This document shows positions 1-64,000 of a stretch of 64,000 bases of DNA, one piece after another. Every line of letters begins with the position of its first letter. Within the stretch, counting starts at the first letter, position 1. The notes under the pieces are model-generated. The model did no database searches. It saw only the letters and a program-made list of their open reading frames with translations, and was not told the DNA's origin. A program made the translations under genes and the position numbers. Source of the DNA: Calditrichales bacterium (GTDB taxonomy: Bacteria > Calditrichota > Calditrichia > Calditrichales > J004); NCBI GenBank assembly GCA_965267575.1, contig OZ254086.1:992001-1056000 (forward strand), given 5' to 3'.

Positions 1-1
1 T

Positions 2-478
2 TTTGCGCAGATCTTCGTGCAAACCGCTGTATAACCGGATGGCGTTTTCATGGGATTGTTCGCTGAACGGTGCGGCGCCGTCCTGGCGGTAGACAAAATC
101 AAACAGAGCCTGGCCGTTGTCGATGGCGTAAATACCTTCCCGCGCGTAAACCAGGATGCACATCTCTTCAACGTTTTCCTGCAGTAGCTGCTGGCTCAAA
201 ATAATGTTGAAGGCGCGGATCATTGTGCGCGCTTCCGTGTCTGTGGGCGGCTCATCCTGGCGGCCGGTTTCCAGCAAAAGCTCCAGCGAAGTCGTGCTGA
301 GATTGGCAAGACGCTCGGCACTGTCTTTTTTATACCAGTCCAGGATCTGGTTTTGCAGCTCGGAAACGGAAAGTGAGTGGATGTAGGAAACAAGAACCTG
401 GAATACGATCAGAATGGCAAACAGCACGATGATGTGCTTCCATTCAAAATGCATCTTTTCAAATAAGCGGCCTGGCAC
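2..478 (-). CDS. 5' part of a membrane-anchored sensor protein, probably a histidine kinase; runs off the window edge
   Basis: Manual translation of the minus strand from GTG 478 (or ATG 454) gives an open frame to the edge: MHFEWKHIIVLFAILIVFQVLVSYIH...WYKKDSAERLANLSTTSLELLLE. It has one N-terminal TM helix followed by a soluble domain and starts 4 nt after the SBP stop. The kinase domain itself is not visible. Confidence 0.55.
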   Translation of the reverse strand, partial: MPGRLFEKMHFEWKHIIVLFAILIVFQVLVSYIHSLSVSELQNQILDWYKKDSAERLANLSTTSLELLLETGRQDEPPTDTEARTMIRAFNIILSQQLLQENVEEMCILVYAREGIYAIDNGQALFDFVYRQDGAAPFSEQSHENAIRLYSGLHEDLRK

Positions 479-482
479 GATA

Positions 483-1805
483 CTATCTCAAAAAAAGTTC
501 TTTTTTACTGATGTCTTCACCGGCGCCGGCGATGGCCTGCTGCAGGGTTAATTTCTGTTCCAGATACTGATTGAGGTAAAACGACAAAATGTCGGAGATC
601 CGTGTGTAGTCATTGCGGTAGGGCCGGTGTTTGCCCATTTGCAACAGCGTGTACATTGCCGTCAAATCCGGGTTGTCCCTGATAAAGGAACTGTCCGAAT
701 AGACATTCCTGTTAACCGGGATATAGCCGCCGCGCTCAAAAAGCAGCTTTTGCGCCTTTTCGGTCTGGACAAATTTTACAAAAACGGCCGCTTCTTCCTT
801 GTGCGGGGAAAAACTGGATATGATCAGATTCCATCCTCCGAAAACGGCTGATTTTTCCTGTTCCTGCATACGCGGCAACGGCGCCACGTCGTAGCTTTCC
901 AGGTATTTGCGCTCCTGTTCCGATAAATCGCTGCTCAGGTCCAGCCCCGGCCAGTAACGTATAAAAGGCACATCATGGTCCAGCACATACTGGCGGCACT
1001 TCACTTCGTCAAAACCCGTTACCACTTCCGGTGCCAGTCCATAGCGGTATATCAGGTCATGTAACAGGCGCATGGATTGCTTGGAAGCGGGATGCCCCAG
1101 ATGAACCGAGTCCCCCAGGAAAATGGTATCTTTATCCTCCACCGAAATGGCTTCATAATAACTGCAAAGCAAGCCTTCAAAACTGTCGCCGGCAAAAAGG
1201 TATACATCAGGGTACAACGCTTTCAGTTTTAAACCAAGGGCAATAAACTCATCCCAGGTCAGGCCATTCTTTATCTGTTCAATATAGCGGTCTCCGTCGT
1301 CCAGTTTTTGTATCAGGTCCGGCCGGAAGTAAAGGATCCCCACATCAATATACATCGGCGCGGCAATAAGCTGATTGCCGGAGAAACAGGATTGCAAAGC
1401 ATAGTCGTTGATCACCTTCAGGTCATCGGGCGTGAAATAGGCGTCCAAAGGATGCGCCCATTTGGCAAAGCGCTGCACCCAGATCAGGTCCACCGCCATC
1501 ACATCCACGCGGTCAGATTTGCTGCGCAGTGTTCGTGCTAGAATCTCTTTGCGTTCGTTGGTACTGAATTTTGTAAAAGGCAGGTTCACCGGGGTAACAC
1601 GTATACTGCCCTCGTGTTCTTCGTTAAAAGCGTTTATGACCGCCTGATGGGCCCCGGAAATATTATCCACATAATAGATCTCGGTAACATGGTCGGAGCT
1701 GAACTTCAACGGGCTGAGAGCATAAAGAATAAGGGAAAAGACACCTATTACAACGGCCGTGGCCACCGCCAGCTTAACGCGGTCTGTGTTAAAACTTTTC
1801 TTCAT
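483..1805 (-). CDS. Extracellular solute-binding protein, sugar-type ABC family 1
   Basis: N-terminal TM anchor; motifs DVMAVDLIWVQRFA, AAPMYIDVGILYFRPDL, TWDEF, AVFGGWNLIISSFS, EEAAVFVKF. Confidence 0.85.
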   Translation of the reverse strand: MKKSFNTDRVKLAVATAVVIGVFSLILYALSPLKFSSDHVTEIYYVDNISGAHQAVINAFNEEHEGSIRVTPVNLPFTKFSTNERKEILARTLRSKSDRVDVMAVDLIWVQRFAKWAHPLDAYFTPDDLKVINDYALQSCFSGNQLIAAPMYIDVGILYFRPDLIQKLDDGDRYIEQIKNGLTWDEFIALGLKLKALYPDVYLFAGDSFEGLLCSYYEAISVEDKDTIFLGDSVHLGHPASKQSMRLLHDLIYRYGLAPEVVTGFDEVKCRQYVLDHDVPFIRYWPGLDLSSDLSEQERKYLESYDVAPLPRMQEQEKSAVFGGWNLIISSFSPHKEEAAVFVKFVQTEKAQKLLFERGGYIPVNRNVYSDSSFIRDNPDLTAMYTLLQMGKHRPYRNDYTRISDILSFYLNQYLEQKLTLQQAIAGAGEDISKKELFLR

Positions 1806-2472
1806 CGAAAAAGAGATTAACCTCCATTACCTCATCGAGCCGCTTAAGGGCGCGACTGAATTCCTGGGCCTGGTCTTCCTTGCGCAGCTTGATGTAATAG
1901 GACATCTCGAGGAGGCCGTCCTCATCTATCGAGCGCAGGTTAACCAGCTTATAGTCCCTGCAGAAACGCTCCAAAAGCGGGTTTTGTGCCGGGGGGCCGT
2001 CTCCGTCCCCGGAGCGCATGATCATTTGCAGAAGATACTCGCGCCGGGGGTGAGAAACAATCTCCAGGCGGTTAAGCGCAAAGGCGACAAGGCTGACAAT
2101 TATCGTCCCGCCAAAAGCGGCAAAGGCCAGCCCGACACCGGCGGCCATACCGATAGCCAGCGAAAAGAATATAAAAACGATGTCCTGCGTGTCCTTTACG
2201 GCCGTGCGAAAGCGGATGATCGACATGGCGCCCACCAGACCAAAAGCGCGGGCCAGGTTGTTACCGATTACCATAATGACGATCGACGTGATCATTGCCA
2301 GCAGCACCAGGGCGTTGATGTAGCTGTTCAGATAGCCGGGACCGCGGTAGGTTTTGCGGTAAACCCAGGCAATAATCGCTCCGCACAAAAAAGCCACCAG
2401 CAGGTTGCTGATCATTTCGCCCGGCGTAAGCGATGTTTCAAACAGTGATTTCAGATCGGTGAAAAATGACAT
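1789..2472 (-). CDS. DUF4956 family membrane protein
   Basis: Signature IGNNLARAFGLVGAMSIIRFRTAVKDTQDIVFIFFSLAIGMAAGVG; adjacent to a VTC-domain gene. Confidence 0.9.
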   Translation of the reverse strand: MSFFTDLKSLFETSLTPGEMISNLLVAFLCGAIIAWVYRKTYRGPGYLNSYINALVLLAMITSIVIMVIGNNLARAFGLVGAMSIIRFRTAVKDTQDIVFIFFSLAIGMAAGVGLAFAAFGGTIIVSLVAFALNRLEIVSHPRREYLLQMIMRSGDGDGPPAQNPLLERFCRDYKLVNLRSIDEDGLLEMSYYIKLRKEDQAQEFSRALKRLDEVMEVNLFFDEEKF

Positions 2473-2485
2473 ATACTCGTCCTCC

Positions 2486-3268
2486 TTAACGATGCAGCAA
2501 GTGAACCGGCTTGCTCAGGCCAAGCGTGCTGTCCGGCCAGTAGAACGCCCGTTTCCTGTAGGCATTCAGGCAGATGGTATATTTGGAAAGGGCCATGCGC
2601 TGCAATCCAAGCTTCTTAATAATTTCCTTGAAAAAACGCGGGTAGCTTCCGTAAAACTTAATTTCCAGAATGGACCTGCCGCGAAGGGCATAGTGCAGGT
2701 CTTCCGTGAACAGACCGTCCAGTTTGGGAAAAGCGTGATAGCGTAAATGGCGGTCCATTGTCGCGCGTACTTTGTATCCGTAATTCGACGAAAAAGCGCG
2801 GCGGTCATAAACCACCAGCATGGACGGCGAGAGGCTGTGGCGTAAAACATGATGATAAAAACGTCTCGCGTCTTCCCTGTTCTTTTCAAAATCCGCGCCG
2901 TTGGTAAGCAGCTTTTCATCGTGCCTGTTAAGATATTCTTCCAGATCGTTGTAAAGCAGCGAAGCGCGGTTTTTGGTTATATAGTTTTCATACTTGCGCT
3001 TAATTTCGAGAAAAGCGTGACTCTCATCCTGGCGCTTATTATAGCCTCGTATCCTTACCTTTTTGCGCACACGGTAGCCTTCGATCTTTTCATGATAATA
3101 TTTGAAATAACGCGTATCCAGGTAAATGCTGCGCACCGTGTAATAATGATTCGGCATACGGGCGGCAAAGGGGTCCAGCTTTAGATATGGGGACAAAGCA
3201 TCCAGAACGCTTTCCACCCGTTCGTCCGGAACCAGGAATTTATATTCCAGGCGCATCGCTCCGTTCAT
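2486..3268 (-). CDS. VTC (polyphosphate polymerase-like, CYTH superfamily) domain protein
   Basis: Motifs RLEYKF, YTVRSIYLDT, RKKVRIRGY, FLEIKRK, VVYDRRAF, RATMD, ILEIKF, LSKY. ATG at 3268 overlaps the upstream TAA (ORF track extends to 3286). Confidence 0.9.
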   Translation of the reverse strand: MNGAMRLEYKFLVPDERVESVLDALSPYLKLDPFAARMPNHYYTVRSIYLDTRYFKYYHEKIEGYRVRKKVRIRGYNKRQDESHAFLEIKRKYENYITKNRASLLYNDLEEYLNRHDEKLLTNGADFEKNREDARRFYHHVLRHSLSPSMLVVYDRRAFSSNYGYKVRATMDRHLRYHAFPKLDGLFTEDLHYALRGRSILEIKFYGSYPRFFKEIIKKLGLQRMALSKYTICLNAYRKRAFYWPDSTLGLSKPVHLLHR

Positions 3269-4353
3269 TACATCAGGTCGTTCCATAACCTTCCCAACCA
3301 GGTGTAGAATGAAACTTTGCCGCTTTCAATAGAGCACTCCACGGGTAAACCGGGCGCCAGGTGTTTGCCATTGTTTATCGTTCCCGTTATCACGGCCATC
3401 GATTTCTGGGCGAGAATAAAACTCTCCTGTCCGATAAGCGATACATACCCTTTGCTCGACATGCCGGTTCCGGGCACGGAAATACTAAGCGAGTCTCCAA
3501 CGGCGAGCATGGCCGCTTCCTGCCAGGGAACCGCCACGTGCACCACCCAGCTTTCCGCGTCTCGCACAATAAGCAGGGTATCACCGGAGAACAGCTGGGC
3601 TACCGTCCCGCTGAAAGGTGCACGCAGCTTTTTGCCGCTTTGCTTTTCGGCAAGCACCTTTAACTGGCCTTTCAAATCATCAATCCTCTGCTGCGAATAG
3701 GCAATTTGGGCGGGCTTTGCCCCGCTTTGCACCTGTGCCAGTTCCGCTTTGGCAATATCAATTTCCGTTTCATAAAGACGCAAAAGAGTTTCGTGATACT
3801 CGTATTCCTGCTCCGGGATCAATCCCGTATTAAACAAATCCTTTTGACGCTGCAGCACAATTTTCTGCGCTTCATATTGCTGAATGCGGTTTGCCAGATA
3901 ATCGCGCGCGGCCTGCACTACCTCTTTTTTTTCACCGCTGCTGTCCACACGAAAAAGGGCCTGTGCTTCATTCAGTGCTCCGCGCAGTTCCTCTATTCGG
4001 TAGGAATCTTCCAGCGAGAGCACGCCGCCGATTTCAGTGTCTTTCGGGATTGATGTGCCGGGGGCAATACTGTCACTGGGGTCAAAGCGAAAAAGATCGC
4101 CGCGCTGCAATGATAAAACAGAGTAACTGCGCTGGCCGCCGCGCAAATGATCGATTGTTTCGCTTATCACCTGGCCGTCGTTACCGCGTTTTACGATCCA
4201 CTCACGCGATGCCATAATTTTGCCGCGACCGTTTACCGTCCAGCTAAGTTCCGGCGCCCACACGAGCAATATGACAATCGCGATAAGCAAAAGTATGCCA
4301 AGAATCCGTTTAACTTTTTTTGGGTACATCCTTATATCCGCCTTTCGATACAC
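3268..4353 (-). CDS. HlyD-like membrane fusion / periplasmic adaptor protein
   Basis: N-terminal TM, long coiled coil (LFNTGLIPEQEYE), LRAPFSGTV lipoyl half-motif, C-terminal LAPGLPVECSI barrel. The start may be ATG 4329. Confidence 0.7.
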   Translation of the reverse strand: MYRKADIRMYPKKVKRILGILLLIAIVILLVWAPELSWTVNGRGKIMASREWIVKRGNDGQVISETIDHLRGGQRSYSVLSLQRGDLFRFDPSDSIAPGTSIPKDTEIGGVLSLEDSYRIEELRGALNEAQALFRVDSSGEKKEVVQAARDYLANRIQQYEAQKIVLQRQKDLFNTGLIPEQEYEYHETLLRLYETEIDIAKAELAQVQSGAKPAQIAYSQQRIDDLKGQLKVLAEKQSGKKLRAPFSGTVAQLFSGDTLLIVRDAESWVVHVAVPWQEAAMLAVGDSLSISVPGTGMSSKGYVSLIGQESFILAQKSMAVITGTINNGKHLAPGLPVECSIESGKVSFYTWLGRLWNDLM

Positions 4354-4500
4354 TCCTCAAAATAAGCTTTAAAAATACAAACATTAATCTAACAATAAAA
4401 ACTAATCGCTATTGCTGCGCTTTTTTTAATGGAAATTTTTAGCGCAAAATCCTATTTTACGGCAACCTGCCCGAGCATCATAAAACACCGGAGAGATATT

Positions 4501-5466
4501 ATGTGGGAGATCGCCATCCCCCTTTTGCTGTTAGTCGCTTATATCATTTATGAATTCAGGATTCGCAAGCCCGATCAGTTTATTCTTTATGAAAAGGGCA
4601 ACCGAATCCGGATACGCAGCGCCCGTTTCTATCCACGCCACTTCAGCCTCGCGGTTCCGCGGCAGGCGCTTACCACTAATTTGAAATTTGAAGCCGAAGC
4701 CCGTGGCCGCCTGGCGCTGGAAGTTAAAATTGTGCTGAACGCGGCGCCGGCGGACGAGCATCTGGACGCGCTTATCCGCAGCGGCGGCTGGAATAAAGAT
4801 GCCAGCAATAAAGCCATGGAACAGGCCCGTGTCGTCATCGAATCGCTGAGCCGCAACCTGTGCGCCCGCCACGATGTGGAGACGCTCTTTTCCGATGTGC
4901 TGAACGAACACCTCCGCAAAGAGGCAGCAAAGCCCCTGCTGCAACTGGGTCTGCAACTGGTGGCTATCAACACGCAAAGTATAGAACCACTGGATCGTGA
5001 TATTGTTGTGGCCATGCAAAAGCAGGAAGAAGCGCGCATCCGCGAGCAAACTGAAAAGAACGAGCAGAAAGTGCGCATCGCCCTGGCCCGTATGCGCGTG
5101 GAAGCCGAAGAGAAAATACTGAAGGACGAACAGGCGCTTGCTCTAAGAAAACTTGAAATGAAGCAGGATCTGGATAAGCAGGAAGCGGCCCTGGCCGACC
5201 AGCGCGTGCGCGAGGAACTGGCCCGCAAAAAACAACAACTGGCCTTTGAAAAAGAAGAAATGGCGCTCCTGAAAAACCATCCCGAACTGCTGATGCTTTC
5301 GCCTCAAATAACACAACTGGCCAAAGCCAGCCAGAAACTGCCCAATGCTAAAACGGTCGTATCCCTCTCTCCGGAAAACAATGCCGCCGCCGGCGACCTG
5401 CTGACAACATTGCAAAATCTGGTAACTAATATTTTATCCGGGTCCGGACGCTCCTCCGATAAATAA
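4501..5466 (+). CDS. SPFH/band-7 (flotillin-like) membrane protein with a long coiled-coil tail
   Basis: GGAGA RBS then ATG 4501; N-terminal TM; SPFH-like core ending LGLQLVAINTQSIEPLD; Glu/Ala/Arg-rich coiled coil; C-terminal HPELLML..SQKLPNAKTVV. Confidence 0.7.
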   Translation: MWEIAIPLLLLVAYIIYEFRIRKPDQFILYEKGNRIRIRSARFYPRHFSLAVPRQALTTNLKFEAEARGRLALEVKIVLNAAPADEHLDALIRSGGWNKDASNKAMEQARVVIESLSRNLCARHDVETLFSDVLNEHLRKEAAKPLLQLGLQLVAINTQSIEPLDRDIVVAMQKQEEARIREQTEKNEQKVRIALARMRVEAEEKILKDEQALALRKLEMKQDLDKQEAALADQRVREELARKKQQLAFEKEEMALLKNHPELLMLSPQITQLAKASQKLPNAKTVVSLSPENNAAAGDLLTTLQNLVTNILSGSGRSSDK

Positions 5467-5474
5467 TCCGCTTT

Positions 5475-8400
5475 ATGAAAAAAGAGAGCTTTCCATTTAA
5501 ACTGAAGCCGTTGATCGCGGCCCAGGTTTCGGAGATCAGCGAGGTTACAGCCGCCGCGGATATTTCCGATTCCGAAAAGATCAACTTTCACATCGGCAAC
5601 CCGCTGTCCGATGCGCGGCTGATTAGCGCATACACCGATTTATGTCTGAAAAATGACAGCACCCCGGCGCCCGAAGATATGCGCGCCCTCATCCACGAGA
5701 CAGTCAAAAAAGCCGTGCCCTACAGCCCTCGCGGTGGTTACCGCAGCAATGCACGTCCGGCACTTGTGGAAAAAATACGCCGCTGGCTGGAAGATGAACA
5801 GGCCGAAGGTATTTACTACGCCCTTGGTGATAACAATGGCAAGCGCGAATGTATTTTGAGCAGCGGGGGCATGACGGAAACGCTGCGGGTTCTTTTACAG
5901 ACCATCTCCGATTACACTGTTGCCGGGCCGGTTCAATTGCTCAACCTGGGCTTTGTTGCCGCCGGGGAACTACCGACTTTTAAGGGGCTGAGCATTCCGC
6001 AGAATCTGGATTCCGTTTACGGCCTTGGTGACTTTGAAGGCAAAGCGGCCGTTGTCCTGCTGGGCACCGAAGCGGGAGCCCGCGAACGGCGCTGGCTGAG
6101 ACGGCACGACCATAATGCGCCGCTCTTATTCGTGGAGCTCAACAACGCCGCAAACGACCACTCGCTGGCACGCGAGAGCGGGCTTTTTCAAAATGTCATC
6201 CGGGTAATTGACGCGGCTGTTCTGCGTAAGGATCTATCGGAAGGCTCGTTGCAATTTGTGCTGGGCAACAGCGACTTTCTTCAGCGCATGGAATCGGTGC
6301 ACTTTGAACTTAAGGGAACACCTTCTTCCACAGAAATTGTTTACCTGGAAACACGCCTTTCCGCAGCCGCTCCCAAGGAAAAGGACCGGGGCCAAAACGA
6401 TGTTGTTTCCGCGGAGCCTTTCGCCCGGGCAAGTGGCATTTTAAAGAAAGCGCGCGAACTGAGCCACCGTTACGAGCAAAAAAGCGGGCAGATCGCCCGG
6501 CGGCTGGTGGAAAAAAATTACGGAGCTGACGCGCCTCTTCTTTCCATCGGCAGCGCCTCGCGCCACCTTGGCCTGAACCACGCCGCCTTCGAGGAATTTG
6601 CCGAAATGGACAGCGCCGATTTGTTCAACGCGCTGGAAGACCGTGAAACGGCCGGCAAACTCGGCCATGCCTTCACGGAACATTTCTGCCGCCATCACCC
6701 CTGGTATAACCGCAAAGATTGTTACGCGGTCAGCGGATCGGCGCGCACCGCTTTTAGCCTGCTGGGCCGCCACGGCGCTATTCAAGATGTCCTGGTGTTT
6801 GATATGGGCTGGTCTTACGAAAACGCTTTTGCACGTGTGCACGCCGTGCCGCTTCTTGAAGACGACGACCGCAACGCGCAAAACATGATTGATGCCTGCG
6901 CGGAGCTTGATGAACACAGCGCCGTCATCCTGAACAACCCGCATAATGCTAGCGGACGCGTTTTTTCCACTGAAGCGATCGAAAAGATCCTGCTCTATTG
7001 CCTTGATCGCAAAATCACCGTCATCGATGATTTGTGTTATCCCAATGTAGCGCCTGTGCTGGAATGGCCCGCCATTCCCTGCGCTAAAGAAATCGCCCGC
7101 CACGCCGTGGACACGGGACGCCTCAGCGCGGACCGCCTGCAGTATCTCATTACCGTGCACTCCTTATCAAAGTGCGATTGCTTCGCCGGTGCCCGTTTAT
7201 CCGTCGTGGAAACGGCTCACCCGCGCTTAACGGAAAATTTCAGCCGGCAGCTTAATCGGCTGGCGCCCAACACAATGGCCCTCTTTCTGGCCTATCTCTT
7301 TTACCGCAACACGCCGCATGATGTGAGGAGCTACTGGCAATTACGCAATCGCCTGCTATATGAAAAAGGACAGGCCCTGCGAAAAGCGATGGAAGAGATT
7401 GCCGAGGAGCGCAACCACTACAAGCTGCGTTTTGAATTACCACAGGCAACGATCTATCCGCATCTGAACATCGGGCTTTTTCCCAATGGACTGTCCACGG
7501 ACAGGCTGGCGTTAAAACTGGCCAAAAGTGGTATCGGGCTGGTTCCGTTGGCGAACTTTACGCGGCACACGGATACATTTAGCGAAGCACGCAAGAAATT
7601 CCGCCTGACGCTTGGCGGCAGCGACCCTGCCGTACAGCTTGAGGCCAAAGCCCGGCGCCTGCTGGTCGAACTCAATCGCGCCATAAACAGCGAAGCGCGG
7701 CAATACCAGTTTTATGAGCCCCAGCCGGCCCCCAAAAGCACGGCCAACGGTGCTGCGCTCAAAGAGCTCGTGGCCGAATGGGATAACATCCGCGGCGGCT
7801 TAAAGCAATCAGCAACGAAATTATGGAAAAAACGTGCCCGTTCATTGAAGCGGGTTTCGGGACGAGACGCGTTCGAACGGTTTCTTGAAGAGCGCCTGGC
7901 CCTGATCGGCGAACAAATTGAGGAAACCGCGGAGCTGTACGACCGCCAAAAGTTTCTTTTCCAAAATGCGACCGAAGCGGAGTTGCAGCGTTTTTTCGAA
8001 CAAGAGTTTTTCAAACAGGAAGCCGCGGCACGGGAAAGACAATTCAACACGCGCCTGTTTGACCGCACCGTCCATCCTACGCAAATGTATGCCGTGGAAG
8101 TGGCGCTGCATACACGCAACTGGCTTTTGCACCGGCTTCAGGGACGTCCTTTGTCCGCTGCCTGGCCGGAAAACCTGGCCCGCGCCCTGGCCGATGAATA
8201 TTTCGGCTACAATGTGCCGCTTAATTCCGAGCAGGAGGCCGGCGAGCTGATCTGCGACTTGTGGACGCTTTCGCTGAATGACATGTACCGCCATGGCCTG
8301 GATAGCAGCGCACCTTCTCTACTCAGTTTTTGGGGAGACTGGGATGGCAGCACGCGCCCTTCCGGGCAGGGGCATCGTCTTGTAGCGGCCGTTCTGATCG

Positions 8401-10859
8401 AGAATCTGCAGCAACTGGCGCATATGCTGCGCGTTCTGGACCGCCAGATCAACACGTTTGATCTTGACCAAAGCGTGCAAAAGGAATTATCGCGCCTGCC
8501 CGCGGACCTGGACAAATTCTGGAAGGTGCTGAATAAAATTACGCGTTTGACGCACCAGCTGGAAAAGCGCTACAGCGGCCTGCTGCCGGGACACCTGTTT
8601 GGCGCCGCCGGTCAGAGACGCCATCTCACCTGGAAACGCGATCCGGTGAAGAAGCTATTTGCGCACAACGACCGACTGGAAAGAAAAATGCAGCAATTGC
8701 GGCGAGAGCGTTCACGGCGCCTGACCTATTTCTTTGACCTGAACAAAAGATTGCGAAAAGAACTGTTCGCCCTGGCACCGCAGGTTATTAAAAACCGCCA
8801 TGATGAGAAAGTGGCGGGCATTGTTTCCGGTTACCGCAACCTGCTTTCACGTTTTGCCCTTACGCCGCGCATCCACCAAAAAATTATCCGCGCCGCAGAT
8901 CCGTTTGCGGTTGAAACAACGATGCAAAACCTGCTGGAGATAAACGCCCTTTCAGCGCGCTTTGGCAATCCGATGATCATTCCTGCGCTGCAGGTCAGCA
9001 TGTCCAATGATCCGCAGGCCCTGGTACACCTGGATCGCCTGATGCTGGCGCAGCCGCAGGCCCGCGAAAACAACGCGCGCTTAAAGTTGATACCTCTTTT
9101 CGAAGAGGAAAGCGTGCTGTTAAGGCTGGAAGAATATCTCGATCATGTTTGGAATTATGCCGCAGAGAGTGCCGCTTTGAACCAGGAAGTGCCGGCGCGC
9201 TTCAGCGAGTTGGTCAGCGAGATATTTGTGGCCGGTTCCGATCTGAGCCAGAATATCGGTTCCATAAGCAGCCGCAGTATGTTTAATAATACAGTGCGCA
9301 GATTCATCGAATGGCAGATCGCGAAAAACATCTCTCCGTTATTGCGTGTTAAGCTGGGCTGTGGTGAAGCGGCTCAACGCCAGGCGGGTTATTACAATCC
9401 TTATTCCGGGCGGCCGGTTACAGCCTTAGAAAATAGCGCCGGATTCCCGCTTGCGTTCGGTCGCTATCCGCTGCTGGGCCTTGCCCGGCTTGATCAGCTT
9501 ATGACCGTACAAAGTAACGGAGCCGAACATATTTTCCGCTTTTTACCTTTAAGCGAGCGTGACCGCCTATTTCATCACATGCGAAATATGCAATCCAATT
9601 TTTACACGGAAGCGATGCGCATCCGCGAAATGGCAACTGAAACCCGGCTCTCCCTGGGCCGCCGCGCGGAAAAAGAGCTGCAGCGCTTGTGCCGCGTAGC
9701 TGACGATCCGCTGGTTGAGGAATTTAACGATCTGCACAAGGAGTATTACCGGCGTATTGTTTACGGCAGTGAGAACGACCTTTTTGGCATCCATGTGATC
9801 ACATACTTTATCTCGCGCATGGTGCCTGCATTGCGAGACCGCCCGGCCATACGTCCTTCCCGCGAGGACAGTAACAGTAGCGGCCAGATAATGGAACGGC
9901 TGGCGCAAACCATCCCTATGGCGCGTCATGACAGCATGCTGCGGGCGATCGGGCATAACCGCGCTCAAAGCGTGGTGCTGGGATCCAACCAGTTTACAAC
10001 GGGATTGTTCGCCGCCCTGCACCAGCTTATCCGCAGCAAGCGCGGGCAGCTGCAGGAGAACCAGATAATTGAACGTATCCTGCATCACCTGCCGGTCTAT
10101 GATATCCTTAAGTCAATACGCTATTACCAGCAGAAAGACCTACGCCATGCCCACTTCTTTGACGAAGAGTTCCGTCGCGGTAACAGTGCCTGGGCAATAC
10201 TGGAAAATGACGCAATCCTGATAGATAAATATATCCCGCACTTACAAAACCAGCTATTAATTGATCTGGGGATTTCGGCGGATAAGGCCTCCGGCAGATT
10301 AGCGGATCGCCTGATGGATAAATTACATCCGGACCTTGCGGTATTGCTGCAGGAAAATATCTTTAATACGGACATTGCTGTTTACCGTGAAAAGTACGGA
10401 ACAAACCGCACGGCATTGCTGCAAGAAATTTTACAACGCCCGGAAAAAATAAAAAATTGGCGGGATGAGATATGGCAATTGATTGGAAGTAAGGTCAAAA
10501 AACAGGTATCCAGTTTTATAGACCTGGCTCGTGCGATTCATGGGCTTTCTCAAAGGACGGCGCTTGCCGGCGGCTTGTTGGGCGCCGAAGAGAATAAGCT
10601 ACCGCGCCTGGCGGATGACATCCAGCAGCTGATCCAAAAAGACGCGGAAGATCCCATGCGTCGTTTTCTCTATTCTGCCGCCACGCTTCTTGCCCGTGCA
10701 TCGGCGGAAAACGTTCAGCTTCCCGTGGATGCCGTGCGTGCTCTGCGTGACGTACGTCGCATTGCGCAGATCGATCAGCAATTGCTAAGTCCAAAAGAAC
10801 AGAACGAACTACGCTATTACCTGCTGCAAATCGCCCGCCTGACCAACGATAACGGTTAA
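5475..10859 (+). CDS. 1794-aa fusion: degenerate aminotransferase I/II domain + intact PLP aminotransferase I/II domain + PEP carboxylase-like domain
   Basis: Aminotransferase motifs INFHIGNP, YSPRGG, ILNNPHNASG, IDDLCY, HSLSKCDCFAGARL, FRLTLGG. PEPC-like motifs in correct order: TVHPTQ, SFWGDWDGS, IPLFEE, EIFVAGSD, GCGEAAQRQAG, TVQS, RPAIR, LRAIGH, C-terminal IARLTNDNG. Confidence 0.8.
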   Translation: MKKESFPFKLKPLIAAQVSEISEVTAAADISDSEKINFHIGNPLSDARLISAYTDLCLKNDSTPAPEDMRALIHETVKKAVPYSPRGGYRSNARPALVEKIRRWLEDEQAEGIYYALGDNNGKRECILSSGGMTETLRVLLQTISDYTVAGPVQLLNLGFVAAGELPTFKGLSIPQNLDSVYGLGDFEGKAAVVLLGTEAGARERRWLRRHDHNAPLLFVELNNAANDHSLARESGLFQNVIRVIDAAVLRKDLSEGSLQFVLGNSDFLQRMESVHFELKGTPSSTEIVYLETRLSAAAPKEKDRGQNDVVSAEPFARASGILKKARELSHRYEQKSGQIARRLVEKNYGADAPLLSIGSASRHLGLNHAAFEEFAEMDSADLFNALEDRETAGKLGHAFTEHFCRHHPWYNRKDCYAVSGSARTAFSLLGRHGAIQDVLVFDMGWSYENAFARVHAVPLLEDDDRNAQNMIDACAELDEHSAVILNNPHNASGRVFSTEAIEKILLYCLDRKITVIDDLCYPNVAPVLEWPAIPCAKEIARHAVDTGRLSADRLQYLITVHSLSKCDCFAGARLSVVETAHPRLTENFSRQLNRLAPNTMALFLAYLFYRNTPHDVRSYWQLRNRLLYEKGQALRKAMEEIAEERNHYKLRFELPQATIYPHLNIGLFPNGLSTDRLALKLAKSGIGLVPLANFTRHTDTFSEARKKFRLTLGGSDPAVQLEAKARRLLVELNRAINSEARQYQFYEPQPAPKSTANGAALKELVAEWDNIRGGLKQSATKLWKKRARSLKRVSGRDAFERFLEERLALIGEQIEETAELYDRQKFLFQNATEAELQRFFEQEFFKQEAAARERQFNTRLFDRTVHPTQMYAVEVALHTRNWLLHRLQGRPLSAAWPENLARALADEYFGYNVPLNSEQEAGELICDLWTLSLNDMYRHGLDSSAPSLLSFWGDWDGSTRPSGQGHRLVAAVLIENLQQLAHMLRVLDRQINTFDLDQSVQKELSRLPADLDKFWKVLNKITRLTHQLEKRYSGLLPGHLFGAAGQRRHLTWKRDPVKKLFAHNDRLERKMQQLRRERSRRLTYFFDLNKRLRKELFALAPQVIKNRHDEKVAGIVSGYRNLLSRFALTPRIHQKIIRAADPFAVETTMQNLLEINALSARFGNPMIIPALQVSMSNDPQALVHLDRLMLAQPQARENNARLKLIPLFEEESVLLRLEEYLDHVWNYAAESAALNQEVPARFSELVSEIFVAGSDLSQNIGSISSRSMFNNTVRRFIEWQIAKNISPLLRVKLGCGEAAQRQAGYYNPYSGRPVTALENSAGFPLAFGRYPLLGLARLDQLMTVQSNGAEHIFRFLPLSERDRLFHHMRNMQSNFYTEAMRIREMATETRLSLGRRAEKELQRLCRVADDPLVEEFNDLHKEYYRRIVYGSENDLFGIHVITYFISRMVPALRDRPAIRPSREDSNSSGQIMERLAQTIPMARHDSMLRAIGHNRAQSVVLGSNQFTTGLFAALHQLIRSKRGQLQENQIIERILHHLPVYDILKSIRYYQQKDLRHAHFFDEEFRRGNSAWAILENDAILIDKYIPHLQNQLLIDLGISADKASGRLADRLMDKLHPDLAVLLQENIFNTDIAVYREKYGTNRTALLQEILQRPEKIKNWRDEIWQLIGSKVKKQVSSFIDLARAIHGLSQRTALAGGLLGAEENKLPRLADDIQQLIQKDAEDPMRRFLYSAATLLARASAENVQLPVDAVRALRDVRRIAQIDQQLLSPKEQNELRYYLLQIARLTNDNG

Positions 10860-11077
10860 CCGGCCCTGTTATAACAACGCTCGCGGACAAACTGCTCCAG
10901 GGCCAGCCTCTCCGCTTCTATGCGCTCAAGCCCACCCTCAAATTCCATTATAGCAGATCTTTCCTCCAGAACCTCAATATCCTCAGGTTCCAGTATATAG
11001 GGGAAATTTCTGTATGAAATATGAGAGTAACCCGCTTCGTTCATGTCTCCTATCATAAAAGAAGTACTTGGATTCAT
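10856..11077 (-). CDS. Small hypothetical protein with an EERxAIMEF/YxGGL motif
   Basis: 73 aa containing LEERSAIMEFEGGLERIEAERLA, a motif recurrent in small phage/mobile-type hypothetical proteins; stop overlaps the convergent stop (TTAA). Confidence 0.55.
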   Translation of the reverse strand: MNPSTSFMIGDMNEAGYSHISYRNFPYILEPEDIEVLEERSAIMEFEGGLERIEAERLALEQFVRERCYNRAG

Positions 11078-11428
11078 GCGCGTTTACCTTTATAATGTAC
11101 TTATGTACACCAATAAAGGTATACAAAAATTTACCGGAACGCAACATTTCGTCAGCAAAAGCGTTTATTGTTCAATTATGTAGCATTTCTTAAGAGTGCA
11201 AAAATCATCTCGAAATTCTGTATAGAAATTGCACAGGATGACCAATATCACGCGGAAAATGTAACCGTGGTCAAAGTGAAAGCATTAAGGGATGGTTATT
11301 ATCAATTAAAACGATCAGGGAAAAATCATGAAATTAAAACTGAAAATAAAACTAAAAGCGCGGCTGTTTATAAAGCTTCCGGAAAACAGTAATATCTTTT
11401 TTCACGAAGAAAGCCGCTTGATTAAAGA

Positions 11429-11456
11429 AACGCGCAAAGATAAATCTTCGCGCGTT
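11429..11456 (-). terminator. Probable intrinsic terminator of the GWxTD gene
   Basis: Minus strand AACGCGCGAAGAT-TT-ATCTTTGCGCGTT hairpin followed by TCTTT. Confidence 0.55.
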
Positions 11457-11502
11457 GAAATGATAAAACTTTTACCAAAAGCCGCATTGTATCTCTAAAA
11501 TC

Positions 11503-12774
11503 TTATCTCGGCATATATTCTGCCAAAGTCTCCTGCTTATCCAACAAATTAAACGGGGCAAAACCGTTAAAGCCGACAAACGTAAAGGCCAGATCCAGAT
11601 TGCTGTAATACCATACCTGCCGCGTTTCCTTTAAAAACGAGCCGGTTTTAGCATAAACCCGGTCGGGCTCACCAAACAAAACGTAGATCATTCCAAAATC
11701 GCTTTTATAGCCGGGCAAATCATCTTTTGTGAAAACCAGATTTGCATGATCCAGGCGCTTATAGTATTCCTCCATCAACTCATTTTTTGCGCTGCCGGGC
11801 GTAGGGTCTCTTTTAGCCCAAAAGCTCTTTAATATCTCATTACGTTGCTGTGCGGGAACCTGATACATCTCATTAATCTCTTCTTCAGAAGCAATATAGC
11901 GCAATTCATCCACAGCATCGCTAAAGCGCTTAAAGCGGATGTCCAGCGGACTTTGCCGTACGTGAAAATACGTCTCAGAACTGATCGCTTGCGTACCGGC
12001 TTCCTGTGTAACGACAAAACGATATGTATCCGTGGGCAGGTGAGCCACTGAAAAATTCAGACGGAACGCGGGGTTTGATATGGTGACGGGTATTTTCTCA
12101 TCGGCATCATGCCATACTTTGCCATTGCTGTCTACAACTTTATAGTTCGTCAAGACGTTGCCGTCATTTTTCACCACTTCTGTAAGGTTATAAGATTCAT
12201 AATAAATAACCACCGTGGGATTTTTATATGAAAAACGCCGTGCTACGTTGGGCAGGCTTTCTCCCTTTTCGCCATCAGCTATGCTCAGCTGGATTGAGCT
12301 TATGCCGGGGGCGGAGTAATAATCGGTACATGCAATTTCTTTTTCGATTTTCAGGCGCTGGCTGGAGTTTTTATCATCCAGGACCAGCAGCGACTTATAG
12401 TTACCGGGCCTGACGCTAAGACCCAACTTGAACAGATGACCGATCGATCCGTCCCGGGTTTCGCTGTATTGGGCATTTATAATTTCTTTTTGAATGGACT
12501 GTTGTATTTCCAGCGTTTTGTCCTCATTAAACAAATAGAGCGTTGCGCTAACCACGGTTTTAAACCCGGAGGCGTCACGCACGAAATGCAGCTGTTTGTT
12601 TGTAAGAACAAAATAGTACTCCAGATAGGTCATCCCCGGCTCAGCGGAGCGAAAGGTCAGATAATCAACGGCCATAGCAGAAGTAGTTTTACCATCGGCG
12701 GGCGCCGCAAGCAACATAAGAAAAATAGCAGCCAAGGCTTTGATACCTGTCTGATGGATTTTACTTTCTTCCAT
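11503..12774 (-). CDS. GWxTD domain-containing exported protein
   Basis: GGAGG RBS and ATG 12774; signal peptide; C-terminal LRYIA..FWAKRDPTPGSAKNELMEEYYKRLDHAN..GYKSDFGMIYVLFGEPD..QVWYY. Confidence 0.85.
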   Translation of the reverse strand: MEESKIHQTGIKALAAIFLMLLAAPADGKTTSAMAVDYLTFRSAEPGMTYLEYYFVLTNKQLHFVRDASGFKTVVSATLYLFNEDKTLEIQQSIQKEIINAQYSETRDGSIGHLFKLGLSVRPGNYKSLLVLDDKNSSQRLKIEKEIACTDYYSAPGISSIQLSIADGEKGESLPNVARRFSYKNPTVVIYYESYNLTEVVKNDGNVLTNYKVVDSNGKVWHDADEKIPVTISNPAFRLNFSVAHLPTDTYRFVVTQEAGTQAISSETYFHVRQSPLDIRFKRFSDAVDELRYIASEEEINEMYQVPAQQRNEILKSFWAKRDPTPGSAKNELMEEYYKRLDHANLVFTKDDLPGYKSDFGMIYVLFGEPDRVYAKTGSFLKETRQVWYYSNLDLAFTFVGFNGFAPFNLLDKQETLAEYMPR

Positions 12775-13086
12775 GAAAACCTCCCGGACAAATGCATATG
12801 TCCCGTTTTGCCATTCATACACAACCCTCTAATACTAATTGTCGTGGTGAATGCTGCGGTATTAAATGGAAAAAACCCGAACCAGCTTTTGGAAAAATGT
12901 GAAGAAATGAACTTGACCTCGTCCATTAAAGACATAAAAGTCGTTTATCCCTTTAATATCAAGACGGGGATAAATAATGAGGATTGTAAAAGGCCTCTGT
13001 CCTGGGTCTGTTTTGCTTGCGCAATATCCATCGGCTTGTGTCAGAATTGGACATTTTTTGACCATACGACATAATGTAGCGGAAAA

Positions 13087-14034
13087 TTACCGTGTCACGT
13101 CAACATAGATAGTATCGGCAATAACAGAGCCGAAGACACCGATAGCGTCACCTTCAAAGTTAAAACGCGCTTCGTGAAAATTGCCGTCGAATTCCTGAGT
13201 ATTGGCAAAGGTTTGCAGGAATTCCTTGTAATTCTTATCCGCCGCGTAAACGATCACTTCATATTTTGAATAGAAGAAAAAACTGAACCAGAAAATGGGA
13301 ACGGTGCTTTCGCCGGGCGTGGAAGGAGTGTTTTGTATCCAGTTGGTGTCAAAAGCGAATTCCTCAAAGTTTTCCTCATAGTCTTCAGGATCAAGATCGC
13401 CAACGAGGTGCTCAATGATAAAGCTGCCAAAGTCTGTTTGCAGCGGACGCACGCTGGTCACGTAAAAAGTCGTACCGGGTGAGCGCTGAATTTTCATTTC
13501 AAAAACCATTGTCTCGCCCTCATCATCGGTTTGCGCAAACTGCAGGCTGTTATGATTGATGCCGTTGATGCGGAAACCCGCTTCGGGCACCGTTGTGCTG
13601 GAGCGCGCTGTCAAGAGCTGGTCATCAATGACGGTTTGCACATCCAGGGTGTAGGTTTTGCCATGCTCAATCCTGAGATCGTTACCCCGGTAGCCGTAGG
13701 TATAGTTTTCAAAATCAAAAATACTGTCCGGTACGCTTAGTGTGAGAGGGTATTTCAGGCCACTGCTTTCGTCGGTTAAGACAACCTTTGTTTGTGTATA
13801 GCGCGGCAGCAGGTCGGCGGACGGACGCAGATCAGCGTCGAGAGGGAAATTTCTTGAAATACGGATATCCCGGACGGGTTGGCCGGGCACAAGATAACCT
13901 TCCACAACAATGCGCGGCTCGTAGCTTACATTGGTAACCTCAACGGTAGCTTCGCCACAGCCGCCCAGGAACAAGGCAATCGTTACTAAAAATAAAAAGG
14001 CGCTGATTTTAGAATAGAACATTTTAAAACTCAA
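13087..14034 (-). CDS. DUF4249-like lipoprotein partnering the TonB-dependent receptor
   Basis: Lipobox LGGC, PRIVVEGYL, GKTYTLDV, C-terminal NFEGDAIGVFGS; overlaps the receptor stop. Confidence 0.75.
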   Translation of the reverse strand: MSFKMFYSKISAFLFLVTIALFLGGCGEATVEVTNVSYEPRIVVEGYLVPGQPVRDIRISRNFPLDADLRPSADLLPRYTQTKVVLTDESSGLKYPLTLSVPDSIFDFENYTYGYRGNDLRIEHGKTYTLDVQTVIDDQLLTARSSTTVPEAGFRINGINHNSLQFAQTDDEGETMVFEMKIQRSPGTTFYVTSVRPLQTDFGSFIIEHLVGDLDPEDYEENFEEFAFDTNWIQNTPSTPGESTVPIFWFSFFFYSKYEVIVYAADKNYKEFLQTFANTQEFDGNFHEARFNFEGDAIGVFGSVIADTIYVDVTR

Positions 14035-16345
14035 CGTTAACTCCTATTGTTGGCAATAGCGGAAACATATACTGCTCGGCGAGCGTCGGTTGGCCGTCTT
14101 CAAAATCGTAGGTGGCGAACCAGACGTTGCTGCGGTTTCCGATGTTGAAAATTTGCAGATAAGGTATCAGGCGCCAGCCGTCGAACTGCCTTTGCCAGGA
14201 GAGGCTCAGATCCAATCTTGAGTAATAAGGCAGGCGAATCTGGTTGATTTGCGTAGGCGCAAAATAGACATCGCGCACGGGCGTTCCCGGAGCACTGCCG
14301 ATAAAGTAGCCCGATCCCGGCTCGGTAAACGGCTGCCCGCTGGCATAAATAAAGTTGATGCCCAAAGACCAGCTGCTACTATCCTTGCGGAAACTCCGAC
14401 TTTCGAACAGGCGAAAAACATTATCGAGATCAACGTTGGCCACCAGGTTAACGGTGTGCCTCCTGTCGTGGCGTGGCTGGAATTGCCGTTCCTGGTTCAC
14501 ATCATCTACCCAATAATCGGTGTATGCGAGCGAGTACCCGGCCCAGCCGTTAAGCACGCCGCTATCCTTGCGCAGCAGCACTTCAAGACCGCGCGAAATA
14601 CCGTCGCCACGGTTAAGCAACGCGGCTCCGCTGGTGAAGATCGGCTCGTCGTTTTCATTGTAGCCGCTGGCTTCCAGATCCGTTAAAAAGGTTTGGTTAA
14701 AGGAATAGATATCCTTGTAATCTTTATAGAATGCCTCCACCTCCAGCTGCAAACCCTGTGGCAACTCGCGCTGCCAACCCACGATATAGTGGTTGGATTT
14801 GGAGTAGGTCCGCTCGGAATTGGTGGTGGTCCAGATATCGGCAATCAGGAAGCGTGGGATACGGTGCAAAAACTGGTGATATGCACCCGTGGCAAACTTT
14901 ACGCTTTGTTTGGTATCGACACGGTATTTGATAGAAAAGCGCGGCTCCCAGCTTACAAAATCTTTATCCGACGAAAAGTGATTGACGCGCAGACCGGCGG
15001 AAATGTCCCAAACATTCTGCGGACGCCAGGTGCTTTGCAAATAGCCGACACTATGCACCGGCGTTGTTTTTACGCGTACTTCCCGGCCCGGCCCCAGCGA
15101 TAAAAAGCGCACGTCGAAATGCTTGCGTTCAAATCCAAAATCGCTGTGCCAGGTGGTTGTATGATAAAATTCCAGGTTTCCCTTGGCAGTTAAATCGACC
15201 AGCGTATTTTCTTCGCTGGCGTCGAAGCCTTCAAAATTAAGGAATGAGGAAAAGCGGCTGCCGGTCAGCCAGAAATTGGCAAACAGACGTGAACCAAAAA
15301 GATGTGTCCATTTTATGCTGCCGGTTTCATTACCCCAGTCATACAAAAAACCCAAATCGGCGGCGACGGAATTGTTGACCTTGAAATCCAGCACGTCACG
15401 GCCGCCATAAAAACTGACATACAGGTGGTTGTTGTCATCAATATCCCAAAAGGCTTTGGCATTGCCGTCATAAAAATAGTAGTTGGGAATGTCGTCGATA
15501 AAGCGAGCGATCGTCTGGTCGAAATAGGTGCGGCGCAGTGAAGCCGAGAAAGAACCGGACTCTCCAAGTGGCATTTGCAGCGTAGTCTTGGCGGAAAGCA
15601 GGCTGATACTGGCCTTGCCCTCAAACTCCTCGCGGTTGCCATCCAGGTTGGTTACGCTGATGATTGATGAAAGACGTCCGCCCTGGTCAGCCCCAAAACC
15701 TCCCTTGGAAAGATCGACCTGCTTGATGGCATCGGTATTAAATGTGGAAAAAAGGCCGAAGGCGTGTTCGGGATTGTATACGTCGGTGCCGTCCAGCAAA
15801 TAGAGATTCTGGTCAGGCGTGCCACCGCGTATATAGAGCGCCGAGGAAAAGTCGGACAATGGCAAAATCCCCGGTAGCGTTTGCAGTGATCGCAACAGGT
15901 CGGCTTCAGCGATTTGCGGTATGCTGTTTATCTGCAGGGGCGAAAGCTTGACCTGTGAGATCTCTTTCTCATAAAGCTGCTGGGAAATGGGTATGGAATC
16001 GGCGGTGACGGTTATGGCCTCCGATTCAAACAATGCGGGCTCCAGTGCAATATTCAGTTTCTGCTCCTTCACACCGTTAATCGTTACCGTTTCGCGGTGT
16101 GAGCGGTAGCCCAAATAGGAACAGACGAGCACGTAGGTCCCGGGCGGGATATCCGGAATCACGTAATAGCCGCTTAAGTTGGTGGCCGCGCCGAGTTGCG
16201 TGTCTTCAAGGTAAATATTGGCGGCGATCAGCGCCTCACCATTGGAAGCGTCCAGCACATAGCCGCTTAAGGTGGACATCTCCTGAGCGTGCAGGGGCGA
16301 AGACAACAGCAGGCAAAAAAGCAATCTGTAAAAAAATCTTTTCAT
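14024..16345 (-). CDS. TonB-dependent receptor with N-terminal carboxypeptidase-regulatory-like domain
   Basis: Motifs LSGYVLDASNGEALIAANI, EADLLRSLQTLPG, LYIRGGTPDQNLYLLDG, GGRLSS, EPRFS, HDRRH, RLPYYSRLDLS; C-terminal Phe. Confidence 0.92.
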   Translation of the reverse strand: MKRFFYRLLFCLLLSSPLHAQEMSTLSGYVLDASNGEALIAANIYLEDTQLGAATNLSGYYVIPDIPPGTYVLVCSYLGYRSHRETVTINGVKEQKLNIALEPALFESEAITVTADSIPISQQLYEKEISQVKLSPLQINSIPQIAEADLLRSLQTLPGILPLSDFSSALYIRGGTPDQNLYLLDGTDVYNPEHAFGLFSTFNTDAIKQVDLSKGGFGADQGGRLSSIISVTNLDGNREEFEGKASISLLSAKTTLQMPLGESGSFSASLRRTYFDQTIARFIDDIPNYYFYDGNAKAFWDIDDNNHLYVSFYGGRDVLDFKVNNSVAADLGFLYDWGNETGSIKWTHLFGSRLFANFWLTGSRFSSFLNFEGFDASEENTLVDLTAKGNLEFYHTTTWHSDFGFERKHFDVRFLSLGPGREVRVKTTPVHSVGYLQSTWRPQNVWDISAGLRVNHFSSDKDFVSWEPRFSIKYRVDTKQSVKFATGAYHQFLHRIPRFLIADIWTTTNSERTYSKSNHYIVGWQRELPQGLQLEVEAFYKDYKDIYSFNQTFLTDLEASGYNENDEPIFTSGAALLNRGDGISRGLEVLLRKDSGVLNGWAGYSLAYTDYWVDDVNQERQFQPRHDRRHTVNLVANVDLDNVFRLFESRSFRKDSSSWSLGINFIYASGQPFTEPGSGYFIGSAPGTPVRDVYFAPTQINQIRLPYYSRLDLSLSWQRQFDGWRLIPYLQIFNIGNRSNVWFATYDFEDGQPTLAEQYMFPLLPTIGVNVEF

Positions 16346-16452
16346 TATCCTTAACCGAATGTTTGGGCGGATAACGAAACGCACTTCATATTTGTTTCAG
16401 CGGCAAAATATATTTGCTGTTCAGGGAAATTTTAACAGGAAGGGGTTTTTCT

Positions 16453-17493
16453 TCAGGAGATATTTTTGAGTTCACGCCCTTTTTGCATCAGGCGCTCGAT
16501 GGTCTTTTCCTTGCGCTCCAGCTCTTTTCTGGCAGAAGAACCGGTTATGTCGAGGATTTCATAATCGAGGTAGGGCTTGCGTTCGATGCCGGTGAGGTCG
16601 CGCAGGTTTTTCACCAGACCGGTTACACGGTCTACCATTTCGCGTAATTTGCCCAGCCGCTTTTTGGGATCGGCGTCCTGCACCATCAGGTCCAGCGAAG
16701 TCGTAATAACCTGGATTGGCTGCGAAAACTCATGGGCGATACCGGCGGCGAGCTGCTGGATGTTCAGCAGTGCTTCCGCTTCCCGCTTCAGCTTTTCGCC
16801 GCGCAGCCGCTCGGTTACATCATGCATGATTACCAGAAGCGCCTCTTCACCTTCCCAGAGAATGTTTACCGCGCGCACTTCCGCGACCCGGTCTTTCAGG
16901 CGAATCTCTTCGATTTTGTCCGTTTGCACAGAGTATGAAAAATATTGTCCGACCAGCTCCTCACGGCTTTGCTCCAGAAAACGTTCCGCGGCGGGATTGG
17001 CATAGAGGATGGCTTCTTTTTTGTCGATGATCAGAATGCTGTCCAGGTTGTTATCGACAATCGTGCGCAGCTGCTTTTCCCGGCGGCGCAGATCCTGTTG
17101 CGTACGATGGCGTTCATATGCAAACAGCAAAACCCGTTCAATCATGGCAGCGTTCAGATCGCCTTTGTTTACATACTCCTGCGCGCCATACTGCATGGCC
17201 TTCAGGCCCATTTCAGCATTGTTATGACCGGTAAGCACCACCACCGGCAAACCCGGTACCCGTTCCATTACGCGGGACAGCGTGTCGAGATCTTCGGAAT
17301 CCGGCAGGTTGAGGTCGGTCAGGATAATGTCAGGTTCAAAGTTTTTCAGTATATCGAATGCATCGCTGAGCCGGGCAGCATGTTCCACCTTAAAGCGGGC
17401 CTGCTCAGAACGTGAAAGGTGTTTACCGATGACGCGGGCATCTATTGTGTTGTCTTCAATAAGGAGAAGATTATAGGTCTTTTGGACGGGCAT
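16453..17493 (-). CDS. Receiver-PAS-HisKA signalling protein lacking an ATPase domain
   Basis: LLIEDN...ILTDLNLPDS...VVVLTG (REC); ILYANPAAE (PAS); LAAGIAHEFSQP (H-box); ends with no N/G1/G2 boxes. Confidence 0.8.
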   Translation of the reverse strand: MPVQKTYNLLLIEDNTIDARVIGKHLSRSEQARFKVEHAARLSDAFDILKNFEPDIILTDLNLPDSEDLDTLSRVMERVPGLPVVVLTGHNNAEMGLKAMQYGAQEYVNKGDLNAAMIERVLLFAYERHRTQQDLRRREKQLRTIVDNNLDSILIIDKKEAILYANPAAERFLEQSREELVGQYFSYSVQTDKIEEIRLKDRVAEVRAVNILWEGEEALLVIMHDVTERLRGEKLKREAEALLNIQQLAAGIAHEFSQPIQVITTSLDLMVQDADPKKRLGKLREMVDRVTGLVKNLRDLTGIERKPYLDYEILDITGSSARKELERKEKTIERLMQKGRELKNIS

Positions 17494-17660
17494 GTATAGG
17501 CACGATCCTGTTTGTTTACTGTGTGTTGCAACGTTTTGAGATAATCGCTGTAAAGCATGCCACTGTTAATATTACGACACCTTTGTGACGGAAATTGATC
17601 GCTCTGCTGCAACTAATCTTAATTATCGGGGGGTTCGGCAAAATATTGAGCAAAGCCGCG

Positions 17661-18350
17661 TTAAACGGGCTTTAGGGCGACAAGAATTTCCCGTTTCCCC
17701 TTTGGCCCCGGCTGCTTTTGCACTTCAAATCCTGCGGCCAGCATCGTGCGGCGAACGCTGCCCTTTGCCGAATATGTAGCCAGGCGACCGCCGGGCTTCA
17801 ACACCGAATAAAGCACTCTGAAAAAGCTTTCCGTCCAAAGTTCAGGGTTGGCGGCGGGGCTGAACGCATCCTGGTAGACACCGTCAAAATGATTTTCCGG
17901 CAAGCGCGCTTTCGTGGCGTCACCCAGTAGCAATTCGAGTTTTACGGACGTGTGCTGAAAATAGTAAATACCATCCGCCGGTTTTTCTGCCAAATTCCGG
18001 CGCCATTCTAAAAAGGCTTTTGCGATTGTTTTGAAGCGGGGATGACGATGGTAGGCTAATTCCTTCAGGATTGTAGCTGCCAACAGGTTTTTTTCAAGAG
18101 AGGTAAATTCCAGCTTCGCGCCTTTTGTCAGGGCTTCTGCCGCTGTGGCCATAAAATTCAGCCCCGTGCCAAAGCCAACTTCCAGAACGTGGCAGCCGCC
18201 TTTGGCCTGCAAAATTTCCGGCACAGCACATCCCCGGACAAAAACATGCATCGTTTCCTGCAGGGCGCCGCGGCGGGAATGATAAGTCTGGTCGTACTCT
18301 TCCGAAAAGAGCGTATTAATGCCATCTTCCGTGGAAACAATCTGCGGCAT
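17661..18350 (-). CDS. mnmD: tRNA mnm5s2U34 methyltransferase, stand-alone MnmD
   Basis: Motifs TEDGINTLFSEEYDQTYHS..GALQETMHVF, VLEVGFGTGLN, YQDAFSPAANPELW, TYSAKGSVRR, PGPKGKRE. Confidence 0.9.
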   Translation of the reverse strand: MPQIVSTEDGINTLFSEEYDQTYHSRRGALQETMHVFVRGCAVPEILQAKGGCHVLEVGFGTGLNFMATAAEALTKGAKLEFTSLEKNLLAATILKELAYHRHPRFKTIAKAFLEWRRNLAEKPADGIYYFQHTSVKLELLLGDATKARLPENHFDGVYQDAFSPAANPELWTESFFRVLYSVLKPGGRLATYSAKGSVRRTMLAAGFEVQKQPGPKGKREILVALKPV

Positions 18351-18351
18351 A

Positions 18352-19308
18352 CTATTCTTTAAGGCGCAGCGTTACCGGATAGTGATCGCTGAAGCCGTTC
18401 TGGTCGTGATCGTCTCCGTCGCCAAAAGGCAGCGGCGTGGGATAGGTGCCGCCGGAGACCATGGCCGGATACATGAAAACGGAAGCCGTGTCGTCAATAA
18501 CCTTTAGCCCGGAGCGGCCAGTCAAAAGACCCTTGGAAACAAGAAACTGGTCAAACAGAAACGGACGGTTCTCATAGAAGAAAGAACCCTGTCCGTCAGC
18601 CATCAGCGGCCAGCTCATATTCAGAAAGCGCGGCGTACGCGCCAGGGTAACCTTAGGTCGCGTCGCCTCACCAAGCGCGTATTCGGTGATGCTGCGGTCA
18701 AAGGGCTGATCGTTAAAATCGCCCATGGCCATAACGCCCACATGAGACCCGTGAATATCGCGGATACGCTCGTGGAAATAGGCCAGTGTCTCGGCGGCGA
18801 TGATGCGGTAAGGCTCGCTTTCATAGACGCCCGCGGAGCGTGCCGGCCAGTGGTTGCCCAGAACCACCAGCAGATGATCGCGCTGTGTTTTGAAATTCAC
18901 CTGGAAAATATCGCGCGTGGCATAGCGCTTCTGGACAAAATGACTGAATTTCTCGTGGGCGCTTAGCCGCGTTCCGTCATAAATAAAGGCCACGTCAATG
19001 CCGCGCGGGTCGTCGCTGTCGGCATGTACAACGCGGTAATCCCTGCCGCTATCGGAGAGGCGCGTGCAGAGACGCTGCAGCACCCAGGCATTCTCCACCT
19101 CGCAAACGCCCAGCAGGTCCGGGCCGAGCCGGCCGTTCATGGCCAAAATAACGTCAGCCAGTTGATCTATTTTGCGGCTCAGCAAATCTTCTGTCCAGCC
19201 GCGCAGGGCGCTGCCCAGTGTACGCTCCAGCTTTTCGGAACGCCGTGGGGAACCGGAAACATCAAACAGGTTCTCGACGTTCCAGAAGGCGCAAAAAAGT
19301 TCCGCCAT
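18352..19308 (-). CDS. Endonuclease/exonuclease/phosphatase family protein
   Basis: Motifs FWNVENLFD, LGVCEVEN, DPRGIDVA, GNHWPAR, MGDFNDQP, FDQFLVS, FSDHYPV. Confidence 0.9.
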   Translation of the reverse strand: MAELFCAFWNVENLFDVSGSPRRSEKLERTLGSALRGWTEDLLSRKIDQLADVILAMNGRLGPDLLGVCEVENAWVLQRLCTRLSDSGRDYRVVHADSDDPRGIDVAFIYDGTRLSAHEKFSHFVQKRYATRDIFQVNFKTQRDHLLVVLGNHWPARSAGVYESEPYRIIAAETLAYFHERIRDIHGSHVGVMAMGDFNDQPFDRSITEYALGEATRPKVTLARTPRFLNMSWPLMADGQGSFFYENRPFLFDQFLVSKGLLTGRSGLKVIDDTASVFMYPAMVSGGTYPTPLPFGDGDDHDQNGFSDHYPVTLRLKE

Positions 19309-19323
19309 AAGTCCGCCTTTCTT

Positions 19324-19674
19324 TTATGCACAAACCATGGGGCCCAACGGCTTGCCGCCCAAAAGGTGCATATGCAGATGATAGACTTCCTGCCCGCCAT
19401 GGTCGCGACAATTTATGATCAGGCGGTAGCCGTTTTTGGCAATGCCTTCATCGCGGGCAATTTTTGCGGCCACGGTGATCAGGTGACCCAACACGGCCTC
19501 ATCCTTTTCGGTAACGTCATCCGCCGTGGGTATCACGTAGTTGGGAACAATCAGGATATGGGTTGGCGCTTTGGGGTTGATGTCACGGAAAGCGGTCACA
19601 CGATCATCCTGATAAACGGTATCCGAAGGTATTTCTTTGCGAATGATCTTGCTAAAAAGAGTATCTTCTGCCAT
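19324..19674 (-). CDS. hinT: HIT family purine nucleoside phosphoramidase
   Basis: [44 protein letters not shown] histidine triad. Confidence 0.92.
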
Positions 19675-19767
19675 AATCTGTTCCTCCTGTGATATTTGCT
19701 AATTCATAGATCAAATTATTTGTCGAAAATACGTAACGCTTTTTATGAGAGCAATGGAAGGGAAAAG

Positions 19768-20946
19768 TTGAGAAAAATTCAAATAATAGTGCTGATCGTT
19801 TTGGTTGCCGCCGTTTACGCTTTCGGCCAGAACAAGACAAACAACGACAACATCTGGGAAGCGCCGCAAAAAGACTCGCTGCTGGTGATCCTGGATGCCA
19901 TCTACAACCTGGAGTTCGAAAAATACGAAAAGAGCGCCGCCGGCTATAAAGAACGCTTCCCGGAACGTCCCGAAGGTGTTTTTGCCGAAGCCGTGGCTAT
20001 CTGGATGAAAGTGCTGTCCGATCTCTACAATCCGCAGTTTGACGATCTGTTTATGAGCAAATTGGATTCTATTATCGATGTGCTTGAAGATTATCCCGAC
20101 GAACATCAACTGGCGCCCGTAGCTAAATTTTATATAGATGCCGCCACGGGGTTCAAAGCAATCTTGCATGTGACGCGTGAAAACTGGTTTTCCGCCGCGC
20201 TGGAAGGACGCAAAGCCATCGGCGGCATAAAACAGGCACTGGATGGCAAAATCCCCAACCCCGACGCGCGCCTGGGCACCGGTCTCTACCTTTACTACGC
20301 CGACATCATGCCGCAGAGATACCCGATTCTTAAACCGCTCTTTTTATTTTACCCAGATGGCAACAAAGAAAAAGGTCTGGCCGATTTGCAATACACCGCG
20401 GAACACGGACTGTTTGCCAAGGTCGTAGCCACCTACATGTACGCGGTCATCCTCTATCTGCGCGAGAACCGTTTTTTGGAGGCAAATCACCTGCTGCGCG
20501 AGTTGACCAACCAATATCCGCAAAATCCCATTTTCATGATGTGGCAGGCCAGCGTTGCCACGCGCATAGGCCGCTTCCGCGAAGCCGAAGAGCTGCTGGA
20601 TACCTACTCGGAGCGGGTGCGGCGCAATGTGCCTTATTACTCCGAACACAAGATGCGCATCGTCAATTACCGCTACGGGTTAATCTACAGCCGCACCAAC
20701 CGTCATGAGGAGGCGCTGGGTTATCTGGAAAAAGCAATGCAGCCGCTGCCCGAACCGATGCACAGCAAACTGTTGCATTATGTGGTATATGCCGCGTTGC
20801 AGTCGGGCTATTCGCTGGAGAGGCTAAAGCGCTGGAGTGAAGCCCGGGATATGTTCCGGCGCGTGTTGGACCTGGAAGAATACCGCAACAGCCACGACAC
20901 GGCGCGCAAGCATCTTAAAAACCTGGAGAGCCATTTTTCCGGCTAG
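19768..20946 (+). CDS. Exported tetratricopeptide-repeat protein
   Basis: Signal peptide-like N-terminus (TTG 19768 probable; ORF opens at 19696); helical TPR-like repeats such as YRYGLIYSRTNRHEEALGYLEKA. Confidence 0.7.
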   Translation: MRKIQIIVLIVLVAAVYAFGQNKTNNDNIWEAPQKDSLLVILDAIYNLEFEKYEKSAAGYKERFPERPEGVFAEAVAIWMKVLSDLYNPQFDDLFMSKLDSIIDVLEDYPDEHQLAPVAKFYIDAATGFKAILHVTRENWFSAALEGRKAIGGIKQALDGKIPNPDARLGTGLYLYYADIMPQRYPILKPLFLFYPDGNKEKGLADLQYTAEHGLFAKVVATYMYAVILYLRENRFLEANHLLRELTNQYPQNPIFMMWQASVATRIGRFREAEELLDTYSERVRRNVPYYSEHKMRIVNYRYGLIYSRTNRHEEALGYLEKAMQPLPEPMHSKLLHYVVYAALQSGYSLERLKRWSEARDMFRRVLDLEEYRNSHDTARKHLKNLESHFSG

Positions 20947-21323
20947 TTACGCGGACGCGGCGGACGCTCTCCCCGTCCTGGACGGTTGGCACGCTGTTCT
21001 TCCAGCCACTCTTCATATTTTGCTTTTTGCTCATCATCAAGCTGCGCGCTGATACGTTCTTGCTCTTTTTGCATCGCGTCGCGCATGCGGCCCATTCTTT
21101 CGCGACGCTCGCCAGCAGCATCACGCAATTCTTCCATGGCTTTGCGCGAATCTATCATAATCACGATGATGGAATCTTTTTGAGCATCGCTGAGCTGCAA
21201 CGCTTCATCCAATCGCTCCAAGCGCTCCTGCGGATCGGGGACACGCGGCGGACCGGGCTGGCCGCAGGCTATCACAACGGAAGAAAGGATCAGGGCAGTT
21301 ACAAAAAGGTTTAGACGGGACAT
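20943..21323 (-). CDS. Small helical lipoprotein, Spy/CpxP-like
   Basis: AGGAG RBS, ATG 21323, lipobox VIAC, LQLSDAQK and QLDDEQKAKY (LTxxQ-like) motifs. Confidence 0.65.
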   Translation of the reverse strand: MSRLNLFVTALILSSVVIACGQPGPPRVPDPQERLERLDEALQLSDAQKDSIIVIMIDSRKAMEELRDAAGERRERMGRMRDAMQKEQERISAQLDDEQKAKYEEWLEEQRANRPGRGERPPRPRN

Positions 21324-21466
21324 TGTTTTGCTCCTTCTCTGGTTTCTGCAGGTTTGACAGTGGCAGTTTAGGATTTCTTGCAGAATAGCTACGAAGATTG
21401 ATAATGATAAAGAGAAGGAGAAAGAATAAGATGATAAAAAAAGGGGTACATAATCCATGCACCCCA

Positions 21467-21498
21467 CTTTAACACATTAACACTTTAGCACCTTAGCA
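21467..21498. repeat. Four tandem 8-bp units (CnTTArCA)
   Basis: ctttaaca cattaaca ctttagca ccttagca, directly after the 5'-nucleotidase stop; same family as 58148-58171 and 58340-58371. Confidence 0.7.
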
Positions 21499-21501
21499 CG
21501 T

Positions 21502-23109
21502 TCACTGCCTGACCCAGCGGCCATCCGATTTGATATTGAGCGGGGTGTGTTTGCGGATGTACTCGGTGACCGCGTCGCGCAGCAGGATGCCGGTACGAGC
21601 GATATTTTGCTCCGGCACATTCTCCAGCATGGAGAGACCGGAGTTGCCCTCGGCCAGGTAGTCACTCATGGCCACAAAATATTCTTTATCGGGGTCAAGC
21701 GGCTCGCCGCCCACCATAAATTCGGTTATCTTTTCCCCATCGGGCCGCGAGGTGTCAAAAACGATTTTTCCGCCGCCGATGGCCAGGCCGGAGCGGTTGC
21801 CAGCCAGCTTATCTTCAAACAGGTCGCGCAAAAAGCTGCCCTTCATCTTGATGACAACGATGCTGTTGCCAAAGGGAAGCACGGTAAAAACATCGCGCGG
21901 TGTCAACGGGCCAATTTGCAAATCGGAGCGGATACCGCCAAAATTACTGAAACTGAAATCAGCGTCGGCCGCTTCTACGATGGCGTCGCAAACCAGGTTA
22001 TTCATCGGCGATTCACCCTGTCCGCGGGTAAGCGCTGTTTCGGTCAGGCCTATTACCTCGTCAAAGCCTTTTTCCACTTTAGCCTGGTATTCTTCAATCA
22101 TCTTGCGCACATCGGGGTCGGGCCAGAACTGGTCTTCGGTTAAAAGCAGCAGACCGTCACCGCGTCCGGGCAGCGTGTAATTAGCGATTGTTTTTGTGGC
22201 CATGTCCACCTCGATGATGGCCATACCCAGGTTGCCGCCGTTGCCGTATTCCTGGAAACAGAGCGTATGGTTGATCGGGTCGACCCACGGTTCGGGATAG
22301 CCGCGGTGGATGTGACCGCCCATCAGGATATCGATGCCCGGCACGTAGTGGGCCAGCTCCATGGCGTTGAGGTAGGACTCTTTTTGGACATTCTGGCGGT
22401 CCGCTTCAAGAAGCTCCTGGTAGCCTTCTTCCGTATCGTAAGGCAAACCCAGGTGCGTCACGCCGATCACCAGGTCGGCGCCGGCATCGCGTAATTCTTT
22501 AATAGCCTTTTCAGCCGCCGGTTTTTCGCTCTTAAAATCCAGGCCGCGGATGTGTTCTGCAAAACTCATGTTTTCGGTCGCTTCGGTGCTCAGACCAAAC
22601 AGCCCGATTTTGAGTCCGCCGCGTTCCAGCATGATCCACGGTTTGAGGTGCTCCCACACCTCGCCGGTGCTTTCATCGATGATGTTGGCCGAAAGCAGCG
22701 GGAAGTTAGCAGTCTTGACCATATCGACAAAAGCCTCTTTGCCAAGGTCGAAGTCGTGGTTGCCGGCAGCGGCAGCGTCATAGCCCACGGCGTTCATGTA
22801 ATCGATGATGGCCTGGCCTTCGCTGCGAGTCCCCAGCGGCGTGCCCTGGAAAATGTCGCCGCCATCCACCAATAGAAAAATATCACCGTTCTGCTCGGCA
22901 ATCGCGCGGTACTTGTTGATCACCGCGGCGGCTGAAGCTCCGCCACCCAGCATCGGCGGAAAATTGGGATTAAGAAAAGTGGCTTCTTTGGCCGCAATTC
23001 CCCCGTGAATATCATTGGTATAAAAAAGATAGATCTTTTTGGTCGGATTGTCCCGGGCCGTGGCCAGGGAAGCAATCACCAAAAGCGATACAAGCAAGCG
23101 CTTAAACAT
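21502..23109 (-). CDS. Periplasmic 5'-nucleotidase / UDP-sugar hydrolase (UshA family)
   Basis: Signal peptide; YTNDIHG, DGGDIFQGT, GNHDFD, LLSANI, GVTHLG, MGGHIH, ESPMNNLV, NFGGIRS, VLPFGN. Confidence 0.92.
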   Translation of the reverse strand: MFKRLLVSLLVIASLATARDNPTKKIYLFYTNDIHGGIAAKEATFLNPNFPPMLGGGASAAAVINKYRAIAEQNGDIFLLVDGGDIFQGTPLGTRSEGQAIIDYMNAVGYDAAAAGNHDFDLGKEAFVDMVKTANFPLLSANIIDESTGEVWEHLKPWIMLERGGLKIGLFGLSTEATENMSFAEHIRGLDFKSEKPAAEKAIKELRDAGADLVIGVTHLGLPYDTEEGYQELLEADRQNVQKESYLNAMELAHYVPGIDILMGGHIHRGYPEPWVDPINHTLCFQEYGNGGNLGMAIIEVDMATKTIANYTLPGRGDGLLLLTEDQFWPDPDVRKMIEEYQAKVEKGFDEVIGLTETALTRGQGESPMNNLVCDAIVEAADADFSFSNFGGIRSDLQIGPLTPRDVFTVLPFGNSIVVIKMKGSFLRDLFEDKLAGNRSGLAIGGGKIVFDTSRPDGEKITEFMVGGEPLDPDKEYFVAMSDYLAEGNSGLSMLENVPEQNIARTGILLRDAVTEYIRKHTPLNIKSDGRWVRQ

Positions 23110-23120
23110 AATTTTGCCTG

Positions 23121-24392
23121 TTATTTAAACGTGTAACTTAAACTCACGCGGCCGAAAAACTCTGCCCAGCGCACGCGGTCGGAATCAGTGCGCGTATCCA
23201 AACCGTAAAGGGCGTCATCGTAAAGGTCGCCCTGGAAATGCTCGGTGCTGGAGAAGCCGCCGGCCACATCCAGCGTTACGGCTTCCAGGTCCAGCCCGCC
23301 GCCAACGGTGATGCGCGTGCGGGTCAGGCTGCGGTCCTGCGGCAGCGTGCCGTAATCAAACCCGACACGGAAAGGTACATCGTTAAAGAAAACATGTTCC
23401 ACGCCCACGCGGATGTTATAAGTGTCTTCAAAAACCAATGCCGGATTGCCGCTGTCCTTGAAGTCGCTCCAGAATTCATAGTAGTAATCCACCAGCAGAC
23501 GCGCCATTAAAATATTTTCAAAGCGGTAATCGACGCCGGCGCCAATACGCCCGGGATAATCCAGCTCCACATCGCCCAGAGCCTTGTCGGGCAACTGGCG
23601 GAAGCGGTAAGCGTTTTTCCAGGTCAGCGTGTAGGGCGCGCGATAGGCGGCGGCCACGGTCAGCCGTTCATTTACAAAGTATTGCCCACCGACATTTATC
23701 AGCAGCGGCGCATTATCAAGTTCGGCCTCCACCATGTAGCTGGCCTGCAAGTCATCCAACGATTGCGCCTTGACCTCAACGCGCTCTTCCTGTTCCAGGC
23801 TACCCTGGATCATGGCAACGGAGAGGCCCACTGCGAGCTGCTTAACGGGACGCGCGGCGACTGTTAGCGGTATCTGCAGCAACTGTCCGCGGCTCTCAAT
23901 AATATTATAGGCCAGCAGATTGTCTTCAAACGAAGTGCTGCGCACTTCCTCAAAATAGGTATAATCGTAATCCAGAAAAGGCTGCGCGCCGACCGATACA
24001 GTCGCGTTCAAAACACTGTCAAAAGGCAGCGTGTAGGCCACGTTGCCGTAAAAGCTGCTGTACCAGTTGTTCTGGAAATAATAAGAGCCGTAGTCGACAA
24101 AGCCGCCGAAGTTATCGTAGTAGGGAAAGCTGCGATCTTCTTCCAGGTTGTAGAGATGCATGCCGCCCTGCAGACTGAATTGGCCGTTATGATGCGCCAG
24201 CAACGCGGGATTGACATCGGCCGCCAGGAAAATATCATCCCCGGCCAGACCGGCGCCGCCCATGCCCAGAGAACGTGCCGACAGCGCCGGCATTTCCTGT
24301 CCGTAATAGATACGCTGCAGGTTCAGATCGGTGCGCTGTCCCCAGGCGATAATCGGAAGAAGCACTAATAAAATTCGCGCGAAAAGTTTCAT
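23121..24392 (-). CDS. Outer-membrane beta-barrel, FadL/PorV-like superfamily
   Basis: Signal peptide; ARSLGMGGAG..VNPALL N-terminal motif; alternating beta strands; C-terminal LSYTFK. Confidence 0.7.
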   Translation of the reverse strand: MKLFARILLVLLPIIAWGQRTDLNLQRIYYGQEMPALSARSLGMGGAGLAGDDIFLAADVNPALLAHHNGQFSLQGGMHLYNLEEDRSFPYYDNFGGFVDYGSYYFQNNWYSSFYGNVAYTLPFDSVLNATVSVGAQPFLDYDYTYFEEVRSTSFEDNLLAYNIIESRGQLLQIPLTVAARPVKQLAVGLSVAMIQGSLEQEERVEVKAQSLDDLQASYMVEAELDNAPLLINVGGQYFVNERLTVAAAYRAPYTLTWKNAYRFRQLPDKALGDVELDYPGRIGAGVDYRFENILMARLLVDYYYEFWSDFKDSGNPALVFEDTYNIRVGVEHVFFNDVPFRVGFDYGTLPQDRSLTRTRITVGGGLDLEAVTLDVAGGFSSTEHFQGDLYDDALYGLDTRTDSDRVRWAEFFGRVSLSYTFK

Positions 24393-24400
24393 CTAATCCT

Positions 24401-26908
24401 CTAAAAGTTGTAATTCAATTCCAGGTAAAAATAGTTCGATCGTTTGCGGTTCCACTCGGTGCCGTATTTCTTGCCGGGCTCCGGATTGCTGACATTGTTA
24501 AACGAGACGTTGCCGATGGGCCGGTGGAAATCGCCGGTGTATTTAAGACGCATTGAAAGAAAGCTGTTCAGCCGCGCGTATAGCGAAAGCCAGTATCTCA
24601 TGGCGCCACGCTGACTATCCACCACCACGAACTGCGTATCTTCAAAATTCCAGAAGAAGCCCTTGTAAAAATAGAGCTGTCCGCTCAGCTTGAGAAAATT
24701 GTTGAAGTTATGCTCCAGCCCGGCGCCAAAAGCTTCGCCATCCAGGTTGATGTCGCCAAATACGCGCGGACGCGGATGCACGGTTACATTGCCGCGCGAA
24801 TAGATCAACTCCAGCCGGTCAAAATTGGAGAGACGGGCGCGGACACGGGCACGAAATTCGTTGCTGTTAAAAAAGCGCAGCGTGGTGTTGTTTTCCTCGT
24901 CGCGGGATTGCCATTTCTGGCGCAGTTGTATCTGCAGCGGGAAAATCGGGCGGTAATCGACGGTACCGACGAGACGGTACTGGCTGGCCTGATCGGCTTT
25001 GCGCACCCAGTTGTCATACTCCATACGCGCAATAACCTGGCGGGTGAGCTGATAATAGGTGCTCAGGTAAAAGCCCTCTTCTGCCTGCGGCTGTGGCGCG
25101 TTGGTATAAAGCTGGCCGTATAGCGACGATTGCAGATAGTAGTAATCCTCAAATATGGTGCCTTTGAAACGGCGGTAGTTGGAGAACGACCGCTGATAGG
25201 GATTGTCGAACCCGACATCATAGTTGCGGTACAGGCCCAGCAGGTTAAAACTGGGGAACTGCACATAACTGGCCAGCACCAGCGCTTTGGGATCATCGCC
25301 CAGCTTGAGCGCGCTGCCGCCTTTGTCCAGCTCGCCCCACTCGCCCATAAAAGCGACGTTGTCAATCACCGTCTGGAAATCAAAGCCGTAAACGCGGCGG
25401 AATGATTTGGCTTCATCCCAGAAGGGGTTGCTGCCGCGGGAAACGGGGCCGCCGTAGCTCTGCTTGATCTCGCTGTCGGCCGTTACCTGGCGCCTGGTCC
25501 AGTTGTCTTCAGAGGTGATCTCTTCCGGCTCGGGATTGAGATAGCGGTCGTAGGCGCTTTCGTAGTAAGAGACGCCCAGCCAGGTGCCCGGCAGGAAATC
25601 ATACTGCAGATGGCCGCCGTAGGTCAGCTCCTTCACCGCATCAAGCCAGGAAAGGTCCAGGTCCGCCGGTGAACGGGCTTCATCATCCGGGGCATACTCA
25701 AAGCGCTGATCCAGCACGATAAACTGGCTGAAAGAGCGGCCCAGCGAAGAATCGCTGATCGTCTTGTTGAGGATGGCGTCACGGTCGTCCATGGAGACAA
25801 AACCGATGGCGCTGAAGTTGCCGTAGCCCATTTCCGCGGCGGTTCCGTAAAGCGTGTACTGTCGGGTACGCGAGTTGTCGCCGCTGATGCCGTTAAAGCG
25901 CTTGCGGAAGCCAAACCCCGATTTGCGCGGCGAAAAGAAATCGGTATTTTCCATGACGATACCCTGGCCGAAGGAGACGCTGTAGTTACCAAGGTACAGT
26001 TTGCGCAGCTGGAAATCCCCGGCCTGCACATCTTCGACGCCGGCAAACCACTTCATCTCCGGAAGCTGCAACGCGCCGTCATTCACGTAGTAAACCGGCT
26101 CCCCGATGTAGCGATTATATGAAAAACCGAATTTATATCTCTGATCGTAGGAGAAACGGCCCTTGATGTACTGGTTGGGCTGGGTGTTGGTATCCTCCAC
26201 GTAGCTGGCGCCCTGGTCGGGCAGCAGCACTTCGGCGCTGGCCTCGCTCTCATCGGCAAAAAACGGTGTGTCATCGATGCGCATGGTCAGGTGGCCGTGT
26301 AATTTCTTGTCGTCCTCGTGATCGTCATAAACGACAAAGTTGCGCGCGTTGGAGTAGCCGTAGTAGGAGAGTCCCGGTATGCCGCGCATATCACGCTGGT
26401 TGCGGATACCGCCGGTCTGTTCGCGGAAGTTGATCAGCGCCACGGCGTCCACCGGCGACACATTTTGCAGGTTGATCAGCTCATCGTAGCGGGCTTTGTT
26501 GACATTAAGCGGCTCCAGCACTTTCTCGATCCACAGATCGATGAAGGCGTCGTTGGTGCCTTCGTTGCTGCTCCACTGGTCCAGGCGAAAATAGACCTGC
26601 TCGATGCGCTCCTGCGTGCTGCTGATTTCGCGGAAAGGTTCCACGCGCAACAGCGGCTTAAGCTCAAGAAAAAGCTGCTGATCCACGCCTTCAATATTTT
26701 TCAGATCGTAAATATTATCAAGATCCCCGCGGTAGGTGATGTAGTCGTAGATGCGCTGCGCCATCTGCTCATCCAGCGGCAGCCCGCGTATTTGCTCCAG
26801 CGTGGCATTGTTTATATCTAGACGGTTCCGGTCGGAATAGACCGTTTCCTGGGCCGCCAGCGGTAAAGCAATCGCGATAAAAAATAAAAGTATTAAAACG
26901 TATTTCAT
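24401..26908 (-). CDS. Helix-hairpin-helix (ComEA-like) domain outer-membrane protein
   Basis: Two HhH modules (RLDINNATLEQIRGLP..DLKNIEGV; PLNVNKARYDELINL..DMRGIPGL), then a barrel-like region with LGNYSVSFGQG; C-terminal ELNYNF. Confidence 0.82.
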   Translation of the reverse strand: MKYVLILLFFIAIALPLAAQETVYSDRNRLDINNATLEQIRGLPLDEQMAQRIYDYITYRGDLDNIYDLKNIEGVDQQLFLELKPLLRVEPFREISSTQERIEQVYFRLDQWSSNEGTNDAFIDLWIEKVLEPLNVNKARYDELINLQNVSPVDAVALINFREQTGGIRNQRDMRGIPGLSYYGYSNARNFVVYDDHEDDKKLHGHLTMRIDDTPFFADESEASAEVLLPDQGASYVEDTNTQPNQYIKGRFSYDQRYKFGFSYNRYIGEPVYYVNDGALQLPEMKWFAGVEDVQAGDFQLRKLYLGNYSVSFGQGIVMENTDFFSPRKSGFGFRKRFNGISGDNSRTRQYTLYGTAAEMGYGNFSAIGFVSMDDRDAILNKTISDSSLGRSFSQFIVLDQRFEYAPDDEARSPADLDLSWLDAVKELTYGGHLQYDFLPGTWLGVSYYESAYDRYLNPEPEEITSEDNWTRRQVTADSEIKQSYGGPVSRGSNPFWDEAKSFRRVYGFDFQTVIDNVAFMGEWGELDKGGSALKLGDDPKALVLASYVQFPSFNLLGLYRNYDVGFDNPYQRSFSNYRRFKGTIFEDYYYLQSSLYGQLYTNAPQPQAEEGFYLSTYYQLTRQVIARMEYDNWVRKADQASQYRLVGTVDYRPIFPLQIQLRQKWQSRDEENNTTLRFFNSNEFRARVRARLSNFDRLELIYSRGNVTVHPRPRVFGDINLDGEAFGAGLEHNFNNFLKLSGQLYFYKGFFWNFEDTQFVVVDSQRGAMRYWLSLYARLNSFLSMRLKYTGDFHRPIGNVSFNNVSNPEPGKKYGTEWNRKRSNYFYLELNYNF

Positions 26909-26917
26909 AAAAGCCTG

Positions 26918-27376
26918 TTAGTCGAATCGGTTTCCAAAGTTGTCCGGTTTGGGAGTGCCGGCATGTTCATTCAGGGTAATGCGGCGCCACTCCATTTTGC
27001 CGCTGCGGCCAAAGTTTAGCAGAATGCCTTTTTCCAGTTTGGTGGCCTTGAGTACCTGGTTCATCAGTATCATGTCTTCGCGCGTGAGGCGGCCCACATT
27101 GCGGATAAACACCACCACCTCGTTAAAGATCAGGAAATCCGCGCGGAAGGTTTGGGCCAGCTCGCGCTCTTTGTAAAAAATTTTCAGCTCCACGTTCTGC
27201 TCGAAAGGAATGTCCCTTTCATCAAACTCCACGCGCAGAGCCTCGTTGTAAACGGCCTCCGGAAATCCGGGTCCTAAAATGTTGTGGACGTCTATGGCCG
27301 CGCCAATGGTCTTGTATGCTTCATCCTTAAATTCATCTTCCTGCCGTGATCCGGGCTTATCAAAAGGAGATAACAT
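26918..27376 (-). CDS. GxxExxY family protein
   Basis: IGAAIDVHNILGPGFPEAVY, FRADFLI, GILLNFG. Confidence 0.9.
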   Translation of the reverse strand: MLSPFDKPGSRQEDEFKDEAYKTIGAAIDVHNILGPGFPEAVYNEALRVEFDERDIPFEQNVELKIFYKERELAQTFRADFLIFNEVVVFIRNVGRLTREDMILMNQVLKATKLEKGILLNFGRSGKMEWRRITLNEHAGTPKPDNFGNRFD

Positions 27377-27449
27377 AATGAATCCTGATAGTTTAAATGA
27401 TACATGATATCAAATCTTCCATTCGCATTTTCTAATCAAATTTGTCCTG

Positions 27450-28325
27450 CTACATCTCGTATGTAATACTGAAACTATGTGTCTCGCTTAATGTGGGATG
27501 ATTGCGAAAACTGTAATCCAGTCTGAATCCCTCGTAGTTTATACCGGCGCCCGCGCTGAAACGGCTCGGCTGCGTGCTGGCGCCCAGACGCAGAGCCAGC
27601 ATCTCGATCAGCTGGAACTCAAAACCCGCCTCGTACTGCGTGTCAAAACCAAGGGCTTTGTTCATGCTCAACGATGTGGTCAGTCCGGTATAGGGTTTAT
27701 AGGCCGCGCCGATAACAATGCGCCGGGGCAGCTCGCGCTCGCTCTCCACGCCAATGGTGGGCGCGTTAAGATTGTACAAATACATGCCAATGTAGGTGCG
27801 CTTGTAAATAGAAGCCTGCATGCCCACGTCCACGCCAAAAGCACCGCTGGCGCCAAGGTCCGTGCCGCCAACCGACTCGCCCAGGTCCCAGTAATAATAT
27901 TTCAGGCTGTAGCCGATGGAGAGGCTGGTGTGAATATCGTTGAGCAGGTAAAAGCCGTGCGATAAAGCCGCCACATATTCCTTGCTGACATCTTCGCCCT
28001 TGTAGCGCACACCAAAATTTTCCACGGAGAGTGATGCCGCGCCGTAGGACGGATCAAATCGCTGCAGCGGGATAACGGCGCTGCCGAAGACGGAACTAAA
28101 AAAGCTGTAATTAAACGGCTTCTGGTAAGCCAGTCCGGCCTGATAGGTTTCAATCTGCGCAAGGCCTGCCGGATTGTACCACGGCGCCCAGGCATCGTTG
28201 GCCACGGCCACAAACGCATTACTCATGCCGCTTGCCCGCGCCGAGGGATAGCGGTCGTCAAAGACACCGGCGCTGAGCAGGGTTACGATCGATAAAATTA
28301 CAAAGAAAACGCGTTTCAACATCAT
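27450..28325 (-). CDS. PorV/PorP-like outer-membrane barrel
   Basis: ARASGMSNAFVAVANDAWAPWYNPAGL, NLNAPTI, LALRLG, FRLDYSFRNHPTLSETHSFS. Confidence 0.75.
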   Translation of the reverse strand: MMLKRVFFVILSIVTLLSAGVFDDRYPSARASGMSNAFVAVANDAWAPWYNPAGLAQIETYQAGLAYQKPFNYSFFSSVFGSAVIPLQRFDPSYGAASLSVENFGVRYKGEDVSKEYVAALSHGFYLLNDIHTSLSIGYSLKYYYWDLGESVGGTDLGASGAFGVDVGMQASIYKRTYIGMYLYNLNAPTIGVESERELPRRIVIGAAYKPYTGLTTSLSMNKALGFDTQYEAGFEFQLIEMLALRLGASTQPSRFSAGAGINYEGFRLDYSFRNHPTLSETHSFSITYEM

Positions 28326-28349
28326 TGTTTGTCCTTATTTGGTTGCGCC

Positions 28350-31300
28350 TTAGCGTGAAAGCAATGTACCCACAACGACGGGCGCTACTTTTGTGGTCTT
28401 CTTGCCGCTGTTTTCGTTCACCACTTCAAGGTGGATGATATAGGTGCCAAGCTGCACCAGCTCGCCAAACTGATTGCGGCCGTCCCAGGGGAAAACCGAC
28501 TCCAGCGGTACACCGGCATCATCGAGAAGTGTCGCAACAAGCCTGCCGCCGAGATCGTAGATGCGCAGAGTGATCCGTGTATCGCCGGGACCCGCGCTGT
28601 AGGTAATGGGGAACGTATCATCGATTTCCGGCGCGAACGGTTTGGGCGGCACATCCAGAATCACCGGCGCCTCACTGAGGTCGAGCAGGCTTATATCTTC
28701 ATCATAGCCCAGCAGGATCTGTCCGGCATTGCTGAAAATACCGTGCGACCCGGTTACCTCAACCAAATCACCCACTTCGTAGGCGCTTACGTCAACACCC
28801 GTTGTATTCCAGACACGCACGGTAACAGCCTGCTGACCGCCATCGCGCACAACGATATTGGTACCGCCGCCGGCGCTGAACAGGTCCTGAATTATGCCGG
28901 TTACCCGCACCCATGAACCTTCATAAGTCGTTTCACTGGCCTGGGCCGTAGTCAGTTCAATCGGATCGGGTATAGGCGCGTCACGGCGCAAAACCGTCAC
29001 CTCGTAGTCTGTGATTTCAAGAATCCCGTTGAATTCTTCCAGCACGCCGGTCATCAGCACTTCGTTGCCGCGTTCAATGGCCGGATCAAGTCCGCCGGGT
29101 CTGAACACATTGATGCCGGCACCGCTCTCATCCGCCAGGTAGGCGCTGGTAAAATCATTACGTAAAATGCCCGCGCCGATTACGACCACGCCTTTGATCG
29201 TAACCGTGCTGTTTACCGGACGGTTGCGCGCTTCGGATATGGGCGTGAAGTCAATGGCTGTGCCACTGCCCACTGTGACCAGCGGCGATACGGCAATCTC
29301 CCGGAGCGTGCCGCCGCTGCCGGCAGTACGCACGGTGAAGGTGGAAACCGTATCTGCATCCGGGGCGGTTAAATTGTTCAGTACGAGGGAACCGGGAAAA
29401 TCTTCCGCCAGCGAGGCGCCCTGCAGCTCCACGCGGTTACCGTTGATGCTCACGGTTGCCGAGACGAACGCGCCACCCGTCGTTACATCGGCGCTGCTCT
29501 GCGACCAGTTCCAGTATGAAGGAACGTCCAGCGTGATCTGCGTTACCTCGTCCATGGCGTTGGCGGCAAAGGCAAAGGTCAGAGCCACCTGCTCCGCTTT
29601 GTTGACATTTTCAGGCGTCACGCTCACGACGCCGCTGCCATCCACGGGCGTATCGATGGAGCCGGCAAAAATATCTTCCTGGTAGGCCAAAAGCAGTTGC
29701 GCCGCTTCGTTGAAAATATCAATCACCGCGCGCACGCCGACCGTGTCACCGACAGCGTAGCTGCTCAGGTCAACGCCGGTGGTATTCCAGGCGCGAACGA
29801 CGATGGAGCCCGTGCCATCTTCAATGGTGACGTTGGTGCCGCCGCCCACTTCAAATATATCGTTGATAACCCCGGCGGTTTCAATCATCGTGCCTTCAAG
29901 GGAAATATTCCTGGCCTCGGCGATTGTCACATTGGCAACGGACGGCACGTCCTCGCCCGTAGCAATAATTTCATTTATTGTAAAATTGGATATCTGCGTG
30001 GTGGCAAAATCATCATCAGGCGGGAACTCACCAATGGTGCCGGTGATGCGAATGCGGTTGCCGCGGGCCAGGTCGGTCTCACGATCCTCGGCTGTTCCGC
30101 TTTCGAAAGCGTTGATACCACGTCCCGAAGCGTCCTGGATATAGGCATCGGTATGATCGGTGCGTGTAACGTTGGCGCCGATGGCCACAACCGCCTCCAG
30201 CGTGACCACTTGGCCGTTATAGGTATCAAAATCGTTCTGGATATCGGCGATGCTGAGGGGCGCGATAACCTGCACCTGCGGCTGATTCGAAATGGGTGTG
30301 AGTGTGCCGCCGGAAGTGGCGCTGCTAACCCGGAAAGTGGATAAAACGGTCACGGATGGGGTGGTCAGGTTGCTGATTTGCAGAACACCCTGCTGGCCGG
30401 AGGTTAACTGTGCGCTTCCCACGTTGATCGTATCATCGTTGACGGAGACGCTGGCCGAGCTGAAACCGTCTCCACTCAGGGTAACGGCGCTGCTGTTTTG
30501 CGGCCAGGCCCAGTTGGCGGGAACAACAAGCTGCAGGTTTGTCAATGTGTAAGGATCTTCGCCCGCGGCGTTAAACTCCAGCAACACCTGTGTGGCGGCA
30601 TCCACCGTATCGGGATTGACGCTCACGGTACCGCTTCCGTCACCCGCCACTTCACTGAAGCTGCCCGGGGAGGGACCTGCCGTGCGCAGGCTTTGCGACC
30701 AGGCTTCGCTGGTTTCGTCGTGCCCGCTGACGCCGTTGCCGCCGCTGCTGTTTTCGTTGCTTTCGGTTACACCGTTACGCTGCAGGCTCTGCCCGCCGGT
30801 TGGCGTGGCCGGCGCATCCTGCGAGCCGACGGCTGTTTCCGCGTTGTAGGAAGAAGCATCACTGTCGCCGTCCGGCCCGTCGATGCTCACGCCGCTTTTG
30901 TCCGTCCAGCGGCTGCTGAAAAAGGAGAGTCCCCACGGGATGTAATCAATATCCTGCACCAGGTCGCTTTGGCCGTCCCATTGGAACAATACAATCATGG
31001 CGCTGCTTTCCAGCTTGGCCGCCCCGCCGATGTAAAGGCCGTTCATGTCGGCTACGGCAGCGTCCGTTCCAAGTATCTCAAAATCGGGCGCGCTGCCAAA
31101 AGCCGATGTGAAGGCGGCGCCGTCCAATGCCACAACAACATTGGCGCCGGCAGCCAGATTCTGCGCCGGAAAACGCACCAGGAAATGGGCGCTGTTGTTG
31201 GAGTATTGTCCGTTTACGCTGTTGTAGTAGGTGTTGTAATTGGCCAGGTAAACATCGCTGAGATCGACGGCCTGGCTTGTGGGGTTATAGATTTCTACAA

Positions 31301-31409
31301 AGGTTTTGCCCTGTTCGGTGGAGGAAGGAATCATCACTTCGCTGATCAGCAGGTGGTCTTGCGCGAGGAGATAAAACGGCAGAAGCAGGACCGGAATTAA
31401 TTTTCGCAT
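28350..31409 (-). CDS. Secreted lamin-tail + repeated Ig/OB-fold protein with FlgD/T9SS-like C-terminal domain
   Basis: Signal peptide; LTD (HLLISEV..FVEIYNPT..VDLS); two roughly 330-aa repeats of Ig-OB-OB; CTD PKPFAP..LRIYDLGGRLVATL..WDGRN..GTYI. Confidence 0.8.
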   Translation of the reverse strand: MRKLIPVLLLPFYLLAQDHLLISEVMIPSSTEQGKTFVEIYNPTSQAVDLSDVYLANYNTYYNSVNGQYSNNSAHFLVRFPAQNLAAGANVVVALDGAAFTSAFGSAPDFEILGTDAAVADMNGLYIGGAAKLESSAMIVLFQWDGQSDLVQDIDYIPWGLSFFSSRWTDKSGVSIDGPDGDSDASSYNAETAVGSQDAPATPTGGQSLQRNGVTESNENSSGGNGVSGHDETSEAWSQSLRTAGPSPGSFSEVAGDGSGTVSVNPDTVDAATQVLLEFNAAGEDPYTLTNLQLVVPANWAWPQNSSAVTLSGDGFSSASVSVNDDTINVGSAQLTSGQQGVLQISNLTTPSVTVLSTFRVSSATSGGTLTPISNQPQVQVIAPLSIADIQNDFDTYNGQVVTLEAVVAIGANVTRTDHTDAYIQDASGRGINAFESGTAEDRETDLARGNRIRITGTIGEFPPDDDFATTQISNFTINEIIATGEDVPSVANVTIAEARNISLEGTMIETAGVINDIFEVGGGTNVTIEDGTGSIVVRAWNTTGVDLSSYAVGDTVGVRAVIDIFNEAAQLLLAYQEDIFAGSIDTPVDGSGVVSVTPENVNKAEQVALTFAFAANAMDEVTQITLDVPSYWNWSQSSADVTTGGAFVSATVSINGNRVELQGASLAEDFPGSLVLNNLTAPDADTVSTFTVRTAGSGGTLREIAVSPLVTVGSGTAIDFTPISEARNRPVNSTVTIKGVVVIGAGILRNDFTSAYLADESGAGINVFRPGGLDPAIERGNEVLMTGVLEEFNGILEITDYEVTVLRRDAPIPDPIELTTAQASETTYEGSWVRVTGIIQDLFSAGGGTNIVVRDGGQQAVTVRVWNTTGVDVSAYEVGDLVEVTGSHGIFSNAGQILLGYDEDISLLDLSEAPVILDVPPKPFAPEIDDTFPITYSAGPGDTRITLRIYDLGGRLVATLLDDAGVPLESVFPWDGRNQFGELVQLGTYIIHLEVVNENSGKKTTKVAPVVVGTLLSR

Positions 31410-31456
31410 GCATTTCTCCGAAATTTCACGTGGCCAGATTAATGAAAAAGAGTGTC

Positions 31457-31485
31457 AATTTAGAACCACCAAAAAATAAAATCAA
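31457..31485 (-). promoter_or_regulatory. Candidate sigma70 promoter of the LTD to 5'-nucleotidase operon
   Basis: Minus strand TTGATT-17 bp-TAAATT. Confidence 0.4.
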
Positions 31486-31510
31486 GCAAACTTGAGCTTT
31501 CTTTCACCTG

Positions 31511-32785
31511 TCAGCGCCAGCGCACAAACACAAACAAGTCGCGCAGGTTTGTTTCTGTCGGCCCTGTTTTAATCAGAGCGTTAAGCTTCTCAAAAAGCGG
31601 GTAACTATCGTTGTTTTTCAGGGCTGCCTCAAACTGGCGCAGCTGCTGCGTGCTGCCTGTCCGGATTGTTTCATCGAGAAATGCTCCGGCAGCGTCAGTC
31701 GGCCCGTCGATTCCATCGGTACCGAAGCAGAGCGCCAGCCACTCACCTTGCAGCCGGGATTGTGCCGCCAGCGCGAATCCGCAAAGCAGTTCCATGCAGC
31801 GCCCGCCTTTGCCGCTGCCACGCACTTTTACGGTGGTTTCTCCACCGGCAACCAGTGCCGTGCCTCCGTGACAATCGGCCAAAAAATGGGCCAGCTCACG
31901 ACCCTGGCGCCTGGCCTCGCCCTGTAGCTCATGGGGATAAAACTCGGCCCTGATATGATGCCTGTGCAGAAAATTGAATGCGGCAAAGCGCGCATCTTCG
32001 TTGTCGGCTATAACCTGCGCCACATGGCGGACGGGCGACGGAGTAACCGGGGCTGGCGGGTGCGGCTTTTTCAGGTGGGCCAAAACGGAAGCGGGCAGCT
32101 GCTGTTCCAGGTGGTATTTTTTTACGATCTCCAGCGGCTTTCTGTCGTCCGGCGCTTTCAATGTCGGGCCGGAGGCCACCACGTGCTCGGCGCCGGCGTC
32201 CACATCAGACATGATCAGCGAAAAGCAGGTACCCGCGCTGCAGGCCTCCAGCAGGCCGCCGTTTTTTATGCGTGAAACGGCGCCGCGGATTGTATTAATG
32301 GCGGCGATGGGCATACCGCTTTCCAGCACGGCCTTGCCTGTATTACGCAAGTCTTGAAGCGAAACATTCTTAACCGGCGCTTCCATCATGGACGAACCGC
32401 CCCCTGAAATGAGACAGAGCAGCAGATCGTTTTCTCCCATTGATGCCGCAATGCGCAAGGCCTCCGCGCCGGCTTTCACGCTGTTCGCATCCGGATAGGG
32501 ATGGGCGCCGGGGATGCAGATCGCGCCTGATACCGAGTTCTCCTCCGCGGTCACAAGGCAATAGGCAATATGTTCTTTACCCGCAATTTCGATCGCGCTA
32601 CGGCACATGGCGGCAGCCGCTTTTCCGATTGCAATGATGCCCACCCTGCCCGTATTACAATCCCACAAATGATTGTTAAAACGAAGCGCCGCCTTTTCCT
32701 TTTTAAGAAAAAGTTTAACGAAGCGATCGGGCGCAAGAGCCGCGCAAATTTGTGTGGTCAATTCACCGACAGGGAATTTGTCCAT
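31511..32785 (-). CDS. Glycerate kinase type II (DUF4147/MOFRL)
   Basis: IAIGKAAAAM, GAHPYPD, LISGGGSSM, IMSDV, VASGPT, GGETTV, GKGGR, TDGIDG, TGPTETN. Confidence 0.92.
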   Translation of the reverse strand: MDKFPVGELTTQICAALAPDRFVKLFLKKEKAALRFNNHLWDCNTGRVGIIAIGKAAAAMCRSAIEIAGKEHIAYCLVTAEENSVSGAICIPGAHPYPDANSVKAGAEALRIAASMGENDLLLCLISGGGSSMMEAPVKNVSLQDLRNTGKAVLESGMPIAAINTIRGAVSRIKNGGLLEACSAGTCFSLIMSDVDAGAEHVVASGPTLKAPDDRKPLEIVKKYHLEQQLPASVLAHLKKPHPPAPVTPSPVRHVAQVIADNEDARFAAFNFLHRHHIRAEFYPHELQGEARRQGRELAHFLADCHGGTALVAGGETTVKVRGSGKGGRCMELLCGFALAAQSRLQGEWLALCFGTDGIDGPTDAAGAFLDETIRTGSTQQLRQFEAALKNNDSYPLFEKLNALIKTGPTETNLRDLFVFVRWR

Positions 32786-32858
32786 AACAAAACGATTTTT
32801 TTTGAGTGCGAAAAAACCCTACCGAAAGTGAGTACTTTGTTTTATAAAATATATAGAT

Positions 32859-33449
32859 TTGGACAGCAGTATGATAGACTACAAAGAAGTTTTTCGTTTA
32901 TCCAGCGATATGATCTCCGTACACACGGCGGAAGGCAAATACCTGGATATTTCGGATTCATGCCGGCACATTTTGGGGTATGATCGTGAAGAGATGATCG
33001 GTAAATCGGCTTACGATTTCTTTCATCCAAGGGATTACGAGATCATCAGTCAGAGTCACGAAATGATACTTGAGCAGAAAGGTGAACCGCAGGTTATTTA
33101 CCGCATCAGAAAAAAGGACGGCGGGTATATTTGGTATGAAACCACCAGCAAGTTTATCGAAAACGACCGCTATCCCGATGGCATCATTTACGCTTACAGC
33201 CGCAACGCAACCGGGCGTGTGGCGATGGAGTTAATAGATTGGAAAAAAGTCCGCCAGCCGGATAATCTGAGTGAATATTTAAATATGTGTGCATGGTCGA
33301 AAAAGATGAAATACAAGAACGAATGGCTCTCGTTTGATGGTTACCTGCAAAAGCGTTTTGGCATCAATGTCTCGCATGGTATAGCCGATGACGCGGCCCA
33401 GAGCTTTATAAAGGATTACCTTAAAAGAAAAGCTGAAGCCAGAATATAA
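32859..33449 (+). CDS. PAS domain protein with a degenerate C-terminal CxxC..HGxC-type motif
   Basis: ILGYDREEMIGKSAYDFFHPRD, YRIRKKDGGYIWYET; C-terminal MCAWSKK..W..YL..VSHGI. Confidence 0.8.
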   Translation: MDSSMIDYKEVFRLSSDMISVHTAEGKYLDISDSCRHILGYDREEMIGKSAYDFFHPRDYEIISQSHEMILEQKGEPQVIYRIRKKDGGYIWYETTSKFIENDRYPDGIIYAYSRNATGRVAMELIDWKKVRQPDNLSEYLNMCAWSKKMKYKNEWLSFDGYLQKRFGINVSHGIADDAAQSFIKDYLKRKAEARI

Positions 33450-33450
33450 A

Positions 33451-33478
33451 AAAAGCCCCGGCACAAACCGGGGCTTTT
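33451..33478. terminator. Bidirectional intrinsic terminator
   Basis: aaaagccccgg-cacaaa-ccggggctttt between convergent genes. Confidence 0.85.
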
Positions 33479-33503
33479 GAGTTTTGGTACGTTGGGGACT
33501 TTT

Positions 33504-35348
33504 CTATTTAATCAACATCAGTCGCGTCATCTGGCCTAGCTCGCCTGCCTTCAGAACCGCAAAATAAATGCCCGAAGCCATCATTATTCCGTTGCCGGAA
33601 CGTCCGTTCCAGGTAATTTCATGGCTGCCTGTTTTAAACGGCCTGTCAGCCAGCGTCGTTACTTTTTGTCCCAGAATGTCATATACAAACAGTTGTACAT
33701 TCTTGCCGTTCAGGTGCGCCGGTATGTCAAAGGCGATCGTGGTGGACGGGTTGAACGGATTGGGATAGGCCGCGTGCAGCTTGAACTCCAGCGGGTTAAC
33801 AGCAATGCCGTCACCAATGGAAGAAGCCGGATCAATATCTTCCAGAGAACGCGGCAATATTTGGTAACCTTCTGTATAGGGTATTGAAAAATCAAATTGA
33901 CTAAAAATACCGGTTATGGCGACGGGATACTCTGGCTCCGGTGAACCATCAATATCTGTATCCTGATCAATTCTTAAAGTAAGCTCGTTTGATCCGCCAT
34001 CATCCGTTATCGTTAGATTTTCATTGTTACCTTCCTCGGGCCAATCGCCGGAAACCTTTGTTGCGTTCGCAATACGAACTAAAAGACCCTCAAATGCTTC
34101 TGGCTCAGTCAACAATGTTTCGATATTGATAGTTATTGCTTCAGCTTCATCCCCAGGCCCTAAATCTACAATATCAGCGGTGCTGTCAGGAATTATTTCC
34201 GTCAAACCATTATACTGTTCTAATACGCCAGTTACCCCGTAATTATTATTTACGGTAATATTCGCCGCTGCCTGCCCAGGCCCAAAAACGTTTATTCCTG
34301 CTGTATTGTCCTGCAAATATATGTTTAAATTTGAGCCGTCAAATACTGTATTTGCTACCGTAGCGGTTCCCTGTGTACGAGCCCAGTAACCATCAAATAG
34401 CAAAACGCCATCACTATCTACAGCCTTTAACAACGTTATCTGAGTAGTGCCGGCAAAAAAGGGTGTACCGCTTTTTACCGTACGCTGCCCGGCATCATCC
34501 ACGGCAGCGACGCTGTACTCGATGCGGTCGCCGTCATTATAGGTTGCCGCGGCGATGGTTGCCGAGAATGTGTCATCGGCGCCTTCGCTCATATCCAGGC
34601 TGTCCTGTGTAATACCGTTGACCACGTAAAGCAGACGCACGGCCACAAGAGCGCTGTCATCGGTGACGGTGGCGGTTACGGTTAAATCTTCATCGGCGGT
34701 GGGCACGCGCGGCGTGCCTTCAACTACACCAATCATTGGTGCAAGATCACCTCCAAATCCTATCCAAGTGTGGGTCCCGAGATCTTCAAAATAATCTTGT
34801 TCTTCGACAATCCATTCTGAGTTGTCAGAATTTGTGCCTGCTGACGCTGCCCAGTCCGTATTGCCGCTAAAAACATCACTCTTACGTATCAAAGTATGTT
34901 CACCAGTCGCGTTCGTAACACCAGCAACGTCCCATCCAGAACCTGGATCATCACCTTCTTCACCAATTACATCTATTATGACGCCATCCTTCGCAAGCGC
35001 AATTGCATCATTTCCATTATAAAATGTGGCCGTTGAACCAATGGAATCGCTAACAGACTGGATTGTGTTATTTGCTTGAGAATTGCATATAATCCAGACG
35101 TCACCATTTTTAACTATACCTTGTAAGTCAACGGCATTAGATTGTCCCTCAGACCAATCACCTCCATTCGAGATTCTCCAGATCTCATAGGGAGCAAGGT
35201 CAACATCCGTTCCCGTGCCGTTGAAAATTTCTATTGCCTTATTATTACTTGTACCCTCGATATATTCAGAAATGAATAAATCTGCTGCCTGCGCCCACAG
35301 GCCGGCAGGGATAGTCAGCATGAATAAAATCGTAATCAAACGTCGCAT
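33504..35348 (-). CDS. Secreted lamin-tail + Ig + OB-fold protein with T9SS type-A/FlgD-like CTD
   Basis: DLFISEYIEGTSNNKAIEIFNGTG (ExeM-type LTD), YLQDNTAGINVF, GVLEQYNGLTEI, GYQILPR; CTD AYPNPFNPSTTI..YDILGQKV..WNG..SGIYF. Confidence 0.85.
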   Translation of the reverse strand: MRRLITILFMLTIPAGLWAQAADLFISEYIEGTSNNKAIEIFNGTGTDVDLAPYEIWRISNGGDWSEGQSNAVDLQGIVKNGDVWIICNSQANNTIQSVSDSIGSTATFYNGNDAIALAKDGVIIDVIGEEGDDPGSGWDVAGVTNATGEHTLIRKSDVFSGNTDWAASAGTNSDNSEWIVEEQDYFEDLGTHTWIGFGGDLAPMIGVVEGTPRVPTADEDLTVTATVTDDSALVAVRLLYVVNGITQDSLDMSEGADDTFSATIAAATYNDGDRIEYSVAAVDDAGQRTVKSGTPFFAGTTQITLLKAVDSDGVLLFDGYWARTQGTATVANTVFDGSNLNIYLQDNTAGINVFGPGQAAANITVNNNYGVTGVLEQYNGLTEIIPDSTADIVDLGPGDEAEAITINIETLLTEPEAFEGLLVRIANATKVSGDWPEEGNNENLTITDDGGSNELTLRIDQDTDIDGSPEPEYPVAITGIFSQFDFSIPYTEGYQILPRSLEDIDPASSIGDGIAVNPLEFKLHAAYPNPFNPSTTIAFDIPAHLNGKNVQLFVYDILGQKVTTLADRPFKTGSHEITWNGRSGNGIMMASGIYFAVLKAGELGQMTRLMLIK

Positions 35349-35412
35349 GTTTCCTCCGTAATATATTTTCGCTGTTGGATCGCTAATATAAGCCTTTTAG
35401 CGCTTAAGGAAT

Positions 35413-35439
35413 AAAAAAAAGCCGCGCGGGTGCGCGGCT
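35413..35439 (-). terminator. Intrinsic terminator of htpG
   Basis: Minus strand AGCCGCGC-ACCC-GCGCGGCT followed by a T run. Confidence 0.85.
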
Positions 35440-35445
35440 GTGTGT

Positions 35446-37356
35446 TCATGCCTTAACGTTGGGGTGCCAGGCGCTGGATTCCTTCAACAGCTCATTGATG
35501 CGGTTAACCAGCTTGTGCGGGTCACTGAGGTAACCTTCCAGCAGCAGGGCCGATTCATAAAGCTGCTCGGTGGCGTTATCGATAAAACTGTCGCGCGGGT
35601 CCTTTTTGTAAATCTTGAGCAGGTTGCGCGTCAGCGGGTGGTATTTGTTGAGCTCCATGATCTTCTTCGGCGCGGTCATATCCTTGTTCATGTATTGCAG
35701 CATTTTGTGCATGTGCGAAGTCATCGTGCCGTCGGGATTGACCAGGCAGGAGGCGCTGTCGCGCAGCCGCTTTGATTCGCGCACTTCCGTAACGCGGTCA
35801 CCGAGGATATCTTTCATGCGCTCCATCAGTTTTTTAAAGACCTTTTCGTCGCTGTCGCTCAGCGATTCCTGTTTTTCTTCTTCCTTGCCGCTCTTCTCTT
35901 CGAATTTTTCAAGTTTGCCCATGTCGGCCTGTTCCACCGATTGCAGGCTGTACTCTTTGTATTCGCCCAGCCCGGTCAGCGCAAACTCATCGACGGGCTC
36001 GTAGAGGTACAGCACTTCCAGGCCTTTGCGCCGGAAAATTTCGATATGCGGATCGGATTCCACCGCTTCCCTGCTGGCGCCGGTGATGTAGTAAATTTCC
36101 TTCTGATCGTCCTTGGAGCGCTCGATGTATTCATCCAGGGATACCAGGCCGTTCACGTCATCGCTGGCCGATGAATTGAAGCGCAGCAGCTCGGCATATT
36201 TATCGCGGTTGCCAAAATCCTGGTAACCGAATTTGAAAATCTTGCCGTGCTCTTTCCAGAAGCTGCTATATTTTTCCTTGTCATCTTTAGCCATTTTGCC
36301 TAGGTGATTCAGAATCTGCTTGGTCAGCGCACTGCTGATCTTCTGCACGATCAAATTTTCCTGCAACGTCTCGCGCGAAATATTCAGCGGGATGTCCGGT
36401 GATTCCACCAGGCCTTTGCAGAATGCCAGGTATTCGGGGATTAGGTCTTTGTTTTTATGCTGGATCAGCACGCCGTTCACATAAAGGTCCAGCCCGCGGT
36501 CCTCACGCACCGTACCGAACATGTCATAAATCTGCTTTGGGATGAAAACCAGCGCGTTAAACTGCACCGGCGCGTCCACGGAAATGTGGATCGTCTCCAT
36601 CGGCGGCTCATAGTCGTGGGAGATGAATTTGTAAAATTCGTCGTACTGCTCCTGCTTGATTTTAAATTTTGGCTCACGCCACAGCGCCGTTACCGTATTC
36701 ACCTTTTCTCCGTCCACTTTGATCGGGAAGCCGATGAAGTTGGAGTGCTTGTTGATGGCTGTTTTTACGCGCTCTTTTTCGGAAAATTCGGCGGCGTTTT
36801 CACGCAGGTGGATTTCTATTGTGGTTCCGCGCTTCACATCTTCATCAAGCGTTTCCACGTTGAATGTGCCCACACCATCGGATGTCCAGCGCACAGGCGC
36901 CGCGTCTTTCTTGTGGCTACGCGATGTCACCACCACCTTATCGGCCACCATGAACACGGAATAGAAGCCGACACCAAAACGGCCGATGATCTTGCCGGCG
37001 TCTTCGGTCTCCTTTTTATCCTTATTCTCCGCCATCATTTGCAGAAAGGCTTCGGTGCCGCTTTTGGCCACTGTACCGAGGTTTGTCACAATCTCATCTT
37101 CATCCATCCCGATGCCCGTATCGGACAGCGTCAGCTTTTTGGCCTTTTCATCCAGCTTGATGTCAATTTCCAAAGGCAGATCAGGGTTAGCTACTTTGCC
37201 GCCGCGGGTGGTTTCAAAACGTAGTTTGTCCAGCGCGTCCGATGCGTTGGAGATTAACTCACGGATAAAAATTTCGCGGTTGGTATAAAGCGAGTGAACG
37301 AGAATATCGAGAAGCTTGTTGACTTCCGCTTTGAATTTTAGTTTTCTTTTTGGCAT
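35446..37356 (-). CDS. htpG: Chaperone HtpG (Hsp90)
   Basis: LVHSLYTNREIFIRELISNASDALDK, DTGIGM, NLGTVAKSGT, IGRFGVGFYS, PLNISRETLQ; GGAGG RBS before ATG 37356. Confidence 0.97.
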   Translation of the reverse strand: MPKRKLKFKAEVNKLLDILVHSLYTNREIFIRELISNASDALDKLRFETTRGGKVANPDLPLEIDIKLDEKAKKLTLSDTGIGMDEDEIVTNLGTVAKSGTEAFLQMMAENKDKKETEDAGKIIGRFGVGFYSVFMVADKVVVTSRSHKKDAAPVRWTSDGVGTFNVETLDEDVKRGTTIEIHLRENAAEFSEKERVKTAINKHSNFIGFPIKVDGEKVNTVTALWREPKFKIKQEQYDEFYKFISHDYEPPMETIHISVDAPVQFNALVFIPKQIYDMFGTVREDRGLDLYVNGVLIQHKNKDLIPEYLAFCKGLVESPDIPLNISRETLQENLIVQKISSALTKQILNHLGKMAKDDKEKYSSFWKEHGKIFKFGYQDFGNRDKYAELLRFNSSASDDVNGLVSLDEYIERSKDDQKEIYYITGASREAVESDPHIEIFRRKGLEVLYLYEPVDEFALTGLGEYKEYSLQSVEQADMGKLEKFEEKSGKEEEKQESLSDSDEKVFKKLMERMKDILGDRVTEVRESKRLRDSASCLVNPDGTMTSHMHKMLQYMNKDMTAPKKIMELNKYHPLTRNLLKIYKKDPRDSFIDNATEQLYESALLLEGYLSDPHKLVNRINELLKESSAWHPNVKA

Positions 37357-37441
37357 GAATTCCTCCGTCTTTGCATATACGTCATACTGAAAATGACAAT
37401 CTGTCAAATTTTCTGTCTTTTAATTTACGGCGCACACATCT

Positions 37442-37457
37442 TGCAAAATCGATACCA
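37442..37457 (-). promoter_or_regulatory. Candidate sigma54 (-24/-12) promoter of htpG
   Basis: Minus strand TGGTATCGATTTTGCA (GG-N10-GC). Confidence 0.5.
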
Positions 37458-37478
37458 AAAAGCGGGATCAGCAGAAAT

Positions 37479-37510
37479 AAAAAAAGGGGCAGACCGAAGC
37501 CCACCCCTTT
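37479..37510 (-). terminator. Intrinsic terminator of the fadL-lipase pair
   Basis: Minus strand AAAGGGGTGGGC-TTCG-GTCTGCCCCTTTTTTT with a cUUCGg loop. Confidence 0.85.
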
Positions 37511-37530
37511 AGCCCGAGAAAAAAATACGG

Positions 37531-38934
37531 TTATTGCAGTTTGCCGCCGGTCAGGTTCACAACATTTTCGAAAACAGCCGGGTCCACATTGCGCCAGGTT
37601 ATTTTGCCCATGCTGTTAGCCGGGGAAACCGTATCCATCAGTTCAATAACATCCACAAACGGTACCGTGGCATTATACTTCGCGTTAATCACCTTGATGA
37701 ATTCATTGGCGACAATGGCATGACCCACATCGGAAGGATGCACGCCATCCAGGCTGAACAAGCCGCCGGTGATAAATTCGTTGGTGAATTCCTGGCCGGA
37801 CAGCTCAAGGCCGCCCGCCGCGATCATGTTGAAGAAACCGTTGATATCGACCACAGCAATATTACGATCAGCCGCCAGTGAAGCGATCGTATTATTAAAA
37901 GCTGTAACGGCGGTCTGTGCCGTGGCAATTTCATCGGCATCAAGTACAACCGCATCAGGCAGCGGCTGACCCGTTCCACCGAGAGACTGCGGGATACCAA
38001 GGCCTGCTTCCAGAGCGGATGCGGCCTGCAGCGTTACAAGATCTGTCGCCGGATTTACGCCAATCAGAGGAATAACATTACCATCCTGCAGGACGGGTTC
38101 ATTAGTTTCGGGATTTACTACAACGCCCGGGATGGTCGTGAAAAACGGAATAGCCGTTACATCCGGGATATTGGCCACCACGATTTGCGGATTGGTCGGC
38201 GTAGCCAGCAGCACATCAAGTAAGCCGGCATAAAGTTGACCGAAAATAGCAGCATCAGTCGGTGCCTGTGGACTTGTGCCACCGCTGGTGGCGTAACCCA
38301 GTACATCATTATTACCGATCCACAGGGTTATAAAAGTGGGCTGCAGTAGCTGCGCCTGCTGAACAACTGTCGTATTACCGAGATTCGGGTTTCTCAAAAT
38401 TATATCAAAAAATGCGCTCCCGCTCAAAGCATTGGCAGAAGAAGTGGCTGTATTTAAGTCACCCAAAATCGAACCCGGTACACCCAGATTATTATAGGGC
38501 TGCCCCAATGCGGCGACGGCCGGCGAAGCGTAGAAGTTAGGCGGCATAACAAAGGACGGATCACTGTATGGCACCGGCTGGATCACCGGGTCGACCTGGC
38601 CCTGTGCGTTAAACAACGACACCAGTTCTGCGATACCCGCTCCCTGGGTAGTATAGACCCCAATGCCGGGATAGCCCAAAAGCGGCTGGTTAAAAGTCTC
38701 AACTTCAGCCTGCCGGGCAATCAGCGCCGGAAAAGAATATTGCTGATGGCGCTCGGTCAGCGCGCCGGACTGGTAACCCGCGGTAAGGCTATTGCCTAAT
38801 GCCACATAGCTGGCAAAGCTGGCATCTCCGGGAGAAAATGCCGTGATTGTTTTGTCCGGTTCCTGCAGCGAGCAGCCCGCGAAAAAGAGCGCTGCCACTA
38901 CAAAAATAACCGGGGCTTTAATAAAGTTTTTCAT
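37531..38934 (-). CDS. SGNH/GDSL hydrolase lipoprotein
   Basis: Lipobox FAGC; YVALGNSLTAG, NNLGVPG, LWIGNNDVLG, FSLDGVHP. Confidence 0.9.
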   Translation of the reverse strand: MKNFIKAPVIFVVAALFFAGCSLQEPDKTITAFSPGDASFASYVALGNSLTAGYQSGALTERHQQYSFPALIARQAEVETFNQPLLGYPGIGVYTTQGAGIAELVSLFNAQGQVDPVIQPVPYSDPSFVMPPNFYASPAVAALGQPYNNLGVPGSILGDLNTATSSANALSGSAFFDIILRNPNLGNTTVVQQAQLLQPTFITLWIGNNDVLGYATSGGTSPQAPTDAAIFGQLYAGLLDVLLATPTNPQIVVANIPDVTAIPFFTTIPGVVVNPETNEPVLQDGNVIPLIGVNPATDLVTLQAASALEAGLGIPQSLGGTGQPLPDAVVLDADEIATAQTAVTAFNNTIASLAADRNIAVVDINGFFNMIAAGGLELSGQEFTNEFITGGLFSLDGVHPSDVGHAIVANEFIKVINAKYNATVPFVDVIELMDTVSPANSMGKITWRNVDPAVFENVVNLTGGKLQ

Positions 38935-38956
38935 AAAGATCTCCTCTTTTCGCGTT

Positions 38957-40210
38957 TTATAAGCCGTACTCAAAGCTTACGCCAAACAGGTTACCCTGTC
39001 CGAAGTATTCACCATTGAAGCCATCTACGGAATTGGTCACCTTGCGGTCATCCTGGGTAAGCAGCATGTAAAAGCCGTCTATGGTCAGCTGGCCCATGGT
39101 GTAGCCCACGCCTATCGAGTAAAGATTGCGGTCACCTTCCGGCAGGGACGGCTCAACGCGCTCATCCGGCACGGCGTGCATGTCGCGCAGGTAGCCAACG
39201 CGCAGGGCCAGGTCATCCTGAAGCATATACTCGAGGCCGAAGCGCAGCGAGAAGCTGTCTTCATACTTGCGCGGATTTACAGTGGTGGTCTCCCCGGCAA
39301 CAGGATCATCAAATTCCACAACCAGTTCATCATAAGAGCTCCAGCCAAGCTGCATCCAGTTGAATTCAGCCACCAGTTTTTCATTGAATTGGTAGGCCAC
39401 GCCAAGAGCAATCAATGTGGGCAGTTCCAGCTCGCTGCTGCCTTTGGTGTTGGGAAAAAGCGCGGTGATCTCACCATCAATAACCGGATCACCGGTCGTC
39501 GGGAAATCAAATGTGGCGTCGCCACCATCAAAGTCCAACAGAACATTGCCGCGATAAACGGCGCCAAAAGAAAGCGCGGTCGTCGGCTGATAGCGCAGAC
39601 CCAGGTTAAAGCCGTAGCCCATGCCGTCGGCTTCCAGCTTGGATTCGCCATACACATTGCGCGGACCATAATAAACGCTTCTTTCCAAATTTACAGTCGC
39701 CAGTACGGCATTAAAGCCTGCAGCAACGGAAAGGCCCGGCATAACCTCATAGGCCACAACCGGGTTCAGGAAAAAGGTCTCCACTTCAGACGTGGTAGCC
39801 AGCAATCGTCCCGGCCAGTTTTTGTCCCATTCCGATCCGAGTCCGAACAAGGTAAAAAAGCCAAAGCCGGCAGCCAGCTTATCGTTTATCTTGTACGTGG
39901 CATAAAAAGTGGACGGCGGGAAAACGCCCTTCTCGGCCGCGGTGTACAAATTGGGGTCGAGGTGATTGGGTCCCTGAAAGCCGAACTCGGGCATGATGAT
40001 GGTTGTACCCAGACCGAGGCGGAATCCATCCAGCTGGGTTATACCGGCAGGGTTGTAGAAAACACTGGAGATGTCATTAGCCTGGGCCACAAATGCTCCC
40101 CCCATGGCAGTGGCTTTAGCCCCTTGCTCATAGATGGAAAAGCCGGAGGCAAAAGCCATTGTGGCGGTCAGGGCCAATGCTCCACAAACGGTACGTAACA
40201 TTCTGAGCAT
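38957..40210 (-). CDS. OmpP1/FadL long-chain fatty acid transport barrel
   Basis: ASGFSIYEQGAKATAMGGAFVAQANDISSVFYNPAG, GLGSEW, GYGFNLG, LALRVGY. Confidence 0.9.
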   Translation of the reverse strand: MLRMLRTVCGALALTATMAFASGFSIYEQGAKATAMGGAFVAQANDISSVFYNPAGITQLDGFRLGLGTTIIMPEFGFQGPNHLDPNLYTAAEKGVFPPSTFYATYKINDKLAAGFGFFTLFGLGSEWDKNWPGRLLATTSEVETFFLNPVVAYEVMPGLSVAAGFNAVLATVNLERSVYYGPRNVYGESKLEADGMGYGFNLGLRYQPTTALSFGAVYRGNVLLDFDGGDATFDFPTTGDPVIDGEITALFPNTKGSSELELPTLIALGVAYQFNEKLVAEFNWMQLGWSSYDELVVEFDDPVAGETTTVNPRKYEDSFSLRFGLEYMLQDDLALRVGYLRDMHAVPDERVEPSLPEGDRNLYSIGVGYTMGQLTIDGFYMLLTQDDRKVTNSVDGFNGEYFGQGNLFGVSFEYGL

Positions 40211-40291
40211 AATCCCTCCTGTATGACTCTTATACAGAGTAATGTATGTTGGTTAAATTAGGGTTGAGTTAAAGGTCAATTAAGCTCAATA

Positions 40292-40320
40292 AAAGTAACT
40301 GACCCTCCCGATAAAGTCAA
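40292..40320 (-). promoter_or_regulatory. Candidate sigma70 promoter of fadL
   Basis: Minus strand TTGACT-17 bp-TACTTT. Confidence 0.45.
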
Positions 40321-40356
40321 GACAGAATTATAAACTTTGAGCCCTTCAGGGTAGGC

Positions 40357-40872
40357 TTAATTGGGGGAGATAAAAGGATCAATCAGGTCTGAAATAAGGC
40401 GGATGCAGAGCTCGTCCGGCAGCACAAAGCTGATTTCATTGATGGCATTGGTGCTGCGTTCCCAAGATTTGCGCGAAAGACGCAATGAGCCCTCCAGCGC
40501 GTTCAGTACAATCTCAAAATAGATTCGCTTGCTCTGGGTCGTGTAAGGAGGGTAGCTGCGGATCTGCGCCTGGCGGTTTTGTGCGTCCAGCTCCACGATG
40601 CGGAAGTTCTCGGGAAGATAGGTGATACGCTGGCAGCAGGAGTCTGCAAACTCCTCCAGTTTATCGCGCGAAGCCAGCAGGCTGCTCAATTCCTTACCCA
40701 TCACCTTTAGGGCCAGCAATTCACTGCTTATCTGGTCCAGCCGCAAAAAATCAATCAACAATGTGTAATTGTTATTATAGGTGAAGCGTTTAAACTGCAG
40801 CCCGTTTTCCGTCAATACAAGAATATTTTTTGATTGTTTAAATTCCTTCAGGATCGTTTCCGCTTGTGACAT
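40357..40872 (-). CDS. Hypothetical protein, fourth gene of the prkA operon
   Basis: GAGG RBS, 8 nt after the spoVR stop; contains RITYLPENFRIVELD..AQIRSYPP..YFE. Confidence 0.7.
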   Translation of the reverse strand: MSQAETILKEFKQSKNILVLTENGLQFKRFTYNNNYTLLIDFLRLDQISSELLALKVMGKELSSLLASRDKLEEFADSCCQRITYLPENFRIVELDAQNRQAQIRSYPPYTTQSKRIYFEIVLNALEGSLRLSRKSWERSTNAINEISFVLPDELCIRLISDLIDPFISPN

Positions 40873-40880
40873 AAAACCTC

Positions 40881-42341
40881 TCAGCTTATCGCTTCTGTTT
40901 TGTGTTCGTTACCGTCAAATGTCATGATCACTTTCTGGTCACCGGAGCGTGTAATAATGTGCACCGGACGCTTCCACATAAAGTGGATATTTTCCAAAGT
41001 GCGGTAGGCGTAATCAATGTCAAGACCCACTGTTTCCGTTACGTGCTGCATCAACAGCTCATTACGGTTATCATGGTTCATGTTTACAATCTGTATTTTC
41101 GGCTGTCCCATGTTGGTTAATGAGAAAAGCAGCTGCTGTTTGATCGCTTTGAACTCACGGCTGTTAATTTCATAGCGCTTGTTCTGTTCGTTCCAGCGGT
41201 ATGTAAAAAGATTATTCTCCTGGCAAAATTCCTCGGTCAGAAAGGTATCTATGAAAGTGATGTCATTATAGATCCTGCGCACCTCAAAGATCTTGTCGCG
41301 TCCCAGCCCGAGATTTTTATTCCATTCCTTTTTTTCCTTGTAGTCATCGCACTGTTCATAGTCCTTGCCAAACTTACCCTTGTTCCAGCGGTCTTCAATA
41401 TCTCGGAACAGTTCGATGCCCACCTTATAAGGATTAAGACGTCCGGGACCCATGAACACGGTGCCCGAATGGTGGTCGGCATAATCGATGACGTCGGCAT
41501 CGGACAGTACTTTGCGTGTCATGATCGTTGAATGCCAGTAGGAGGCCCAGCCTTCGTTCATAATCTTGGTCTGCCCCTGCGGCGCAAAGTAGTATGCTTC
41601 TTCGCGGATAATGCTAAGTACATCGCGCTGCCAGTCTTCCAGCGGCGCATAATCAATAAGCATCTTAAGAACGTCAGTTTCCGGTATGCGCGGAAAAACG
41701 CCTTTGTTCTCCGGCTCGCGCAATTTTTCTTCCTGCTCTTCCAGAAACTCCGGAGGATTGATATAGCGCTCCATGTACTTCTTGCTTTGCAGCTTTTTGA
41801 CCTTCGGTTTTTCAGGCGGCGTATCATGGTCACGCTTTATAAAAGGCGACAAAATATCGATCAGGTTATCAATGGAGAGACAACGATCGATAAAATCCTC
41901 CACATTGGCCTGGCCGTAAAGGTCTACGTAGCGCCGGATGCGTGTGGCATGGTTGGCCATCTCATCCATCATTTTGCGATTGGTTTTTGAGAAGTAATAA
42001 TTGTTCTTGAAAAAATCGCAGTGGGCATAAACGTGAGCCATCACCAGCTTCTGATCAACGATGTTGTTGGCATCCATCAAATAGGCATAACAGGGATCGG
42101 TGTTGATAACCATTTCGTAGATTTTTTGCAGGCCGTAGCTGTAGCCCTTACTGAGCTGCTCGTACTCCATGCCAAAGCGCCAGTGCGGATAGCGGATGGG
42201 AAAACCGCCCTTGGCCGCGATTTCGTTGACTTCTTCGGAGTTCAGTATCTCGAAGATTACTTCGAAAAAATCCAGATTGTAATCAGCAGCATACTTCTCG
42301 ATTTCCATTTTGGCTTTTGCCAGTTCACCTGTCAGAATCAT
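40881..42341 (-). CDS. spoVR: SpoVR family protein
   Basis: [60 protein letters not shown]. Confidence 0.95.
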
Positions 42342-43444
42342 CGTCCTTTTCCCAGAAAGTCTTTTATGGAATCAATGATGGCGTCACGATCGGGAATTTG
42401 TGATGTTACCAGAACATCGTTTTCGGGAAACTGCCCTTGCAAATCGTTGATGAACTTGCCACTGCCGTAGGCGCTTTCCACCTGGCCGTAGCAAAACATG
42501 TTGGAAATGGGAAAAAGCCGGTTTTCGAGTATATCAAAGCAGCGCGCGTTATCCTCCAGCGACCAGTTGTCACCGTCCGAAAAATGAAACGGGTAGATGT
42601 TCCACTCGGCAACGGGATAATCCTGTTCAATAATGTTGGCGGCCAGCTCATAGGCGGACGATATCACAGTGCCGCCGCTTTCACGAGTGCTGAAAAATGT
42701 CTCGCGGTCTACTTCGGCCGCGGCTGCATCATGGATGATATAACGTGTTTTCAGCCCTGGATAATGCTTCCTGAGCCAGGTATCAATCCAGAACGTCTCG
42801 ATGCGTACAATTTCCTTCTGCTCTTCACCCATTGAACCGGAAACGTCCATCATGTAGAGCACAACGGCATTGCTTTGCGGCTTATAAATGGGCGTCCACG
42901 AGCGGTAACGCTTGTCTTCCTTAATGGGGATGATAATCGGATTGCCGGGATTATATTCTTTGGCCGACACCTGCCTTTTAAGTGCTTCGCGATAGGTACG
43001 CTTAAAATGGCGCAAAGACTCCGGCCCTGTATGGCGGATGCCTTTAAAGCTGTAACGCTCAACGGTCAGTTCCTGCTGGCCGCGTGGCTCTATCCGCGGC
43101 AGTTCCAGCTCCTCACCCATAATGTCGGCCAGCTCCTGCAGGGTCAGCTCCACTTCACGGACATGGCGCCCGGGCAGGTTGCCCGCTTTTCCGGCGCCGC
43201 CTTCTCCTTCGCCCGCGCCAACCGGATCGCCCTCTTCGCCATCGCCGCTGCTCACACCGCCATTGTTAGGATCGCCATATTTGAAACGGGGCAGATCGAT
43301 CTGCGGAATGGGGATGCTGACGTATTCTTTTCCACGCTTCCCGATCATCTCGCCATGCGAAATATACTTGCGCAGATTTTCCTTGATCTTCCCTTTGATG
43401 ATCTTCTTAAACCGATTTACATCTTCTTCAATCTGTAATACCAT
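42338..43444 (-). CDS. DUF444 family (YeaH/YhbH) vWA-like protein
   Basis: [45 protein letters not shown]. Confidence 0.93.
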
Positions 43445-43477
43445 GATCTTCTGTCGTTTTGTGCGTGCGTGTTAGCT

Positions 43478-45535
43478 TCAGGATGCGGATTCACCTTTCA
43501 TGTCGCCGCGGGCAAAAATGCTGGCAACATAATTCAGCACGTCCGTGGCGCTTTCTTCGGTATAGCCAAAGTTTTTCACAAGGCGCGACTTAACCACATC
43601 GATTTTCTGCTGCGTTTCCTTGTCTACAACGCGGGAAACAAGTGTCGTCAATTTGATCGTATCTTTCTGGTCTTCAAACAATTTCATTTCCAGCGCGCGG
43701 CGCAGTCTCTCGTTGGATTTCCAGTCGAACTGCTTGCCCTCCAGCGAAAGCGCCCCAATGTAGTTCATGATCTCACGGCGGAAATCATCCTTGCGCGATT
43801 CGGGAATATCGATTTTCTCTTCAATGGAACGCATCAGCCGTTCATCAGGCTCCTCATCTTCACCGGTATATTTGTTCTTTACCTTTTCCTTTTGCGTATA
43901 AGCTTTCAGGTTATCTATGTAATTGGCGCAAAGCTTGGTGATCGACTCCTCGTCCGCGCTGATGGCCCGCTGAACTTCGTTTTTAACCACTTCGGTGTAC
44001 TCCTGCTTGATAACGCCAAGCAATTCGCGGAAGCGCTTTTTCTGCTCCTCGCTGGTGATAAGGCTATGGTTTTTCATACCGGCCTCCAGCTCGTTCATAA
44101 CCATAAACGGGTTGATGTAGGATTCTTCCAGGTCATTAACCAGCGCGTTGCTGATCTTGTCCTGGATGTAGCGCGGCGAAACTCCTTCCATACCTTCGCG
44201 TTCTGTTTCCTTGCGCAGTTCACGTACATTGTCTTCCGTAAAGCCGGGGATGGTTTTGCCATCGTACAACTTCAGCTTCTGCAGCAAGGTCAGGTTGTGC
44301 TTTTTGGGCTCTTCCAGCCGTGTCAGCACCGCCCACATGGCCGCCATTTCGATGGTATGCGGCGCGATGTGTTTACCCAGCACTTTTTCCGTGCTGTAGT
44401 CTTTTTTGTAGATCTTCACCTCTTCATTGAATTTGGTGATGTAGGGGATGTCGATTTTTACCGTCCGGTCACGCAGCGCCTCCATAAATTCGTTGTTCTG
44501 CAGCTTGCGGTATTCCGGCTCATTGGTATGCCCGATGATCACTTCATCAATATCGGTCTGGGCAAATTTCTTGGGCTTGATTTTATGCTCTTGCGACGCG
44601 CCAAGCAGGTCATACAAGAAGGCTACATCCAGTTTTAACACCTCAATAAATTCGATGATACCGCGGTTGGCGATGTTGAATTCACCGTCAAAATTAAATG
44701 CCCGCGGATCGGAATCCGAGCCGTATTCGGCAATCTTGCGGTAATTGATGTCGCCCGTAAGCTCCGTTGAGTCCTGGTTTTTTTCATCCTTGGGTTGAAA
44801 TGTTCCAATGCCAACACGGTCCTTTTCAGAAAGTGTTACCCGGCGCACCTTAACATGCTTGATAACCTTGGTCCAGTCACCATCATACTTCTGCATCAGC
44901 GAGTTAAAGATGAAGCGGCTGGCCGGGTTGAGGTCGCCTTCCAGGTTGATCTTTTTATGAGCAGGCAGCTTTTTGTTTATGTCTGCCAGAAAGGCTTTGC
45001 GTATTTCAACAGGAAGGATCAATAGCGGATCCTGGTGCATCGGGCAGGGCAGCTCGCCATTGGACTCTCCGTCCAGGTCGACCCAGCTGTAGGTATAAAG
45101 AGCCCCTTCAGGCGTTTTGGAATAATCTTCCAATCCGCGTTTAAGCAATCGCGCAATTGTACTTTTTGCGCTGCCCACGGGACCATGAAGCAGGAGAACA
45201 CGCTTTTCCGTTCCGTAGCGATGGGCAGCCGCCTTAAAATTATTAACCAGCTTCATCAGCGGGATGTCCAGGCCGTAAACGGCATCCCGTCCATTATGCA
45301 GCGGGTCATCAAAAAAGTTGTAATGAACGATTTTCTTGCGGCTGTCTATATATTCCTTGGTGCCGAAAGAAAGCACCATATCATAGACACGCTGATAGGC
45401 ACTGCGCGACACTTCCGGATTGCTGGAAACCATGTCAAGATACTCTTCGAAAGAACCGGACCAGTTCAGGTCGTGATATTCCTTCTCATCGTAATGCTTC
45501 TTGAACTCCTCAAGAATCTTCTGGCTGGCTTTCAT
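43478..45535 (-). CDS. prkA: PrkA/YeaG family AAA+ serine protein kinase
   Basis: [70 protein letters not shown] before ATG 45535. Confidence 0.95.
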
Positions 45536-45837
45536 GTGACCCTCCTGTTTGGGCATTTTATTTGCAGAAATTTTGATAATGATACAATTCGCGATCAGGG
45601 CTTGTTCCAATCAGAGATCACGTTTTATTAACAAAAATTATAACCGGGTCCGGGCAAAGGAGATTCGGGACTGCTGCATTTTCCACAGGAATTGCACCTG
45701 AATAAGATTGTCGTCTTACCCCCATGCGGCATTAGCGATCTATCTCAGTTTTCGTGGAAATGTTCAGGAACGATTCGATAGTGCTTGAATGAACGAGAGA
45801 CTAAATGTAAATTTTGTTAACACTTATGGACTGTCTT

Positions 45838-48800
45838 ATGCGATATAACGTCATCACCCGCTGGCTGCTTCCGCTGTGCTGCATTTTTTTTAATATCAGC
45901 CTGCATGCTCAGGAAAGTCAACCGTTTTCTATATTGAAAACAAGCCGCATCCACGGAATCATTCCGGACATCAATGATGCCTATGGCGTGGTGTTTCGTG
46001 ACTTGAACAATGACGGCAATCCGGACTTGTATTTTGCCTGTTTCCGCAATCTCAACCGGCTGTTAATAAATAACGGCGGGTTGATTCCCTTTGTAGACCG
46101 TACCATTGCTTCGGGAACCGGCGGCTATCTGATGACCAGCGGATTTACCAACCTGGAACTGGGCGCGGCCTGCGCGGATTATGACAACGACGGTCGGGCC
46201 GATCTTTTCCTGGCCGGTTGGGGCAAAACCCATCGCCTGTTTCACAACAGCGGCGACGTGCGCTTTGAAGACGCCACCAAAAACCTGAACGCCTGGGGCA
46301 AACTGGACGCCAACCAGGGTCTGTGGCTGGATGCCGATTCCGACGGATTCCTGGATTTATTTGTGACCGATGAGCACCACAGCAACCGCCTGTTTCATAA
46401 CCAGCGTAACGGCTATTTTGAAGAGGTAATCTGGACCGAAGAATTTCTTGGGCAGGCGGTGAGCCAGGGCGCTGCGGCATCGGACGCAGACCTGGACGGG
46501 GATATGGACATCTATGTCTGCAACTGGTTCGAGCCGGATTACTTGCTGATCAATAACGGCGACGGCGTATTTGCCCGCGCTACCCTTCCGCTGACAACTT
46601 TAACAGACAGCGTCTCCACTAATAGCGCCACCTTCGCCGACAGCGACAATGACGGCGACATGGACCTTTTTGTCGCCGGTGACAACGGCCGCATTTATTA
46701 CTATGAAAATGACAGCCGCGACAGCGTGCTGACCTTTATCGAACACACTGATCTTCCTTTTTCCGATACCGGCAACCGTGTGTTTGGCCTGCTGCTGGAG
46801 GATTTCAACCTTGATGGATGGCTGGATATTCTGATCACTATGAAGGGGATGAACCGGCTTTATTTTTTTGACCCTGCCGCCAAAGCCTTTCCGGATGCTT
46901 TTGATACGGACTATACCGAAGCCTACAGCACCGGCTCCGCCGCCGCCGACCTGGACCGTGACGGCGACCTGGACCTGGTGATAAGCAATAAGGACGAAAA
47001 CAGCGAATTCTACCTGAATACCCTCAACGCCGATCATTACCTTATCCTGAACCTGAAGGGCGTGCGCTCCAACCACGACGCCATCGGCGCCAAAGTCTTT
47101 TTTTACAGCACAGGCGGTGAAGAGCGCGAACTGTTGGGCTTGCGCGAAGTGAGCGCGCAAAGCGCATACCTCTCCTCATCGGACCCGCGTATTTACTTCG
47201 GCACCAAGGGTCACGAGCGTCTTTTTGCCCGTATTATTTTCCCGGGCGGTGAGGTGATCGAAAAAGACAGACTTGTGCCGGGAAGGGAATACACTGTTTA
47301 TGAACATAAGTGGGTTTTGAATGCCTATTACAGCGCGATCAGCAGCGCGCGCATTCTGGCAAACCGGCCCGATTTCTGGTATAACCTGCTGCTTTCACTG
47401 CTGATCATTATTAATATTTCCGCGCATGTTGGTCTGGGGCAACGGCGCTATTCCTGGTCTTCGCTCAACGCGTCCATGCAGCTTTTTATGTGGTTCCTGC
47501 TGATCTTTTTTCTCTTCCTATTCTTGCGGGATTCTTCCACCACGCTGGTTTTACAGGTCATCGCCGGGCTGGCGCTTTTTGGCAGCGCCCTTTCCGTTTT
47601 TTACAACGAGCACTTTTTAAGACAGCGCCGCAAGCGCGAACGTATTCGCAGGTTGCTCCAGGATCTAAGCGAACGCATTCTGCAAATACACAATAACCAA
47701 GAACTGGCCGCCGATACCGTTCAGACGGTAACCCGCCATCCGGACGTTCGAAAAGCAGCCGTTTATTTCAAAACCGACGAGCAGCAGCTTGAACTGGTCC
47801 ATGCTTCATCCGCAAACGGACTGCCCGCGAAAATAGAGGCCACTTTTGAGCAGGGTGATTTTCAACTCAATCAGGAGCAAAGTTTTTCAGAAGCGCTCAA
47901 TGTGCACATCCCTATTCATCGTAAGCAAACGCTGATGGGTCTGCTGGCGTTAAACATGCAGCACGCCGAAAGGGCCGTCAACCGCGAGGACTTCAGGCAG
48001 ATCCAGAGTATTGCCGCGCAAATGGCCGTTGCCATTGAAAACAACGACTACATCGAAAAAACATCGCGCCTGGTAGAGCAACTGACCGCAACACGCGTGC
48101 GTGAAGAGTATGTGGAACAACTGGAAAAGACCAATCAACAACTGGATACAAAAAACCGCGAACTGCAAAGGCTTTTCCGGGAGCTGCAGGATAAGGAAGC
48201 GCAGCTTGTTCACTCCGAAAAAATGGCTTCTTTGGGCCAACTGGTTGCCGGAATTTCACACGAATTAAATAACCCGATCAGCTTTATTTACAGTAACATG
48301 CGCGTCTTATCAGACTATGTGCGCGAGATAGAAGAGCTGCTGCAAGACGAAAAGCATTCCAAGGATGCGGCCGCGCTAAGGGAACTACTGGAGGACATTT
48401 ATTCCACGATTGAGGACAGCGTGAAAGGCAGTAAAGCCGTCAAGGAAATCGTTCAGAACCTGAAAAGTTTTTCGCGCATTGACCAGGCAGAATGGAAGGA
48501 ATCGACCCTCGACGAAATTCTCGATACCTGCCTGAAAATATTAAAACCGCACATACCCGATCGTATTAAAGTCTCAATTAAACTTAAGGATAATCCCGTG
48601 CTTTTCTGCAACCCGGGACAGCTCAACCAGGTGTTTATTAACCTGCTGATCAACGCGGTGCAGGCCATAGAGGGTGAGGGCCAAATCGGGGTTTCATCGG
48701 AGCAGCAAAAAAACGATCTGGTTATAAATGTAAAAGACAGCGGCGGCGGCATCAGCGAAGAAAATAAATCGCGTATTTTTGACCCCTTTTTTACCACCAA

Positions 48801-48966
48801 ACCGGTAAGCAAGGGCACCGGCCTCGGTCTGAGTATTTCCTATTCCATAATTGAAAAACACAACGGCAGCATGGAAGTTGACAGCAGTCCGGGCGAGGGC
48901 ACGACCTTCACGATTCGTTTGCCGTTAAATCCACAACTTGTAGTAGGAAATGAGCCAAAAGCATAA
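45838..48966 (+). CDS. Sensor histidine kinase with FG-GAP/VCBS repeats + ASPIC/UnbV ectodomain, 3 TM, GAF-like domain, HisKA, HATPase
   Basis: Seven Dx(D/N)xDGxxD repeats ([63 protein letters not shown]); [70 protein letters not shown]. Confidence 0.92.
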
Positions 48967-50395
48967 TATTCTGATTGTTGATGATCAGCAGGAAATTGTA
49001 AACGCGTTGACGCGCATTTTTAAGCGTGAATACAATGTCTTGAGCGCGCTGGGCGGCCGGGAGGCACTGGAGCTTGTAGAGAAAAACGAGATCAGCGTTA
49101 TCCTTAGCGACCAACGCATGCCGCACATGGACGGTGTTACCTTTCTGAAGAAAGCGCGTGAAATCCGGCCCGAAAGCATACGCATCATGATCACCGGTTA
49201 TGCCGATATCGAGGCATCCATCCAGGCCATAAACGAAGCGGGCATTTACCAATATATCTCCAAACCATTTGAACCGGATGAGCTGAAACTGACCGTAAAA
49301 AACGCCATTGAAAGCTATGAGCTTACACAGCAAAACCGCGAGCTGCGGCAAAACCTGATCGAAGCCAACGCGCGGCTGGAGAGTGAAAACCGCCAGTTGC
49401 GAAGTGAAGTTACACAGCAGCTGGACCTGGGCAATTTTATAGGTCACAGTCCGCCGGTGCAGCATTTGTTCAAGCTGGTAAAAAAAGTCGTTAATACGCC
49501 AACCACCGTTTTATTGCTGGGTGAAACCGGCACGGGCAAGGAAATGCTGGCGCGCATGATCCATTACAACAGCGATCGAAAAGCACAGCCCTTCGTGGTG
49601 CAAAATTGCGGCGCGATTCCGGACACACTTCTGCAAAGCGAATTGTTTGGCCACACAAAGGGCGCGTTTACAGGAGCGGTGCAAGAAAAAAAGGGGCTGT
49701 TCCAGCAGGCGGATAAGGGAACCGTTTTCCTGGATGAAATTGGCGATACGACTCCGGCCCTTCAATTGGGTCTGCTGCGTGTGCTGCAGGAGGGCGAAAT
49801 AAAGCCGCTTGGCAGCAACAAAACTATTCACGTAAACGTACGCGTCATAGCCGCAACCAATCGCGATCTGAAGGCGGATGTGGAGGCCGGGCGTTTCCGT
49901 GAAGATCTCTATTACCGGCTGAATGTATTTCCGTTGCGCATACCGCCTTTGAGAGAACGCCGCGAAGATATCGGGGATCTTGTGCGTTTCTTTGTTAAGA
50001 AGTATGCAATCCGTATCGGAAAAAAAGTCAAAGATATTGATCCGGCATTTATAGCTCTGCTACGGCAAGCCAAACTGCCCGGCAACGTGCGTGAGCTGGA
50101 AAACGAAATTGAACGGGTTATAACCCTTGCCGATGACAATGAGCCGATCGGGCCGGAACTGCTTTCCGAGCGTTTCCGTGAGGCAAATGGAAAAACAACT
50201 GAGATTCCTGCTCATCACACGGAACTAAAGCCGGCCATAGAAGAGCTGGAAAAGCACATGATAGAGCGGGCCTTAAAAAACGAAAGCGGCAATATTTTAA
50301 AAGCCGCAGAAGAATTGGGCATCAGTCGTGTGGGTCTGCATAAAATGTTAAAACGCCATAATATTGATGCCAAGAGTTACAAAAACAACAATTAA
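48950..50395 (+). CDS. Sigma54-dependent response regulator (NtrC family)
   Basis: REC ILSDQRMP; GETGTGKE; SELFGHTKGAFTGA; FLDEIG; FREDLYYRLNV; PGNVRELEN; C-terminal Fis-type HTH. Confidence 0.95.
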   Translation: MSQKHNILIVDDQQEIVNALTRIFKREYNVLSALGGREALELVEKNEISVILSDQRMPHMDGVTFLKKAREIRPESIRIMITGYADIEASIQAINEAGIYQYISKPFEPDELKLTVKNAIESYELTQQNRELRQNLIEANARLESENRQLRSEVTQQLDLGNFIGHSPPVQHLFKLVKKVVNTPTTVLLLGETGTGKEMLARMIHYNSDRKAQPFVVQNCGAIPDTLLQSELFGHTKGAFTGAVQEKKGLFQQADKGTVFLDEIGDTTPALQLGLLRVLQEGEIKPLGSNKTIHVNVRVIAATNRDLKADVEAGRFREDLYYRLNVFPLRIPPLRERREDIGDLVRFFVKKYAIRIGKKVKDIDPAFIALLRQAKLPGNVRELENEIERVITLADDNEPIGPELLSERFREANGKTTEIPAHHTELKPAIEELEKHMIERALKNESGNILKAAEELGISRVGLHKMLKRHNIDAKSYKNNN

Positions 50396-50442
50396 TGTAT
50401 TTTCTGTTTACAAATAAAAATAAAATGTAAACGATGTTTACG
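50396..50442. promoter_or_regulatory. Two candidate enhancer (UAS) sites, TGT-N11-AC(A/G)
   Basis: tgtattttctgtttaca (50396-50412) and tgtaaacgatgtttacg (50426-50442), 30 bp apart; the second contains the inverted repeat GTAAAC-gat-GTTTAC. Confidence 0.5.
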
Positions 50443-50504
50443 GATCATCGGGAGAAAACATTCGTTAAATGGCTTTACAAGGCCTTTGAACGCAGCTTTA
50501 ATAG

Positions 50505-50520
50505 TGGCACGGTGTTTGAA
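50505..50520 (+). promoter_or_regulatory. Candidate sigma54 promoter
   Basis: TGGCACGGTGTTTGAA against consensus TGGCACG-N4-TTGCW; ends 41 nt upstream of ATG 50562. Confidence 0.6.
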
Positions 50521-50561
50521 GTATATAGTAATGAAAATTTCAAAAAACGCGGGGTGAAACC

Positions 50562-51893
50562 ATGTTAATCCGCTCAATACTTTTCAGCATAATCGTCACA
50601 CTGGGTCTCACGGCCTGCTACACTCAGTTCGCAGTAGTGAAAAGAGATCGTGACGATGTCGTTGTAAAACGAGAACGTGTTTACCGCACGTACGAAGACA
50701 ATCGCAATGACGAAGAAGTCTATTACGAAGACGAGTATTACGATGAATACGAGGATGAAGGATACACGGAAGTGCACGTGACGGAGTACGAATATTATGT
50801 GCAGCCGCACGTTTACCGCTACCGTTTTTCAGCCTATGATCCTTGGTATTACGCGCCTCCGAGAACACATTACCGTCCGCGCTGGCATGTATCGGTTGGC
50901 TGGGGCTGGAGCTATTATGATCCTTATTATGATTACATTCATTGTGGCCCGGCAGACTACTGGTACTACGATCCGTGGGACTACTATTGCACGTACCCGG
51001 TTGTGATTTACAGACCTTATCCGGGTTATTACGGCCACTATTGGGGTGGATATTACGGCGGCTATTATCCGGGATACGGATATGGTCATCATTATGGCAA
51101 ACGCTATTATGACAATCCGCGCCATAAGCAGCGCAAGTTTGCTTCCAATCAAACCGGCAGAGATCCGGTTCGTCGCCCGCGTGTTACCGATGATGCCGGC
51201 AGGTCGCCGCGCATAACCAGCCCTGAGGTGTACCCGACCGGCACAAAGCCCGTCCGCAATCCGCGTACAACAACGGCAGGACGCGATAACGCTGAAAGTG
51301 TCCGCACAGCAAATGAAGCGCCGGTTTACATTCCCGGACGCAGGGGTGCTGAAAGCAAAACGGCCAACGAAAGCGGACGCATCAACCGTCCTGAGCGCAA
51401 CCGGGTGGACAGGGTTGGCGCCGAAAGCAAAACAGCAGCAGAAAACAATCGCCGCTATGAGCGCAAATATTACGATGACGCCAAAAACAGTAAGCGCGCC
51501 CGCGAGCAGGCCCCTGTTTACAAGCCGAGGGTACGTGAAGAACGCAGCACGAGGTCCACAAATGAAAACAGCAGTCCGGTATACAAACCGAGGAACAATA
51601 AGCCGGAACGAAGCAGCGTGGAACGTAAAGGCAGCAATGAAGATTCGCGACCTGTGTACCGCCCGCGCAATAACGACAAGCGTGAAAAACGTGTAAAACA
51701 ATCAGATAAGCCGCGGCGCGACAACAGTTCTTACAAACCGCGCAGTTCCAGCGGACGCAGCAAAAGCAGCTACACGCCGCGCAGCTCTTCGCCTTCAACA
51801 CGAAAAGCCCCGGCAGTGCGCTCCGCTCCGTCCCGTCCCAAATCATCGGGTACGCGCAGCAGCGGTTCCGGCACAAAAAGAAAGCGCGATTAA
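50562..51893 (+). CDS. Lipoprotein with a Tyr/Trp/Pro-rich segment and a disordered Arg/Ser-rich tail
   Basis: Lipobox LTAC-YT; YDPWYY/YDPWDYY/GGYYGGYY tract; repeated PVY(K/R)PR motifs. Confidence 0.75.
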   Translation: MLIRSILFSIIVTLGLTACYTQFAVVKRDRDDVVVKRERVYRTYEDNRNDEEVYYEDEYYDEYEDEGYTEVHVTEYEYYVQPHVYRYRFSAYDPWYYAPPRTHYRPRWHVSVGWGWSYYDPYYDYIHCGPADYWYYDPWDYYCTYPVVIYRPYPGYYGHYWGGYYGGYYPGYGYGHHYGKRYYDNPRHKQRKFASNQTGRDPVRRPRVTDDAGRSPRITSPEVYPTGTKPVRNPRTTTAGRDNAESVRTANEAPVYIPGRRGAESKTANESGRINRPERNRVDRVGAESKTAAENNRRYERKYYDDAKNSKRAREQAPVYKPRVREERSTRSTNENSSPVYKPRNNKPERSSVERKGSNEDSRPVYRPRNNDKREKRVKQSDKPRRDNSSYKPRSSSGRSKSSYTPRSSSPSTRKAPAVRSAPSRPKSSGTRSSGSGTKRKRD

Positions 51894-51908
51894 AGGAGAA
51901 TTTCGAAA

Positions 51909-53276
51909 ATGAAAACGCTCAGATGGATCCTGATACTGATACTCCCCGTATTTATGAAAGCTCAAACGGCATCGGAAATTGTAAATCTTTTTGAACAGGA
52001 AGAGGGCTTCGGTGTACGGGCCGCAGCCATGGGCGATGCTTACCGCAGCGTAGCGGATGATTATTCGGCCATCTACTGGAACCCGGCAGGCTTGGCACAG
52101 GTCTCGGACTTCCAGATCTCCGGCTCCATTTTGCACCGCAACTTCGGTAATGATGCCCAATATCTGAATAACGGGATGGATGACTCCAGAACTTACACCA
52201 AATTTCAGAATATCGGATTGGCTTATCCGTTTCCGGTGGCGCGGGGCAGTTTTGTGATCGCCCTCGGCTACCAGAAGATCAACCATCTTGATGGCTTTGC
52301 AGATTTTAGCGCCTTCAGCCCGATGAGCAACGGGCTGGTTCTCGATTACGGCGGCGGCGAAACGTACGCCTTCGACCGCAACGTGGAGCAAATGTATAAC
52401 ACCTTCCGCGATGGCAGCATGGACCAATGGTCGTTCGGCGCCGCGGTTGATCTTTCGCCCAATTTTTCGGCGGGCCTGGCACTCAACTTCTATGGCGGCA
52501 GCAGCACCTATCTCCTGGAATATGAACAAACGGATGTCAATAATCTTTACACGCTGGACAACGGCCTCGATTTTCACCGCTACGAGTACAGACAGCGCAT
52601 CATCAGCGATTACTCGGGATTTGAAGCAAAGCTGGGCGGATTGTTTTATCTGACACCGAGCCTGAAACTGGGAACGTCGATATCATTCCCCTTTTCCATC
52701 ACGATTGACGAGCAATATTCCGAAAGCGACGCAATTACGTATGACGACCCGGCGATACCTGTAGACGAATACGACCTTGGCAGCGGTGAATTCGATTACC
52801 TCGTGGACCTGCCCTTCCAGTTCAGCAGCGGTATCAGCTACGAGGGGCGCATGTTCACGTTGAGCGGAAGCATTGACTACCGCGACTGGTCACAGATGAA
52901 ATTTGATGTACCTTCCAATCGCGACGCTAATGATTATGACACTTTGTTGACACAAAACAGAGTTTTGCGCGAGGATTACCGCCCGGTTTTATCTTATGCT
53001 GTGGGCGGAGAAGTTAAAGTGGGAGATACGGGACTGATTGTTCGCGGCGGTTACCGTTACCTGCCTTCACCGGAGAAAAACCAAAGCAGCGATTTTGACA
53101 AGAAGTTCTACAGCTTTGGCGTCGGCTACCGTGTGGACTACAAGACCATGATCAATTTTGCTTATGTAAACGGGCAGTGGAGCCTCAACAGCAGCGACTT
53201 TGTTTACCTGGCCGAGCCAGTTCGTCAGGATATTTCTACCAGCACCTATATGTTCGGCCTGAATTTCAGCTTATAA
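51909..53276 (+). CDS. OmpP1/FadL-family outer-membrane barrel
   Basis: AAGGAG RBS; GVRAAAMGDAYRSVADDYSAIYWNPAGLA; YRDWSQ; AVGGE..RGGY; SFGVGY. Confidence 0.82.
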   Translation: MKTLRWILILILPVFMKAQTASEIVNLFEQEEGFGVRAAAMGDAYRSVADDYSAIYWNPAGLAQVSDFQISGSILHRNFGNDAQYLNNGMDDSRTYTKFQNIGLAYPFPVARGSFVIALGYQKINHLDGFADFSAFSPMSNGLVLDYGGGETYAFDRNVEQMYNTFRDGSMDQWSFGAAVDLSPNFSAGLALNFYGGSSTYLLEYEQTDVNNLYTLDNGLDFHRYEYRQRIISDYSGFEAKLGGLFYLTPSLKLGTSISFPFSITIDEQYSESDAITYDDPAIPVDEYDLGSGEFDYLVDLPFQFSSGISYEGRMFTLSGSIDYRDWSQMKFDVPSNRDANDYDTLLTQNRVLREDYRPVLSYAVGGEVKVGDTGLIVRGGYRYLPSPEKNQSSDFDKKFYSFGVGYRVDYKTMINFAYVNGQWSLNSSDFVYLAEPVRQDISTSTYMFGLNFSL

Positions 53277-53277
53277 A

Positions 53278-53305
53278 AAAAGGATGTCCGTTCGGACATC
53301 CTTTT
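53278..53305. terminator. Bidirectional intrinsic terminator
   Basis: aaaaggatgtccg-tt-cggacatcctttt perfect inverted repeat. Confidence 0.85.
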
Positions 53306-53433
53306 GCAGAAAGGAACAGCATATGAACAAGTGGTTTAAGCCCAGCACAAACCGACTGATAGAGGCTTTTCAGATCAACCTGCTTTTCAGCCTGCTTTTT
53401 TCGCAATCCATCAGCGGGCTTTTAGGATTCTGA

Positions 53434-54186
53434 TTATTCTACCGCGGCCTTGAGATATTCTCTGCGCATACGCGCTATGGCCGATATTGATATTTCTTTC
53501 GGACACACAGCCTCACACTCACCAATATTTGTACACGCGCCAAACATCTCTTCATCCATTTGCGCCACCATGCGCTCTACGCGACGGCTTGCCTCCACAC
53601 GGCCTTGCGGCAAAAGCGCATACTGCGAAACCTTGGCGCCGACAAAAAGTGAAGCAGACGCGTTGGGACAAGCGGCAACACAGGCACCGCAACCTATACA
53701 GGCTGCCATATCAAAAGCCTCGTCGGATTTATCCTTTGAGATGGGTATGGCGTTGGCATCCGGGGCGCTGCCCGTGCGTACGGAGATATATCCGCCCGCG
53801 GCCTGGATGCGATCGAATGAACTGCGATCCACAACCAGGTCTTTAACAACCGGAAAAGCCTTTGCCTTCCACGGTTCGATAAATATGGTATCGCCATCTT
53901 TAAAAGCGCGCATGTGCAGCTGGCAAACCGTTGTTCCGCGCCAGGGACCATGCGGCACGCCATTCACAACAAGCCCGCATGTTCCGCAAATACCCTCACG
54001 GCAATCGCTGTCAAACTCCACCGGCTCTTCACCCTTTGAAGTTAACTCTTCATTCAGCACATCCAGCATTTCCAGAAAAGACATTTCCACAGAAACATCC
54101 TTTACCTGGTAATCGACCAGTTTGCCGGGACTGTCAGCGTTCTTCTGACGCCAGATTTTCAATGTCAGATTCAGTGTTTTTTCCAT
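53434..54186 (-). CDS. sdhB: Succinate dehydrogenase/fumarate reductase iron-sulfur subunit
   Basis: [46 protein letters not shown] favours ATG 54186. Confidence 0.95.
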
Positions 54187-54202
54187 TCTCACAGCTCCTT
54201 TT

Positions 54203-56116
54203 TTATTTATAGCTGCGTTGCGTCAGCTTCACGTTTTCGAAAACAAGCTCTTCTTTATTGAGCTTATGCTCCTTGTCGTCACCCTGGTATTCCCACACCG
54301 AGGCATAGGCATAATTGTCATCATCACGCAGGGCCTCGCCTTCTTCGGTCTGGCTCTCTTCACGGAAGTGACCGCCGCAGGATTCACTGCGATCCAGGGC
54401 GTCTCGCGCCATCAGTTCGCCCAGCTCAAAATAATCCGCCACGCGGCCGGCCATTTCAAGGCTTTTGTTAAGGTCCTTATCACTGCCCGGAACATTGACG
54501 TTCTTCCAGAAATCTTCTTTCAGCCTGGGTATCTCTTCAAGCGCTTTTTTCAGGCCCTCTTCCGTGCGCGACATACCTACATAATTCCACATGAGCTTGC
54601 CCAACTCGCGGTGGAACTCACGTACCGTTTTCTTTCCCTTTACAGCCAATAATTTTTTTACGCGATCGTCTACTTCGGCGCGTACGGCTTTAAAGGCTTC
54701 CGTGTCGGTCTTCAGTTCATCGGCGGGTGTTTCAGCCAGGTAATCGCCCACGGTGTAAGGCAGCACAAAATAGCCGTCAGCCAATCCCTGCATCAGAGCG
54801 CTGGCTCCAAGGCGGTTAGCTCCGTGGTCGGAGAAGTTGGCCTCGCCAGCCACGTATAAGCCCGGGATATTACTCATCAGGTTGTAATCAACCCACAAGC
54901 CGCCCATTGTATAGTGCACCGCCGGGTAGATGCGCATCGGCACCTCGTAAGGATTCTCTCCGGTAATTTTCTGGTACATGTCAAACAGGTTGCCATAGCG
55001 GTCTTCAATAGCTTTGCGGCCGAAATACTCAATGGCATCACGAAAATCCAGGTAAACGGCCAGGCCTGTTTCCCCCACGCCATAGCCGGCGTCGCAGCGC
55101 TCTTTGGCATTACGCGATGCCACATCCCGCGGCACCAGGTTTCCAAAGCTGGGATAGCGCTCTTCCAGATAGTAATCGCGCTCATCGTCCGGTATTTCGT
55201 TGGGCGGACGCTTGTCGCCTTTCTTTTTGGGCACCCAAACGCGTCCGTCGTTACGAAGGCTCTCGCTCATCAGGGTAAGCTTGGACTGGTGATCACCGCT
55301 TACCGGAATGCAGGTGGGGTGAATCTGCGTAAAGCAGGGGTTGGCAAATCCGGCGCCTCGTTTGTGGCAGCGCCAGGCCGCCATCCCGTTGGAGTTAACG
55401 GCGTTTGTGGAAAGATAGTAAATCGTGCCGTAGCCGCCCGTCGCCAGGATAACCGCGTGGCCGGCATGGGATTCAATTTCGCCGTTGGTCAGGTTGCGGA
55501 CCACGATACCTTTGGCCTTGCCATCTTCCACAACCAGGTCCAGCATTTCGCGACGGGAAAACATTTCCACCATGCCCTCATCCACCTGGCGCATCATGGC
55601 GCTGTAGGCACCCAGCAAAAGCTGCTGGCCTGTCTGTCCGCGGGCATAAAACGTACGTGAAACCTGTGCCCCGCCAAAAGAACGGTTGGCCAGGTAGCCG
55701 CCATATTCGCGGGCAAAAGGCACACCCTGGGCCGTAGCCTGATCGATAATATTATTGGCCACTTGCGCCAGCCGGTAAACGTTGGCTTCGCGCGAGCGGT
55801 AGTCGCCACCCTTGATCGTATCATAAAACAGGCGCCAGATGCTGTCGTTGTCGTTGGGGTAGTTTTTAGCCGCGTTGATACCGCCCTGTGCAGCGATACT
55901 GTGGGCGCGGCGCGGACTGTCCTGGATGCAGAACACTTTCACATTATAGCCCAGTTCCGCGAGCGACGCGGCAGCCGAACCACCAGCCAGACCGGTACCT
56001 ACAATCAAAACCGTATACTTGCGCTTGTTTTTAGGATTTACCAGCTTGAGCCCCGATTTATGCTTATCCCATTTTTCGGTCAGGGGTCCGCCCGGTATTT
56101 TGGATTCGAGTTTCAT
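54203..56116 (-). CDS. sdhA: Succinate dehydrogenase/fumarate reductase flavoprotein subunit
   Basis: [63 protein letters not shown]. Confidence 0.96.
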
Positions 56117-56129
56117 AGTGCGTCTCCTG

Positions 56130-56804
56130 TCAGATTATGTACATATAGATGGGTATACCGATAAAGCCGGCGGCCAGCGCGATGGCCAGAATGGTACCCA
56201 GCGTATACATAAGTGGTGTAAACTTTTTGCCAAACAAACCCAGAGATTGAAAGCCGCTCCAGAAGCCGTGGCTAAGGTGCGTTCCCAGCAAAACCATCAT
56301 AATGACGTAGTAGGCCACGTTAAGCGGACTCTGATAATAATCGTAAACCGTTTTGTAAAGATCGCGCATCTGCTGGCCGTCAATCTCGGTGTAATGAACG
56401 GGACCGAATTTGAAATTGTTAATATGCAGCACCAGGAAAACCGCCAGCAGGATACCCGTCCAGATCATCGAAGCGGTGGCGAAGCCTTTCTGGCGCTGCG
56501 GGACACCGGCGCTTTTATGGACGGCGTAACGGCTGGGCCGCGCCTTACGGTTTTGTACGGTCGCTACAACAGCATAGCCGATATGCAATAAAAGTGAGAT
56601 CACCAGGACGGCCTCCATAAAATAGACCAGTCCTTTGAGATTCTCCGTTAACAGGTAGGTGTATTTATTGAACGCGACCGGATCGTAATACAAAGCGAGG
56701 TTGCCTATCAGGTGCATTATAACAAACAGCACCCAAAACAGGCCCGTTATGCCCAGCAGATATTTTTTACCGAGCGTGGATGTGAATACTTTGGAAATCT
56801 GCAT
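56130..56804 (-). CDS. sdhC: Succinate dehydrogenase cytochrome b subunit
   Basis: Five TM helices with heme histidines: [30 protein letters not shown]. Confidence 0.93.
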
Positions 56805-56937
56805 CGATCCATCTCCGAGTTTGAATAATTGTTAAACGTCTTGAAACGGGCGGTTATTCGTTCGCGGGCATTACCCACAGTAAGGCTTAAATTTACGCCA
56901 CTCATAACACATCGGCAAACAATTTTAGCCCTTCTTT

Positions 56938-58065
56938 TTAGTAGTAGATTGTTTTTAAGCCGCGCGGCGCCCCGTTTTTAATCTCTGTGGCGATTACCTC
57001 GGTGGAAATCCTGCCCAGCAGCTGGCCGCGGTCGGTTTCCACGCTAACGCGCCATTCCCCCGCCTGCACGTTCTTTTTCCAGGTGTAGCCGCGGTAACCG
57101 CCGTCGCGCCCGCCGGTAATCGGGAAAGCGTGGCGGTCCGTGCTGACCCACTCGCCGCTTTTTTCATCAAAATACTGCCAGTTATGCCAGATCTTCGTTT
57201 CCAGAGCGGTAGGCGCAAAAACCGCGCTGAAGCAATAGACCGTATCGCCTTGCTGATAATAAAAATTACTGTCGTCATCTTTAAACCATTCGTACCAGGC
57301 GCCTTTTTCAAAAGTAAGTGCGTATTCGCCGTTGCTGCGCTGCACATTGTGGTAGATGCCCCCTTCTTTCAAAGACAAGGGCACCGGGGGGATGATGTTC
57401 GTGAAGTAGAAAAGATTGTAGAGGAAAGCGATAATCCCCAGCATTGCCGCGGTGCGCCGTATCTTTAATACAGAAGGATCGGGAAGGCTTTTGACCAGCA
57501 GATAAAGCAATCCCGCCATGAGCGCGGAGCTTACAAAACCGCTGAGCAAAAAGACCCAGGCATTGATGCTTTTTACAAGAACCGGGATAAAAAACACAAA
57601 AAATGAATAGACCGCCAGGTAATAGATGGCAAATTGCAGGCGGATGTTGTAGAGCCGGTTTTTGATAAACTCGTTGCCGACCAGCAATCCCGCGAGCAGC
57701 ATCAGGAAAAGCCAGCTGCGGTCCAGTGAGGCGCTGCGAAAATAGAACACCACAAAACTGCTGAACAAACCGCCAAAGAGAAACTGCAGCAGCAGCGGAT
57801 ACCAATCATCAAAACGCACCAGCCAGCGCGGGTTCCAGCGATCCTGCTGCTGCATATTTATTAGGTATATCAGAAAACCGGCAAAAAGCACATACAGGAA
57901 AAGAACAAGGTTTGTCAGAAAAAGGTCTATGCGGGTAAGCGTCAGGCTGTCCCAGGTAAAACCGGCCAGGAATGAGGCGACCGGGGCGTATTTCTGATTG
58001 CGCTCATAAAAAGCGCGGATGCGCGTCGTGGTGTCGCTGAATTTTTGAATGGCTCTGGATTTCAT
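56938..58065 (-). CDS. DUF2914 domain membrane protein
   Basis: GFTWDSLTLTRID, QFLFGGLFS, IIPPVPLSL, FSAVFAP, ITGGRDGGYRGYT, GEWRVSVET. Confidence 0.85.
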   Translation of the reverse strand: MKSRAIQKFSDTTTRIRAFYERNQKYAPVASFLAGFTWDSLTLTRIDLFLTNLVLFLYVLFAGFLIYLINMQQQDRWNPRWLVRFDDWYPLLLQFLFGGLFSSFVVFYFRSASLDRSWLFLMLLAGLLVGNEFIKNRLYNIRLQFAIYYLAVYSFFVFFIPVLVKSINAWVFLLSGFVSSALMAGLLYLLVKSLPDPSVLKIRRTAAMLGIIAFLYNLFYFTNIIPPVPLSLKEGGIYHNVQRSNGEYALTFEKGAWYEWFKDDDSNFYYQQGDTVYCFSAVFAPTALETKIWHNWQYFDEKSGEWVSTDRHAFPITGGRDGGYRGYTWKKNVQAGEWRVSVETDRGQLLGRISTEVIATEIKNGAPRGLKTIYY

Positions 58066-58140
58066 GAAAGGGGCAACGCCGGTTCAGGTTACGTGCCCCT
58101 AATCTACGCACGGTTTGTTTTAGATAAAATGCAAAGGGCA

Positions 58141-58378
58141 AGAAATGTGCTAGCGTGTTAAGGTGTTAATGTGCTTCTCTTTTAGGGGAGTTGAGCGAAA
58201 GCGCTTTCCGTTGCGCCATGCCGGGAATCACCGAACGTAGATCCAGTTGCTGGCTGGCCGATAGGCCGGGATGACATCAAGCGGGAATATAACTGTCATC
58301 CCGGTCTTAGCACCGGAGTCTCTACACTCTTACAGCAAACACTAACACATTAACACTTTCGCACATTAACACATTTCT
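58141..58378. repeat. MITE-like composite: imperfect 33-bp terminal inverted repeats enclosing a REP-like doublet
   Basis: agaaatgtgctagcgtgttaaggtgttaatgtg versus the reverse complement of 58346-58378 (agaaatgtgttaatgtgcgaaagtgttaatgtg); internal ccgggatgaca...tgtcatcccgg. Confidence 0.55.
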
Positions 58379-58381
58379 ACA

Positions 58382-59317
58382 CTATCCTGCCATGGCGGCT
58401 TTGGCATAGACCCGGTCCAGCCAGAATTCATACCCGGACAGGCGGCCGTGTATAAGCTGATGATAAGCCTTTTGCAGATCGTCACAAACAAGCCCCATAC
58501 TGCCACTGCCAATGCGGCGGTGGTCTATTTCGCGAAGGGCAATGACCTCGGCGGCCGTGCCGCTTACAAAAACCTCATCGGCCACGTAAAGCTGGTCGCG
58601 GGTCAGTTCTTCCTCAACGACATGATAGCCCTTGTCACGTGCCAGCCGGATCACCGTATCGCGGGTAATACCTTCCAGGACGGTATTTTTGGGCGGTGTA
58701 TAAATAACGCCGTCACGCACGATGAATATGTTCTCACCGGTACATTCGGAGACGTTGCCGTGCAGGTCCAGCATGATCGCTTCATCAAAGCCGGCACGGA
58801 TGCTTTCCGTCTTGGCCAGCACCGAGTTGACATAATTACCGGCGATCTTTCCTTTGGTCATGGCAATATTCTGGTGGTGCCGCGGGTAGGATGAGACGTT
58901 GGCACGGACGCCGTTGTTAAGCGCCTCCTCGCCCAGGTAGTTGCGCCATTCAAATGCCGCGATGGAAGCTTCCAGACGGGTGTTGTCCACGGAAAGGCTC
59001 CAGCCGCCTTCACGAATATAGATCAACGGTCGGATGTAGCAATCTTCCAGTTTGTTTACGCGCACCAGCTCAAGCACCGCGTCATAAAGCAATTCCGGGC
59101 TGTAAGGCAGATCGCGGAATCCCAGGATTTCCGCGCTTTTGTAAAGACGGCGCAGGTGGTCTTTTAAACGAAATACGGCCGGACCGCTTTCTGTACTGTA
59201 AGCGCGTATGCCTTCAAAAACCGCCGTTCCATAATGCAATGAACTTGTCATAAAAGGCAGCAACGCCTTCTCCTCCTCAACGAGTCGTCCTTCGAACCAG
59301 GTAAATTTGGAGCTCAT
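58382..59317 (-). CDS. ilvE: Branched-chain amino acid aminotransferase
   Basis: SLHYGTAVFEGIRAY, CYIRPL, KIAGNYVNS, ECTGENIF, LEGITR, ADEVFVSGTAAE. Confidence 0.95.
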   Translation of the reverse strand: MSSKFTWFEGRLVEEEKALLPFMTSSLHYGTAVFEGIRAYSTESGPAVFRLKDHLRRLYKSAEILGFRDLPYSPELLYDAVLELVRVNKLEDCYIRPLIYIREGGWSLSVDNTRLEASIAAFEWRNYLGEEALNNGVRANVSSYPRHHQNIAMTKGKIAGNYVNSVLAKTESIRAGFDEAIMLDLHGNVSECTGENIFIVRDGVIYTPPKNTVLEGITRDTVIRLARDKGYHVVEEELTRDQLYVADEVFVSGTAAEVIALREIDHRRIGSGSMGLVCDDLQKAYHQLIHGRLSGYEFWLDRVYAKAAMAG

Positions 59318-59322
59318 CCCTG

Positions 59323-60912
59323 TTATCCTTTCGCTAATTGTTTCTGCTCTGAAAAAGCATAGAGTTTATAAAGTTTGTAATTCAGGCTGTCGCTCAAAGC
59401 CTGCAGGCTGGCCTTGATGATGTCCTCGGATAGACCCACCGTGGACCAGGCCTCATCGCTGTCGCCGGACTCCACAAGCACGCGCACCTTGGCGGCGGTG
59501 CCGTTCTTCTCACCCAATACACGCACCTTGTAGTCCAAAAGCTGCACCGCCGATATCTCGGGGAAGAAACGTAACAGAGCCTTGCGCAGCGCGTTGTCCA
59601 GGGCATTTACCGGACCGTTGCCGTCGCATGCGGTATGCTCTTCCTCATTGCCCACGCGCACTTTCAAAACCGCTTCGGAAAGGCCGTGATCCTGGTCGTC
59701 GCTAAAGGAGTTTACCTTTGCGTAGCCGATTTCGAAATAGGGTTCATAAACGCCCAGTTCCTTCTGTAGCAGCAACTCAAAGGAAGCCTCGGCGCCGTCA
59801 AACTGAAATCCTTCAAACTCTAGCGACTTAATATGCAGGACGAAGTTGCTGTTAAACTCCCGGCCACCCGGTATCTCAATGCCCAGTTCTTTTGCTTTGT
59901 AAAGAATGTTACTCTGCCCGGAGAGATCGGATACCAGCACGTTGCGCTTGTTTCCCACCCGCACAGGATCGATATGTTCGTACATGCGCGGGTCCTTTAG
60001 CACGGAGCTGACGTGAATGCCGCCCTTGTGCGCAAACGAAGATTTGCCAACGAAAGCCGCGCGGTTATTTGGCACCAGGTTAATCACTTCATAAACGAAA
60101 TGAGCCAGGCTCGTTAACTCGTTCAATTCAATTTGCGGATTTACTTTCTTTGCCTGTTTAAGCATCAGGTTGGGTATGACGCTGCACAGATTGGCATTGC
60201 CGCAACGCTCGCCGATACCGTTGATCGTTCCCTGCACGTGTGTCGCTCCCGCATCGACAGCGGACAGCGTGTTGGCTACAGCCAGCTCACCATCGTTGTG
60301 GGTGTGAATGCCCAGCGGGGCGCGCACATACGTCCTTACATTGCGCACAATCTCAGCTACTTCGTAAGGCAGCGAACCGCCGTTGGTGTCGCACAAGACG
60401 ATCGTTGAAGCGCCGGCATCTTCCGCCGCTTTAAGCATGCGCAGCGCAAATCTGCGGTCGTCCTTGTAGCCATCGAAAAAATGCTCGGCGTCAAAGATAA
60501 CATCGCGGCCGTGGGCCACAAGGAAGGCGACCGAGTTGTAGATCAGCGCCGCATTTTCATTGTCATCCAGCCCGAGGCTGACCTGCGAATGAAAGCGCCA
60601 CGTTTTGCCAAAAACCGAAACGCAGGGTGTTTCCGCACGCAGCAAGGCGTTGAGGTTGGTATCTTCACTGACCTTGCCGGGATAACGCGCGGTGGACCCG
60701 AATGCGCAAATCCGGGTCTGCCTGAGCGTTCTTGTTTTCACCGCGCGAAAGAATTCCTCATCTTTTGGATTGCTTCCCGGCCAGCCGCCCTCGATGATGT
60801 CAATGCCAAAATCATCCAGGCGTTCGGTTATTTCCAGCTTGTCATACAGCGAAAGCGATACGCCCTCGCCCTGTGTTCCGTCTCGTAGTGTTGTGTCAAA
60901 TAGCTCTATCAT
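59323..60912 (-). CDS. cimA: Citramalate synthase
   Basis: DTTLRDGTQGEG, EGGWPGSNPKD, FDAEHFFDGY, LCDTNGG, HTHND, GERCGNAN, FAHKGGIH, SDLSGQSN, DYKVR. Confidence 0.93.
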   Translation of the reverse strand: MIELFDTTLRDGTQGEGVSLSLYDKLEITERLDDFGIDIIEGGWPGSNPKDEEFFRAVKTRTLRQTRICAFGSTARYPGKVSEDTNLNALLRAETPCVSVFGKTWRFHSQVSLGLDDNENAALIYNSVAFLVAHGRDVIFDAEHFFDGYKDDRRFALRMLKAAEDAGASTIVLCDTNGGSLPYEVAEIVRNVRTYVRAPLGIHTHNDGELAVANTLSAVDAGATHVQGTINGIGERCGNANLCSVIPNLMLKQAKKVNPQIELNELTSLAHFVYEVINLVPNNRAAFVGKSSFAHKGGIHVSSVLKDPRMYEHIDPVRVGNKRNVLVSDLSGQSNILYKAKELGIEIPGGREFNSNFVLHIKSLEFEGFQFDGAEASFELLLQKELGVYEPYFEIGYAKVNSFSDDQDHGLSEAVLKVRVGNEEEHTACDGNGPVNALDNALRKALLRFFPEISAVQLLDYKVRVLGEKNGTAAKVRVLVESGDSDEAWSTVGLSEDIIKASLQALSDSLNYKLYKLYAFSEQKQLAKG

Positions 60913-61022
60913 TTTCGCTCCCTTCTACTAATCTTGATCATGATCATGCTCCTGCTCATGATCTCAGAACCATCTTTTTCATTTTCTTTTTCTTTATCAT
61001 TCTCATTGCTGCTCCCGTCAGT

Positions 61023-61184
61023 AGATCCCGGTGTTGGCTATTCGCCAAACCCCACAAAGAGACATCGGGACAGACCGGGATGATAGCAAAGGTGGTACGC
61101 CTGTTACCCCGGCCCCGGCACCGGAGCCTCTTCACCCTCACAGCCGGAGATCCCGGTGTTGGCATTCGCCAAACCGGGATGACA
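61023..61184. repeat. Cluster of REP-like palindromes (AGATCCCGG...CCGGGATGACA family)
   Basis: Units at 61023-61051, 61075-61085 (partial), 61102-61130 (inverted partner) and 61148-61184. Confidence 0.75.
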
Positions 61185-61191
61185 AGGCAAC

Positions 61192-61755
61192 TTATCCCGC
61201 AATCAGTCCCGTCTTGCGGGCAAAGGGGAACAGTCCGCCGGCCTCGATAACCGGCAGCACATCGCCCAGCTCGTTCAGGCGCCACTCTTTGCCGCTGCCG
61301 TGGTTTCGCAAAACCGACGCCTCCAGATCGACCTCCAACTCATCGCCGCTAGCTACCTGTGTATTGAGACCCGTGGGTCCTTCCAGCGGCAACACAAAAC
61401 CGCCATCAACGGCGTTACGGTAAAAAATGCGCGCGTACGATTCGGCGATCACAGCTTTTACGCCAGCCTTCTGCAAAGCAAACGGCGCGTGCTCCCGCGA
61501 TGAACCACAGCCAAAATTCGAGCCGCCAACAATTATCCGGAATTCCGATAAATAGTTATCGCCCTGAATAAAAGGAATCCCCCCTTTGGGCAACCCCGAT
61601 TGATTCAGCGGCACCGCCGAGAGGGCAAAATGCCCGTACTTTTTGGATTCTTCTTCGTCGGCCATGTTATAAACCAGGTGTTCCGCCGGGATGATCTGGT
61701 CGGTATCGATGTTATTTCCAAGAACAAATGCTTTTCCGCGTATGGTTTTCTGCAA
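61192..61755 (-). CDS. leuD: 3-isopropylmalate dehydratase small subunit
   Basis: NIDTDQIIPA, NFGCGSSREHAP, AESYARIFYRN, EAGGL; TTG start with AGGAG RBS. Confidence 0.93.
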   Translation of the reverse strand: MQKTIRGKAFVLGNNIDTDQIIPAEHLVYNMADEEESKKYGHFALSAVPLNQSGLPKGGIPFIQGDNYLSEFRIIVGGSNFGCGSSREHAPFALQKAGVKAVIAESYARIFYRNAVDGGFVLPLEGPTGLNTQVASGDELEVDLEASVLRNHGSGKEWRLNELGDVLPVIEAGGLFPFARKTGLIAG

Positions 61756-61840
61756 TTTATTTTTCTCCTTTTTTATTTTCAGGCAGTGGCGGCCATGTGG
61801 TGAACCTGTCTTTCTCCGGATATCTTATTGAATGTGTTCT

Positions 61841-61878
61841 CCCCTTCCCTTGGCCAAGGGAAGGGGTTGGGGGATGGG
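61841..61878. repeat. Perfect 26-bp palindrome with G-rich tail (second REP-like family)
   Basis: ccccttcccttggccaagggaagggg then ttgggggatggg. Confidence 0.65.
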
Positions 61879-61920
61879 TTTCCAAGCCGTGCTACCCAAT
61901 ATCCTTCCCGTTTTAGCGGA

Positions 61921-62055
61921 AGATCCCGGTGTTGGCTTGTCGCCAAACCGGGATGACATTCTAGGAAGCACTTGTCACCCCGGTCTTTGCACCGGGGTCT
62001 CTTAATGCACACCGCAGCAGATCACGGTGTGGCCTGGCCGCCAACGGGGATGACA
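61921..62055. repeat. Cluster of REP-like palindromes, same family as 61023-61184
   Basis: Units at 61921-61958, 61973-62001 (inverted partner) and 62019-62055. Confidence 0.75.
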
Positions 62056-62132
62056 GCTCCGGCCTTTACAATTCCCCTTTGGTTCTCCCTTCCACTGATT
62101 CATTAGTTCAACAATCCATCAATTCATTTTCT

Positions 62133-63431
62133 TTAACTCATAACATCCCGCGGATCCGTAATAACCCCGCGGATGGCTGAGGCGGCCACGGTCAACGGCG
62201 AAGCCAGGTAAACCGAGGATTTACGGCTGCCCATGCGTCCGGGGAAATTGCGGTTGGTGGTCGAGATCACGACATCATGATCCACCGAGCGTCCCACCGT
62301 GTCCGCCGGCCCGCCGAGACAGGCCGCGCAGGAAGATTGTGCGATCGTGCAGCCCGCCGAGCGGAAAATTTCCAGTAGGGAAATGCCTTTCCAGGTTTCC
62401 GCTTCCAGCTGCCGTGCCACTTCCGTACTGGCCGGAACTACAAATGTGGGTACTTTCACTTCTTCGTTTAACAACAACATCGCCGCCGCCTTGAAGTCGG
62501 TAAGCTTGCCCCCGGTGCAGGATCCGATGTAGCATTTGGTCAGCTTTGTGCCGGCCACGCTGCGCACGGTATCACGATTGTCCGGGCTGTGCGGCTTGGC
62601 CACCAGCGGCTCCATCGTGCTTACATCATAGCGATACCGGCTAAGGTAGTTGGCGCCCGGGTCGCTTTTAAAAACTTCATAAGGTCTGGAGGTGCGCGCG
62701 CGGATAAAAGCCTCGGTCACTTCGTCAGCAGCAATAATGCCGTTCATGCCGCCGGCTTCAATGGCCATGTTGGTCAGTGTCATGCGCTCGTTCATTTCCA
62801 GCGCGTATACCGCTTCACCGTCAAACTCCATGGCGCGGTATGTAGCGCCGTCGGTCGTGATATCACCCAGGATTTGCAGGATCATATCCTTGGCCATCAG
62901 GTAAGGCGGCAGCTCGCCGTCAAAGGTAAAGCGCAGCGACTCCGGCACTTTTTCCCAGATACGTCCCGTGCCCAGAATAAATGCCGCGTCGGTGTTGCCC
63001 ACGCCGGTGGCGAACATGCCAAAAGCGCCGGAGGTGCATGTGTGCGAATCGGTGCCAAACAAAACCGTGCCGGGCAGATTGTAGCCCTCTTCCGCCAGCG
63101 CAATATGACACACGCCCTTGTAGCGCTCGGTGCCCACATCATAGTAATTGGGCAAATCGTACTCCTGCGCGAAGGAGCGCAAAAAGGAAACATTGCGGTT
63201 GGCGTTGGCATTGGCCGTAAAGATGTAGTGATCCGGAAAGATGACCAGTTTTTCTTTGTCCCAAATCCGCGCCTGCTCGCCGAATTCCTTTTTCCAGATC
63301 TGCACAGTGGGCGGACCGCAAACATCATGGGTCATCAGCACGTCCACGTCCAGCCAGACAGTCTGGCCCGGCTTCACCTCCTTTTTGCCGGCCCCTTTGG
63401 CCAGTATCTTTTCCGTAATTGTCATCGCCAT
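62133..63431 (-). CDS. leuC: 3-isopropylmalate dehydratase large subunit
   Basis: MTITEKIL, MTHDVCGP, PDHYIF, GVCH, GTDSHTCTSGAFG, YIGSCTGG, CAACLGG, STTNRNFPGRMG, LASP. Confidence 0.95.
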   Translation of the reverse strand: MAMTITEKILAKGAGKKEVKPGQTVWLDVDVLMTHDVCGPPTVQIWKKEFGEQARIWDKEKLVIFPDHYIFTANANANRNVSFLRSFAQEYDLPNYYDVGTERYKGVCHIALAEEGYNLPGTVLFGTDSHTCTSGAFGMFATGVGNTDAAFILGTGRIWEKVPESLRFTFDGELPPYLMAKDMILQILGDITTDGATYRAMEFDGEAVYALEMNERMTLTNMAIEAGGMNGIIAADEVTEAFIRARTSRPYEVFKSDPGANYLSRYRYDVSTMEPLVAKPHSPDNRDTVRSVAGTKLTKCYIGSCTGGKLTDFKAAAMLLLNEEVKVPTFVVPASTEVARQLEAETWKGISLLEIFRSAGCTIAQSSCAACLGGPADTVGRSVDHDVVISTTNRNFPGRMGSRKSSVYLASPLTVAASAIRGVITDPRDVMS

Positions 63432-63433
63432 CT

Positions 63434-64000
63434 TCAGGCGCTCCTTTCCGTTTCCAAAACCTGTTGTTGATTCTCTTTTTCCGATTCGCTCAGCGCCTGG
63501 TTGAACACGTGGATCAACGCTTTGGCACTGGCCTCAACGATGTCTGTTGAAATGCCGCGACCATTGTAATAGTGTATGCCCGTATTGACGCGCACCTGCA
63601 CTTCACCCAGCGCTTCCCGTCCGGCAGTAATGGATCGCACGTGGTAGGATTCGATCGCAAAGTTGCTTTCCAGCGCCCGTTCAATGGCGTTGAAAACCGC
63701 GTCCACCGGCCCGTCGCCCGTGCACGATTCGCGAAACACCTCTTCCCCGGCGCGGATGAGCACGGTGGCTGTGGGGATAACCGCGTTGCCCGTACTGACC
63801 TGTAGTTTTTCCAGCGTGTAATATTGCTTCAGGTCGCGGGCCTCGTCGCCCATCAGCACGCGCAGGTCGTCGTCAAAAACCTCTTTTTTCTTATCCGCCA
63901 GCTCGGTGAAGCGCTGGTAGACGTTGTCCAGCTCTTTTTCATCCGGCGTATAACCAAGGCTGGCCAGGCGCGATTTCAACCCGTGGCGCCCGGAGTGCCG
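63434..64000 (-). CDS. leuA: 2-isopropylmalate synthase, 3' part (start outside the window)
   Basis: RHSGRHGLKSRL, LADKKKEVFD, GDGPVDA, ALGEV, STDIVEASAKA regulatory domain. Confidence 0.92.
   Translation of the reverse strand, partial: RHSGRHGLKSRLASLGYTPDEKELDNVYQRFTELADKKKEVFDDDLRVLMGDEARDLKQYYTLEKLQVSTGNAVIPTATVLIRAGEEVFRESCTGDGPVDAVFNAIERALESNFAIESYHVRSITAGREALGEVQVRVNTGIHYYNGRGISTDIVEASAKALIHVFNQALSESEKENQQQVLETERSA

Follow-up and report, generated by a model that had tools for sequence, protein, structure and literature searches.

The open reading frame P0001 almost certainly encodes, in one chain of 1794 aa, a class-I PLP aminotransferase joined to a very divergent homologue of PEPC, and this assignment concerns both the identity of the two modules and their architecture. 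It lies in the window considered here, that is the whole stretch of 64,000 nucleotides from a Calditrichales bacterium, and an ORF check bore out the limits and the length which had been proposed for it from the sequence alone. The single-chain fusion, which was part of the same original prediction, is supported by Foldseek, VIA and hhalign, and also by the two sets of active-site residues, both of which are fixed in 136/136 family members. The eight motifs named at that time, with their residue numbers, were all found in the P0001 translation: TVHPTQ (H867), SFWGDWDGS, IPLFEE (E1210), VAGSD (D1256), GCGEAAQRQAG, RPAIR, LRAIGH (R1490) and the terminal IARLTNDNG.

Homologues of P0001 number 269 at E <= 0.001 and are mostly about 1850 aa long; the conservation of residues was counted over 136 family members sharing ~35-45% mutual identity. 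In this family strict purifying selection acts on each of the two catalytic centres. The sources of the homologues call them aminotransferase or hypothetical, much as had been expected of annotation pipelines, which were thought to label only the aminotransferase; and, in agreement with the statement that no fusion of this kind had been characterised, no description of an aminotransferase-PEPC fusion was found in the literature searched. Caldithrix abyssi is named in the homologue sources as a cultivable relative. The features discussed below are collected in Table 1.

Table 1. Position of the fusion gene, of its modules and key residues, and of the partner gene in the window.
Feature	Position	Strand	Evidence or role
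Whole fusion ORF P0001, one ORF of 1794 aa, ATG start, stop included	5475..10859	+	ORF and translation
Partner P0123, 345-aa membrane-anchored SPFH/Band-7-like protein	4429..5466	+	PF01145, sequence, alignment
Aminotransferase N-terminal segment, aa 1-~124, with INFHIGNP and Y-x-P-R-G-G	5475..5846	+	VIA, conservation
Inserted alpha/beta domain and disordered linker, aa ~125-400	5847..6674	+	model, conservation
Aminotransferase large and small domains, aa ~401-745, with PLP set	6675..7709	+	PF00155, profile, Foldseek, VIA, conservation
PEPC-fold module, aa ~790-1794	7842..10856	+	AF2 model, Foldseek, VIA, hhalign, conservation
H867	8073-8075	+	catalytic His by alignment, 136/136
E1210	9102-9104	+	metal ligand Glu by alignment, 136/136
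D1256	9240-9242	+	metal ligand Asp by alignment, 136/136
Q1259	9249-9251	+	Gln where the HCO3- Lys is expected, 136/136
Variant Gly-rich loop G1295-G1305, with R1302	9357-9389	+	hhalign, conservation
R1456	9840-9842	+	PEP-binding Arg by alignment, 136/136
R1490	9942-9944	+	PEP-binding Arg by alignment, 136/136
W953, R1132, terminal G1794		+	further key positions of the PEPC-fold module

Concerning the N-terminal part, residues 1-745 had been taken as a plain aminotransferase region: one such fold is indeed present, but the comparison with VIA revealed a domain of ~270 aa inserted in it, which had been missed. The model of residues 2..738 was matched by VIA to LysN (2egy_B) at Z 32, with 376/394 residues aligned, and ~376 of its 749 residues suffice for the aminotransferase fold; glutamine, aspartate and succinyl-DAP aminotransferases matched the same model at about Z 30-31. 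In Pfam, PF00155 was found at aa 422-713 with 29.7 bits, above its cut-off of 19.7, and a profile search matched aminotransferases of the PDB, the best being 3b46 (E 3.2e-10). The PLP set, K566, D519, Y522, N491, R574 and R710, is kept at each position in 136/136 proteins, and the Schiff-base lysine K566, within S565-K566, is encoded by bases 7170-7172. The PF00155 score, the fold-type-I structure and this residue set place the module among the class-I aminotransferases. Its substrate specificity is not assignable because all NCBIfam equivalogs score far under their cut-offs (the best 32.5 bits against 290, and the aspartate aminotransferase model NF041091 15.5 bits against 550). The structural neighbours of the N-terminal model comprise aspartate aminotransferases and, equally, LysN, glutamine aminotransferase, ACC synthase and C-S lyases.

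The inserted domain is specific to the family and carries near-invariant polar residues of its own, R205, E221, N227, S230, R233, E234, R243 and K280; in the insert and linker region the pLDDT of the model is low at 301-321 and 342-371. It may be a degenerate domain of the aminotransferase type: 29/30 of its language-model neighbours are PF00155 clusters, at a score of 0.95, which serves as a lead only, and hhalign gave no significant match between the inserted domain and the second half.

The C-terminal part was modelled with AlphaFold (aa 750-1794; pLDDT 80, pTM 0.84) and, compared with known structures, it models as a PEPC, as had been predicted. Foldseek returned 1jqn, the E. coli PEPC, at E 6.2e-13, and all the top matches listed are PEPCs. 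In VIA the archaeal-type PEPC 3odm_B was aligned at Z 18.8 (rmsd 3.5 A, 479/529 residues, 16% identity) and 1jqn at Z 16.4 (662/874 residues); in a second look the top rows were PEPCs in 24/24 cases and the next fold came at Z 11.6, and in a wide search of 48,161 chains two PEPC representatives reached Z 16.9, with other TIM barrels at <= 11.2. The structural alignments to PEPCs reach the last residue of the model (1045) and so cover the C-terminal motif. At the level of the fold, Foldseek and VIA therefore place the module in the PEPC superfamily.

The relationship was also recovered from profiles. Using as query the C-terminal family with 5 stand-alone relatives, and as target 19 canonical PEPCs, hhalign gave a probability of 96.3% and E 1.5e-9 over 402 collinear columns, extending from TVHPTQ/TAHPTE to the Gly-rich loop, with 5/8 of the motifs listed above landing on their PEPC counterparts. 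In the tail the best local match consists of RPxxR and LRAI, which alone is not significant (E 0.098). The family models for archaeal-type PEPCs remain below cut-off with P0001 (PF14010, 14.5 against 25 bits; TIGR02751, 11.8 against 146), the sub-threshold hit of PF14010 falling on the PLFE-GSD region (aa 1188-1290, E 0.013), and PF00311, with a gathering threshold of 22.4 bits, gave no match at E <= 1. As a calibration, true PF00311 PEPCs cross-match PF14010 at 17.9-32.2 bits and the fusion at 14.5-16.7, in the same profile region. An HMM-versus-sequence search of the PDB gave no significant PEPC, neither with A1 nor with A5, where 3odm_A came at E 0.087, and pairwise BLASTP of P0001 against the genome's own PEPC was not significant. 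The stand-alone relative P0231 matches the fusion profile at E 6e-28 and passes PF14010 (32.8 bits against the cut-off of 25); by sequence, it bridges the PEPC-like module of the fusion to PF14010. Within the PEPC superfamily the module belongs to a lineage of its own, separate from PF00311 and from PF14010.

In PEPC the Glu of PLFE is a metal ligand, and a hydrophobic W/L/F pocket surrounds the site of CO2 attack. The role of the catalytic His of VLTAHPT is given in PMC7917721, which also describes the C-terminal tetrapeptide as 'critical'; the Mg2+ site is assigned to the Asp of the GYSDS motif in PMC5141416, a plant gene-family paper in which the Lys of GYSDSGKD is annotated as the HCO3- site; and PEP binding is attributed to the Arg of GRGGGP, GSRP and LRAIPW, with the Trp of SWMGGDRDG at the PEP site (PMC5141416, PMC7917721). 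As reference for these residues we used P0121, a PEPC of the same genome. TVHPTQ aligns with TAHPTE, and H867 is kept in 136/136 proteins; E1210 and D1256, at the Glu of PLFE and the Asp of G-Y-S-D-S, are conserved to the same extent, and so are R1302, R1456, R1490 and W953 at the PEP-binding positions, each in 136/136. R1302 and W953 are placed by the significant hhalign match; R1456 and R1490 are placed by the non-significant local one (E 0.098), with support from the structural alignments that run to the C-terminus. P0001 ends in ...NDNG and the family consensus in ...GENG, the terminal Gly being present in 135/136.

Other positions are changed. Where the HCO3- Lys of G-Y-S-D-S-x-K-D is expected, 136/136 fusion proteins have Gln (Q1259), which is found only in the aminotransferase-fused form, since the stand-alone relatives and L056 have Lys or Arg. 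The canonical loop F-H-G-R-G-G-x-x-G-R-G-G has kept its second Arg and lost its first Arg and its His, the family loop being K-L-G-[S/C]-G-E-x-x-Q-R-Q-G-G: the first Arg is replaced by Ser (113), Cys (21), Asn (1) or Thr (1) in the 136 proteins, the His preceding it by Leu, and a loop Gly by E1298, which is invariant (136/136). K1293 is new in the fusion family and equally fixed (136/136).

The fusion is not the only protein of its genome with a link to PEP. Two canonical PF00311 PEPCs, P0121 and P0122 (969 and 758 bits), are present, together with PEPCK, which occurs in 21/21 fusion carriers. Among 61 genomes of the phylum, 7 have the fusion and a PEPC, 14 the fusion only, 15 a PEPC only and 25 neither; chance alone predicts 7.6 genomes with both the fusion and canonical ppc. 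The fusion is thus carried independently of canonical ppc; of the carriers, in which the lack of this gene had been named as a point to check, 7/21 have a PEPC and 14/21 have none. From the two PEPCs and the PEPCK of the genome, and from this independence, it follows that the genomic data give no indication of an anaplerotic role for the fusion. Beyond the phylum, the aminotransferase-fused architecture, known from Calditrichota, was found in Ignavibacteria, Bacteroidota and Aminicenantes, while in the CPR groups Saccharibacteria and Peribacteria the PEPC-like lineage occurs as stand-alone proteins; a deltaproteobacterial MAG has it behind an unrelated region of ~1100 aa. The stand-alone relatives, which have no aminotransferase, keep the same motif set.

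The stop codon of the partner gene P0123 lies 8 bases upstream of the fusion ATG. Read from the sequence of P0123, a hydrophobic N-terminal helix is followed by an SPFH domain and a long helical region rich in E/A/K/Q, and the C-terminal end carries a conserved NAKTVVSLS motif, after which comes an amphipathic tail. Since homologues begin near M25, translation may in fact start at 4501. PF01145 was matched marginally at aa 96-214 (24.9 against 23.6 bits, E 2.3e-5), no NCBIfam family was found for P0123, and the best hit of a PDB sequence search (E 0.14) was not significant. An SPFH gene is located directly upstream and on the same strand in 11/11 fusion loci with sequence available, and across the 61 genomes the SPFH partner is present in exactly 21/21 fusion carriers and 0/40 non-carriers: the SPFH gene and the fusion gene form one unit. 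Both this obligatory partner and the inserted domain had escaped the original prediction.

The simplest reading of these data, to which we assign a probability of about 0.4, is the conversion of PEP and HCO3- to oxaloacetate and then to aspartate. Aspartate aminotransferases use oxaloacetate as their 2-oxo acid, and a coupling of the two modules is plausible because the PEPC reaction yields this very compound. In the 2020 review PMC8100219 oxaloacetate is indicated as the PEPC product. The PEP-using module is predicted to be catalytically active, and probably is. Its barrel would bind Mg2+ and PEP through E1210, D1256, R1132, R1302, R1456 and R1490, with the hydrophobic W953, L1208 and F1251 also involved; with H867, the pyruvate enolate and a phosphorylated or activated one-carbon partner would give oxaloacetate, and the fused aminotransferase would turn this labile 2-oxo acid into aspartate, with glutamate as amino donor. 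The enzyme would act on the SPFH scaffold, on the cytoplasmic side of the membrane. Of the channelling from PEP and CO2 to aspartate that had been put forward, the fusion of both homologues stands, but the carboxylation step has lost ground: the changes at the HCO3- Lys (Q1259), the first loop Arg (Ser/Cys), the loop His and the loop Gly (E1298) count against it and, judged on the alignment, would partly weaken it, and the two canonical PEPCs, the PEPCK and the ppc-independent carriage weaken the channelling further.

The same changes make it possible, although we propose it tentatively, that the fold hosts a new chemistry in which Mg2+ and PEP are bound with no bicarbonate carboxylation. The phosphoryl group or the enolpyruvyl carbanion could go to another acceptor or electrophile, possibly made or held by the PLP module, or PEP could give pyruvate, then transaminated to alanine; the module pair would in either case be a two-step pathway not yet described. 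Such a chemistry would agree with the fixation of Q1259, E1298 and K1293 in 136/136 proteins, with Ser or Cys at the first loop Arg in 134/136 and with the restriction of Gln 1259 to the fused form, as opposed to the Lys or Arg of the stand-alone relatives and L056; a third carboxylase moreover looks redundant in a genome with two canonical PEPCs and PEPCK. The occurrence of the fusion is not complementary to that of canonical ppc, and a dedicated membrane SPFH partner is unexpected for plain aspartate synthesis. However, of the PEP-binding Arg only one has been lost, and the others are kept together with the catalytic His, the two metal ligands and the W/L/F pocket. K1293 could make up for the missing Arg, the assignment of the Lys to HCO3- comes from motif annotation in one plant paper (PMC5141416), and the data do not allow another substrate to be named. 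It is less likely than not, in our opinion, that the protein is a membrane-scaffolded, perhaps cage-associated two-site enzyme on SPFH, whose barrel has moved away from carboxylation with bicarbonate and would spend PEP on phosphorylating or alkylating an acceptor which the PLP site makes or consumes, giving a product other than plain aspartate.

A different role for the aminotransferase module would be that of a sensor: as in GabR/MocR, the PLP-binding domain would recognise an amino acid such as aspartate or glutamate and exert allosteric control over the PEPC-like enzyme, in place of the aspartate site through which canonical PEPCs are allosterically regulated. GabR effector domains do match the N-terminal model (4n0b_C Z 29.6, 5t4j Z 29.3, 8vxk_A Z 29.2), the inserted domain could transmit a signal, and according to PMC8100219 aspartate is a known PEPC inhibitor and archaeal-type PEPCs are devoid of the inhibitor-binding residues of bacterial and plant PEPCs. 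We nevertheless consider a sensor improbable: the complete residue set, including the alpha-carboxylate R710 and Y522, is fixed in 136/136 proteins, which fits catalysis at least equally well, structure and profile searches both place working aminotransferases first, and the SPFH partner would be left likewise unexplained. It could also be thought that the PEPC-like part has lost catalysis and serves only as a scaffold or for oligomerisation, the protein being just an unusually large aminotransferase, as annotation pipelines see it and as the changed key loop residues of canonical PEPC might suggest; but dead domains do not normally hold such positions as H867, E1210, D1256, R1302, R1456 and R1490, invariant in 136 proteins of ~35-45% identity, and the motif set is common to the stand-alone relatives without aminotransferase, so that this explanation has very little chance of being correct. 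The failure of BLASTP against the genome's own PEPC and of the HMM-versus-sequence PDB searches to reach significance would be compatible with a chance resemblance, in which a helical or TIM-barrel protein of other descent happens to carry a collection of short motifs. This is ruled out for practical purposes by hhalign (E 1.5e-9, 402 collinear columns), Foldseek (E 6e-13) and VIA, where PEPCs reach Z 16-19 over nearly the whole archaeal-type chain and generic TIM barrels about 11; against it stands also the transitive sequence link to PF14010 given by P0231.

The 2020 review distinguishes four types of PEPC, namely bacterial, plant-type, plant bacterial-type and archaeal-type, and the word 'fusion' is absent from it (PMC8100219). 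The proteins described here represent a further, deeply divergent PEPC lineage which is missed by the family models and exists in at least three architectures. If aspartate is made from PEP and bicarbonate, the fusion would unite in one natural polypeptide the two opening steps of an aspartate-type C4 route; co-expression of those C4 enzymes in crops is being attempted, as reported in PMC12946523. If the product is not aspartate, the fixed Lys-to-Gln change and the changes in the loop point to a new PEP chemistry coupled to PLP chemistry. Either way, the strict pairing with SPFH (21/21 versus 0/40) would give this poorly understood family a defined metabolic client.

With SPFH/Band-7 scaffolds such as stomatin, flotillin and HflK/C (PF01145), P0123 has in common the layout of membrane helix, SPFH domain, charged helical region and conserved C-terminal end. 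The usual operon partners of SPFH genes are an NfeD-type protein or a protease, whereas P0123 is paired with a soluble metabolic enzyme. With the class-I aminotransferases of the AspAT/LysN/kynurenine-glutamine group, P0001 shares the fold, PF00155 and the invariant PLP Lys, Asp, Asn, Tyr and both Arg; it is however only ~16% identical to them, has the ~270-aa insert after the N-terminal segment and carries ~1000 aa added at the C-terminus.

Bacterial and plant PEPCs (PF00311; 1jqn, 3zge, P0121, P0122) have the same overall fold as the C-terminal module, from the TAHPT helix to the C-terminal Gly, and the collinear motifs HPT(E/Q), W-x-G-D-x-DG, (D/P)-I/R-x-Q, ISM/VSMS, PLFE, GSD, the G-rich loop with the second Arg, R-P-x-x-R, LRAI and the terminal G are common to both. 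The fusion differs from them in being about 12-16% identical in structural alignments and without a PF00311 match, in having Gln for the HCO3- Lys, Ser/Cys for the first loop Arg and Leu for the loop His, and in having an aminotransferase on the same chain and an SPFH gene as partner. Archaeal-type PEPCs (PF14010; 3odm) are its best structural match, with a common PLxE(D) metal motif region, and PF14010 is the only PEPC family model that the fusion touches; at the residue level this comparison covers the stretch of the 3odm_A profile match. Compared with these enzymes the module of the fusion is about twice as long, below the family cut-off and fused to an aminotransferase, its extra helical elements align better to the bacterial and plant PEPCs (662/874 residues of 1jqn), and its Gly-rich loop is the variant G-[SC]-G-E-x-x-Q-R-Q-G-G.

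Translation of the region gave one open reading frame with an ATG start, and in the encoded protein (P0001) all eight PEP carboxylase (PEPC)-like motifs of the original prediction were found at the residues named. In the Pfam search the class I/II aminotransferase family PF00155 matched aa 422-713 (29.7 bits, cut-off 19.7), and the archaeal-type PEPC family PF14010 gave a match below threshold at aa 1188-1290 (14.5 bits, E 0.013), a stretch containing IPLFEE and VAGSD. NCBIfam returned weak aminotransferase-type matches, all far under their cut-offs, and TIGR02751 at E 0.079, so that no substrate specificity could be assigned from it to the aminotransferase part. With aa 750-1794 as query, a word-indexed search returned 269 proteins at E <= 0.001. 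Among the 120 of these that were listed, nearly all measure 1730-1900 aa, 118 carry PF00155, and the source names comprise Calditrichaeota, Caldithrix abyssi, Ignavibacteria, Melioribacteraceae, Bacteroidota and Aminicenantes; as had been anticipated, the named entries among them are called aminotransferase or hypothetical protein, never PEPC. In four family members the PEPC-like part is complete, but the aminotransferase part is short or absent and PF00155 does not match: P0092 (1325 aa, 612-kb contig), P0083 (1315 aa), P0133 (1160 aa) and P0147 (994 aa). Split genes, frameshifts or miscalled starts could account for them, or they may be true shorter forms.

The relationship of the C-terminal part to PEPC was evaluated at increasing depth. 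Pairwise BLASTP of the fusion against P0121, a canonical PEPC of the same genome, gave nothing significant, and the family profile matched one PEPC sequence weakly in hhalign (E 0.077). Searches of the PDB with the single fusion sequence and with the full-length profile (A1, HMM against sequence) returned aminotransferases only, with no PEPC; the C-terminal profile (A5) placed the archaeal-type PEPC 3odm_A on top, but at E 0.087, and the profile of stand-alone relatives (A6) found no PEPC. Against 19 canonical PEPCs from the phylum, the C-terminal family aligned in hhalign at E 2.5e-4 over 150 columns, spanning PLFE, GSD and the Gly-rich loop. Five stand-alone relatives of 900-1040 aa (P0231, P0244, P0254, P0257 and P0258) were then obtained by an exhaustive HMM search of 1.84 billion representatives, in which P0231 matched the fusion profile at E 6e-28. 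When these were included, the hhalign comparison with canonical PEPCs reached a probability of 96.3% and E 1.5e-9 over 402 collinear columns, running from TVHPTQ/TAHPTE to the Gly-rich loop; the tail, RPxxR...LRAI, is the best local match there and alone is not significant (E 0.098). P0231 also scores 32.8 bits on PF14010, over the cut-off of 25, and thus provides a transitive sequence link from the fusion to PEPC, on a scale where genuine PF00311 PEPCs reach just 17.9-32.2 bits over the same profile region.

The AlphaFold model of aa 750-1794 (pLDDT 80, pTM 0.84) was submitted to Foldseek, as the original prediction had proposed, and the top matches listed were PEPCs only (1jqn from E. coli, E 6.2e-13). 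A separate structure search that did not rely on Foldseek compared the model with 48,161 chains and put the two PEPC representatives at the top (Z 16.9), with other TIM barrels at 11.2 or less, and in a second structural search the best 24 rows were all PEPC entries (24/24). The model aligned with 3odm_B at Z 18.8 (rmsd 3.5, 479/529 residues) and with 1jqn at Z 16.4 (662/874); the next-ranked fold was malyl-CoA lyase, at Z 11.6. These PEPC alignments extend to the final residue. Since the profile-profile and structural results are clear, homology of the C-terminal part to PEPC can be considered established on sequence profiles and predicted structure; its place in either curated PEPC family is not established. 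No true archaeal-type PEPC was found among 61 genomes of the phylum, where PF14010 gave only cross-matches from canonical PEPCs and the fusion.

The model of aa 1-749 (pLDDT 86, pTM 0.86) matches class-I aminotransferases. In the Foldseek-independent search LysN aligned over 376/394 residues at Z 32, followed by glutamine, aspartate and succinyl-DAP aminotransferases and ACC synthase at about Z 30-31. Whole aminotransferase chains align over model residues 2..738, and the N-terminal half is therefore, as modelled, a single aminotransferase fold into which about 270 extra residues (about aa 125-400) are inserted. This result also argues against a tandem duplication, for which the comparison of aa 1-335 with aa 385-749 was not significant (hhalign, E 0.14). 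The insert is modelled as an alpha/beta domain with a disordered linker, and 29 of its 30 language-model neighbours are PF00155 clusters; the resemblance to a degenerate aminotransferase-type domain is a lead only. The insert has near-invariant polar residues of its own: among the full-length members described below, E221, S230 and R243 are kept in 136/136, R205 in 135/136, N227 and E234 in 134/136, K280 in 133/136 and R233 in 132/136. This conservation suggests a possible ligand-binding or docking site.

Conservation was assessed in 136 full-length members of 1600-2000 aa, with about 35-45% identity to the query. Residues N491, D519, Y522, S565, K566, R574 and R710 of the aminotransferase part, and H867, W953, R1132, E1210, F1251, D1256, Q1259, K1293, E1298, R1302, R1456 and R1490 of the PEPC-like part, are invariant (136/136), and the terminal Gly is kept in 135/136. 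Judged from these alignments, both putative catalytic residue sets are strictly constrained, and the protein is a true fusion of an aminotransferase with a member of the PEPC superfamily. Residue roles in PEPC were taken from motif passages in two plant papers (PMC5141416, PMC7917721) and from general knowledge, and convergence of the motif residues on one site was addressed through homology only. Besides the substitutions listed in the table, K1293 is a new invariant Lys two residues before the loop's first Gly (G1295).

Features of the fusion, its partner and its relatives (window coordinates unless a locus is named; "lit." marks assignments from motif passages in PMC5141416 and PMC7917721)
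Feature	Location	Strand	Remarks
Fusion P0001	5475..10859	+	1794 aa
Insert in aminotransferase fold	5847-6674	+	aa ~125-400
SPFH/Band-7-like partner P0123	4429-5466	+	345 aa
Solute-binding protein	483-1805		
VTC-domain and DUF4956/MgtC-like genes	1789-3286	-	adjoining
HlyD-like gene	3268-4353		
TonB-dependent-receptor-like and DUF4249 genes	13087-16384	-	paired
Canonical PF00311 PEPC paralogue	L001:1459-4221	+	920 aa, 969 bits; window's genome
Canonical PF00311 PEPC paralogue	L002:1267-4065	+	932 aa, 758 bits; window's genome
Stand-alone protein	L053:8935-11844	+	969 aa; variant PEPC-like motif set
Stand-alone protein	L054:127-3513	+	1128 aa; variant PEPC-like motif set
Third architecture	L056:5689-10773	+	1694-aa ORF, no Pfam match; deltaproteobacterial MAG
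ORF directly after it	L056:10780-11664	+	294 aa, no Pfam match
Fumarase/aspartase-family gene	L056:4175-5581	-	flank
Type-I FAS-like megasynthase	L056:11775-18697	+	flank
Catalytic His	H867		retained; lit.
PEP-site Trp	W953		retained; lit.
PLFE Leu and Glu	L1208, E1210		retained; lit.
Mg2+ Asp	D1256		retained; lit.
Lys annotated as HCO3- site	Q1259		Gln, invariant; lit.
His of FHGRGG	L1294		Leu
First Arg of FHGRGG	1296		Ser 113, Cys 21, Asn 1, Thr 1
Loop Gly	E1298		Glu, invariant
Second loop Arg	R1302		retained; lit.
GSRP Arg	R1456		retained; lit.
LRAI Arg	R1490		retained; lit.
Terminal Gly	G1794		retained; lit.

The MAGs that encode the stand-alone relatives belong to Saccharibacteria and Peribacteria (CPR). 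At the two loci fetched, their neighbours are housekeeping genes (NusA, pyrophosphatase, EF-Tu, S10), with no aminotransferase or SPFH gene within the fetched flanks. In the deltaproteobacterial MAG, the last ~590 aa of the long ORF show the variant PEPC-like motifs as far as the Gly-rich loop, and the ORF that follows may be the remainder of the barrel; no SPFH gene was found in the fetched flanks here either. The variant Gly-rich loop is common to the stand-alone relatives and this protein, and at the position equivalent to Q1259 they have Lys or Arg.

The SPFH/Band-7-like gene is an obligatory partner of the fusion. It lies 8 bases upstream, gives a marginal SPFH/Band-7 match, and its sequence shows an N-terminal hydrophobic helix with basic residues behind it, a charged helical stretch and, at the C-terminus, a conserved motif. 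It was found immediately upstream and on the same strand in 9/9 fetched loci reaching that far (a tenth, which stops at a contig edge, was left out) and in two more, that is 11/11; no further conserved neighbour of the fusion was found in the fetched loci. Across the phylum, the fusion is present in 21/61 sampled genomes, some of them related and so non-independent observations, and the partner (E <= 1e-10) in exactly the same 21, in single copy, 9 of these carriers and the window's genome having supplied its query alignment. A predicted complex of fusion aa 1-749 with partner aa 190-345 scored 0.00 without controls, which speaks neither for nor against binding. Predicted promoters and terminators in 4200-11600 showed no excess over shuffled sequence (7 vs 5.9 and 16 vs 12.4).

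Other genes lie nearby in the window. Those for the VTC-domain protein (PF09359, E 1.6e-40), the DUF4956/MgtC-like membrane protein, the HlyD-like protein and the solute-binding protein were not kept beside the fusion in other genomes examined. The TonB-dependent-receptor-like gene (CarboxypepD_reg and Plug) and its DUF4249 neighbour occur near the fusion in just one relative (locus L044, genome G047; 56% and 65% identity), which looks like local synteny outside the system.

We also evaluated whether carriers lack canonical ppc, a check named in the original prediction. The window's genome, one 4.73-Mb contig that is 98% complete, has three PEPC-superfamily genes including the fusion, and also PEPCK. 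PF00311 is present in 22/61 genomes; 7 have both it and the fusion (7.6 expected under independence), 14 carry the fusion without PF00311, 15 have PF00311 without the fusion and 25 lack the two, so that with 7 of 21 carriers having both there is no replacement. The phylum also holds a shorter PEPC type, with frames of 848-888 aa and a PF00311 match in two pieces. PEPCK was found in 50/61 genomes, including 21/21 carriers, and PF02436 (pyruvate carboxylase or oxaloacetate decarboxylase) in 10/61, namely 6/21 carriers and 4/40 non-carriers. Taken over the 61 genomes, these distributions rule out that the fusion replaces other oxaloacetate routes.

The PEPC-like barrel would probably bind Mg2+ and PEP and perform enolate chemistry. 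The simplest product joining both sites would be oxaloacetate, which would then be transaminated to aspartate. We hold this conversion of PEP to aspartate by the fusion as a tentative reading, with a probability of about 0.4. A module that kept the PEPC fold and took up an altered chemistry is a strong rival and a real possibility, because the Lys-to-Gln and loop substitutions are fixed, the canonical PEPCs and PEPCK make the fusion look redundant, and the requirement for a membrane scaffold is left unexplained; on the other side stand the retained His, Trp, Mg2+ Asp and Arg residues.

The two remaining explanations are less likely. That the aminotransferase fold acts as a sensor is improbable, and that the PEPC-like domain is dead is very improbable. 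The literature searched, which largely excludes subscription journals, yielded no account of a fusion of this kind or of its lineage. Four PEPC types are recognized in the passages seen of a review of the PEP-pyruvate-oxaloacetate node, in which the word "fusion" is never used (PMC8100219), and in those of an aminotransferase review the sole fusion mentioned is BIO1-BIO3 (PMC9309667).
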